DNA of 32,000 bases from Promethearchaeota archaeon (GTDB lineage Archaea > Asgardarchaeota > Lokiarchaeia > Sigyniarchaeales > Promethearchaeaceae). The translations under genes were made by a program, and so were the position numbers. Shown here one piece after another: positions 1 through 32,000 of the stretch. Positions within the stretch are counted from its first letter, which is position 1. The number at the start of each line of letters is the position of its first letter. The notes beneath the pieces are model-generated. The model saw only the letters and a list, made by a program, of their open reading frames with translations. It made no database searches and was not told the origin of the DNA. The DNA is taken from positions 600,001-632,000 of the forward strand of contig JAFGBS010000009.1 in NCBI GenBank assembly GCA_016933055.1, read 5' to 3'.

Positions 1-101
1 ATTTTGTTTACATATACTGTGCCAAAACTCTCAGATACGTTAAACATCTTGTCTGCAGTTCCCAAAATATTAATGCATAAATCTAAACTAAGACAACGCA
101 T
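1..101 (-). CDS. Possible 5' end of a gene running off the left edge (MRCLSLDLCINILGTADKMFNVSESFGTVYVNK...)
   Basis: ATG at 101 on the minus strand with 33 stop-free codons to the window edge, divergent from the RimK-like gene. Too short to assign a function. Confidence 0.3.
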   Translation of the reverse strand, partial: MRCLSLDLCINILGTADKMFNVSESFGTVYVNK

Positions 102-342
102 TTAAAAGTAATTTTTTTCCCCTAAAATTCACTATGAAGATAATAAAAAAAAAAATAAATTCAGAACATTTATAACGGATTATAAAAGCGTATGGAGGAC
201 TGTTTTTCTCTTAACGATCACGACGTTTCTCTAGTACCGATTTTACAGAAATATTCCGATAATGCTAAACTTCATTCTATTTTTCCCATAAGTTTTTTAA
301 TGTGAATCTAACAAAGAAACAAAAACAACGTTAAAAATTGAT

Positions 343-1272
343 ATGTCTGAAAAAAACGATATGACGGGATGGATCCTTTTCAAAAGAAAGTCTGAAACTA
401 CTCCAGGTTGGGGATCTTATGCCGTAAATAGATTAATGGATGTAGCACCTTCCCGAAACATTTCCCTTAAAGTAATTTCCCCCGATAATTTTGATCTTAT
501 TATTACCCGAGAGAAAAAGACCACATGGATAAATCAACAAGTTGAAAAAATTCCTGATTTTGTCATAACCAGAGTAGGTTCTGGTGCAAGTTATTTTTCT
601 CTTGCAATAATTCGACATTTAGAACGGTTAGGAGTACATACCTTTAATTGCTCAAAGGGAATAGATATCGTTCGGGATAAATTATATGCCCAACAAGTTT
701 TGGTTCAAAGCAACCTTCCTGTTCCAAAAACAATTCTAGTAAAATTCCCGGTGAACATCGATTTAGTAGAAAGATATCTAGGTTTTCCCGTAATAGTAAA
801 AACTGTATTCGGTTCTAAAGGAGCTGGAGTATTTCTATCGGAAGACAGAAGATCATTCGTCGATCTGATGCAGCTTTTAGAAGCAACTAAACCTAATGTG
901 AATATCATCCTTCAAGAAACAATTACCACTAGTCTTGGAAAAGATTTGCGAGTTTTTGTAGTTGGTGGAAAAATAATAGGATGTATGCAAAGAACCAGTA
1001 AAACTGACAGCTTTAAAGCAAATTTCTCCGCAGGGGCAGATGTAGAGGCATATCCTATCAATTCTGAAATCGAATGGCTAGCAAGACAAAGCGCACGAAC
1101 TTTATCATTGGATATTGCGGGAATTGATCTCTTATTTGATGGGGAGCATTTTAAAATATGTGAGGTCAATGCATCCCCTGGATTTAATGGTCTTGAGCAA
1201 GCAAATCCAGGATTAAATGTTCCCAATGAAATATTTGATTACATATCCTTGCGATTGGGAGAGTTTGATTAA
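343..1272 (+). CDS. RimK/LysX-family ATP-grasp amino acid (alpha-L-glutamate-type) ligase
   Basis: Motifs PDFVITRVGS, RDKL...LPVPKT, FPVIVKTVFGSKGAGV, ILQE, DLRVFVVGG, FKANFSAG, GIDLL and CEVNASPGF are typical of RimK-family ATP-grasp enzymes. Alternative start at 361. Confidence 0.9.
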   Translation: MSEKNDMTGWILFKRKSETTPGWGSYAVNRLMDVAPSRNISLKVISPDNFDLIITREKKTTWINQQVEKIPDFVITRVGSGASYFSLAIIRHLERLGVHTFNCSKGIDIVRDKLYAQQVLVQSNLPVPKTILVKFPVNIDLVERYLGFPVIVKTVFGSKGAGVFLSEDRRSFVDLMQLLEATKPNVNIILQETITTSLGKDLRVFVVGGKIIGCMQRTSKTDSFKANFSAGADVEAYPINSEIEWLARQSARTLSLDIAGIDLLFDGEHFKICEVNASPGFNGLEQANPGLNVPNEIFDYISLRLGEFD

Positions 1273-1274
1273 AA

Positions 1275-3128
1275 TTGAAATTTCAATCCTCACCTAAAAT
1301 ATATCAAAATTTTAAGAGTGCGACACCAGAGAATACCCTAAAAAGCCTAACAAATTGTATGCAGCCCTATTTTTTACCACACATGCAATTTCGAGTAAAA
1401 CCTAATTTATATGGCACCGCATGGGGTGCTCAAATGACTTTATTTGGGAATTATGATTATAATGTGAGATCTAATGGAAAGGGAGACACTCCACACTTGG
1501 CAATCTTGAGTGCCCTGGCAGAATTCACTGAGCGAGTTCAGAGTTTTTTACCTTTTCCAATTGCGAATTATCTGCCGCGACTAATGTTAAAACCAGATTT
1601 GGATAAAAATCATCCAGAATATCAAAAATGGGTGGACTTCAATAAAATTTTGAAAAATGAAACGAATAATAAAACTCCCGCTTTTGAACCTTTTGATACC
1701 ACATTTTACAAATTTTACGATGTTATTGAGAACAAGGAGATATACTTGGATCAATCATTCCTTATTTCTCCTAGTAATGGTCGAGCTGCAGGAAATACAT
1801 ATGAAGAAGCAGTAGTAATGGCGATCACTGAAGTCTTCGAACGATATACGACCAGAATGGTTTTATTGAATAATGAAGCTGTCCCCACAATTTCTCTTGA
1901 ATTTTTATCGAATGATCTTCAGGAATATATCAATTCCATAACAAAGGATGATTTCGAGGTATATATCAAAGATTTTTCATTGGGTAAAGGTTTTCCCGTG
2001 GTGGGTATGTTATTCGGCACTTCTGATGTGGGTTATGTATTGAAATCGAGCTCCGATTTATCTTTGAACCGTGCAGTTTCGCGGTGCTTAGGAGATTTTT
2101 TCCAGAATTTCGATTCAGTTCCGCACCGTTTAACGAATGCCGCAAAAAAATCACATACAATGATTCAATATTATGAACAATTCCGGGAGATATTAGAATC
2201 AGAAGTTTCATTACAAGAGCTAAAAGCTAATCGTTTTTCCAGTGACTCTGTATATTCACCAAAGGAACTTGGGTTTTTAGCACAAGATACAGATTTTGAT
2301 TTTGAAACATGGGATTATAGTCATAATGATTTTTATAACGAACTCCTACAATTAATTGAGTTTTATAAATTGAATAAATACCGTCTTTATGTCCGTGATT
2401 TGGGCTGGTTAGGTTTTCCTACTGTCATGGTTTACTCTCCAGATCTTCAACAATATAAATTTTCAATTTACGATCGTGTAGCTTTTTTTGATAAACGAGT
2501 TTTTCCTGGAGAAAAAGTTCGAAAATTCCGAAAAGCGTTATTACAAGATGAAAAGGCAATATTTCATCCCACTATTTTAGATATATTACGAGATCCCACT
2601 TTTCTGTACTTATTTATATTCAAACGCCCAGAATCTGTAGGAATAATGAGAGGATTACCTCATGTGGGAACCCAATTATCTAGTTTTAATGCATGGTATT
2701 TTCTTGGATTATTAGCATTTTATTTTAAAGACATTCATCTTTCTCAAAAATATTTTAGTTGTTTATTAATTGATGAACCAAAAAATGATTTTGCCAAGTG
2801 TGCAATTGAATATTTGAGCTCTCTACCTACAAATGCATGGAGTGGAAATCGAATTGATCCTCAAGTAATAAGAGAAGTTACTGTTAGTCTCACTCATTTT
2901 CCGAAAGAATTACTAGTAGGCGTACTGGATACACTTTCATCAACACAAACTGTGAAAGAAATATTGCAACCTTTGATTGTACCTTGTCCATATTATGAAA
3001 CCACTTGTGTGGGTTGTGAACATAAAGATTATTGTACTTACGGCAAGTTATCTCCCATCCTGCAAAAGTTAGTTAAGGATAAACCAGATAAATTATATTT
3101 TTTTACCGATCCTCTAAGTTCTCCATAA
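1275..3128 (+). CDS. YcaO-domain protein with C-terminal TPR-like helices and a 4-Cys cluster
   Basis: YcaO ATP/Mg motifs NGKGDTPHLAILSALAEFTER and SNGRAAGNTYEEAVVMAITEVFER; C-terminal CPYYETTCVGCEHKDYC. TTG start 2 nt after the RimK-like stop. Confidence 0.88.
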   Translation: MKFQSSPKIYQNFKSATPENTLKSLTNCMQPYFLPHMQFRVKPNLYGTAWGAQMTLFGNYDYNVRSNGKGDTPHLAILSALAEFTERVQSFLPFPIANYLPRLMLKPDLDKNHPEYQKWVDFNKILKNETNNKTPAFEPFDTTFYKFYDVIENKEIYLDQSFLISPSNGRAAGNTYEEAVVMAITEVFERYTTRMVLLNNEAVPTISLEFLSNDLQEYINSITKDDFEVYIKDFSLGKGFPVVGMLFGTSDVGYVLKSSSDLSLNRAVSRCLGDFFQNFDSVPHRLTNAAKKSHTMIQYYEQFREILESEVSLQELKANRFSSDSVYSPKELGFLAQDTDFDFETWDYSHNDFYNELLQLIEFYKLNKYRLYVRDLGWLGFPTVMVYSPDLQQYKFSIYDRVAFFDKRVFPGEKVRKFRKALLQDEKAIFHPTILDILRDPTFLYLFIFKRPESVGIMRGLPHVGTQLSSFNAWYFLGLLAFYFKDIHLSQKYFSCLLIDEPKNDFAKCAIEYLSSLPTNAWSGNRIDPQVIREVTVSLTHFPKELLVGVLDTLSSTQTVKEILQPLIVPCPYYETTCVGCEHKDYCTYGKLSPILQKLVKDKPDKLYFFTDPLSSP

Positions 3129-3139
3129 ATAGAACCGGA

Positions 3140-4585
3140 TTATTTGGAGATCAGAATTTCGTCAAACAATTTTTTATCTGGAACTAGGGACTGAAACAGA
3201 TTTTTTTTGAATTCTCCCTTTTTAGAGATAAATTTCCGAGCGATTTTGTCAATAGCTATTACCCCCATGACCGTTTGAATGAAACTTTCTATTAGATCGT
3301 CCAAACCCAATCCTAGTCTATTAAACTCTCTTCTATCCATTAATAAGAGTCTATTCACATCGGGTTCCCCCCATGTTCCATCAGGATTACGTACGGATAA
3401 ATTCGTTCCCAACATTTCCCATGAATCAATAGTATCGGCTATTTCGTTACTTAGATGTTTACGTGCACGTCTTGCATACATTGCGATAGGACGAAATCCT
3501 TCAGGTGAAGAACAGACCATCATGCGCAAATCAGCTGCAAAAAATTCGTGTTTCAAATTAGGAACTGTACCGATGTGATATAATCGACTTAGTTTCATGT
3601 TGGAACTCCATTGAGAATTTCCTATGAGACTTTGTACGATGAATTTATCATACGGATAGTCTTTTTCCATAAATTGCTGTAGTTCGTGTTGATTCATAAT
3701 TGTGTATACTCCTTGTCCTGCATTTGAGTAAGGATTTTTAATGCAAGCAAACCCTCCCATTCGCTCAACCCATAAGGGAATTTCATTTTTGCTCAAATCC
3801 CAAATTGTTTCGGGTACTCGAATTTGCAATCCGGTATCCTTATAATCCGCATTGAAAAAGTCATATGCTTTTGCAGCTATTAATTTGTTTCTTCCCCCTG
3901 CCAGACAAGCTAAGATCGGATTATAAATCATGGTTTTTGTAATAATAGGAATTTGAGTCCATGGTTTTTGTGTCACATACCGAAATGCAGCTTTAATTTG
4001 AATCCATTGATTATGTTGATTCCTTACATACATTATCCCCTCCTCAAATTTAACGGGAGCGTTAGGATCATCGTAATGAAATTCGACCGCATATACCATA
4101 TCATCAACAAGATCCGCCAAAGTTCGTGCATATCCAATATTCTCCATAGGATTTTTATCATAAATAACGGCTAGTTTTCCATCTGGCAAGTTTTTCTTCT
4201 TTTTCATCGTTGGTAGAAATGAATTTGCTAATAAACGCTCATATCCCCCTCTTCTTTGTTCTTCAATATATGGCATGCTCTTATTTCCGGAAGGACAGGA
4301 ATTAGTCTCGATTAATACCATTTGACGAACTCCTCTGCCAGTAGTGACTGCAAATAGATCTGCTCCCGCCCATCTGAAGTATTTTGGTTTAAAATCGAGC
4401 AATTCACGAAGTTTTTCCTCTTCTACTTGGGGATGAAAATGACAATATCGATAAATAATTTGTTCATTCGTTAAATTCAGGAAATATCGTACCAATGGAT
4501 GTAATTGGGCGTTTAAGACCTTTGGATAATAATGTTCATCAGAATCAAACTCTCCTGGGTGTATTTCGACAGCATAATATAGCAT
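3140..4585 (-). CDS. Circularly permuted ATP-grasp (glutathione-synthetase/CP-ATP-grasp-like) amidoligase, uncharacterised
   Basis: The metal-binding segment GADLF...LIETNSCPSG lies near the N-terminus and is followed by IKNPYSNAGQGV, FIVQ and DLRMMV, the motif order of circularly permuted ATP-grasps. ATG at 4585 preferred; in-frame TTG at 4600. Confidence 0.75.
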   Translation of the reverse strand: MLYYAVEIHPGEFDSDEHYYPKVLNAQLHPLVRYFLNLTNEQIIYRYCHFHPQVEEEKLRELLDFKPKYFRWAGADLFAVTTGRGVRQMVLIETNSCPSGNKSMPYIEEQRRGGYERLLANSFLPTMKKKKNLPDGKLAVIYDKNPMENIGYARTLADLVDDMVYAVEFHYDDPNAPVKFEEGIMYVRNQHNQWIQIKAAFRYVTQKPWTQIPIITKTMIYNPILACLAGGRNKLIAAKAYDFFNADYKDTGLQIRVPETIWDLSKNEIPLWVERMGGFACIKNPYSNAGQGVYTIMNQHELQQFMEKDYPYDKFIVQSLIGNSQWSSNMKLSRLYHIGTVPNLKHEFFAADLRMMVCSSPEGFRPIAMYARRARKHLSNEIADTIDSWEMLGTNLSVRNPDGTWGEPDVNRLLLMDRREFNRLGLGLDDLIESFIQTVMGVIAIDKIARKFISKKGEFKKNLFQSLVPDKKLFDEILISK

Positions 4586-4610
4586 AATTCTCTTTCCCAA
4601 ATTAGATTAT

Positions 4611-5945
4611 TTATAAAAATAATGAGTATAGCACAAGATAAAGAATCCCACATATTAAGTGGATCATTGCAAACAAGGCTCCATTTTTAGTCAATGTCTT
4701 AAAAGTAAATCCTTCTACTTTATTTCGTGTAGCGATTGTGAGAGTCATAACGTCACATGCAGCACCTTGTGGTAGGAAATTTCCCCCCATATTAATTCCG
4801 ATCAATAGTGCAATGATCAATGGATTAAGAGGAAGCTCAGGATTCAATAAAATCAATCCATCAGTAATTGCTAAAAACATTAGAGCTGTAGGAGAATTTG
4901 CCAGAAATCCCGACAATAGGCTACTGAGTACTAAAATAAAAATAGATATTGCTAAGGGACTCTTTGGAAGTATGAGGTTTAAGAAATTCGTTATAATTTC
5001 AATGGTTCCATTAGCAATCATGCATCCAATAATAATATATAAACTCATAAAAAAGAACATCACTTCCCATTCTACTGTCTTAAAATAATCTGCAAGTTTT
5101 TCCTTGTTGATAAGAATCATAAATATTGATCCGACAAGAGCAACTAAAAATGCTTGAGTGGTTAGGAAAAAGGAAATAAACACTATCCCAATAAATATTG
5201 AATTGAGAATAAATTTTTTTTTATTATCAATAACTGCTGATGGAACTAAAATATCTCTCACGAGTTCTTTCCGGAAAGGATCAACCCGTTGATTTTTTTT
5301 TAAAAGAAATAGATCGAGTAATAACATAGTAATTATTAGAACTACGAATCCAAAACCCATAACATTTTTCACGAACCATAGAGTATCTACCGATTCGTTC
5401 ACAAAATGGCCAGCGATGATAATATTCTCAGAGCTGGAAAACGGAGTAATCAAGCTGCCAATGTTTATGCAGATGGTCATTCCAAACAGATACGGAGCGG
5501 ACTTAATCTCCAATATACGGCATGTTCGGATTATAAGAGGCGCAAAAATGATTGCTACCGTAACATCTGCAACCACAGCAGATAATAAAACCGTAATAGT
5601 GCAAATAACATAAAATAGCAGTCGATCATTTCCTTTTGTTAATCTTATCGTCTTAATTGCTATATATTGAAATATCTTCTGGCGTTCGGCTACTGCGATC
5701 ACAACTTGCATTCCAAAAATGAATAATATGGGTTTGAATTCTATCATTCCCACAATGGCTTCATAATATGAATTGAATTCCACCTCTCCTAAGGTGATTG
5801 GTAACTCTTCAGTAAATATCAATATGCCAGCTGATAATAAGGCGGCAAATATCGCCACTGTCAAGTAATCAAGTGTTTCGGTTGAGAATACAACCATTAC
5901 AATTACAAACAAGACTGCAACACTAATAATAGAAAACAAGTTCAT
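4611..5945 (-). CDS. ArsB/NhaD/SLC13-like (ion transporter superfamily) permease
   Basis: About 11-12 hydrophobic segments; two-fold repeated motifs LLSAVVADVT...NIGSLITPFSSSENI and LLSGFLANSP...NMGGNFLPQGAACDV resemble CitMHS/P-protein-type transporters. Confidence 0.85.
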   Translation of the reverse strand: MNLFSIISVAVLFVIVMVVFSTETLDYLTVAIFAALLSAGILIFTEELPITLGEVEFNSYYEAIVGMIEFKPILFIFGMQVVIAVAERQKIFQYIAIKTIRLTKGNDRLLFYVICTITVLLSAVVADVTVAIIFAPLIIRTCRILEIKSAPYLFGMTICINIGSLITPFSSSENIIIAGHFVNESVDTLWFVKNVMGFGFVVLIITMLLLDLFLLKKNQRVDPFRKELVRDILVPSAVIDNKKKFILNSIFIGIVFISFFLTTQAFLVALVGSIFMILINKEKLADYFKTVEWEVMFFFMSLYIIIGCMIANGTIEIITNFLNLILPKSPLAISIFILVLSSLLSGFLANSPTALMFLAITDGLILLNPELPLNPLIIALLIGINMGGNFLPQGAACDVMTLTIATRNKVEGFTFKTLTKNGALFAMIHLICGILYLVLYSLFL

Positions 5946-6369
5946 TGTGGGAAATCTGATTTTTTAGGAAATTTATTACGATAATCGTATATAATGTTTA
6001 TTCTCGTCCTAAGTAGTAAACTCTCTCATTTCAAAATCGAAAGAAACTTTCAAATAGGTGGATTTAAGGCAGTGATGTAAAACTTTTTGTTAGCAATCCA
6101 TTTTACACAATCCCATTCTCTATATCGAGATTTTTCACATTATTATTCTGTAAAAGCTTTCAAGAAACAAGATGTATATATCATCGTCTTACAGATTTCT
6201 CAGAAGGATCTATCTGATTCAACATTAATATATTATGAAATCGGCATTTTCCCATTAATATGCATTAAAAAAAAAAAAAACAACAAAATTTTAAACAACA
6301 AAAAACAACAGAAAACGATCATATTTGGCAAAATCAAATATGTGAGAAGTGATGTCATTGAGCATGGTA

Positions 6370-6792
6370 ATGTCGGTTGATGGTTTAGTTCGGCTCCTCG
6401 GTGATCTGGCCAAAAGTGTCTCGTTTATTGAAGAAGCTTCGCTAATAAGTTCGGAGGGATTACTTATGGCTCATTCAGATATGTCACATGACAAGGAGGG
6501 ACTCAATCGGAATGCTGCGTTGAATGCAACTGTTATGTCTATCGGTCGTGGCATCACTCGTGTTTTTGGACAAGTTGTTCGTCAAATAACCTGCATTTAT
6601 GGGGATGGAAATCTCACTATCATTAATATTGGAGAGGTAATTCTCGCTCTCGTTACGAAAAAAGAACCAACCATGGAATTACTATTTATTGAGAATCCCG
6701 AGAATTCCCCAGAATTCGAGAAATATAAACATGATATTCAAAAAATCCATGCATTTATCAATAAAATCAAAAAAGAACTCGATGATCTGTAG
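6370..6792 (+). CDS. Roadblock/LC7 domain protein with C-terminal helical extension
   Basis: Pattern IEEASLISSEGLLMAHS...AALNATVMSIGRGIT...GNLTIINIGEVILALVT fits a roadblock fold. Start could be 6349 (GTG), 6364 or 6370. Confidence 0.75.
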   Translation: MSVDGLVRLLGDLAKSVSFIEEASLISSEGLLMAHSDMSHDKEGLNRNAALNATVMSIGRGITRVFGQVVRQITCIYGDGNLTIINIGEVILALVTKKEPTMELLFIENPENSPEFEKYKHDIQKIHAFINKIKKELDDL

Positions 6793-6846
6793 ATTAATTT
6801 ATGGGTAATCAAAGCTTTTTAATGAAGATTGTATCTTTTCTAACGT

Positions 6847-7899
6847 ATGGGATCTGTTATTGCATATTTTGATTCATCACATGATCTTGCAGAAGAAATT
6901 ATAATGGCAGCTGGGAAAACACCGTATAAAATTCTCGGGGATGTAAACGTTTCAAATAATCCAGCGGATAAATATTTATTTGAAACTTTTTGTCCCGCTG
7001 CACGCAGTATGCTAACCGAAGCACTTCATTATTCTGAAAAATGGGAAGGAATTATTATAGCTCATGGTTGTGATGCTACACATCGACAATTTGATATCTG
7101 GAAAAAACATGTTCAAAATCCATTCATTTATTTTGTAAACAACCCATTGAGTCGTGTAAGCAAAAGTGGTAGGGATTTTTATCGTACCGAATTACAAACC
7201 TTCATAGAAGCATTAGAAAAACAATATAATGTTAACATCTCGAATGAGAAGCTTCAAAATGCCATTAAAATTTCTAATCAAGTGAAAAAATTACTCCAAA
7301 ATTTAGGAAAACTACGCGAATTCAAAGATATTCCTAATCACGAATATTTCAACATTTGCAAGATAGCGGTTCAAGAGGATAAAAAATCCGTGATCCCTCT
7401 GCTAGAACGAAAATTATCTGAATGGGGAACATATTCTGCTTTCCCTACAAAATTCTCGCGAATCCTATTAACGGGTAGTGATGTAAACTATCCGGAATTC
7501 ATGAATCTGTTGGATAAGGCTAAATTGCGTGTAGTAAGAGACGATTTATCGATCGGTGAGAGATATTACACTGCACTTATTCCTGAGATGCAGGATCCTT
7601 TGGATGCATTAATAGAATATCAATATCTCATTCCTCGACCTGCTACCAAACATCCCGCGGAACCTCGCTTAGATTTTTTGCTTAGAGCCTATGAGAGCTC
7701 CCATATAGAGGGCATTCTCTCACAAAATCTGAAATTTTGTGAAACTTATGCTTTTGATTCCGTATGGTTATCAAACACATTTAAACAAAAAAATATCCCT
7801 TCTATTCATCTGGAACGGGATTTTATTGCAGAAGATCAGCAATTATTTACTCGCTTGGAGGTATTTAAAGAATTACTTAATTCCAAAAGGAGGATTTAA
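6847..7899 (+). CDS. 2-hydroxyacyl-CoA dehydratase / benzoyl-CoA reductase family subunit (HgdB/BcrC-like)
   Basis: Three conserved Fe-S ligand contexts FCPAARS, HGCDAT and KFCETY; RILLTGS; C-terminal TRLEVF. Confidence 0.85.
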   Translation: MGSVIAYFDSSHDLAEEIIMAAGKTPYKILGDVNVSNNPADKYLFETFCPAARSMLTEALHYSEKWEGIIIAHGCDATHRQFDIWKKHVQNPFIYFVNNPLSRVSKSGRDFYRTELQTFIEALEKQYNVNISNEKLQNAIKISNQVKKLLQNLGKLREFKDIPNHEYFNICKIAVQEDKKSVIPLLERKLSEWGTYSAFPTKFSRILLTGSDVNYPEFMNLLDKAKLRVVRDDLSIGERYYTALIPEMQDPLDALIEYQYLIPRPATKHPAEPRLDFLLRAYESSHIEGILSQNLKFCETYAFDSVWLSNTFKQKNIPSIHLERDFIAEDQQLFTRLEVFKELLNSKRRI

Positions 7900-7902
7900 T
7901 TC

Positions 7903-9171
7903 ATGAATTCAGCACAAGAATCACCACAAGTCAAAAAAAAATTAGTTAAAACCCTAAAAACCTCTCAAAAATTAAAAAAGATTATGGCATGGTACTTTAT
8001 TAAGGGAAAACTCTATTCAAAACTCCCATGGAAACAAGTTGCTTGGAGTGTATCAGGTTTTCCCACGGAATTCCTTTGGGCATATAACGTGTACCCATTT
8101 TTACCGGAGAATTGTGCTACCATTGCTGCGGCTCGTCATAAATCACAAGAATTAATCGAATATGCAGAAGCGTGTGGATACTGTAGGGACCTTTGCAGTT
8201 ATTTTAAGACAAATATTGGAGCGTACGATTCAAAATTACCCGCACAATTTGGAGGGTTAGAAAAGCCAGACTTAATGACTTGTACAAACACAGTCTGCGA
8301 CACACACGTAAAATGGTTCCAAACCCAATCTAGAAATCTCAATGTTCCCTTATTTGTTTGGGACATTCCCGCTTACGTGTCTGGATCCGATGAGAAGACC
8401 ATGAATCGCTATCTAGATTATGTGACGGACCAGTTCTGGGAATTTACAGATTTTATGTACGACCATACAGGTAAGAAATTTAACCAGAAAAAATTTATTA
8501 AAACTGTAAAAAAAGCTGATGAACTGGCAGTTCTTTGGCGTGAATTATTCAAATACCGGAAGCAAATCCCTGCTCCATTAGGTTATGCAGACACCCTTGG
8601 AGATGTATTTCCAATGTTTGCATTACCCGGTAAAAATCGAGGTATAAAATTCTATCGAGAACTGGTAGAAGAAGTCAAAGAAGCCGCAAAAGTAGGAAAG
8701 GGTGTGGTTGAAGATGAAAAATACCGATTATTATTTGAAGGTATTCCCTTTTGGTATAAGATTAAATTTTTCCATCAGCTAGCAAATTTCGGAGCAGTTG
8801 TTACATATGAACCATATACGTGGAGCTTCGGTGTACGACGGGAGATTTTTGATGATGATATAGATAGATCTTTACGAGAAATGGCTAAATCCCTAATCCA
8901 CACACCCTATTGGTACAATTTGGAGACAAGAGTCGAGTATTTCAAGAAAGTGATTGAAGAATATAAAATTGATGGGGTAATATTGCACAATAACCTTTCT
9001 TGCAGACCGAGTACGACGGGTATGGCAGACTTAAAACAAATCATTCAGGAAGAACTCGGTATACCTGTTCTTTTATTGACCTGTGATATGAATGATCCCA
9101 GAGCATTCTCAGAAGCGCCAATGCAAACACGATTAGAAAGTTTTATAGAATTACTTGAATCTAGAGCTTAA
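7903..9171 (+). CDS. 2-hydroxyacyl-CoA dehydratase / benzoyl-CoA reductase family subunit (HgdA/BcrB-like)
   Basis: Motifs PEN, CRDLCSY, NTVCD, RLLFEGIPFW, SCRP and TRLESF; starts 3 nt after the partner subunit gene. Confidence 0.88.
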   Translation: MNSAQESPQVKKKLVKTLKTSQKLKKIMAWYFIKGKLYSKLPWKQVAWSVSGFPTEFLWAYNVYPFLPENCATIAAARHKSQELIEYAEACGYCRDLCSYFKTNIGAYDSKLPAQFGGLEKPDLMTCTNTVCDTHVKWFQTQSRNLNVPLFVWDIPAYVSGSDEKTMNRYLDYVTDQFWEFTDFMYDHTGKKFNQKKFIKTVKKADELAVLWRELFKYRKQIPAPLGYADTLGDVFPMFALPGKNRGIKFYRELVEEVKEAAKVGKGVVEDEKYRLLFEGIPFWYKIKFFHQLANFGAVVTYEPYTWSFGVRREIFDDDIDRSLREMAKSLIHTPYWYNLETRVEYFKKVIEEYKIDGVILHNNLSCRPSTTGMADLKQIIQEELGIPVLLLTCDMNDPRAFSEAPMQTRLESFIELLESRA

Positions 9172-9327
9172 TCGATTAAAAGTAATGAAAAATCCAATAA
9201 AATGGGTGATCGGTGCCTCATCACTCAAGATCATCTTCATATAAGTGATTTATTCACTCTCAGATGGGTCAGAAATATCATCGACAACCGATCATACTAA
9301 TCAATGATTTAGGGATTATCAATATTA

Positions 9328-9951
9328 TTAATTCGGTTTTATCTTTACTTTTCTTCCAATAATCTCTAGCCTATCCTCACAATATAATTCGATAGCTTCG
9401 GGGAAAGCTTCATGTTCCAGCTTTAATCCCCGTTCTTTCAAGGTTTCCTCGGTATCCTCAAATACTACTTCAAGTGATTTTTGAAGGATAATAGGTCCAT
9501 GATCCATTTGATCATCTACAAAATGAACAGTAATTCCTGTAATTTTTACCCCATATTCCACTGCATCTTTATACCCATGCATTCCTCGAAAACTCGGTAA
9601 CAATGCGGGATGAATGTTTATAACACGATGAGGAAATTCTTGAAGAAAGTAGGAAGAAATCAGTCGCATATAACCCGCAAGAACAACAAGTTCTACATCC
9701 CATTTTTTAAGTTCAGTGACAATATTACGATCATGTTCTTCACGTGAATTAATCCCCGATCGAGAACAAATAATAGCTGGAATATTATGCATAATTGCCC
9801 GTTCTAGGCAATATGCATCAGGATTATCACTAATCAACACAGATACTACTGTTTTTCCTTTCAATCGTCCATTTTCACAAGATTTTATAATTGCTTCTGC
9901 GTTTGATCCGGACCCCGATGCTAATATCCCTAAATGCACTGGTTTAACCAT
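9328..9951 (-). CDS. purN: Phosphoribosylglycinamide formyltransferase (folate-dependent)
   Basis: ASGSGSN, VVLAGYMRL, INIHPALLPSFRG, GITVHFVDDQMDHGPII. Confidence 0.97.
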   Translation of the reverse strand: MVKPVHLGILASGSGSNAEAIIKSCENGRLKGKTVVSVLISDNPDAYCLERAIMHNIPAIICSRSGINSREEHDRNIVTELKKWDVELVVLAGYMRLISSYFLQEFPHRVINIHPALLPSFRGMHGYKDAVEYGVKITGITVHFVDDQMDHGPIILQKSLEVVFEDTEETLKERGLKLEHEAFPEAIELYCEDRLEIIGRKVKIKPN

Positions 9952-10011
9952 AAATACAGTAAACTGAGATTATTAATAAAAGTAGATGAATTAGGGTTAT
10001 CGGTATAATTT

Positions 10012-10380
10012 TTAATACCCACGGGTTCTACGAATAATATCTCCTTTTAGAACAACTTGGACGCCTTTATATTTGCCGTAGGATTTGGCATGACTTGAAA
10101 ATATGTTACCAATAATGAGTCCGCCATCGAATTTACAATCTAAACAAGCTTTTTCCAATAATCGAACTTGATTAATTCCTATCGAACGGTTCCAATCTTT
10201 AATAAACACACCAAATTGTGCATCATCTGTCTTGATTATCGCATCAAAATTCCATTTTTGTCCCGATTTCCCTATAACACTATCTGATAATTCATGAAAC
10301 AAATATTTTCGAGAAAAGTAATCTTTAACGAGGGTTTTGAGTGGTTGTTCCTTTACATTTTCTTGTGCATCATTGTCCAT
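10012..10380 (-). CDS. Stand-alone Mrr-like PD-(D/E)xK-fold domain, possibly inactive
   Basis: GKSGQKWNFDAII...GVFIKDWNRSIGINQV...GGLIIGNIFSSHA matches the Mrr_cat pattern, but the E of E-x-K appears as F. Confidence 0.65.
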   Translation of the reverse strand: MDNDAQENVKEQPLKTLVKDYFSRKYLFHELSDSVIGKSGQKWNFDAIIKTDDAQFGVFIKDWNRSIGINQVRLLEKACLDCKFDGGLIIGNIFSSHAKSYGKYKGVQVVLKGDIIRRTRGY

Positions 10381-10532
10381 CTATGATCACCCGATTGATT
10401 ACGTACATACTCCTAATTTTATAATATGTAGAAAAGATAATAGATCACACCTATAAAAGGTAGTATTATCACAGCAATACCCCTTTAATCGACAAAATCG
10501 AATATCAAAGAATCATCCGACACTATTCGACA

Positions 10533-11351
10533 TTATCTCATATTCCATAATTCTAAGAATGAGTAGGAGTGCTTAGGACCGTTTATTTTCACAAAATTTA
10601 AAATATCTTCTAGTAAATTCCGATGCAAAATTTCTATGATCTCATTGCATACATGCGTACATTCAATATATTCATAATTGCACTTATCTCGTGATAATTG
10701 ATCACATAGTGTTTTCAGTTTGAGTGATATTCCTTCAGATTGCAGGACTGTAAAATGATCCCAACCATCTATTACACCTGCAATGGTTTTTGGTGGTAAA
10801 ATTTTCAATAGATCGAACACAGGTTCTAATCGGATTCGAATTTTCTCTTTTGTATTCTCAGATGCAAACTCCGTTTCACAGAATTGCACATAATGATTAA
10901 AGAGAATTTTTGCTTGGGATGTTTTAGTGGTATCTGTTATTTTCCACCTTGAAGCAACTTTACACGTAATAGTTCCGTCATCAGCAAATTTTTTCTCTTC
11001 ACTAGGCTGATTCGAAAATCCTGTGGGATAAATCCAACATTGCGGAGGTTTAATTAATGTGCTATGTAGTTTACATCCATTAGTGGTAACATCATAAAAA
11101 ACACATTTGGAATTTGACGTGGAGATGTTTATTTTGAATGAAAATAAATCCCCTCTTCTGAAATCTTCTTTTTCTGCTATATTTTGCCCGATATAATGTT
11201 CTGCTAAAAATTTAGGCACATCTATCATTATATGGCAACAATCTGCATGACATATAGAAGGATCAATACAATTTGGTCCGCTGATGGAATCTCGCATCAA
11301 GATGTTATATTTTCTAATCAATTCTAGCATCTGTGCACTGGATTGCTCCAT
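10533..11351 (-). CDS. YkgJ-like (CxxCxxCC) cysteine-cluster protein
   Basis: CIDPSICHADCC...CVFYD...GCKLH...KPPQCWIYP, plus further Cys near the C-terminus. Start moved to ATG 11351 because the GTG/TTG-type extension is not supported. Confidence 0.7.
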   Translation of the reverse strand: MEQSSAQMLELIRKYNILMRDSISGPNCIDPSICHADCCHIMIDVPKFLAEHYIGQNIAEKEDFRRGDLFSFKINISTSNSKCVFYDVTTNGCKLHSTLIKPPQCWIYPTGFSNQPSEEKKFADDGTITCKVASRWKITDTTKTSQAKILFNHYVQFCETEFASENTKEKIRIRLEPVFDLLKILPPKTIAGVIDGWDHFTVLQSEGISLKLKTLCDQLSRDKCNYEYIECTHVCNEIIEILHRNLLEDILNFVKINGPKHSYSFLELWNMR

Positions 11352-11430
11352 TTGTTTTATAACGATCAAAGCGGTAAATATTTTTGTTTGAATTAAACCA
11401 GCGTGTAAGGGGAAACATAAAAACAAAAAG

Positions 11431-11991
11431 TTAGTTATTTAAAGTCCAAGCCCACGCTCTTCCGACTTTTTGGGTTCGTTGAATGACTTCTCGCTCTTCT
11501 AGTTCACTCATTACTTTCCACACTTCAGAGTTGGTCATTTTGAAATATCTTCGAATTTCAGGAGTAGTTAGGGTTTCGCCACTAAGCATATTCATTATTA
11601 TTCTTTTTATTTCATCGTAATCTTGTGAAATTGTCGTAAGGTCACCATCCTCGCTCATTTCCTCCTTTTGATCCATTTGATAGATGATATCTTCTGCGAT
11701 CTCATGAAGTCGTTTAAGTTTCATATCTATGTTTCGAGGTTTCATGAATAAGGCACAAAGTTCAAGCCCTCGTGGAAAAGCAACTACATAGAAGTTATCG
11801 TATAAAATTGCTGTGGGTTTCAAACCCGAATTTCCTCCTCGAAAACTTAAATAGAAATTCATTAGGAAATTCTCATAGTCTATATTTATCTCATTTTCTA
11901 CAAACGTGACAACACTCTTAAGAATGGGTCCTTCTATGAGATCAAATCCGAGTTTTGCTGCCGAAATTATCTCATTTTCATCAAAATTCAT
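11431..11991 (-). CDS. Two-domain protein: N-terminal longin/uDENN-like domain and C-terminal winged helix-turn-helix
   Basis: N-terminal GFDLIEGP (FDxxxGP hairpin seen in longin/uDENN families); C-terminal LTTPEIRRYFKMTNSEVWKVMSELEEREVIQRTQKVGRAWAW is a wHTH. AAGGAG lies upstream of the ATG. Confidence 0.6.
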   Translation of the reverse strand: MNFDENEIISAAKLGFDLIEGPILKSVVTFVENEINIDYENFLMNFYLSFRGGNSGLKPTAILYDNFYVVAFPRGLELCALFMKPRNIDMKLKRLHEIAEDIIYQMDQKEEMSEDGDLTTISQDYDEIKRIIMNMLSGETLTTPEIRRYFKMTNSEVWKVMSELEEREVIQRTQKVGRAWAWTLNN

Positions 11992-12006
11992 TATAGTTCT
12001 CTCCTT

Positions 12007-12552
12007 TCATGCTCCTTTCTCCTTTTCAATTTCTTCCATGATCACATTAATGATTTCCACTAAAATTCTCCGCTGTTCCTGATTTATCGCAGTGATACCA
12101 TAAGTGGGTACTTGAAGGACATCTTTAACCATTTTTGGATTTAGGTGCCCATCCAAGTCTTGTTTATTAGCAAGAGCGACAATTTTTGCACAGTCGTCTG
12201 GAAACAAATTTTTTGTATGGCTTACTAGTTCTTTTGTACTAAGAACGTTTTTGGGAGAAGAGTCGGTAACAATAAACACAATATCTGAACCTTCTATATA
12301 TTGGCTCATGTAATGTTTTAGATATGCTTTTTGTCCTCCAAAATCCCAAATTTTTAATTTAAATCCTTCAAAATCTAGTGTTCCCAAATCAAAACCTTGA
12401 GTTGGATTATATTTTTTTTCGATATTTTTCTGCGTAAGGAGTTTCATCAGTGTAGTTTTTCCCACTGCGGGAGAACCCACAAAGGAAATTTTTCCTACCG
12501 CGGGACGTGTTTTTACTTTAGGGATGTCCAGTGGGTTTTCATCAATTGTCAT
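12007..12552 (-). CDS. Small GTPase, Arf/Rag-like Ras superfamily (Asgard type)
   Basis: G1 GSPAVGKTT, G2 PTQG, G3 WDFGGQ, G4 NKQD, G5 TAI. Likely start ATG 12552 (MTIDENP), giving 181 aa. Confidence 0.92.
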   Translation of the reverse strand: MTIDENPLDIPKVKTRPAVGKISFVGSPAVGKTTLMKLLTQKNIEKKYNPTQGFDLGTLDFEGFKLKIWDFGGQKAYLKHYMSQYIEGSDIVFIVTDSSPKNVLSTKELVSHTKNLFPDDCAKIVALANKQDLDGHLNPKMVKDVLQVPTYGITAINQEQRRILVEIINVIMEEIEKEKGA

Positions 12553-12703
12553 CTTATCTTCTCTCGGAACAAGTAGTATGAAGAAAGAAAAAACGAAAAG
12601 TAATTTCATTTCTGGTAACATGGAGATATTACTCGGATATATCACATGAAATAACAAAAATCTCACAAAATACTTAATAGAACACAAGCTGAAAATTGAA
12701 TAC

Positions 12704-13288
12704 ATGGAGCTAGTAAAATCGAAATCTACGTTGCAAATGGCTATTACAGGAGAAACTGAAGCTATTGTTAAATATGATGCATATTCTAAGAAAGCGAAAG
12801 ATGAGGGTCTGCCAAATATAGCCTATCTGTTTGATGCATTAGTCCAAGCCGAACAAATTCATAATCGGAACCATTATAATGCTCTAAAGTCAGTATCCGA
12901 AGTCCAATTTACTCCTACGATCCCTCCCAAAATCCATGTTGGCTCTACTTTGCAAAATCTGCAAGATTCAATTAAGGGAGAACAATACGAATCCAAAAAT
13001 ATGTATCCTGATTTCATAAAAGAGATACGTGATGAATTAAGGGAAGAAAATGGACGTGTTGCTAAATTGTCCTTTGCATGGGCAGAAGAAGTAGAATTGG
13101 GACATGCAGATGCTTTGAAAATTGCACTTAAAGCGTTAGAGAGTGGGCATGATCTTGATGTACAAGCTATATTCGTTTGTAGAGTATGTGGGAATTTGGT
13201 ATTTAACGAACCTGAAGAATTTTGTTCAGTGTGTGGTCATGATCAACGCTTCTTCATGAAAATCAATAGGTCTGGAGATGAGAAATAA
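12704..13288 (+). CDS. rbr: Rubrerythrin
   Basis: Di-iron motifs GETEA...AEQIH and GEQYE...EVELGH; C-terminal rubredoxin-like CRVC...CSVCG. Confidence 0.93.
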   Translation: MELVKSKSTLQMAITGETEAIVKYDAYSKKAKDEGLPNIAYLFDALVQAEQIHNRNHYNALKSVSEVQFTPTIPPKIHVGSTLQNLQDSIKGEQYESKNMYPDFIKEIRDELREENGRVAKLSFAWAEEVELGHADALKIALKALESGHDLDVQAIFVCRVCGNLVFNEPEEFCSVCGHDQRFFMKINRSGDEK

Positions 13289-13998
13289 TGTCATATGAAG
13301 ATAGATTTCATCTTAGCGGCGGAGAAATAATTCGTCAAATCACATTCGGATTAAATGATGGTATCGTTTCAATCTTTGCTTTATTAGCTGGAATTTATGG
13401 ATCTGGACAAGATGATAAGGTAATATTAATCACGTTACTAGCTGCTGCAGTTGCTGGGGCCCTTTCTATGGCTGCGGGAGAGTTTATTAGTGGAAAAGGT
13501 GAACGAGATTATTATAATCACGAAATAGATCAAGAACGTCTCGAGATAAAACTCTGTCCAGATATTGAAAAAGAGGAAATCCGTTTTATTTACCAAGACA
13601 AAGGGTTCTCTGGAGAGATCTTAGATACTATTGTAAACCATATTACTTCAGATCGAGATTTGTGGGTAAGAGAAATGGTGATTTCTGAGCTTGGCGTTAC
13701 AGAGGTGGAGGATGCAAAAACTGGGATTAGAAATTCTATCGTAATCTTTTTTACTTTTATCTTGGGCTCATTATTTCCTACACTCCCTTATTTGATTCTT
13801 TTACCCTTTACCGTTAATCCGTTCACTAAGTTCATCATTGCAACGATTATTACATTTGGAGGTTTATTTCTTGCAGGTGCGCTGAAAAAATTCGTTACGG
13901 GCAAGAATTGGATAAAAAGTGGTCTGGAAATGTTACTTGTAGGTGCATTCGCATTCTCAGTTTCTTATTTTATCGGATTGGCAATCGAGTTATTGTAA
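13288..13998 (+). CDS. VIT1/CCC1 family Fe/Mn transporter
   Basis: FGLNDGIVS, AGALSMAAGEF, acidic cytoplasmic domain (EIDQERLEI...EKEEI...MVISELG) and about 5 TMs. Start overlaps the rubrerythrin stop (TAATG). Confidence 0.95.
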   Translation: MSYEDRFHLSGGEIIRQITFGLNDGIVSIFALLAGIYGSGQDDKVILITLLAAAVAGALSMAAGEFISGKGERDYYNHEIDQERLEIKLCPDIEKEEIRFIYQDKGFSGEILDTIVNHITSDRDLWVREMVISELGVTEVEDAKTGIRNSIVIFFTFILGSLFPTLPYLILLPFTVNPFTKFIIATIITFGGLFLAGALKKFVTGKNWIKSGLEMLLVGAFAFSVSYFIGLAIELL

Positions 13999-14005
13999 AT
14001 AAATA

Positions 14006-14023
14006 AGCAGAATTATTTCTGCT
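14006..14023. terminator. Short hairpin between convergent VIT1 and E1-beta genes
   Basis: AGCAGAA-TTAT-TTCTGCT, a 7-bp perfect stem 7 nt after the VIT1 stop. Function is assumed from position only. Confidence 0.3.
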
Positions 14024-14194
14024 ACATTTTCTGCTAGTGAACTTCTATCCCACCATGTAAATCATATTCATCAAACTCAGATACCATGTTAGATGCAGAA
14101 TAAATCATTCCTAAATACAAGAACTATGGATGAAATCTATGCTATAAAAAGCCGAATATACAATTTGAATTGTTATATATGGAAAAAGGGAATT

Positions 14195-15211
14195 TTAATG
14201 TGAACCATAGAATAGAAATTGACTCATCGAGACTATTTTTTCTACACTTGGTAATGTTTTAACTTCTAATTGAGGTGAGAAGGGAATAGTTGTTTCCGTC
14301 CCAATCCTTTGATAAGTAAAATTTAGTTTTCTCTCTAGAAGACTTGCTGCGATCTCTCCGCTGAGTCCAAATTGTTTATAATCTTCGTCCACAATCAATA
14401 TTTTCCCTGTCTTTTGAACACTGGCTGCAATATTATCAATATCTAATGGAACAATGGTTCGTAAATCTAGAATTTCTGCTGAAATATTTTGTTTCTCTAG
14501 TTCAATGGCAGCATCCATGCATCGATGCACTGCAACTCCCGCAGACACCATTGTGAGGTCGGTTCCCTCTTTTAGTACTTTAAGTTTTCCTATCTCTAAA
14601 GGTACCCAGTGGTCGGGGACTTCACCCTCAATTCCATTTTCTGGAACATCAAATTTAACCGTGTTCCGACCACTTCCACCCAAGTAATATAACAATTGTT
14701 CTGACAACAGCTTATGTTCGAGGAAGATTACAGGATGTTTTTCTTGTAATGCTGCAAGCATAAGACCTCCCGCATCTGCTGGATTACTTGGTAATAAGAT
14801 CTTGATTCCAGGGATCGAAGCAATAGATCCGTAAAGGATCTGTTCATGCTGTCCTCCATCACCTAATCCTCCTCCACAGGGAGCGCGTATAACTAAAGGA
14901 ACACCCCATCGCTTTCCAGAAAAATCATATACTTTAGTTGCATGATTGACAATAGCATCAAAGGCTACACAAATGAAATCTATCATCCACAGTTCCACAA
15001 TCGGTTTTAAACCTGCCATTGCTGCTGTTATACCTGCTCCTAGAAAAGAAGCTTCTGAAATGGGAGTTGGAAATATACGATCCGAAAAACGCGCGACTAG
15101 TGCACTTCTGTTAGTATGCACATCCTCTCCCATAATAATTATCCGATCATCCTCTAACATCGCTTGAATTATTGCATTCTCAATGGCTTCATCAAAATTC
15201 ATCCTTTTCAT
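14195..15211 (-). CDS. 2-oxoacid/acetoin dehydrogenase E1 beta subunit
   Basis: MGEDV, TPISEASFLG, VIRAPCGGGLGDGGQHEQ, VIFLEHK and ILDLRTIVPLD; overlaps the alpha gene by 4 nt. Confidence 0.93.
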   Translation of the reverse strand: MKRMNFDEAIENAIIQAMLEDDRIIIMGEDVHTNRSALVARFSDRIFPTPISEASFLGAGITAAMAGLKPIVELWMIDFICVAFDAIVNHATKVYDFSGKRWGVPLVIRAPCGGGLGDGGQHEQILYGSIASIPGIKILLPSNPADAGGLMLAALQEKHPVIFLEHKLLSEQLLYYLGGSGRNTVKFDVPENGIEGEVPDHWVPLEIGKLKVLKEGTDLTMVSAGVAVHRCMDAAIELEKQNISAEILDLRTIVPLDIDNIAASVQKTGKILIVDEDYKQFGLSGEIAASLLERKLNFTYQRIGTETTIPFSPQLEVKTLPSVEKIVSMSQFLFYGSH

Positions 15212-16239
15212 TTGGATTTTCCCCCATATATTTCTAAAGTTCTTTCAAGAATTTTCTTTATTTCTCTGTGAATGTTTTGGTCCACTTCATCAAATTCTTG
15301 AGCTAATTCCTGATGCTTTCTTCTTGTGATATATAATGGGTCATTCTTTGATTTCACTTGCTTTCTAAATTCCATAAGAGATGAGAGGATAGTTCCGACA
15401 CTTTTAATTCGTTTTCCTAAATTCGCACCTTTCGGAGTAAGAAAAGACTTAGTAATGGACGCGCCGTATTTTTTAAGGGTGTCCTTAGGATTTAATAAAG
15501 GATCAGTGGTAAAATGACCTTCTCTGTGTGTAACAAGCACATGTAAAAAATAAGGTTTCTTATTTTTACGTATTCTGGGGATAATAACCTGAATCGCGTT
15601 ATAAACTTCTTCCACATCTAATCCATTCAATGAAATACCATCTATCCCAAACCCATTAGCACGTTGAACTAAGTTCCCTCCGGTAAAATCTGATGATTTT
15701 GAAGTGATGCTCCAGCCATTGTCTTTACAAACAAATAGAACTGGTAATTGCAAAGTGGATGCTAGATTGAGTGATTCTAATGCATGACCTTGATTATAAC
15801 TTCCCTCTCCGGAGAAAGACACAGCAATATTATCTGTTTTTTTGTATTTCGCAGCTAATGCAAAACCCACCGCCCCTGGTAAGGAAGCTCCAACTATACC
15901 ACTCGTTGCCATTAAGTATTCCTTAGAAAAAAGATGCATATGCCCTCCTAAACCTGCACAAAGTGATTCTTCTCCTGGATGTCCCATCATCTCCAATAAA
16001 ATTGAACTAGGATTCACCCCACGCATGATAAATTCTGGCGTACTGCGATGATCAGACGCGATTGCATCCCCATCAATTAAATTTGATACAACACCTGCTA
16101 TAGCAGCTTCAGTCCCAATACCAAGATGTAATTCCCCCGGAATCAAACCATCTTCCCATAAAACTTTGGTTAATTCTTCAAAAAAGCGGGAACGAACCAT
16201 AAGTTCGTATAAGTGTAATACTTCTGCGTCCATAAGCAT
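15208..16239 (-). CDS. 2-oxoacid/acetoin dehydrogenase E1 alpha subunit (TPP-dependent)
   Basis: GELHLGIGTEA, DHRS, GGHMHL, TPP motif GEGS...VCKDN, and REGHFTTDP. Confidence 0.93.
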   Translation of the reverse strand: MLMDAEVLHLYELMVRSRFFEELTKVLWEDGLIPGELHLGIGTEAAIAGVVSNLIDGDAIASDHRSTPEFIMRGVNPSSILLEMMGHPGEESLCAGLGGHMHLFSKEYLMATSGIVGASLPGAVGFALAAKYKKTDNIAVSFSGEGSYNQGHALESLNLASTLQLPVLFVCKDNGWSITSKSSDFTGGNLVQRANGFGIDGISLNGLDVEEVYNAIQVIIPRIRKNKKPYFLHVLVTHREGHFTTDPLLNPKDTLKKYGASITKSFLTPKGANLGKRIKSVGTILSSLMEFRKQVKSKNDPLYITRRKHQELAQEFDEVDQNIHREIKKILERTLEIYGGKSK

Positions 16240-16257
16240 GGTGTGATATCTGGCAAT

Positions 16258-17565
16258 TTATTTCTTTTGTTTAGAAAATAATCGATCCAACCACTTTACC
16301 GTTCTATTCCAATATCTTAATAAGCGAGTTTCTCTTCTGCGACAGACATCCACTCCGTTTTTAAACACTTGAAATGGATTAAATAATAAATACAAGTCTT
16401 CTAAGGGATTTTCTCGGAACACAATAAAGTCTGCATATTTTCCGGGATTTAAAGAACCAATATTCTCCTCTTCTCCAAGAATAATCGCATTATTAATGGT
16501 TGCACATTGTATGGCTTCCATAGGAGTTAATCCATAAGTTTCATGAAGAAGTATTATTTCTTGAGCAAGTTTCCCATGTAAGACAAGGGGAATACCCGCA
16601 TCATCCCCTACCCCTATGATAATTCCTCGTTTTATCGCACGACGTAGACCGATTTCCACTTCCCTATCAATACGAATGGAATTCAAATATTCAATATGAG
16701 TTAGTTTTGCATCAGATAACGAATAAGCAAGACCTGAAGATAGGGTGGGTATCGTTCCAATGTTTTTTTCTTTCATTTTATTTAGTATATCCTCTGTATA
16801 ATCTGCACCATGCTCAATACTATCTATACCAGCTTCAACGCATCTTCGAGCTCCTTCTAATCCTTCTGCATGAGCCGTAACTCGTAAACCTGCTTTATGA
16901 GCGGTATTCACAATGGCTTTTAGTACTTCTATTGAAAAAAGAGGTTTACCCGCCTGTCCAAGTTCCTTAGCGCCTGTTACACCTCCAGTGGATAAAACTT
17001 TTATGCAATCCACTCCTTGTCTGACTAAATATTCCGTAATTTCCGTAGCTTCGGCAATTTCATCATTAATTTGAACGTCGAATACATCAATATGTTCCCC
17101 CCGTTTCGCAATAATCTTTCCAGATGTAAATAATCGGGGCCCTATTAACTCCCCTGACTTAATTTTGTCCCTTATTTCCAGAATATTGAAATATGCTTCC
17201 CCTAAACTGCGCACTGATGTGATTCCTTTTTTCAAACTTGCGTATGCATTATTTCGCATAGATTTTTGGATAAATCTTTGAAACCACGGTTGTTTTCGTA
17301 ACCATGCAAATAAAATCGGTCGATCCAAAAACTTTGGCATAGGAGTTCCTGATCCACTCAAGTGAACATGATTGTTAATAAGGCCGGGGATAACATACTG
17401 ACCTTTTAGATCAATTTCGGGGATGTGATCGGTGGCAGGAATCGGATCTTGCTGAATTTTTTGTATTTTTCCTTTGTTTACAACCATTGATACCCCGCAT
17501 TGGATCTCCCCTTTTTCAGGATCGACATAACTAAAATTAGAAAATATGCATTGAGAAGATTCCAT
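16258..17565 (-). CDS. Metal-dependent amidohydrolase (Xaa-Pro dipeptidase/imidazolonepropionase-like TIM barrel)
   Basis: PGLINNHVHL, DCIKV, AHAEG, IEHG, GDDAG, GSLNPGKYAD. Likely start ATG 17565. Confidence 0.9.
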   Translation of the reverse strand: MESSQCIFSNFSYVDPEKGEIQCGVSMVVNKGKIQKIQQDPIPATDHIPEIDLKGQYVIPGLINNHVHLSGSGTPMPKFLDRPILFAWLRKQPWFQRFIQKSMRNNAYASLKKGITSVRSLGEAYFNILEIRDKIKSGELIGPRLFTSGKIIAKRGEHIDVFDVQINDEIAEATEITEYLVRQGVDCIKVLSTGGVTGAKELGQAGKPLFSIEVLKAIVNTAHKAGLRVTAHAEGLEGARRCVEAGIDSIEHGADYTEDILNKMKEKNIGTIPTLSSGLAYSLSDAKLTHIEYLNSIRIDREVEIGLRRAIKRGIIIGVGDDAGIPLVLHGKLAQEIILLHETYGLTPMEAIQCATINNAIILGEEENIGSLNPGKYADFIVFRENPLEDLYLLFNPFQVFKNGVDVCRRRETRLLRYWNRTVKWLDRLFSKQKK

Positions 17566-17652
17566 TTTATTATCTCGGCGATCAATCGTTAAAAGCATTA
17601 GGTGAAAGAGAGCATTAAAACCATGACGCCTAAGTATTCACTCCCTCTTAAA

Positions 17653-17759
17653 ATAGGTCGAAAACCTATCGATTTGTCAAATCAATTAAATACTCTTTTG
17701 AGTATTTATACCGAAATACTAAGATCGAATCCGATAAATTCCAATTTATTATGACGTCA
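17653..17759. promoter_or_regulatory. Cluster of five dyad-symmetric elements upstream of the amidohydrolase-E1 operon
   Basis: ATAGGT-CGAAA-ACCTAT (17653-69), GATTTG-T-CAAATC (17671-83), TAAATACTC-TTTT-GAGTATTTA (17687-708), ATAAATT-CC-AATTTAT (17734-49) and TGACGTCA (17752-59). The dyads are seen directly; the regulatory role is inferred. Confidence 0.4.
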
Positions 17760-17896
17760 ACATCTATCCCGTGATATCTAAAAATTTTCCCTTAGGTGAA
17801 CAGAGGGTATAAAGGGTGAAGTTCTGTCTATTTGGAGTAAAATCAATATATACATACCTAATGCTACGCATTCGGCTTTTGTTTTAGAACACTTAC

Positions 17897-17938
17897 CCTC
17901 CCAAGAATCCGCACATACCTCCCAGGAACCCACACCTA
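17897..17938. repeat. Imperfect 2 x 21-bp tandem repeat
   Basis: CCTCCCAAGAATCCGCACATA / CCTCCCAGGAACCCACACCTA, 17 of 21 positions identical; GC-rich island in an AT-rich spacer. Confidence 0.8.
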
Positions 17939-18154
17939 GGACCGACCTCTTCTACATCTGATCGGTGTATTTAAACGAACCATAATATGTTATCAATCGT
18001 GTTACCTATCCATTCTAATGAAAAATCACAGTTTGATTCTGATTTATACATATCACGCTGCTTTATGATAGTTTTCAGTAAAATCGTTTATGTAATCGTT
18101 GGATAGGGCAGAATAGATGTTGACAGGTCAAAAAATAGAATATAGAGAAAAAAA

Positions 18155-19447
18155 TTATTGTTTTCGATCCAATTTGAGTTTCTTTATTAACAATATCCCT
18201 GGAATCAACGACAGTACTAACGCAATTGCACTTAATTGCATTGCAACGGGATATCTTATACCAGCACCAATCAATTGAGCAATAATTAATGTACCGATGG
18301 ATAGCTGTCCTAAATTAGACATCGAATTGTACCAATTGTACATCGTACCTGTAAGACTACCACGAGAGACTTTAGCAGAATATTCCATGGAAATTCGCAT
18401 TTGAGAAGTTTCATATCCTCCGTTTATTGCACCTAATAGTAATACAAGTAAATATAGTACTGTTGGAAACGACAATTCTGGGGCACCTAATGCTTCAAAG
18501 TCGATCCAAAGGAAAGACAAAATAAATCCGGTATAAACTATAGCATTGATTACAAATACCCACAATAAATTCAATTTCTGACCTAATCCCCCAATACTCA
18601 AGGCTCCAATCAGTTGTCCAACGGAAAAGAAAACCAACCCCCATCCAATAGTACCAACTCCAGCTGTTTCAATATCTAAGTCTAAAACTTCACTCATAAA
18701 CGTAACCATAACAGATACAAGAGCTATCCCCATACCACTGATAAAATCGAATAAAGTAACATGCCACGTAACACCTTTACGAAATTCTCTTCCAAAATCA
18801 GCTAAGTATACTTTCGGAATATTATCTGCTTCCTTTATTAAAAGTGCGGACATGATTCCGACGACTGCAAATATTCCTATTATAAGATAAGAATATCTCC
18901 ATCCTAGTTGATTACCCCATACTCCTAAAAACACACCAGATAGAATCGCCCCCCCACCTCTTGCACCCCATGCGACTCCTTGCATCCAACCACGTCGGTT
19001 AGGGGGTGTAACATCAACTCCTAGTGAGTCTAATACGGTATCTCCTAATGCTACACTTCCAGTTACAAACATTCCAATTAATATTATGCTCCAGTGAGGA
19101 CTTGTGTACATAGGAAGACTGATCCAACCAATGATTCCGATTAAACCCGCAATTAAAATATAAGGCTTTCGACGACCGAATTTTCCGACTTTAACAGTGT
19201 CAGAAAGTATACCAAATACAATTTTAATCAACCACGGAATAAATATGATACTTTGAATAGTTAGAGCCTCATCCTCAAGGTAACCCAGAGTTTGTAAAAA
19301 TGGTGCAATTAATAGAATAGCGGCAAAAGCAGCACCTTGGGAAAAATAAAACAAAAATTGAACAAATAGATACCAATCTTTCCAGGTAGAAAAATCCAAA
19401 TCTTCCTTTAAGTCATCTGGTATCTGTTTTTCCATAAAATCTGACAT
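18155..19447 (-). CDS. Major facilitator superfamily transporter (AmpG/BT1-like)
   Basis: About 12 TMs; PWLIKIVFGILSD...GRRKPY and DTVLDSLGVDV...RRGWMQG motifs. Confidence 0.9.
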   Translation of the reverse strand: MSDFMEKQIPDDLKEDLDFSTWKDWYLFVQFLFYFSQGAAFAAILLIAPFLQTLGYLEDEALTIQSIIFIPWLIKIVFGILSDTVKVGKFGRRKPYILIAGLIGIIGWISLPMYTSPHWSIILIGMFVTGSVALGDTVLDSLGVDVTPPNRRGWMQGVAWGARGGGAILSGVFLGVWGNQLGWRYSYLIIGIFAVVGIMSALLIKEADNIPKVYLADFGREFRKGVTWHVTLFDFISGMGIALVSVMVTFMSEVLDLDIETAGVGTIGWGLVFFSVGQLIGALSIGGLGQKLNLLWVFVINAIVYTGFILSFLWIDFEALGAPELSFPTVLYLLVLLLGAINGGYETSQMRISMEYSAKVSRGSLTGTMYNWYNSMSNLGQLSIGTLIIAQLIGAGIRYPVAMQLSAIALVLSLIPGILLIKKLKLDRKQ

Positions 19448-19561
19448 GATAGATTTTTGTTATTCTCCCAGAATTTAATTTTTTAGATTACTTCAAGAAA
19501 TAATTGTTCGTTCCATCTGTTCACAAGTAAAATTGAATTATGTTCTCACCCATTAACCTAT

Positions 19562-20509
19562 ATGGAGATGAAATTTAGTATCCAAAATCTACAACCTCTA
19601 ACTAAAGATATTTTGGATAATGTTTACAAGTTGTATCAAGATAATGAACAGTTCTTCAGAATTACAAAAAGTGATTTTGAAAACCAGACTTTAGGAGATA
19701 CTTCTTTCAATCCTGAATTCTCACTCGTTTTGTATCCCAAGAAATCAGATAAACCAATAGCAGTTTTAGTGGGAGTTGTAAAAAAAGGATATATCAAAAA
19801 AAATCTAATAGTTAAAGTCTTTTTGGTCGATAGGGAATACAGACGTAAAGGTATCGGAACATGGATGTTTAAAGAGCTATTAAAAAGAGCTAGACAAAGT
19901 CTGAACATATTTTCATCTGTAACCTATGGATTCTCTCCTCCCCAATTTCTCCAACCAGGGGTAGATGTACGTCATACTTCTCTTCTTTTCTTCCTCCAAT
20001 CCATGGGATTAAAACGTAAGAAGTCCAGAAACAATTTGACGGTTCATATATCCAAGGATTTAACAGAACCCAAAACCTACAAATATGGATTCACTTTACA
20101 GAGAATTACACCGGAATTCTTTTCATCCACTTTAGAATTTGTGAAAAAAGGATTTTTTGCACCAACTTGGTCAGCGGAAGTAGAATTAACTTTCAATTTT
20201 GAAAAACCTACTACATTCATCGCCTTAGATGAGAATAAGAATGTAGTTGGATTCGCATCCCATAGCACATGTTTTTTCAGCTCGTTTGGTCCCACAGGTG
20301 TGTTGAAATCTCTTCGTGGGAAAGGTATTGGTGGAGAATTACTAAAATGGTGCCTTTGGGATATTAAAAACCAAGGATATGATACAAGCACGATCATGTA
20401 CGTTGTTGGTAATACTGTAGCATATTATTCAAAAACAGTTGGGGCTTTCATTCATCCCGTTCACATTCCTATGAGAGCAAGCATCCTCAAATGGAGAAAT
20501 TTGTATTGA
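19562..20509 (+). CDS. Tandem GNAT-family N-acetyltransferase
   Basis: Two acetyl-CoA motif A copies: VDREYRRKGIGT and GVLKSLRGKGIGG. Confidence 0.85.
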   Translation: MEMKFSIQNLQPLTKDILDNVYKLYQDNEQFFRITKSDFENQTLGDTSFNPEFSLVLYPKKSDKPIAVLVGVVKKGYIKKNLIVKVFLVDREYRRKGIGTWMFKELLKRARQSLNIFSSVTYGFSPPQFLQPGVDVRHTSLLFFLQSMGLKRKKSRNNLTVHISKDLTEPKTYKYGFTLQRITPEFFSSTLEFVKKGFFAPTWSAEVELTFNFEKPTTFIALDENKNVVGFASHSTCFFSSFGPTGVLKSLRGKGIGGELLKWCLWDIKNQGYDTSTIMYVVGNTVAYYSKTVGAFIHPVHIPMRASILKWRNLY

Positions 20510-20583
20510 CTTTTGAAATTGCTGAATATATTTAGGAGTCAACAATTGTCCAATTAATAACTACTATCAGGCGTTAGTAGATA

Positions 20584-23424
20584 ATGGCATTCTATAATTT
20601 AGAATTAGAAGAAATTTTTCATCGATTGAAGACGAATCCAAAAAATGGTTTGTCAAAACTAGAAGCTGAAGATCGCCTTATGCATGATGGTTATAATGAA
20701 TTACCAAAGCACAATCCAAAATTCTGGAAAGTGTATCTTGCTCCATTATTCAATTGGCTGATTGTGATTTACCTTATTGGAGCCATAATTTTGTTTATCT
20801 CGGGTTGGATCCAACCAGAAGAAAAAACTAGTTCGACTCTTTTATATTTTACATTAGCCGTGGTAGCCCTTAATTGCATAATCGCGGTTATCCAGCAATA
20901 TCGCGCAACCAAAAAATTAGAAGCACTAGAATTTCTTTCTGCCCCCACGGCGAAAGTTTTAAGAGAAGGTAATTTAAAGGTAATTTCCGCCAGAAAAATC
21001 GTGGTAGGAGATATCATCAATTTGGAACAAGGAGATAGGATTCCTGCAGATTGTAGAATTATCCAATCAGCAAATCTAGAAGTAGATGAATCACCTCTAA
21101 CGGGGGAAAGTAAAACTGTTTCAAAATCAGAAAATATACTAAACGGAGAAGCAATTCCGATTCAATCACAATCGAATATTATTTTTCTGGGCACATATAT
21201 AATATTAGGTCACGCTAAAGCCCTTGTAATTCGCACGGGTATATACAATGAGATAGGAAAAATATCGAAAGGTTTAGAATCTATTAATACGCGAGAAATC
21301 CAAATCCAGAAAACAATGAATAATTTTGGCAAATGGCTTGGTCTAATTGTAGGTGGTTTATGGGTTGTAACTTTAGTAATCATATGGACTACAACTGGTA
21401 AATTAAATATTTTCAAAAGTTTGAATTCAGCTATGGATATAATGCCAATCAATATTCCTCTTTTATCCACAATTATCCTCATAACGGGAGTTCTCACAAT
21501 GGCAACACGGGGTGTAATAATCCGTAATTTAACATCTGTTGATAGTTTAGGAAGAATAAGTGTGCTATGCGCTGATAAGACGGGTACGATTACTGAAGGA
21601 AAAATGATGATTCAATATGTTGTTACTCCTACTTCAACATTTTTTGTGACTGGAACGGGTTACAATCCTGCTGGCTCTATTTTCCTGCAGAAAGAAAATA
21701 AAAAACCCGAAAAAATAACCACATTAGAATCATTCCCTCAATTTCAACAGATCTTATTAGCCTCCAAATTAAATAGCAACGCTACTTTGGATAAAAAAGA
21801 ACAACGAATAAGAAAAACTATATTTGAACGTTGGGAGGTATTGGGATCACCCACGGAAGGTGCTATAACTACATTATATGAAAAAGTAGGCGGATTGCTT
21901 AATTCTAATATTTTAGAAGAATTTTCCTTCATAAAGGAATTTCCATTTGATCCTTCTATCAAACTCATGTCTAAATTATATAAATTGGATTCAGAATTCG
22001 TTCTATTTACAAAAGGTGCACCTGAAAAAATTATTAATCTTAGCTTATCAATATCACAAAGAGGAAATGTATCCACATTTTCGAACAATGGGAAAAAGGC
22101 AATCTTAAAACAAATCAATAAATATGCTGAGCGGGGATACCGCATACTCAGCATAGCTCAAAGAAGTTTTGATTATGAACCGGTTACGACATCACGTGAG
22201 GATATAGAAGCTAATTTAATATATCTTGGGTCTTTTATGATTTCGGATGTACCAAGGGAGGGAGTGAAAGAATCTATCCAAGTGAGTAGAAACGCAGGGA
22301 TCGATATAAAGATGATAACGGGTGATTCATTAGTTACCGCCAAATCAATTGCAAACCAGATTGGATTATCAATATCAAACTGCGATGGAATCGACATGCA
22401 AACCGATTCACCCTTAGACATCCAGCAATATAATGTATTTGCTCGAGTTTCTCCTTTTGATAAACATATGATTGTCACAAAATTGCAGGAGAATGCACGC
22501 ATCGTAGCGATGACAGGGGATGGTGTGAATGACGCGCTTGCTCTAAGTATTGCTGATGTTGGCATAGCTATGGGAATAAGAGGTACGGATGTGGCAAAAG
22601 AAGCGGCTGATATGATAATCGCAAATGATTCTTTCAATTCCATTATACATGGGATAGCAGAGGGTCGAGGGATTTTTGCGCGTATCCGAGCGGTTGTATT
22701 TTTTTATGTTGCAATTAATATATTCGAAGGATTAGTCCAATTTGTTTTAACCATTGTACTCGATTTACCCTATTTCTTAGATACGAATTTTTACTTGCAA
22801 TGGATATTTTTGTCCATTACTCTTCACACCATACCCGGATTGATTTTGACCTTTGATATTGAAAATAAAGACGTAATGCAGGAAAAACCAAGAGATTCTG
22901 AAGAAATATTATCGAAAAATATCACCATCTTGATGCTGAGCTATGGGTTTTTACTTGCAATTAGCATCTGCTTGGTTTATTTTCTATCTATAACTCGCAC
23001 TATTCCCATTAACGCATTCAATATAGGAAGTCAATATTTTCCCTATTTTAATCAAAATATCGAGTTACAATTTCAAGGGAAAACCCTCACAATGCTTATG
23101 GTAGTTCTGTATTTTTGTGAATCAATCCTTGTTTTCCAAATTCGCAGAATAAATAAATCGATTATTAGGACCTTGAAAGAGGATAGTAAATTGTGGATGT
23201 ACATGTTGATTGGTGTGCTTTTTGCGATCTTTCTTTCATTGATGTACATTCCAAGGTTACAGATCTCGCTGGCGGAATTAAAAATAGGAGATTTAAGCCT
23301 TAATTTTAGGTTTATGCGATTAAACGGGTGGGATTGGTTAATATGCGCTGGAATCGCATGCATCAGTGTTATGGGATTCGAGATTGCGAAATATTTATTT
23401 CGAAAAAAAGGAATTATCTTTTAA
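20584..23424 (+). CDS. P-type ATPase, P2A-like scaffold with non-canonical ion-binding sites
   Basis: DESPLTGES, DKTGT (D331), KGAPE, MITGD, FARVSP, TGDGVNDA; about 10 TMs. TM4 reads MPINIP instead of IPEGLP. Confidence 0.95.
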   Translation: MAFYNLELEEIFHRLKTNPKNGLSKLEAEDRLMHDGYNELPKHNPKFWKVYLAPLFNWLIVIYLIGAIILFISGWIQPEEKTSSTLLYFTLAVVALNCIIAVIQQYRATKKLEALEFLSAPTAKVLREGNLKVISARKIVVGDIINLEQGDRIPADCRIIQSANLEVDESPLTGESKTVSKSENILNGEAIPIQSQSNIIFLGTYIILGHAKALVIRTGIYNEIGKISKGLESINTREIQIQKTMNNFGKWLGLIVGGLWVVTLVIIWTTTGKLNIFKSLNSAMDIMPINIPLLSTIILITGVLTMATRGVIIRNLTSVDSLGRISVLCADKTGTITEGKMMIQYVVTPTSTFFVTGTGYNPAGSIFLQKENKKPEKITTLESFPQFQQILLASKLNSNATLDKKEQRIRKTIFERWEVLGSPTEGAITTLYEKVGGLLNSNILEEFSFIKEFPFDPSIKLMSKLYKLDSEFVLFTKGAPEKIINLSLSISQRGNVSTFSNNGKKAILKQINKYAERGYRILSIAQRSFDYEPVTTSREDIEANLIYLGSFMISDVPREGVKESIQVSRNAGIDIKMITGDSLVTAKSIANQIGLSISNCDGIDMQTDSPLDIQQYNVFARVSPFDKHMIVTKLQENARIVAMTGDGVNDALALSIADVGIAMGIRGTDVAKEAADMIIANDSFNSIIHGIAEGRGIFARIRAVVFFYVAINIFEGLVQFVLTIVLDLPYFLDTNFYLQWIFLSITLHTIPGLILTFDIENKDVMQEKPRDSEEILSKNITILMLSYGFLLAISICLVYFLSITRTIPINAFNIGSQYFPYFNQNIELQFQGKTLTMLMVVLYFCESILVFQIRRINKSIIRTLKEDSKLWMYMLIGVLFAIFLSLMYIPRLQISLAELKIGDLSLNFRFMRLNGWDWLICAGIACISVMGFEIAKYLFRKKGIIF

Positions 23425-23833
23425 ATTTTAAATCCACTGCTTTATTTGCAAGTTCATCAGCTTGAGAATTTTTTTCCCGCTTAATATGAGTGAAGGTCAC
23501 CTTTTCGAAGCCCGACGATAATGAACGAACATTTTCCATGAGTAATTTCAATTCGTGATTTTTCACAGAATATATTCCGCTCATCTGCTTCACTAACAGT
23601 TCAGAATCACTATACACATGAACAACACCACGACAAATCTTCAAACATTTAGATAGCCCTATGAGTAAAGCACCATATTCTGCTTGATTGTTTGTATAGT
23701 TATTTCCTAAAAATTTATATCCAGTTTCAATGATAACTCCATTCATATCGGTAATAACAAATCCTGCCCCAGCTGGTCCGGGATTACCTCTTGCACATCC
23801 ATCTGTGTACAATTTTATTTCTTTTTTATTCAT
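23414..23833 (-). CDS. rnhA: Ribonuclease HI family protein
   Basis: YTDGCARGNPGPAGAG, TNNQAEY, SDSELLVKQM, HIKREKNSQADELAN. Start ATG 23833, 13 nt after the asnS stop. Confidence 0.92.
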   Translation of the reverse strand: MNKKEIKLYTDGCARGNPGPAGAGFVITDMNGVIIETGYKFLGNNYTNNQAEYGALLIGLSKCLKICRGVVHVYSDSELLVKQMSGIYSVKNHELKLLMENVRSLSSGFEKVTFTHIKREKNSQADELANKAVDLKFKR

Positions 23834-23846
23834 AGGGATCAGATCT

Positions 23847-25142
23847 TTATGGTGTTTTTCGTAACATAGTTCGGGGAAACGGGATTGCATCTTTTATGCT
23901 ATCGATCCCGCATATCCATGATACTACGCGTTCCAATCCAACTCCGTAACCAGAATGAGGAACAGAACCATATTTCCGTAAATCAAAATACCAATCGTAA
24001 TTTTGGGGATCTTCTCCCTCAGCTTTCAGACGTTCCATCATGTTATCCACTAATAAACTCCGTTCGGATCCACCAACAATTTCACAATATCCTTCAGGTG
24101 CTAACATGTCAAAGCATAAAGCTTCTTTAGGATTTTCTGGACTAGGTGGTTTATAAAATCCCATAATATCAGTGGGATAATGCGTAACCACAACAGGACA
24201 TTGAAAATGTTCAGCGATTTTTGCTTCTTCTAAGGTGCGTAAATCTTTTCCCCAAGGTACATCCATCACATATTCTTCATTCAACAGTTTTAAAGCGTCT
24301 GCGTACTTAATAGTTGGATACTTAACTTTTGCATATTTCTCGAGCAGCTTGATATCCCTTTCCAAGATTTCCAAGTCTTGTTTATTATCTCGAAGCACTC
24401 TTTTTAGTATGAACCTAATTTCGTCTTTTGCTAGTTGTACTGCTCCATCTAACTTCATCCATGCTGCTTCCATTTCACACATCCAGAATTCTGTGAGATG
24501 ACGAGATGTTTTTGACTTTTCAGCCCGAAATGTAGGTCCTACATTATATATTTTTCCTAGGGCGAAGATCCCTGCCTCTGCATACAATTGCCAGGATTGG
24601 GATAAATAGACTTTGTCTTTAAAATATTTTACTTCAAACAATGTAGCTCCCCCTTCACTCATACTGGGTTGGAATACCGGAGCATCGAATTCATAAAATC
24701 CTCTTTTTCGGAAGAAGTCGTGGATTGCACCTACAACAGTATGGCGAATTTTGAGAATCGCAGTCATTCTCCGAGATCTCAGCCATAAATGTCGATTATC
24801 AAGTAAAAATTCAGTAGATTGATCTTGGGTAATCGGAAATGGTTCTGCTATTTGAAAGATGTTTAATTCCTTTACCTGAATCTCATAACCTGTAGGAGCA
24901 CGTTCATCCTCTTTTATCACCCCAGACAATTCAATTGAAGATTCTATCGTTAACTTTACTGCCTCTTCATATATCTCTGGACTTTTTTCTTTCTTAATCA
25001 CACATTGGATGATATCCGATTCATCTCGGACAACAATAAATACGAATTTATTAGAAGCCCTCTGCCTATAGACCCATCCTCTGATGTGTACATCTCCAGT
25101 TCCTTTTTTCATGGCATCCTTGATTGTGATAAACTTTTTCAT
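23847..25142 (-). CDS. asnS: Asparagine--tRNA ligase (archaeal type)
   Basis: OB-fold IRGWV, RHLWLRS, YLSQSWQLY, motif 2 FRAEKSKTSRHLTEFW, motif 3 PHSGYGVGLER. Confidence 0.92.
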   Translation of the reverse strand: MKKFITIKDAMKKGTGDVHIRGWVYRQRASNKFVFIVVRDESDIIQCVIKKEKSPEIYEEAVKLTIESSIELSGVIKEDERAPTGYEIQVKELNIFQIAEPFPITQDQSTEFLLDNRHLWLRSRRMTAILKIRHTVVGAIHDFFRKRGFYEFDAPVFQPSMSEGGATLFEVKYFKDKVYLSQSWQLYAEAGIFALGKIYNVGPTFRAEKSKTSRHLTEFWMCEMEAAWMKLDGAVQLAKDEIRFILKRVLRDNKQDLEILERDIKLLEKYAKVKYPTIKYADALKLLNEEYVMDVPWGKDLRTLEEAKIAEHFQCPVVVTHYPTDIMGFYKPPSPENPKEALCFDMLAPEGYCEIVGGSERSLLVDNMMERLKAEGEDPQNYDWYFDLRKYGSVPHSGYGVGLERVVSWICGIDSIKDAIPFPRTMLRKTP

Positions 25143-25286
25143 CAAAAAGAAGAATTATGGAAAATTAATAAGATTGTCGTTGATGGGTTTCCTACAGCTG
25201 ATCAGTTTACAGAAAAATAGAAAAAATAAATTGTATAAGTGAGACTATAATCCAATTAGTAGTAAATTTAGATTCGGAGAGAAATT

Positions 25287-26270
25287 ATGACTAGCGAATA
25301 TGTAGTAAAAGAGTATCATAAAAAAAATATCATTTACAAGCATCTTCATTTGGGCACCAATTTACCCGTTCTAGATTCTTTTAGGAAGTATATATATCGG
25401 GAAATTGACCAGATGGGATGTTTTTCTATAGTGCTCAAAGATTCTAATTCTGAAGAAGTTTTGGGACATACTATGCTATTTAAATGGGAAGATAAATTGT
25501 ATTTTGCGTTTTTTTATGCTAAAGAAGTATCATTTAAAAATGCAAAACGCCTAATTACCGAAATCGAAAGTAAAGCAAGACAATTAAATTGCAAAATGGT
25601 TTTAGGTCCCGTAAATTTGCCGCCATATATTTACGGTTTTGGATTTTCTGAAGAAGGAAGCGATACATCTATATTCGCAATGGCTCCAACAACTGACCCT
25701 GCCTATATTGATCATTTTAGAAAATTAGATTATCAATCTCCTCAAAAATTTTTACACTTCCGGGCTCCTTTACGACCAGTTCCGTACGAGAAAAAGTATG
25801 ATATTCGTTTTGCAGATCTAAGAAATCCAGCTGAATGGAAGGATAAATTTTTAGAACTTCAATACAGATTATATCCTTCGCAAATTCAAATCACTCCTAA
25901 TCAAGCTTATTTATTTGATGATATTCTAGAATTTTTAAATGAATTTTCTAATAACGATTCAGTATTTTTGATATATAATGATGACGGGAACTTGATAGGA
26001 ATAGGATGGGGTTCTCCCAATCCCTTTGATCTAAACGATAATGGGAAAACTAGGAGTTATGTTCTATTTGGAGCAGCAGTTGAAAAAGAATATCAAAAAC
26101 AAGGGATACTAACTGAAGTCTTTAAGTTATGTGGAAATCATTTCACTCAACAAGGTGTAACTTATGGGGAGGGATTTACTAATGAAGAAAACATCGCATC
26201 CATACGGTTATTTAAAAGTTGGGGTGCAGAGCACACGAGAACTCATGTCTTAATGATAAAACAAATCTAA
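25287..26270 (+). CDS. GNAT-superfamily protein (YghO-like)
   Basis: VLGPVNLPPYIYGFGF...DPAYIDHF segment and C-terminal AAVEKEYQKQGI...NEENIASIRL. Confidence 0.65.
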   Translation: MTSEYVVKEYHKKNIIYKHLHLGTNLPVLDSFRKYIYREIDQMGCFSIVLKDSNSEEVLGHTMLFKWEDKLYFAFFYAKEVSFKNAKRLITEIESKARQLNCKMVLGPVNLPPYIYGFGFSEEGSDTSIFAMAPTTDPAYIDHFRKLDYQSPQKFLHFRAPLRPVPYEKKYDIRFADLRNPAEWKDKFLELQYRLYPSQIQITPNQAYLFDDILEFLNEFSNNDSVFLIYNDDGNLIGIGWGSPNPFDLNDNGKTRSYVLFGAAVEKEYQKQGILTEVFKLCGNHFTQQGVTYGEGFTNEENIASIRLFKSWGAEHTRTHVLMIKQI

Positions 26271-26471
26271 CGATACCGAGAAATCCAAACCAACCAATAA
26301 CGATATTTCTGCGAAAAAGATCCTTAAGTTTTGAAGATAAATTCACCTGAAAACATGGATGATTGGAAACTTAACTGGAAATATTTTATGGGATAATAAA
26401 TTTAAGGAGACTTCCTATTTTTTCTTTAGGGGGTTCTAATTATAAGGAATTCTCCGGTTAGTGTGGTGTAT

Positions 26472-28040
26472 ATGGAAAAAGAAAAATCTGACTTAGAATC
26501 AACCTATAAAATCATAGTAGATAATTTTACTCTACCAATTCTGGTCATACAGCTGCATAGGGAAGACAACAGTAACACTATCCGGTATTTCAATTTCAAA
26601 TTTCAAGAACTCTCAAAAGATTATATAATATTTCCAAAAATTGATATTGCATGTGGTGACCGATTTCCTTTTTTCAAAGTCAGCTCCATTAGCAAATTAC
26701 GTCGATTGGAAGTAATTTTGGAAGGATTAAAAAAGGTATTTCAGGAAAAACCAGGTTATTCATTACCTATTACTACCAGTTTGATCAAACGCTTTAAAAA
26801 TGGAATACAATCTGATGTTGCTGCATTGGAGAACATCGCGAATCAAATCCCCTATCAATTAACTGTAATTAAACTCACGGAGGATATGGTAGCGGTAATT
26901 TACGAGAAAATTCAAGTAATCGGGAATGCTTTTTCTTTAAATTTAAATAACATCGTTAGTTTAGGTGCTACCCAACAGGGAGCATTCATATTGAAAGATG
27001 ATGTAATTAATTATGCAAATGCCCAATTCATAGAAATGTTAGATTATGATAAACCGAACGAAATTATAGATAAACCAATAAAAGAGTTCATAACTAAGAG
27101 TGATTATGAAGGTTTCACGATGCAATTAGAGGATTTAAAAGAATCTGAAAGCTTCGAAACCACATGCCGATTTGTGAAAAAAGACGGGTCCTTGATTTGG
27201 ATGCGATTAAGTTGTGGTATATTCAATTTAGGTAAACGATTCGGGAATTCAGTCGTGTGTGATGTAGTTGATATTACGGAACAAAAAAGGACTGAATTGA
27301 CCTTATTCCAAACGCATCGCATGGCATCTATTGGTGAATTAGCCTCGGGAGTAGCACATGAAATCAATAATCCACTATTTGGTATAATGAATTATGCCGG
27401 ATTAATTAAGGATACAGTTGATGAGGGTGGTAACATAACGAAGGATTCAGAAGAGTATGAATTCTTAACGGGTATTATTGAAGAATCTGAAAGAATTGCA
27501 GAGATTACTAATAATTTATCTGAATTTTCGCGTAATGTAGAAGATCGCGATTATGTTGAGACAGATATTGAGGAACTGATCCAAAAAGTGGAAAATGTGC
27601 TAAGACATCAGCTGAAACGCTCCCATGTAACAATTGAAAAAAATATTACAAAGGATTTCCCGAAATATTTAATGCTTCAAAAGAATCGGATTCGGACTAC
27701 ATTATTCAACATTATTCTCAATTCTATACAAGCAGTAGAGCCTGTTAAAGACCGCGATCATATAATAAAAATCAACCTTAGCACAAAGCAGTATAATGGC
27801 AATACCGATGCAATAATAAAAATTCATGATAATGGGATAGGTATAGAAGACGATAAATTAGTCAAAGTGTTCGATCCGTTTTATACATCTAATAGATGCA
27901 AGAAAACTGGATTGGGCCTTCACACAGTATATCAAATCATAAAAGAACACGATGGAGATATACATATAAATAGTAAATTTGGACAATGGACGGAAATAAC
28001 GATTTCTCTACCGATAAAGCCTCGTGAAAATAAAAAGTAA
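26472..28040 (+). CDS. Cytoplasmic PAS-domain sensor histidine kinase
   Basis: PAS/PAC (INYANAQF...KKDGSLIW...DITEQK), H-box AHEINNPL, N-box NSIQA, G1 DNGIGI, F-box FDPFYT, G2 TGLGL. Confidence 0.95.
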   Translation: MEKEKSDLESTYKIIVDNFTLPILVIQLHREDNSNTIRYFNFKFQELSKDYIIFPKIDIACGDRFPFFKVSSISKLRRLEVILEGLKKVFQEKPGYSLPITTSLIKRFKNGIQSDVAALENIANQIPYQLTVIKLTEDMVAVIYEKIQVIGNAFSLNLNNIVSLGATQQGAFILKDDVINYANAQFIEMLDYDKPNEIIDKPIKEFITKSDYEGFTMQLEDLKESESFETTCRFVKKDGSLIWMRLSCGIFNLGKRFGNSVVCDVVDITEQKRTELTLFQTHRMASIGELASGVAHEINNPLFGIMNYAGLIKDTVDEGGNITKDSEEYEFLTGIIEESERIAEITNNLSEFSRNVEDRDYVETDIEELIQKVENVLRHQLKRSHVTIEKNITKDFPKYLMLQKNRIRTTLFNIILNSIQAVEPVKDRDHIIKINLSTKQYNGNTDAIIKIHDNGIGIEDDKLVKVFDPFYTSNRCKKTGLGLHTVYQIIKEHDGDIHINSKFGQWTEITISLPIKPRENKK

Positions 28041-28196
28041 AGCTTCTGATAATAATTGGTTCATGTAAAAACCAAAAAGGAACACACTTATTTTTAATTA
28101 TTGAATACACCTAAGAAGTTCATTAGTAATGGGAATAAAATTATTAGATATGACTTCTCTTAAACAATATAAGATCATTGGAGAAAAACTACTAAA

Positions 28197-30551
28197 ATGC
28201 CATGTATGTATTGCGGTTCTACTACGATTGCATATTCTTGTGAGAAATGCGGTAATCAATTCTGTTCGGATCATGTGATCACAACCGAGTATTATAGTTG
28301 TAAGAAACATGGGATAAAATACACTACTGCTCAAGCTGAACAATCTGATTATCGTTGTACTCTTATTCCAAAAAGTTCCTGTCCCGACTGTTCGAAAGAA
28401 TTAACCATTGATAAGTTACCATCTGGTCAATATTTTCTTAACTGTCCTAGTTGCTCTTGGGATTCTTTCAATGGAACTCCGAAAATCCATTATATCACAA
28501 AAAAATTAGTATTTGACGAAGGTTCTCGATCAGGATTGATTCAAAGACCTGAAGAATGTGGATTAAAATTGAAGATCAACCAAGGAGTCCAGATTTGCTC
28601 TAATTGTTTCATTCAATCCTTAGAAAGTGGTGGTGTAACATCATTCGCCACTATTAAAAATATATACAATATCGATACTCGTACGATTGTGCGAATTATA
28701 AATAAATTAAAGAAAGACAAACTCATTACAGGACAAATCGACACGAAAAATCAAGTTTTCATTTATATACCCGATGATTCTCGAGCATATATAAATGATG
28801 AAATTCAAAAAAATGGAAAAATCTCAATGCTACAGATTGCAAACCGATTCAATGTTCCCGAGGACAATGGTTTAGAATTAATGTACGAAGTTTTGAAAGA
28901 ATTTGAAATTCATGGAACCTTTGACACAAAGAAAAAAAACTACTATAGTATAGATTTCCTGAACGAATATATTGTAAAAACCGTCGATGAGAAAGGCAGA
29001 GTCTCCATCCAAGAAATGAGTGATATATTGGGTACATCAGTAGATATCGTGAAATATTATGTAATTGAATTATTCAAGTCTCAGAAGTTGGATGCGTATT
29101 TTGCAGATAGCGGTAAACAAATTGTATCGAAAAATAAACTGAAATCTGAAGTAGAATCATATTGTAAAGAACACGGATTATTTAAGCTGACAGATGCTGC
29201 AAAACATTTCAACGTAGCTGTAGAACTCATTCGAAAATCTTTGGTCGCACTCATTAAAGAAAAACGTATTCGTGGATTATTTACACAGAAAAAAGAATTC
29301 ATAACAGAAGAAGAATTATCCAGCCGTATTAAGAGTGTCACCCGTGTTTATCGAACTATGAAATTGCGAGAACTAGCCTTAAAACTGGGAATAACAGAAT
29401 TAAGAGTTGAAGAAACTTTAGCCAGTTTGATTTCACGTGGAGCTATTTATGGATTTATTGACATGAATCGTCGAGAATTTGTCGCTGATAGACAACAACC
29501 TACAACAATGGGTCCCACAGTTATTCCTTTAGATGACACGACACAAACTACCGGTAGCGTGGAAGTACTGCGAGAATATGATTTTGTAGGGGGTCAACTA
29601 CACTTTAAAGTTGTGGTAAAAAACCACACAGATAAAGTCATCACTGACATCAAAATCATATTGGATGCGCCAAGTTCTTACAGGAAACAGAGTGATATCT
29701 TGAAAGTCTCAACCATTTCCCCGCACAATTCTAGAGGTATTGATTTTTATCTCGAGCCCGTAGAATGTGGTATCTCAACAATAGGGGGGACTGTGATCTA
29801 TAAAGATGCGACGGGAAAGCCTCACACTATTCATATTAGACCTAAAGAAGTTCAAATCAAATGTCCTTTAGTATCAAAAACTCTAGATACCATAGAGGAT
29901 TGCCAGATTACTATTCAAAATCTTCCAAGTGATGCACGAGCATTTTTGATAGCAGATCTGGATCCAAAACTCGCTTATCGTGCAGCATTTCGGGCTATTA
30001 CCAATTTTGATACTCGAAATGTCACCAGTTTGGAACTTTCTGATCCAGATGATTACAAGGCTGAAGCGTGGTTCTCGTCCGAAGCTAAGGTTACTGGTGG
30101 GCGCATCATCACTCGAATCGCCGTATCGGGGAAGAATCAGAGTTTAGAGATTCGCGTGTGGTGTAACGATCCTGGACAATTAACAGGATTTCTGGCTAAA
30201 ATCATTGAATTACTCTTCCTGGAAATTAATATCGTTAGGAAGGTAAAAGCAGAAGAACGTCAGCGCACCTTAGATGTAATGTCTATAACACAGAACCTAA
30301 TTACTGCTAGTGATTTTTGTGCTGTTAGATATAAAGCTAAGGATATATTATTAAAATTAGAAGATACGCATTATCGTATGTCACGTGTAGTGGGTAATAC
30401 AGATCCTACACTTGCTAAGATTCAGTATTGGATAGAAAAACTTCAGAAATATGACGAGGAAGAGAAAATCCAAGAGAAAGAAGCTGATTCGTTAATGAGT
30501 GATATTGAAGGCTTCCAAAACACCCTAGCTCGAAGTTTAGCACCCACATAA
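28197..30551 (+). CDS. Multidomain protein: AN1-type Zn finger and further Cys pairs, tandem PCI-like winged helices, beta-sandwich/platform C-terminus
   Basis: CMYC...CEKCGNQFCSDH; CPDC, CPSC, CSNC; repeated G-x-(I/F)-D/T...Y/F...helix-G(K/R)(I/V)S units; C-terminal LHFKVVVKN...IDFYLEPVECGISTIGGTVIYKD. Confidence 0.75.
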   Translation: MPCMYCGSTTIAYSCEKCGNQFCSDHVITTEYYSCKKHGIKYTTAQAEQSDYRCTLIPKSSCPDCSKELTIDKLPSGQYFLNCPSCSWDSFNGTPKIHYITKKLVFDEGSRSGLIQRPEECGLKLKINQGVQICSNCFIQSLESGGVTSFATIKNIYNIDTRTIVRIINKLKKDKLITGQIDTKNQVFIYIPDDSRAYINDEIQKNGKISMLQIANRFNVPEDNGLELMYEVLKEFEIHGTFDTKKKNYYSIDFLNEYIVKTVDEKGRVSIQEMSDILGTSVDIVKYYVIELFKSQKLDAYFADSGKQIVSKNKLKSEVESYCKEHGLFKLTDAAKHFNVAVELIRKSLVALIKEKRIRGLFTQKKEFITEEELSSRIKSVTRVYRTMKLRELALKLGITELRVEETLASLISRGAIYGFIDMNRREFVADRQQPTTMGPTVIPLDDTTQTTGSVEVLREYDFVGGQLHFKVVVKNHTDKVITDIKIILDAPSSYRKQSDILKVSTISPHNSRGIDFYLEPVECGISTIGGTVIYKDATGKPHTIHIRPKEVQIKCPLVSKTLDTIEDCQITIQNLPSDARAFLIADLDPKLAYRAAFRAITNFDTRNVTSLELSDPDDYKAEAWFSSEAKVTGGRIITRIAVSGKNQSLEIRVWCNDPGQLTGFLAKIIELLFLEINIVRKVKAEERQRTLDVMSITQNLITASDFCAVRYKAKDILLKLEDTHYRMSRVVGNTDPTLAKIQYWIEKLQKYDEEEKIQEKEADSLMSDIEGFQNTLARSLAPT

Positions 30552-30625
30552 CACCTATCATTTTTTTATTGCTTTATTAACACACCAAAACTTTCCTTTT
30601 TTTACCCTCTTGCATATTATCCCTT

Positions 30626-32000
30626 ATGATCAAACGTGCTTTAGTATCAGTGTTTAATAAAACTGGTGTTCTAAATTTCGTAAAAACCTTACAAGATGAA
30701 TTTGGTATTGAGATCTTATCAACAGGAGGAACCGCTAAACTTCTACAAGAAAACGGAATTGAAGTTATTCAAGTATCGGATTATACAAAATCTCCAGAAG
30801 TTTTTAGTGGACGGGTGAAAACATTGCATCCTCGTATTGAAGGAGGTATTTTAATGCGTCGAGATAATGAATCTGACTTAAAGGAAGCAGTAGAGAACAA
30901 TATACCTCCCATAGACATGGTAGTATGCAATTTATATCCCTTTACGAACGTAATTTCGAAACCTGATGTCCCATTAGAAACAGCTTTGGAAATGATCGAC
31001 ATTGGAGGCCCGACAATGATCCGAGCAGCTGCCAAAACATTCCCTTTTGTGACCGTTATTTCTGATCCATCCCAGTTTGAGATGATATTGCAAGAATTGA
31101 GGGAAAATCATGGCCAAACAACTTTGAAAACTAGGGAAGCATTAGCAGTTACAGTGTTCCAGAAAATGGCTTTCTATGACAGCGCTATTGCAAATTATCT
31201 GATATCAAGGCAACACAAACAGCCATTACCTGAAATACTAATCCGTCAATACCAAAAAATACAAGACTGCAGATATGGAGAGAATTGGGATCAAAAAGCA
31301 GCATTCTATAGAGATATGGAAGCTGTTCTTGGATTATCTGATTTCAAACAGTTACACGGAAAGGAGTTATCCTTCAATAATTTCCTAGATGTGGACTCTT
31401 GCGTTCAGATGCTTTTAGATTTAGACACCAAACATTTTGTTACTGCGATTCTCAAACACACTACCCCCAATGGAGTGGCAATAGATTATGAAAGTCAGCT
31501 TGAATCCTGTAAACGGGCTTTTAGTTGCGATCCCATGTCTGCATTTGGAGGAGTTTGGGGATTTAATAAGAAATTAGAAAAATCAGTAGCCGATTACATT
31601 ATCAATGAAAAGAAAATATTTGTAGAGGTAATAATCGCTCCCGAATATGAGGAGAGTGCATTATCTATATTAAAGACCAAAGAAAATATTCGTATACTTG
31701 AATTTCCTGGCTTTCTAGACCGTCGGGATGAATTTTATGCAAGACCTGAGCTAAGAAGCACTCTTGGGGGGGTTCTGATGCAAGATTACGATTCGGGTCC
31801 TGTTATAAAGGAATGGGATGAAAAAACAAGCAGGAAAACTGATGAACGCGAAAAAGAAGCCTTGATTTTTGCCTATAAGGTAACTAAATGGGCAAAAAGT
31901 AATTCTGCAGCGTTTGCTAAGGAATACGAAACTGGAGTATACACATTAGGTATAGGAGCAGGACAACAATCTAGGGTACATGTTGTAAAACTAGCGATTC
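30626..32000 (+). CDS. purH: Bifunctional AICAR transformylase/IMP cyclohydrolase, partial (runs off the right edge)
   Basis: My translation: MIKRALVSV...STGGT...GRVKTLHP...NLYPF...IDIGGPTMIRAAAK...RYGEN...HGKELSFNN...SAFGG...GIGAGQQSRV, open to 32000. Missing from the ORF track because it has no stop in the window. Confidence 0.97.
   Translation, partial: MIKRALVSVFNKTGVLNFVKTLQDEFGIEILSTGGTAKLLQENGIEVIQVSDYTKSPEVFSGRVKTLHPRIEGGILMRRDNESDLKEAVENNIPPIDMVVCNLYPFTNVISKPDVPLETALEMIDIGGPTMIRAAAKTFPFVTVISDPSQFEMILQELRENHGQTTLKTREALAVTVFQKMAFYDSAIANYLISRQHKQPLPEILIRQYQKIQDCRYGENWDQKAAFYRDMEAVLGLSDFKQLHGKELSFNNFLDVDSCVQMLLDLDTKHFVTAILKHTTPNGVAIDYESQLESCKRAFSCDPMSAFGGVWGFNKKLEKSVADYIINEKKIFVEVIIAPEYEESALSILKTKENIRILEFPGFLDRRDEFYARPELRSTLGGVLMQDYDSGPVIKEWDEKTSRKTDEREKEALIFAYKVTKWAKSNSAAFAKEYETGVYTLGIGAGQQSRVHVVKLAI

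Follow-up and report, generated by a model that had tools for sequence, protein, structure and literature searches.

Positions 343 to 5,945 of the DNA stretch from a Promethearchaeota archaeon analysed here (32,000 nucleotides, referred to as the window) carry four neighbouring genes: two for ATP-driven ligases that form amide bonds, one for YcaO, an amide-activating enzyme, and one for an anion permease. We consider it quite possible, as a tentative reading, that the RimK-family ligase and an unnamed, predicted circularly permuted ATP-grasp ligase, termed G3, constitute a horizontally mobile two-ligase module building a small, anionic, peptide-like metabolite that probably contains glutamate, and that YcaO and the permease might have been added to the module in this lineage. 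YcaO is a rare local addition to a recurring, unstudied pair of ligases.

Gene order, boundaries and conservation of the locus

The four genes form two convergent units (Table 1). The RimK-like gene extends from an ATG at 343 to a TAA at 1270–1272, and the YcaO gene begins with a TTG preceded by GGAGAG 12–17 nt upstream. The public record places the YcaO start 36 codons downstream of TTG 1275. Two homologs of 68% identity conserve these 36 N-terminal residues, which can still be recognised in homologs of 25% identity. TTG 1275 therefore stands as the start, and with it the gap of 2 nt, a likely site of translational coupling. The stop codons of YcaO (3126–3128) and G3 (3140–3142, minus strand) face each other tail to tail across 11 nt. 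Upstream of G3, the permease ends with a stop codon at 4611–4613, leaving a gap of 10 nt if G3 starts at TTG 4600 or of 25 nt if it starts at ATG 4585, which has GGGAAAGAG upstream. An earlier note made from the sequence of this DNA had given the same three spacings, all of which were borne out, and had also remarked that the usual partners are missing. Indeed, TfuA, E1/ThiF-like, SagB/nitroreductase, and transglutaminase domains were absent from the window ORFs of at least 90 aa. Neither TfuA (PF07812) nor AstE/AspA was found across the whole 91%-complete genome, and no RRE partner for YcaO was found.

Table 1. Features of the four-gene locus, numbered from the first letter of the window
Feature	Position	Strand	Details
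RimK-family alpha-L-glutamate-type ATP-grasp ligase	343..1272	+	309 aa; preATP-grasp and ATP-grasp domains
Spacer between RimK stop and YcaO TTG start	1273..1274	+	2 nt; sequence read directly
YcaO	1275..3128	+	617 aa; YcaO domain at residues 67–391, helical C-terminal domain, Cys4 site
Convergent junction of YcaO and G3 stops	3129..3139	.	11 nt; sequence read directly
G3, predicted circularly permuted ATP-grasp ligase, unnamed family	3140..4585	-	481 aa; motif order and predicted fold
CitMHS/ArsB-type (ion-transporter superfamily) anion permease	4611..5945	-	444 aa; PF03600

Counting that of the present locus, we found the four-gene set in just four contigs, all from a single narrow Asgard lineage. 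The genes are adjacent in all four, and the permease always lies next to G3, inverted in one contig and duplicated in another. Its repetition in three further contigs makes the arrangement more than a coincidence. The three are from close relatives with common flanks (an aminotransferase upstream and Roadblock downstream), so that its conservation counts as weak evidence for a function. At the RimK/YcaO junction, the relatives have an 11-nt overlap (L002), a 4-nt gap (P0004 contig), or 110 nt (P0005 contig, with a short start call). Because the trio including YcaO occurs in these four contigs only, the argument for a role of YcaO is its close coupling to RimK in the operon (gaps of 2 and 4 nt, an overlap of 11 nt) and not broad conservation. 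The trio proposed earlier is thus not widely syntenic, whereas the pair of G3 and the RimK-like ligase does recur.

The two ATP-grasp ligases and the permease

The RimK-like protein passed the curated cutoffs for PF08443 (2.3e-41; 141.9 bits, cutoff 21), PF18030 (2.1e-11; 44.4 bits, cutoff 26.4), and TIGR00768 (205.5 bits, cutoff 143.4), and it contains both domains and the ATP/Mg residues of the RimK family. The catalytic residues K153, Q191, R203, D262, E274, and N276 do not vary among 25 relatives. Its scores were under every equivalog cutoff (bits/cutoff): MptN, the second-best NCBIfam match, 150.6/350; S6 ligase, 135.2/331; LysX, 124.3/275.6; and CofF, 89.3/300. Neither G3 nor YcaO accompanies its closest relatives (51% identity), which stand alone. 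RimK-family enzymes form alpha-Glu peptide bonds, which would offer YcaO a backbone amide as substrate.

G3 had no Pfam match at E ≤ 10, no NCBIfam match at E ≤ 0.01, and no PDB sequence match at E ≤ 10. We judged permuted topology by the position of the Mg-binding ExN motif before the Lys/Gly-loop, the hinge Gln, and the DxR motif, together with a fold match to permuted members. In G3, the invariant E93-x-N95-S-C-P-S-G precedes K283, Q318, and D352-x-R354; hhalign aligned G3 248–322 to RimK 120–195, and the ExN of RimK sits at 274–276. With the AF2 model (pTM 0.84), the best Foldseek matches were yeast and human glutathione synthetases (1m0w, 2hgs), 3n6x, 3k1t, and GspS, with a probability of 1.0 and E of 2.6e-9 for 1m0w and E of 1e-9 to 1e-5 among related folds. 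The TM-scores were moderate, at 0.35–0.46 against permuted-fold structures (0.42–0.44 for 3n6x) with 9–14% identity in the structural alignments, and at 0.51–0.53 against Atlas clusters. Motif order and the modelled fold show G3 to be an ATP-grasp enzyme of circularly permuted topology that resembles eukaryotic glutathione synthetase most. The earlier assignment to this fold is thus upheld by motifs and model, with no HMM support from Pfam or NCBIfam, and G3 does not belong to CP_ATPgrasp_1/2 (PF04174, PF14403). The same HMM searches leave G3 outside the Glutathione synthetase, GshA (PF08886), and GspS families. Every solved structure resembling G3 is a small-molecule acid-amine ligase.

With 3708 homolog clusters and members in at least 587 species genomes and scattered eukaryotes, the G3 family is large, very conserved, and unnamed. 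The identity of 57–60% between G3 and Bacteroidota members would also fit a macromolecular substrate and was counted against the pathway considered below.

Among the 57 bacterial G3 loci with enough downstream sequence, a second ATP-grasp ligase adjoins G3 in 47, an AstE/AspA deacylase in 50, and both in 45, giving an operon of G3, a GshB-like ATP-grasp, and an AstE/AspA-type deacylase. The usual partners of G3 are accordingly a GshB/RimK-like ligase and this deacylase, not the transglutaminase and alpha-E genes suggested before. YcaO was missing from all 57 loci. G014, a genome from another family in this archaeal order, has G3 and a RimK ortholog (46% and 45% identity) tail to tail, 4 nt apart, with neither YcaO nor a CitMHS-type permease at the locus. 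Most relatives in the order have no ortholog of the RimK-like protein, and this is the sole other one found among 60. Since it, too, converges on G3, the link across the convergent junction is real, and the view that the two units belong together, as G3 and the RimK-like ligase, is supported. Of the joint action of three enzymes envisaged earlier, the pairing of these ligases finds support in G014 and the bacterial loci, while the trio with YcaO is limited to the four contigs.

The permease matched PF03600 (CitMHS) well above the cutoff (4.1e-45; 154.8 bits, cutoff 31.9), followed by weaker matches to MamN, ArsB, and DASS. The previous designation "carboxylate-type" is a family label only. We know of no CitMHS-type permease that carries peptides, a point that was counted against the pathway along with the solitary nearest RimK relatives and the restriction of this YcaO version to close kin.

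The YcaO protein

The YcaO protein matched PF02624 over model positions 1–324 of 325 (4.9e-31; 108.7 bits, cutoff 25.7). Its S79/E83/E86 and N174/E178/E186/E189/R190 align to S71/E75/E78 and N187/E191/E199/E202/R203 of E. coli YcaO, and these ATP/Mg residues are invariant in 36 homologs; the full-length domain and the residues place it in the YcaO superfamily. Along its full length, the AF2 model (pLDDT 81.6, pTM 0.86) matched the fold of E. coli YcaO (4q84-86) best, with about 640 aligned columns and TM of 0.58–0.65. The C-terminal domain contains C-x6-C-x2-C-x5-C (C571, C578, C581, C587), with the cysteines at least 90% conserved in a 10-sequence alignment. The protein has a pI of 5.96 and a net charge of -7, and it is the only YcaO of the genome. 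Its relatives at 68–72% identity, in three contigs, carry the cluster. Four contigs with a distant YcaO (≤28% identity) have no RimK or G3 neighbour, and distant YcaOs of 550–620 aa with the same Cys motif lie in radical-SAM- and peptidase-rich clusters.

None of the three known YcaO classes accommodates this protein. The E. coli enzyme is now assigned to backbone thioamidation of uL16, and a strongly acidic pI of ~4.4 is the recognition mark of this type (Rice et al. 2026, PMC13063428). The locus protein scored 67 bits against the cutoff of 700 for NF040716, is far less acidic, and has the two-domain fold alone in common with that class. For the azoline-forming TOMM/SagD type, the score was 54.9 against 219.25 bits (TIGR03604), and no ThiF/E1 or nitroreductase domain occurs in the window ORFs of at least 90 aa. 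Azoline-forming YcaOs have a Pro-rich PxPxP C-terminus, and the present protein ends in ...FFTDPLSSP. The TfuA-associated thioamide-forming type (McrA type, TIGR03266) was likewise rejected, with 37 against 365 bits and TfuA not found in the 91%-complete genome. The ribosomal-protein substrate offered as an alternative in the earlier note is a weak analogy, given the RimK-like score far below the S6-ligase cutoff and the YcaO pI of 6.0 versus 4.4.

A possible pathway, its alternatives and related systems

The module might work in two ATP-dependent ligation steps. G3 would first phosphorylate a carboxylate and join it to an amine, as the structural relatives (glutathione synthetase, GspS, T. 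ferrooxidans-type GshA, YgiC/YjfC, and Cp1B) do; Cp1B, for example, couples a dicarboxylic acid and an amino acid (PMC12568646). The RimK-like enzyme would then add one or more alpha-linked L-Glu. Third, YcaO might phosphorylate a new backbone amide and replace or cyclise it, producing a thioamide, amidine, or azoline-type change, and, finally, the permease could move the anionic product or precursor across the membrane. The substrates, the order of the steps, the YcaO chemistry, and the direction of transport are what we infer. The points counted for this pathway are the G3/RimK pairing in G014, the second ATP-grasp beside G3 in 47/57 bacterial loci, the small-molecule fold relatives, the RimK/YcaO coupling, and the adjacency of the four genes. 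Among a free peptide, a protein tag, and a RiPP encoded elsewhere, the evidence leans towards a small non-ribosomal product. If true, a non-ribosomal YcaO substrate would be unprecedented, because all YcaOs characterised so far modify gene-encoded substrates, peptides or proteins produced by the ribosome (PMC13063428).

That precedent speaks for another account, which we regard as rather unlikely: the ligases could attach amino acids (Glu tails, for instance) to a gene-encoded protein or small peptide, and YcaO would then modify the backbone of this target, as in the case of E. coli uL16, with the AstE/AspA (M14-like) enzyme acting as an eraser in bacteria. The fit of the YcaO model to both domains of the E. 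coli enzyme, the peptidase-rich surroundings of distant Cys-motif YcaOs, and the unusual conservation of G3 are consistent with such tagging, and RimK and LysX target protein C-termini. Against it stand the moderate pI and low NF040716 score of YcaO, the lack of an RRE, E1-like, or TfuA partner, and the small-molecule ligases that make up all fold relatives of G3; moreover, archaea are not known to have bS6, the RimK target. A weak candidate substrate is a K/T-rich micro-protein. We found no conserved small ORF within positions 1–6000, and the micro-ORF lies 1.07–1.14 kb before the first letter of the window, between the upstream aminotransferase and the RimK gene. It occurs with its own TATA-like box upstream of RimK in this genome, in L002, and in the same-genus G001, and 12 relatives without the cluster lack it downstream of their aminotransferase ortholog. 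However, it is 1.4 kb from RimK in this genome and offers no acidic C-terminus to a RimK-type ligase; the G014 pair has no such ORF nearby, and comparable K-rich ORFs are found unlinked at other places. No feature ties the micro-ORF to the enzymes.

The absence of YcaO from the G014 pair and from all bacterial G3 loci, its association with the cluster only among close kin with common flanks, and the distant YcaOs lacking RimK or G3 neighbours would also be expected if YcaO acted independently on a substrate with its gene in another part of the genome while the two ligases, perhaps with the permease, made a metabolite. We consider this unlikely, as YcaO starts 2 or 4 nt after, or 11 nt into, RimK in three contigs and has a conserved N-terminus. 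This spacing implies co-transcription and probably coupled translation; YcaO is also wedged exactly between two otherwise direct partners, and the genome has no second YcaO. It is very improbable that the RimK-like enzyme has a cofactor role of its own, as MptN or CofF do, and adds Glu to tetrahydromethanopterin or F420 beside unrelated genes. The rank of MptN among the NCBIfam matches and the solitary nearest relatives fit this role, but the scores are far below both cutoffs, the sole ortholog among the relatives lies beside G3, and a protein missing from most of the order is unfit for a core cofactor step.

The two-ligase reading that we tentatively prefer can be compared with several known systems. 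The only ATP-grasp/YcaO gene association that our literature search turned up is the graspetide "branch 6" clusters with TfuA, before which, according to the authors, none had been reported (Makarova et al. 2022, PMC8939145). There, the ligases are graspetide-type macrocyclases, and their neighbours are TfuA and genes of RiPP-like or pheganomycin-like kind, whereas our locus has a RimK-type ligase and we found neither TfuA nor a precursor peptide. E. coli YcaO has the same two-domain build and ATP/Mg residues, and neither protein has a TfuA or E1-like partner. Apart from score and pI, the locus protein differs in its 15–16% identity, its extra C-terminal Cys4 site, and its operon coupling to RimK, whereas E. 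coli ycaO stands alone. The RimK family (RimK for S6 poly-Glu, RIMKLA/B as NAAG and beta-citrylglutamate synthases, MptN, CofF, and LysX) has family HMMs, both domains, and catalytic residues in common with the locus protein, which is set apart by its sub-equivalog scores, the lack of a LysW or lysine-pathway context, the co-occurrence of its subfamily with G3 in the order, and the absence of a known bS6 substrate in archaea. The glutathione-type and other acid-amine ligases (1m0w, 2hgs, GspS/TryS, YgiC/YjfC, T. ferrooxidans-type GshA 3k1t, and Cp1B of E-64 biosynthesis, 9cjn) resemble G3 in the permuted ATP-grasp fold, and glutathione-type synthesis follows a similar logic, with two successive ATP-dependent ligations yielding a small peptide. 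The differences are the modest TM-scores and identities, the lack of a family HMM matching G3, and no sign of cysteine or thiol. In the uncharacterised bacterial operon of Saprospiraceae and others, the deacylase, which was not found in the present genome, takes part, and the partner ligase is GshB-like, only 23% identical to the true RimK-family protein found here; our locus adds YcaO and the permease and has convergent genes rather than one operon. Nevertheless, in both settings an orthologous permuted ligase stands beside a ligase of the GshB/RimK superfamily, and the G3–AstE/AspA pairs of Kariarchaeota and Heimdallarchaeota have the permuted ligase in common with this locus.

The four-gene cluster and its setting

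The earlier note had described a RimK-like gene and a YcaO gene converging on a circularly permuted ATP-grasp gene and a permease gene, and direct reading of the junctions in the sequence gave the same layout. The TAA of the RimK-like gene is separated from the TTG start of YcaO by 2 nt, the stop codons of YcaO and of the unannotated third gene (hereafter G3) lie 11 nt apart, tail to tail, and the permease stop precedes G3 by 10 or 25 nt for its alternative TTG and ATG starts, respectively. The public record places the YcaO start 36 codons further downstream. The long YcaO form and the 2-nt gap nevertheless stand, because two 68%-identical homologs conserve this N-terminal stretch of 36 residues and it can still be recognised at 25% identity. 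Family matches identify the permease as a CitMHS/ArsB-type transporter of the ion-transporter superfamily.

Features of the cluster and of related loci (L108, own-genome DNA around the window; L002, a relative's four-gene-cluster contig; L110 and L005, other loci; P0198, a protein of Entophlyctis luteolus)
Feature	Sequence	Position	Strand	Remarks
RimK-like gene	window	343-1272	+	TAA ends at 1272
YcaO	window	1275-3128	+	TTG start at 1275; GGAGAG 12-17 nt upstream
YcaO Cys motif	window	2985-3035	+	residues 571-587
G3	window	3140-4585	-	481 aa, unannotated; alternative TTG and ATG starts
CitMHS-type permease	window	4611-5945	-	upstream of G3
HGD-D family gene pair	window	6847-9171	+	
GTPase and 186-aa protein	window	11431-12705	-	GTPase at 12007-12705
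Multidomain protein	window	28197-30551	+	784 aa
Micro-ORF	L108	8857-8934		1067-1144 nt before window start
Micro-ORF	L002	891-989		
Micro-ORF	L110	2858-2956		
MscS-like ORF	L108	9264-9512	-	82 aa
G3 operon	L005	7001-10444		G3, GshB-like ATP-grasp, AstE/AspA deacylase
Tandem G3 copies	P0198	residues 88-577 and 650-1135		1136 aa

The source genome (3.76 Mb, 91% complete) belongs to an Asgard archaeon, probably from a sediment metagenome: among sequencing runs, this one metagenome was listed as containing the DNA, and no RNA run was. The GC content across the cluster (0.33–0.37) equals that of its surroundings and thus leaves no compositional trace of recent transfer. Scans for Rfam families and tRNAs in the window returned no match. 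Products of this genome include Arf-like GTPases, a Roadblock/LC7 protein and a DDRGK/UFM1-ligase/VPS28-like protein. Within the window, a 784-aa protein with Pfam matches to DDRGK, E3_UFM1_ligase, PCI and the VPS28 C-terminal domain looks like an Asgard fusion of eukaryote-like domains. Elsewhere in the window, an Arf/Roc-like small GTPase gene lies directly upstream of a gene for a 186-aa protein with no Pfam match, and two adjoining HGD-D family genes resemble an alpha/beta pair of 2-hydroxyacyl-CoA dehydratase or benzoyl-CoA reductase, with no activator gene among their annotated neighbours.

The G3 family and its recurring ligase partner

G3 has no match in Pfam (E ≤ 10), in NCBIfam (E ≤ 0.01) or among PDB sequences (E ≤ 10). 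Its invariant motif E93-x-N95-S-C-P-S-G, which is the Mg-binding ExN of ATP-grasp enzymes, stands about 190 residues ahead of K283 in a Lys/Gly-loop, the hinge residue Q318 and D352-x-R354; in the neighbouring RimK-like protein the order is K153, Q191, R203 and then E274-x-N276. Profile-profile alignment placed G3 residues 248–322 on RimK residues 120–195. The AF2 model of G3 (pTM 0.84) matched first yeast and human glutathione synthetases, then 3n6x (a CP_ATPgrasp protein) and 3k1t (a rare ATP-grasp-type GshA), and further the glutathionylspermidine/trypanothione synthetases, YgiC/YjfC and the E-64 ligase Cp1B, all with a probability of 1.0 and TM-scores of only 0.35–0.46. Motif order, profile alignment and predicted fold thus bear out the earlier call of a circularly permuted ATP-grasp, and G3 shares the permuted fold with these enzymes at moderate similarity. 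Membership in Pfam CP_ATPgrasp_1/2 did not hold: with the permuted fold and no Pfam match, G3 is a separate family.

This family comprises 3708 homolog clusters at 90% identity and is present in at least 587 GTDB species genomes. It is strikingly conserved, with a mean column identity of 76% across 30 sequences and 57–60% identity between the window's G3 and Saprospiraceae members. Homologs of 38–55% identity occur in chytrids, Mucoromycota, Fonticula, Trichinella and Trichuris, some eukaryotic members carrying the automatic name 'tubulin-tyrosine ligase family'. One chytrid protein contains two full-length ligase copies in tandem. The long forms, considered as possible fusions, were gene-model mergers or a tandem duplication in eukaryotes and had no Pfam match in metagenomic sequences, and no informative Rosetta-stone fusion was found among them.

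At 57 bacterial G3 loci with enough downstream sequence, a GshB-like ATP-grasp gene neighbours G3 in 47 and a gene of the AstE/AspA zinc deacylase family in 50 (both in 45), and neither YcaO nor a CitMHS permease occurs at any of them. The three-gene operon is found in Saprospiraceae and other phyla (L005 and most of loci L015–L094); at L005 a class-V aminotransferase gene comes next. In Kariarchaeota and Heimdallarchaeota, G3 is followed by the deacylase. G3 was found in only 6 of 400 Asgard genomes, and within the order of the source genome in just two besides it. One of the two is G014, a genome of another family, in which G3 (46% identity) and a RimK-family gene converge with 4 nt between their ends. 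The RimK-family gene encodes the only ortholog of the window's RimK-like protein found among 60 relatives (45% identity, 2e-83), the other relatives having only paralogs of about 30% identity. Because G014 pairs both orthologs tail to tail, the RimK-G3 pair is the conserved core. It parallels the bacterial G3-GshB-like pair, although the RimK-like and GshB-like partners are only 23% identical. The G014 locus has neither YcaO nor a CitMHS-type permease. Of the trio in the earlier note, the two ligases are therefore also paired in G014, whereas YcaO is absent there and from the bacterial G3 loci.

The window clade (five rows) is distinct in the G3 tree, with support of 100/99; the branch of the G014 copy is very long and joins near the Kariarchaeota and Heimdallarchaeota copies with weak support (89/75). 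The tree does not resolve at its base and so identifies neither a donor nor a direction of transfer. The patchy distribution suggests, without proving it, that the genes were acquired horizontally, and it warns against treating them as specific to Asgard archaea or as related to eukaryotes.

The RimK-like protein passes the family models (TIGR00768, 205 bits against a cutoff of 143; PF08443; preATP-grasp domain PF18030) and falls far under every equivalog cutoff, scoring 135/331 for S6 ligase, 151/350 for MptN, 124/276 for LysX and 89/300 for CofF. Its catalytic residues are invariant across 25 relatives. The closest relatives outside the order, with 51% identity, stand alone, so that the RimK subfamily as a whole is not tied to G3 or YcaO.

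A YcaO outside the recognised classes

The single YcaO of the genome matches PF02624 over the entire model and retains the residues aligned with S71/E75/E78 and N187/E191/E199/E202/R203 of E. coli YcaO, which are invariant in 36 homologs. Its AF2 model (pLDDT 81.6, pTM 0.86) resembles both domains of E. coli YcaO (4q84-86), at TM-scores of 0.58–0.65 and with about 640 aligned columns; heterocyclases and small McrA-type YcaOs match it in the catalytic domain only. The protein fits none of the three recognised YcaO classes. The SagD type scores 55 against a cutoff of 219, with no E1-like partner among window ORFs of 90 aa or more and a C-terminus of DPLSSP, not a PxPxP tail. The McrA type scores 37 against 365, and a search of the 91%-complete genome found no TfuA. 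A pI near 4.4 marks the E. coli-type group, which thioamidates uL16 (PMC13063428); here the pI is 5.96 and the equivalog score 67 against 700, and assignment to the uL16 type was rejected on these two grounds. Near the C-terminus, C571, C578, C581 and C587 form a C-x6-C-x2-C-x5-C motif that could bind a metal or an Fe-S centre. It is kept as C-x2-C-x2-C-x5-C in distant YcaOs of 550–620 aa, two of them in radical-SAM-rich clusters.

In a collection of 5.8 billion sequences, only three other proteins come near this YcaO (68–72% identity), the next matches having 28%. All three lie in the same four-gene cluster, with the permease inverted in one contig and duplicated in another, and the RimK-YcaO junction is an 11-nt overlap (L002), a 4-nt gap (the P0004 contig) or, with a short start call, 110 nt. 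These contigs share the window's flanks, namely an ADP-forming acyl-CoA-synthetase-like gene and an aminotransferase gene upstream and a Roadblock gene downstream; as evidence of function, the agreement among such close kin is weak. Neither RimK nor G3 occurs in four more distant YcaO contexts, two of which are rich in B12-radical-SAM and peptidase genes.

Possible substrates and comparison with known systems

The evidence supports a core two-ligase module, G3 with a RimK/GshB-type ligase, that moves between distant lineages and that in one Asgard lineage gained a RimK-coupled YcaO between the partners and an adjoining anion permease. A small-molecule pathway with YcaO tailoring is the most economical reading, because all structural relatives of G3 are ligases of small acids and amines, its recurring partner is a glutathione-synthetase/RimK-type enzyme, and the family of the bacterial third gene acts on N-acyl amino acids; we hold it tentatively, at slightly under an even chance. 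G3 would make an amide, RimK would add alpha-Glu, YcaO might activate one of the new backbone amides, and the permease might carry the anionic product or a precursor. The main rival, a protein or peptide substrate, draws on the gene-encoded substrates of all known YcaOs, the resemblance of the predicted fold to E. coli YcaO and the very high conservation of G3; set against the chemistry of the G3 relatives, we consider it distinctly less probable.

YcaO might also be an unrelated neighbour of the ligases, as its absence from the G014 and bacterial loci would allow; given the close coupling to RimK in this lineage, we regard this as unlikely. Complex prediction for YcaO and the RimK-like protein gave a score of 0.01, the mark being 0.32, which counts neither way. 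For a stand-alone cofactor role of the RimK-like enzyme, the lone relatives on one side and the low MptN and CofF scores and the G3 pairing on the other leave very little probability. Returning to the small-molecule pathway, its boldest form would make this the first YcaO on a non-ribosomal substrate, activating a backbone amide of an oligopeptide built by the two ATP-grasp enzymes, so that a small exported metabolite would carry a thioamide, amidine or azoline. An alpha-Glu tail from the coupled RimK enzyme is one example of where such an amide might lie, and the putative metal or Fe-S centre could supply sulfide, replacing TfuA. We judge this form improbable.

A Lys/Thr-rich micro-ORF (25–32 aa) with a TATA-like box and an SD-like site lies between the aminotransferase and RimK genes in the source genome, L002 and the same-genus genome G001; the L002 and G001 versions align (MG[SG]KGKQ[VI]KKKKT...). 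Its product was considered as a substrate and remains a weak lead: it co-occurs with the lineage and does not follow the orthologous aminotransferase gene in 12 relatives lacking the cluster, but it was not found near the G014 RimK-G3 pair, and similar K-rich ORFs occur unlinked in Bacteroidota (L036). The product has no acidic C-terminus for a RimK-type ligase. Between the micro-ORF and RimK lies an 82-aa ORF that by eye resembles part of an MscS-type mechanosensitive channel; it has the appearance of a decayed gene and falls in a 1.4-kb spacer that L002 lacks.

Our literature search found neither this cluster nor the G3 family described. The one ATP-grasp/YcaO association it returned was that of graspetide-type ligases with TfuA, whose authors state that none had been reported earlier (PMC8939145). 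With thousands of members spread over bacteria, Asgard archaea, fungi, nematodes and protists, the large, unnamed G3 family, for which Pfam has no model, now has a defined genetic context, and its recurring second ATP-grasp partner makes the product experimentally approachable. Operons of several amidoligases were reportedly already known from Iyer et al. in 2009; the new element is that a RimK-family ligase and YcaO are coupled in one operon, an arrangement that the literature search did not find elsewhere. If this YcaO acts on the products of the ligases, YcaO chemistry would reach beyond ribosomal peptides and proteins.

Follow-up and report, generated by a model that had tools for sequence, protein, structure and literature searches.

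The principal finding is a pair of genes in which an Arf-like small GTPase (181 aa; 12007–12552, minus strand) is encoded directly upstream of a 186-aa partner protein (11431–11991, minus strand), composed of a longin fold and a winged helix, and which lies behind a box that is also found in the promoters of the ftsZ and cdrS-like genes. All positions refer to the window, that is, the whole 32,000-nucleotide stretch of Promethearchaeota DNA analyzed here. This arrangement points to a eukaryote-like switch in archaeal cell division, in so far as such a role may be predicted from sequence. In the favored reading, which we hold with even confidence, the GTPase would act with a cognate longin partner carrying a nucleic-acid tether, within a CdrS-type division regulon, with the binding of the two proteins, the GAP activity, and the contact with the DNA all being predictions.

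The GTPase and the longin domain of its partner

The GTPase retains the intact motifs of the Ras superfamily (G1 GSPAVGKT, G2 Thr51, G3 WDFGGQ, and G4 NKQD), and its match to TIGR00231 lies above the cut-off. The best Pfam family is Arf (6e-20), the closest PDB sequences are ARL2 and ARL3 (1e-17), and there is also a match to the solved Asgard Arf entry 8oul (E 2e-9). The stretch from G2 to G3 aligns with ARL2 free of gaps, with an interswitch of Arf length, and the WDxGGQ switch II and the NKQD motif are present. Across 45 orthologs, all of the G motifs and the switch II glutamine are invariant (residues G26, G31, K32, T51, D70, G73, Q74, and N129-D132). A mechanically called ORF of 232 aa, starting at 12705, was ruled out as the GTPase gene because the orthologs begin 4–26 residues before strand 1.

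The Arf-related GTPases described previously in the Asgard archaea (ArfR/AArf; bioRxiv 2024.02.28.582541, PMC11914678) have the same Arf-type G3 and G4 motifs and the same G2–G3 spacing, although the GTPase of the window, unlike these proteins, has no convincing membrane-binding N-terminal helix. It lacks Gly2, and its N-terminus is a proline-rich leader of 20 aa (moment 0.46), which is not clearly amphipathic. The orthologs of family 2 have a leader of 10 aa that is possibly amphipathic (moment 0.47–0.58), and the other orthologs have almost none. No genomic partner of the Arf-related GTPases was found in these two papers. The genome itself contains approximately 50 GTPase-like matches, as against a single close homolog of the longin partner.

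The full-length model of the partner (pLDDT 82) has two domains, separated by an acidic linker of low confidence. When modeled alone with AF2 (pLDDT 88), the N-terminal domain (residues ~7–110; 11662–11973, minus strand) has the topology beta-beta-alpha-beta-beta-beta-alpha, that is, a five-stranded sheet opened by a beta-hairpin, as in the longins. Searches of Pfam, NCBIfam, and PDB sequences recovered no family for this domain, and the winged helix dominates the matches when the whole protein is used for the fold search. A fold search with the N-terminal domain, by contrast, returns almost exclusively longin, roadblock, and profilin folds. The top matches are the longins of the adaptor mu (AP-2) and sigma subunits (Z 8.1–8.7, rmsd 2.3, to AP residues 1–73), followed by TRAPP (Z 8.2), a chain of the GATOR1 complex (Z 7.1), and C9orf72-SMCR8 (Z 6.5), with MglB at Z ~7. 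The longin scores (Z 6–8.7) are middling, and the Z-scores do not separate longin from roadblock; the match list is nevertheless uniform, and the model begins with a beta-hairpin at residue 8, rather than with the N-terminal helix of the roadblock proteins. In place of the two C-terminal helices of a longin there is one long helix (88–116), followed by the linker and the winged helix, so that the third longin helix is absent. The stand-alone homologs of the Jordarchaeia have an extra C-terminal segment, which may supply this missing helix.

The first-pass annotation had described this domain as longin- or uDENN-like. The longin part of this description stands, given the model and the fold matches, while the DENN part does not: longin, linker, and winged helix account for all 186 aa, and the partner is not a DENN module (uDENN + cDENN + dDENN) because it has no cDENN or dDENN part.

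The FDxxxGP-type hairpin noted previously at the start of the partner was found to be a fixed feature in the Lokiarchaeia. The sequence GFDLIEGPIL corresponds to residues 15–24, and the motif F16-D17-x3-G21-P22 (11926–11946, minus strand) has the same spacing as W33-D34 / G38-P39 in C9orf72. In the Lokiarchaeia partner sequences, D17, G21, and P22 are each present in 126/126, and position 16 is F or W in all 126. A GP motif combined with a WD-type dipeptide has been reported to be specific to the GAP-class longins, and to occur in some Asgard longins (PMC12290439), and the partner has both, with the GP preceding strand 2. The candidate arginine finger, R74, in the beta4–beta5 turn, was ruled out, given that arginine is kept at this position in only 76 of the 126 homologs (with K, Q, N, H, or E elsewhere), and there is therefore no conserved catalytic finger; R51 is better kept (114/126), and is lost in the distant orders. 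With its GP motif and no conserved finger, the partner resembles the non-catalytic member of a GAP-longin pair, of the C9orf72 type. In refined terms, it may be classified as a GP-motif, GAP-class longin of the C9orf72/NPRL2 type, with a GAP activity that is predicted only.

The exchangeable tail of the partner

The C-terminal region of the partner (residues 124–186; 11434–11622, minus strand) is modeled as a winged helix-turn-helix with three helices and a two-stranded wing that is complete and basic (R172, K175, G177, R178). The best fold match of this model has a Z of 10.9 and an rmsd of 1.7 over 62 residues, and distant orthologs exceed the Pfam HTH cut-offs (HTH_DeoR, 8.5e-8), which bears out the C-terminal wHTH proposed from the sequence. 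The linker (11623–11661, minus strand) falls below a pLDDT of 50 at residues 116–121, and has a conservation of 0.43 and a median net charge of −10, while the winged helix has a median net charge of +5, and is as well conserved as the longin (0.74 vs 0.75).

Homologs of the N-terminal domain were found in several classes of the wider phylum, where no full-length homolog was recovered from many other families searched. The tail is a winged helix in the Lokiarchaeia, whereas Borrarchaeum/Sifarchaeia and one further family have a small domain with an HhH-like motif at its end (a call based on the motif and weak matches, with E-values of 0.067 in Pfam and 0.79 in the Atlas), and another family has a poly-Arg segment. 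All three are tails of nucleic-acid-binding types, and the presence of three such different tails on a single longin suggests that the tail would tether the partner to nucleic acid.

Two other functions may be considered for the winged helix. The first, which we regard as unlikely, is that of a protein-interaction module, as in ESCRT-II, CdvB, and Npr2/Npr3, which would place the partner, as one subunit, in a GAP or adaptor complex located at the membrane or the division ring, with no role in the binding of nucleic acid. This is consistent with the architecture of Npr2/Npr3, which join a longin to C-terminal winged helices (PMC3521125), with the presence of ESCRT-II among the tied winged-helix matches (Z 8.8), and with the non-catalytic, C9orf72-like motif pattern, which suggests a second longin subunit, in a genome that has other GP-motif longin-like proteins. 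The completeness and basic charge of the wing argue against it, however, as do the distant orthologs that pass the cut-offs of DNA-binding HTH families, and a nucleic-acid ligand would account more readily for the exchange of the winged helix for HhH-like or poly-Arg tails.

The second, which is rather unlikely, is that of a sequence-specific transcription factor gated by the GTPase, which would read sites other than the upstream box and provide one-step signaling from GTPase to gene. The level of conservation of the winged helix would fit this role, as would the conserved residues N154, S155, and W158 of the recognition helix in the main Lokiarchaeia order, and the ArsR/MarR-type regulators that head the list of fold matches. 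No second DNA motif was identified, however, and HhH and poly-Arg tails bind nucleic acid without sequence specificity, which argues for tethering over the reading of sites. The coupling of the nucleotide state of the GTPase to the DNA binding of its partner, which had been proposed for the pair, is plausible as a prediction.

The upstream box and its predicted reader

The region between the GTPase and the divergent rubrerythrin gene contains a CdrS/aCcr1-type box (12615–12643, no strand assigned), with half-sites GTAACAT (12615–12621) and ATATTAC (12626–12632), and a weak third site at 12637–12643. Its center is ~72 nt from the GTPase start and ~80 nt from that of rubrerythrin, upstream of both. 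The consensus, RTAWTAY-N4-RTAWTAY, is a period-11 repeat of a self-complementary heptamer, which was recovered by a de novo motif search of 28 diverse promoters with a log-likelihood of 170, vs 54–62 in shuffles. When the matrix was built without the window's family, the window site (12614–12635) ranked first in the 3.76-Mb genome, where further strong intergenic sites precede the two ftsZ genes, the gene of a second Arf-like GTPase, and CdrS-like RHH genes. These sites are conserved, mostly 50–110 nt before the start: a box of at least 12 bits precedes 22/29 ftsZ-A, 16/21 ftsZ-B, 16/28 cdrS-like genes, and 16/30 orthologs of the second GTPase, compared with one of 205 neighboring promoters and 1.5% of all the upstream windows in the genome, and while the non-independence of kin leads these counts to overstate the significance, the box nonetheless spans families whose partners are only ~30% identical. 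In the reverse test, a matrix derived exclusively from the ftsZ/cdrS promoters of other genomes gave scores of at least 10 bits to 47 of the 51 operon promoters, compared with a background of 2.9%, and placed the window site 16th of 3047 upstream windows. The box is thus common to the promoters of ftsZ and the cdrS-like genes, as in a CdrS/aCcr1 regulon.

Of the three non-Loki pair types, two (L054 and L056) have no such box upstream, and the box is weak in two family-1 loci. A box of 14.7 bits precedes the HhH-tailed pair. In the Jordarchaeia (19.7 and 11.6 bits) and in Borrarchaeum (12.9 bits), the box also stands upstream of the other ftsZ. A scan for arrays of three sites, at a threshold that was too high, returned nothing. 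A generic AT-rich promoter feature was ruled out, with 0/130 AT-rich control promoters reaching 10 bits. An iron or peroxide operator of rubrerythrin/VIT1 was also rejected, given that close relatives alone have rubrerythrin in this divergent position, and the box persists when this neighbor is replaced (21.0 bits in L283, with another upstream gene), although it may affect the divergent rubrerythrin gene in the window. The rubrerythrin and VIT1 genes themselves (12704–13998, plus strand) overlap by one base, have the promoter region in common with the operon, and are kept only in the closest relatives.

High-scoring sites in the genome that precede the genes of a TBP-domain protein, a Rag-like GTPase, and a gelsolin-looking protein were set aside, as they are not conserved in the homologs retrieved, which were distant. 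The second Arf-like GTPase, a stand-alone gene (L074:2452-2976, minus strand; genome C22:44452-44976), is among the closest paralogs of the window GTPase, and has its box ~85 nt upstream in two families. A divergent P-loop GTPase (genome C17:422422-423066; L271) and a GP-motif longin-like protein (C27:68638-69081; L276) have boxes 75–91 nt upstream, of 14.8 and 11.9 bits, respectively. In the window, a weak box (10462–10483; 10.3–10.7 bits, and 13.8 in L043) precedes the gene of an Mrr-like restriction-endonuclease-fold protein (10012–10380, minus strand; Pfam Mrr_cat 4e-4). This gene remains close to the operon throughout family 1, and is a possible further member of the regulon.

The RTAWTAY heptamer corresponds to the aCcr1-box core, and this box has been described as similar to the CdrS motif (PMC9976878, PMC9976892). 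CdrS binds 41–110 nt before transcription starts, including that of ftsZ1 (PMC8406309). The genome encodes several CdrS-like RHH proteins, for which the best family is NF058555 CdrS (1e-11, 44 bits, against a halophile equivalog cut-off of 100), with aCcr1_fam at 9e-5. Four of these paralogs (L179, L180, L185, and L183, at genome C6:252405, C22:3988, C6:276764, and C36:124110) are not linked to ftsZ, unlike the situation in other Asgard classes, in which a CdrS-like homolog lies directly before ftsZ in four genomes. The system resembles those of CdrS in the haloarchaea and aCcr1 in the Sulfolobales in the core of the box, its position upstream of the promoter, the targeting of ftsZ and the regulator's own gene, and the presence of a CdrS-like RHH protein, together with the cdrS-ftsZ linkage of the other classes. 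It differs in having several CdrS-like paralogs, in being predicted from sequence, and in targets with no counterpart found in these regulons as described, that is, two Arf-like GTPases and a longin protein.

A CdrS-like RHH protein is the most likely reader of the box, as predicted from the identity of the half-site with the aCcr1 box, the persistence of the box beyond the winged-helix tail, and the variation of the recognition helix while the box stays the same. The alternative, in which the winged helix itself reads the box, so that the pair would regulate itself and control ftsZ and cdrS, appears improbable. The occurrence of the box before the operon in nearly all Lokiarchaeia loci, and the period-11 repeats, which would suit cooperative binding by winged helices, are in its favor. 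The box, however, also precedes the HhH-tailed pair, as well as ftsZ in the Jordarchaeia and Borrarchaeum, whose homologs have no winged helix; the recognition helix is entirely different between the Lokiarchaeia orders, while the box is not; and the half-site equals that of the RHH-bound aCcr1 box. The first-pass annotation had proposed the divergent promoter (12553–12703) as a target of the winged helix, and while this region does contain a conserved box, the sharing of this box with ftsZ and cdrS, and the other features just listed, indicate that it is probably not the partner's own operator. With an RHH protein as the reader, the operon would be a target of the cell-division regulon, and not a private autoregulatory switch. 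Many metabolic genes are also found in the CdrS and aCcr1 regulons (PMC8406309, PMC9976892, PMC9976878), so that membership does not prove a role in division.

Gene coupling and relationship to known systems

The partner gene is present in 110 of the 121 genomes of the class (38/40 of high quality), with one strong match in each, and its named homologs are mostly from Promethearchaeota/Lokiarchaeota. The GTPase lies directly upstream, and mostly overlaps the partner, in 51 of the 51 distinct Lokiarchaeia loci read, which represent six families, although most are from a single family and the counts are not independent; with the GTPase upstream at every locus, the adjacency is not due to chance. 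The GTPase-regulator pair proposed initially is thus conserved and coupled across the Lokiarchaeia. In other Asgard classes, a GTPase is again found 0–5 nt upstream in three families, with a distance of 1–5 nt in Borrarchaeum/Sifarchaeia and the other HhH-tailed family, and the Jordarchaeia and Baldrarchaeia have a stand-alone longin homolog with no GTPase directly upstream. The remaining neighbors of the pair are not kept beyond the family.

A number of individual loci provide further observations. The gene of a CxxCxxCC (Zn/Fe-chelating) protein (10533–11366, minus strand) follows the pair in the window, whereas six other family-1 loci have it on the upstream side, in divergent orientation, which indicates that the window genome is rearranged. 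In genome G103, the partner gene is followed immediately by a further, truncated copy of itself (L048:3503-3910). In Borrarchaeum (L281; G157:C5:306500-321000), the GTPase-longin-HhH pair is ~8 kb away from the cdrS-ftsZ operon, and the gene after the pair resembles a longin + V4R/TRAPPC3-type protein, as judged by eye. Elsewhere in the window, a stand-alone roadblock/LC7 protein (6349–6792, plus strand) precedes two genes for 2-hydroxyacyl-CoA dehydratase D-components; a protein of 784 aa (28197–30551, plus strand) has several PCI/DDRGK/UFL1-type winged-helix matches and a C-terminal VPS28 domain, and is ESCRT-I-like; and the genes of a RimK-like ATP-grasp ligase and a YcaO protein, in this order and 2 nt apart (343–3128, plus strand), form a possible peptide or protein modification pair.

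The two genes of the window are 15 nt apart, as noted previously, and are indeed in frame, separated by TGA and a spacer (11992–12006, minus strand) that reads AAG GAG AGA ACT ATA and includes the Shine-Dalgarno-like motif AAGGAG. This spacer is the equivalent of the stop/start overlaps of the orthologs, in which the gaps range from −26 to +49 nt, with a −4 overlap in 24 of 52 rows. Only six of the 52 junctions are in frame, and the stop codon varies randomly among TGA, TAA, and TAG. The four closest relatives (83–85% identity) have junctions of −1 or +2, all of them out of frame. The in-frame spacing of the window is therefore due to chance, and selenocysteine recoding or read-through at the TGA was rejected by the frame statistics. 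Naturally fused homologs were absent from the longer proteins, which is weak evidence, and from the 50% representatives, in which the two long matches are repeats. Read-through into a GTPase-longin-winged-helix fusion, which had been raised because the two genes are in frame across TGA and five sense codons, has practically no chance of being correct in the face of these junctions, which support normal re-initiation and indicate that the genes are translationally coupled.

It is very improbable that the two products do not interact, and are merely co-transcribed members of a regulon. In MK-D1, GTPases and longins generally do not share an operon (PMC10933270), and the stand-alone longins of the Jordarchaeia and Baldrarchaeia also fit this possibility, but the strict order and translational coupling of the pair persist across several Asgard classes while the other neighbors change, and the longin and roadblock domains are established platforms for GTPases. 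The prediction of the GTPase–partner complex gave a score of 0.00, which counts for neither side.

Further close parallels are found in two groups of systems. The partner has the longin fold and the (W/F)D-x3-GP hairpin, with the spacing of C9orf72, in common with the GAP-class longins (the Arf GAP C9orf72-SMCR8, FLCN-FNIP, NPRL2-NPRL3/GATOR1, and the GP-motif Asgard longins of PMC12290439); it combines a longin with a winged helix, as in Npr2/Npr3, and its candidate client is Arf-like, as in C9orf72-SMCR8. It differs in its small size (186 aa), the absence of the third longin helix and of any DENN part, the single winged helix, the lack of a conserved arginine finger (which is also absent from C9orf72 itself) and of a second longin subunit in the operon, and in having its cognate GTPase encoded next door. 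The MglA/MglB operons of bacteria and archaea also encode a small GTPase with a roadblock/longin-fold partner, although here the GTPase is Arf-like (WDxGGQ, NKQD), and the partner has a longin topology with no roadblock N-terminal helix, and an exchangeable tail of the nucleic-acid-binding type. By analogy, the pair would work like MglA/MglB, built from a GAP-class longin, and it falls outside the DENN modules, MglB, and the catalytic GAP-longins.

Given this, the first gene would encode an Arf-like GTP/GDP switch, and the second, a minimal GP-motif longin, most likely a dimer that docks the GTPase, as in MglB and the eukaryotic longin pairs. The longin would probably promote GTP hydrolysis or read the GTP state, while the basic tail, joined to it by the flexible acidic linker, would bind nucleic acid and thereby anchor the module to the DNA. 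A CdrS/aCcr1-type RHH regulator would switch the operon on together with both ftsZ genes, the cdrS-like genes, and the second Arf-like GTPase, and this co-regulation makes a role in cell division or cell-cycle coordination the most likely. A more far-reaching version, which we consider quite doubtful, is that the partner would be a chromosome-tethered regulator of the GTPase, expressed together with the division genes. It would set up a gradient of GTP/GDP states around the nucleoid, by which FtsZ-based division would be positioned or timed, in a logic resembling that of Ran and chromatin-bound RCC1, and it would have been built from an ancestor of the GATOR1/C9orf72-type longins.

No description of the GTPase-longin pair or of a Loki CdrS regulon was found in the literature consulted, in which subscription papers are largely uncovered. 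The Asgard genomes contain dozens of small GTPases and longins with no matched partner or process, an obstacle named by a structural study (PMC10933270). The present locus provides a single-copy, class-wide, ready-matched combination of a GTPase and a GAP-class longin, for which orthologs should be present in cultured Lokiarchaeia. The GTPase targets of the GP-motif Asgard longins are the subject of a question raised in a recent paper (PMC12290439), which becomes testable in this pair, with two small soluble proteins and 30 bp of DNA. The common box, in turn, assigns the pair to cell division as its predicted process, and gives the outline of a Lokiarchaeia regulon of the CdrS type.

Follow-up and report, generated by a model that had tools for sequence, protein, structure and literature searches.

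The gene at positions 20584..23424 of the forward strand, within the 32,000-nucleotide window (the whole stretch of DNA analysed here), raises the question of what a P-type ATPase carries when its catalytic machinery is intact and its membrane ion site has been rebuilt. The gene is complete. An open reading frame encodes a protein of 946 residues (P0001), a member of the group that we call the PxN clade. The motifs of the catalytic cycle are all present on the forward strand: the A-domain phosphatase motif TGES (21100..21111, residues 173-176), the phosphorylation motif DKTGT (21574..21588, residues 331-335), KGAPE of the N domain (22012..22026, residues 477-481), TGD (residues 579-581) and the P-domain hinge motif GDGVND (22516..22533, residues 645-650). 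DKTGT and GDGVND are invariant, and K477 and G478 are invariant in the PxN clade. The four TGES columns are nearly as strict in the 120 closest homologues (T in 119 and S in one; G in 120; E in 120; S in 119 and A in one). Pfam domains E1-E2_ATPase, Cation_ATPase_N, Cation_ATPase_C, Cation_ATPase and Hydrolase were matched, and the score against the P-type superfamily profile TIGR01494 is 244.8 bits (cut-off 62.3). DKTGT, the TGES-type loop, TGD, GDGxND and the E1-E2 Pfam domains place the protein in the P-type ATPase (HAD-IC) superfamily, with the fold and domain order of the P2 type. An AF2 model (pLDDT 90.6, pTM 0.87) used as a Foldseek query returned P2 pumps in all of the top 50 matches (TM-score 0.60-0.78), the best being SPCA1, SERCA and the H,K- and Na,K-ATPases. 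With an unbroken set of catalytic motifs and the P2 fold of ten helices, the protein can be expected to run through a normal E1/E2 phospho-enzyme cycle; the first-pass annotation was right that the pump is not decayed.

The changes lie in the membrane helices, at columns that hold the cation ligands of P2 pumps (coordinates again on the forward strand). TM4 reads M-P-I-N-I-P (21442..21459, residues 287-292) in place of PEGLP, with Ile289 at the position of the ligand Glu (SERCA E309) and Asn290 at that of the Gly. The TM6 segment S744-I-T-L-H748 (22813..22827) carries the replacements N796>S, T799>L and D800>H748; across the clade the Asn column is variable, the Thr column hydrophobic and the Asp column an invariant His. 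TM5 retains the site-I ligands in N712-I-F-E715 (22717..22728), which align with N768/E771 of SERCA and N776/E779 of Na,K-ATPase, and TM8 retains Glu846 (23119..23121) at the column of SERCA E908. These assignments, which agree with those made in the first-pass annotation, come from several alignments. In the HMMER alignment to human SPCA1, P-I-N-I-P falls on P-E-G-L-P and Ser744/His748 of TM6 on the SPCA1 Asn/Asp. In the alignment to the non-gastric H,K-ATPase (ATP12A), N712/E715 fall on its TM5 Asn/Glu and S744/H748 on two TM6 Asp residues. Column statistics from a 148-sequence MAFFT alignment give the canonical state of the altered positions in PE-type pumps: Glu in 102/102, Asn in 99/102, Thr in 95/102 and Asp in 97/102. 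At three further columns, in TM1/TM2, an acidic residue is found in 91% or more of PE-type pumps and in at most 19% of the PxN clade; we take them to be SERCA E90, E109 and E113. P3A and P3B pumps keep the Glu of the E109 column, which limits what can be read from its loss.

It might be argued that such substitutions are peculiar to a single sequence, in which case, by the first-pass annotation's own criterion, its reading would be refuted. They are conserved family-wide, so that this objection fails. N290, N712, E715, T746, H748, K833 and E846 are invariant in 120/120 closest homologues. The pattern extends to about 40 divergent clusters (42 representatives at 50% identity, reaching down to 31-34% identity), where N290, N712, E715, H748 and E846 are kept in 39, 38, 42, 41 and 40 of the 42, respectively. 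At the Glu846 column the comparison is with a Glu frequency of only 40% in PE-type pumps. Tandem paralogues in a sister order both carry the full residue set. The only lineage to have lost N290 (P0144) has also lost H748 and E846, and this joint loss fits the three residues acting as one site. Such a pattern is far from what chance would give.

The clade takes its name from the signature P-[ILVFW]-N-[ILF]-P in TM4; we defined membership by TM4 P-[ILVFW]-N-[ILF]-[PVI], the TM5 N..E pair, a TM6 His at the D800 column and the TM8 Glu. P0001 has all four features and is nested inside the clade with 100% support. PINI-type homologues were collected and placed in a P-type ATPase phylogeny, as the first-pass annotation had suggested. 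The PxN clade is monophyletic (FastTree 97, SH-aLRT 100, C20 PMSF 95/94) and stands apart from P1B and from the clade formed by P3A and P3B (96/100), but the backbone joining the PE lineages, PxN and P3 remains a polytomy. Comparison with P4 and P5 was made by profiles, motifs and fold ranking. Some of the P3A/P3B reference sequences were reached by way of loci from a contig search with the universal DKTGT/GDGxND patterns, which, among the matches listed, yielded only PE-type bacterial pumps of about 30% identity. Homologues at E<=1e-150 occur in 199/301 sampled Asgard genomes and in 69/90 of those of high quality. The clade is mostly Asgard-archaeal, with one deep branch in Thermoplasmatota. 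PxN is a large, old and distinct subfamily branching from the P2/P3 radiation, and our search of the literature on Asgard P-type ATPases found no description of it.

Among characterised pumps, those of the P2A group (SERCA, SPCA1/PMR1, Listeria LMCA1) are the closest to P0001 by profile, sequence and fold. They share with it the domain order, ten transmembrane helices, TGES, Cation_ATPase_N and Cation_ATPase_C and, as at site I of SERCA, a TM5 Asn/Glu pair with a TM8 Glu. They differ in that PxN members have a hydrophobic residue (Ile in P0001) for the TM4 Glu and Asn for the adjacent Gly, and in TM6 a variable residue for Asn, a hydrophobic one for Thr and His for Asp. Moreover, PxN forms its own clade (95/94), and P0001 scores below every NCBIfam equivalog cut-off, including those for PMR1 (TIGR01522, 442.6 vs 798.3 bits) and SERCA (TIGR01116, 397.3 vs 703.4 bits). 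SPCA1 is in one respect the inverse of PxN, as it lacks the TM5 Asn/Glu pair and keeps site II, whereas PxN keeps site I.

Taken by column, the PxN clade has lost the ligands that belong to Ca2+ site II alone (Glu309 hydrophobic, Asn796 variable), and Asp800, which bridges both sites, has become an invariant His. The ligands of site I, namely the TM5 Asn and Glu and the TM8 Glu, are kept, and TM4 has a new invariant Asn. With site II dismantled, the pump very probably does not deal with its cargo in the way of SERCA or LMCA1, and on this point the first-pass annotation is supported. P0001 is probably a pump for a small cation, with a single rebuilt site, that represents a new subfamily, rather than a SERCA-like Ca2+ pump. 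Such a pump, probably derived from P2, would retain one site, corresponding to Ca2+ site I, where one small cation would be held by Asn290, Asn712, Glu715, His748 and Glu846 and then exported; these five residues were placed in one site by their homology to P2 pumps of solved structure. His748 might be a ligand, a built-in counter-ion or both, the roles proposed for the invariant His in M6 of P1B-4 pumps. In one of these, sCoaT, an invariant M6 His lies beside a Glu in a metal-pumping P-type ATPase and has been proposed to act as counter-ion or ligand (PMC8880997).

If a single cargo has to be named, our tentative choice falls on the divalent transition metals (Mn2+/Fe2+/Zn2+/Co2+/Ni2+ class). 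P1B-4 pumps (sCoaT, CzcP, CtpD; SPC + HEGxT) likewise have an invariant membrane His beside a Glu in the region of the ion site (PMC8880997), but the likeness goes no further than function: P1B-4 belongs to a different branch of the superfamily, with eight transmembrane helices and a CPC-type TM4, whereas PxN is built like P2 and lacks a Cys ligand. The loss of the three acidic TM1/TM2 columns would argue against a free divalent metal, if these columns line the access paths.

As for the genomic setting, the same genome (G000, 91% complete) already encodes a VIT1 exporter as well as two P1B pumps. In no lineage examined does a metal regulator, chaperone or other conserved partner adjoin the gene, no transporter partner is shared, and P0001 is free of His- or Cys-rich tails. 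These observations count against the preferred explanation. Synteny around PxN genes is kept only within orders and involves TFIIB-like, GNAT, DUF362, subtilase and winged-helix proteins.

The second choice of cargo, a possible one, is H+ or Na+. P0001 would then be an electrogenic exporter in which protonated His748 is only a counter-ion and the cation sits on Glu715, Asn712, Asn290 and Thr746, with a housekeeping role in ion homeostasis or membrane energising. The depleted TM1/TM2 acidic columns fit this reading, as does a pump that is near-universal, sometimes duplicated and found outside any detoxification context. Lys or Arg plays such a part in KdpB, ZntA and P3A pumps; the principle of a built-in counter-ion is reviewed in PMC10654040 and has been proposed for a His (PMC8880997). 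Profile-verified P3A H+-ATPases (AHA2/Pma1 type; archaeal and cyanobacterial L103, L118-L121) are likewise hydrophobic at the E309 position, their P-x-x-x-P stretch reading IPVA[MLQ]P, compared with MPINIP here. However, P3A pumps have a TM6 Asp and a TM5 Arg; PxN has neither, the position of the TM6 Asp being taken by His. Against the P3A profile TIGR01647 the score is 322.9 bits, well short of the cut-off of 615.5. In phylogenetic terms, an AU test that included two P3A sequences on a quick tree did not reject an exclusive PxN+P3A clade (p=0.66), and the constrained tree even beat the free one. With four more P3A sequences and a careful tree search, the same clade was rejected (p=0.0056). 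As P3A groups with P3B and not exclusively with PxN, the TM4 likeness is convergent, and PxN and P3A represent at least two independent losses of the TM4 Glu. Two further points weigh against H+ or Na+: Na+ is not liganded by His, and Asgard genomes have rotary A-type ATPases for membrane energising. The full proposal, a housekeeping electrogenic H+/Na+ pump with a His counter-ion that energises the Asgard membrane or sets its ion balance, is doubtful.

It is unlikely that P0001 is after all a Ca2+ (or Mg2+) pump with unconventional ligands, for which the database name 'Ca2+-transporting ATPase' would be correct. This is what the nearest profiles and folds (PMR1/SPCA1, SERCA, LMCA1) and the retained counterparts of N768, E771 and E908 would suggest, and P6 pumps (the M. 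tuberculosis CtpE family) do move Ca2+ without a TM6 Asp (PMC10654040). P6 is likewise a prokaryotic offshoot of the Ca2+-pump lineage, but it keeps PEGL in TM4, has Ile in TM6 where PxN has His, and is bacterial in distribution. E309, N796, T799 and D800 are all substituted in P0001, His is a poor ligand for both Ca2+ and Mg2+, and the scores stay under the cut-off of every Ca2+-ATPase equivalog. In addition, a canonical PEGLP pump encoded on contig C27 of the genome already provides for Ca2+ export.

The neighbourhood offers some reason to consider an organic cation such as a polyamine, transported in the manner of P5B ATPases. GNAT acetyltransferase genes lie near the P0001 gene (19562-20509 and 25287-26270 of the window) and recur beside other PxN members as the GNAT family F14, downstream of the PxN gene in three sister-order loci. 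The TM4 motif of P5B ATPases is PPALP, so the TM4 Glu is absent there as well. We nevertheless regard this reading as quite improbable: GNAT genes are abundant and their association with PxN is weak and not kept across orders, P0001 has neither a PP(E/A)LP motif nor a TM6 Asp, and the P5 profile TIGR01657 yields 211.3 bits against a cut-off of 618.25. Segment by segment, P0001 matches the P5 profile, and likewise those of P4 and P3A, no better than does the canonical PEGLP paralogue from the same genome.

The weakest reading is the most novel one that the first-pass annotation had raised, a pump for lipids or other bulky hydrophobic substrates that parallels or precedes the eukaryotic P4 flippases. 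The TM4 motif of P4 flippases is PISL, which shares with PINI the Ile at the gate and a small polar residue after it, and the loss of cation-attracting acidic residues would also suit a flippase. The same annotation had itself recorded that the P4 hallmarks are absent, and they are: the A domain has TGES where P4 has DGET, a P4 criterion (PMC10654040), TM5 has Asn/Glu where P4 has Lys, and TM4 has a second Pro that P4 lacks. The flippase reading, whether parallel or precursor, becomes very improbable once it is added that the P4 profile TIGR01652 gives only 99.6 bits (cut-off 431.25), that none of the best 50 fold matches is a P4 structure, that 0/151 Asgard genomes contain a P4-profile match at E<=1e-40, that a CDC50 (PF03381) search of G000, run without a positive control, found no match, that the invariant buried Glu/His/Glu/Asn set resembles an ion site and not a lipid groove, and that a hydrophobic E309 position is not specific to flippases, being shared with P3A proton pumps.

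Undescribed prokaryotic P-type families are to be expected (PMC10654040), and the ligand set of PxN matches no characterised P-type ATPase. Its presence in about two-thirds of the sampled Asgard genomes, combined with this novel ligand set, makes it a clear and testable candidate for a so far undescribed transport specificity, set in the best-understood pump scaffold. The independent losses of the TM4 Glu bear on how substrate switches arise, including the switch to P4 flippases. Databases name PxN proteins 'Ca2+-transporting' or 'cation-translocating' ATPases, and one comparative study, whose proteins may or may not be PxN, drew on a conserved Asgard 'Ca2+ ATPase' in making the case that Asgard archaea have Ca2+ signalling (PMC7997004). 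If PxN members are not Ca2+ pumps, annotation-based inferences of this kind need checking. If, on the other hand, the housekeeping H+/Na+ reading were true, PxN would represent an archaeal forerunner of eukaryotic plasma membranes run on P-type pumps.

The query gene is an uninterrupted reading frame on the forward strand (20584-23424), and translation of the window gives a protein of 946 residues. Its Pfam domains follow the usual order (Cation_ATPase_N, E1-E2_ATPase, Cation_ATPase, Hydrolase, Cation_ATPase_C). All catalytic motifs that the first-pass annotation had described as intact could be located: TGES (residues 173-176), DKTGT (331-335), KGAPE (477-481), TGD (579-581) and GDGVND (645-650). 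The TM4 motif MPINIP (residues 287-292) lies exactly where it had been placed, at nucleotides 21442-21459 of the forward strand. Confidence in the AF2 model is high (pLDDT 90.6, pTM 0.87). A Foldseek search with it ranks SPCA1, SERCA, H,K- and Na,K-ATPases as the best 50 matches, most of them in E2/E2P-like states.

Membrane residues were assigned from three concurring alignments, with SPCA1, with the non-gastric H,K-ATPase and within a 148-sequence MAFFT set. HMMER aligns P-I-N-I-P of the query with P-E-G-L-P of human SPCA1, and TM6 Ser744 and His748 with SPCA1 Asn and Asp. In the non-gastric H,K-ATPase, N712/E715 pair with the TM5 Asn/Glu and S744/H748 with both TM6 Asp residues. In the MAFFT set, the columns replaced in the query hold E in 102/102, N in 99/102, T in 95/102 and D in 97/102 of the canonical P2 pumps with a TM4 Glu (PE-type pumps). 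The TM5 columns of these pumps hold N (97/102) and E (97/102), and TM8 E846 of the query falls in a Q/E column. Both halves of the earlier reading, namely replacement of the TM4 Glu and the TM6 Asn, Thr and Asp, and retention of TM5 N712/E715 and a TM8 Glu, are supported by these alignments. The residues concerned, numbered as in SERCA, are E309, N768, E771, N796, T799, D800 and E908 of the established literature, the column equivalences being tool results. The comparison shows that Ca2+ site II has been dismantled in the query and the site-I residues kept, with an invariant TM4 Asn and TM6 His added. SPCA1 has the inverse pattern: its TM5 lacks the Asn/Glu pair, whereas its site II is kept. 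At three further columns, acidic residues occur in 91-97% of PE-type pumps but in only 0-19% of the query's family, which we term the PxN clade; we take these columns to be SERCA E90, E109 and E113. The Glu of the E109 column is kept in P3A and P3B pumps, and therefore its change may have nothing to do with the access funnel.

These substitutions are not peculiar to the query, as had been the concern. Its best 120 database matches (50-69% identity; named sources Promethearchaeota, Loki-, Thor-, Heimdall-, Odin- and Hodarchaeota) all carry P-[IL]-N-[IL]-P, and Y51, P54, N97, Q104, Q105, N290, N712, E715, T746, H748, K833, E846, R854 and R855 are invariant in 120/120. An exhaustive HMMER search of 50%-identity representatives added about 40 clusters with P-x-N-x-[PVI], down to 31-34% identity (TM4 variants MPINIP, IPINIV, IPFNFP and IPWNFP); PEGLP types start only below them in the ranking. 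Across 42 divergent representatives, N290 is present in 39, N712 in 38, E715 in 42, H748 in 41 and E846 in 40. One protein, P0144, represents the sole lineage in which residue 290 is Ser and residue 748 is Phe, and its residue 846 is Gln as well; this single joint change fits residues 290, 748 and 846 possibly acting together.

The query stays below the cut-off of every NCBIfam subfamily profile compared: PMR1 (442.6 bits against 798.3), SERCA (397.3 against 703.4), P2D (381 against 645), P2C (337 against 946), P2B (325.5 against 507), P3A (322.9 against 615.5), P3B (279 against 611), P5 (211 against 618) and P4 (99.6 against 431). Its per-segment P4, P3A and P5 matches do not surpass those of the canonical PEGLP paralogue from the same genome. 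The flippase-like, P4-related reading proposed earlier is not supported: besides the P4 score, the A-domain motif of the query is TGES where P4 pumps have DGET, its TM5 has Asn/Glu where theirs has Lys, and no P4 or P5 pump occurs among its best 50 Foldseek matches. P4-profile matches at E<=1e-40 were found in 0/151 sampled Asgard genomes, and CDC50 was not found in the query genome by a search that had no positive control.

Verified P3A proton pumps (>1000 bits on TIGR01647) have IPVA[MLQ]P in TM4. Like the PxN clade, they carry a hydrophobic residue at the E309 position, so such a residue is not flippase-specific. P3A H+-ATPases retain the TM6 Asp and carry a TM5 Arg, neither of which occurs in the PxN clade. 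The clade is monophyletic (FastTree 97; quick IQ-TREE 100 SH-aLRT; LG+C20 PMSF 95/94), is recovered in 96% of bootstrap trees of the careful LG+C20 PMSF analysis, and is separate from the query genome's P1B pumps and from the P3A+P3B clade (96/100). In the LG+C20 PMSF tree, the clade and the PE-type P2 lineages form a polytomy. A first AU test of PxN+P3A, with two P3A rows only, gave p=0.66; after a careful search with five such rows, an exclusive clade was rejected (delta lnL 46, p-AU 0.0056). This result and the TM5/TM6 residues argue against an alliance with P3A and indicate that the TM4 Glu was lost independently in the two groups.

Of the genomes sampled from the phylum, 199/301 contain a homologue at E<=1e-150, as do 69/90 of the high-quality ones; none was found in several of its small-genome families. 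The query genome (3.76 Mb, 91% complete) encodes six P-type ATPases: two P1B (CAC and CPH types), PEGLP, PEGLL and PSGLP pumps, and the query. The non-canonical P2-type pump with IPSGLP in TM4, Ser replacing the ligand Glu (G000:C2:~16757-19270, reverse strand), clusters with the PEGLL paralogue on contig C15. Its first Met comes 121 codons into the frame, and its N-terminus may be truncated, because the profile alignment extending upstream crosses three stop codons. In sister family f2, which belongs to the same order, two PxN paralogues (sharing about 54% and 42% identity with the query, both with the complete N/N-E/H/E set) stand head to tail, about 150 nt apart, downstream of a TFIIB-like gene pair (G252:C88:20423-26314, i.e. 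6991-12918 of locus L087; eight more sister-order loci are alike). The deepest PxN branch is P0200 (TM4 IPWSFP), and an RFC gene on its contig clusters at >=90% with a 'Thermoplasmatota archaeon' protein; the base of the clade therefore extends outside Asgard. Separately, the cyanobacterium Nodosilinea nodulosa PCC 7104 (G304:C1:5756512-5779087) has two P-type ATPases with unusual TM4 motifs, TPQLLP and LPNEFP (L108, L109), near a bona fide P3A gene.

Conservation of PxN neighbours does not extend beyond single orders (TFIIB-like, GNAT, DUF362, subtilase, M1 peptidase and winged-helix proteins), and no transporter partner, metal regulator or chaperone occurs in the neighbourhoods examined. GNAT acetyltransferases of about 320 residues flank the query at 19562-20509 (two GNAT domains) and 25287-26270, both forward, and in three sister-order loci (L087, L089, L100) the ATPase pair has a 181-residue GNAT just downstream; this association is weak and may be coincidental. 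An RNase H-like gene (RVT_3/RNase_H; 23414-23890, reverse) converges on the query, its 3' end overlapping the ATPase stop region by 11 nt. A forward 784-residue reading frame (28197-30551) with E3_UFM1_ligase, DDRGK, PCI/winged-helix and C-terminal VPS28-like domains is a multi-winged-helix protein of the eukaryote-signature type; in another Asgard family, several genomes (L095, L096, L099) have a 655-residue protein with a weak E3_UFM1_ligase match immediately next to their PxN ATPase. A 232-residue Arf/Roc/Ras-like small GTPase (12007-12705, reverse) is of the eukaryotic-signature kind typical of Asgard archaea, in support of an Asgard source for the window. At 343-3128 (forward), a 617-residue YcaO-domain gene comes directly after a RimK-type ATP-grasp gene; the two may be a peptide-modification pair. 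A VIT1/CCC1-family protein (13288-13998, forward; 204.7 bits), 6.6 kb upstream of the query and non-adjacent, is a putative Fe2+/Mn2+ exporter that bears on the idea of a metal cargo.

With its engine intact, the query would move its cargo by an ordinary E1/E2 cycle, one small cation presumably sitting at the Asn/Asn/Glu/His/Glu site. We tentatively put a transition metal first: two Glu, a His and two amide oxygens would form a charge-balanced, textbook borderline-divalent site. P1B-4 ATPases (Co/Zn/Fe pumps) are a known precedent: their invariant M6 His beside a Glu is a proposed internal counter-ion and possibly a ligand (PMC8880997). Against a free divalent metal stand the loss of the three acidic columns, the lack of metal-related context in any PxN neighbourhood and the housekeeping look of the gene, which is at times duplicated. 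The same features favour H+ or Na+, with a protonated His as built-in counter-ion, a possible cargo that we rank only slightly lower. Ca2+ or Mg2+ after all is improbable given the dismantled site II, an organic cation still more so, and a lipid very improbable indeed; what expectation is left falls to another cargo or a non-transporting role.

An Asgard transporter census found a conserved 'putative Ca2+ ATPase' in 5/5 proteomes and took it as evidence for Ca2+ signalling (PMC7997004). A 2023 review by Palmgren covers P1-P6 and anticipates further families in prokaryotes (PMC10654040). No description of the PxN clade was found in the searchable literature, and we class it as a subfamily derived from P2 pumps, its ion site rebuilt and conserved.
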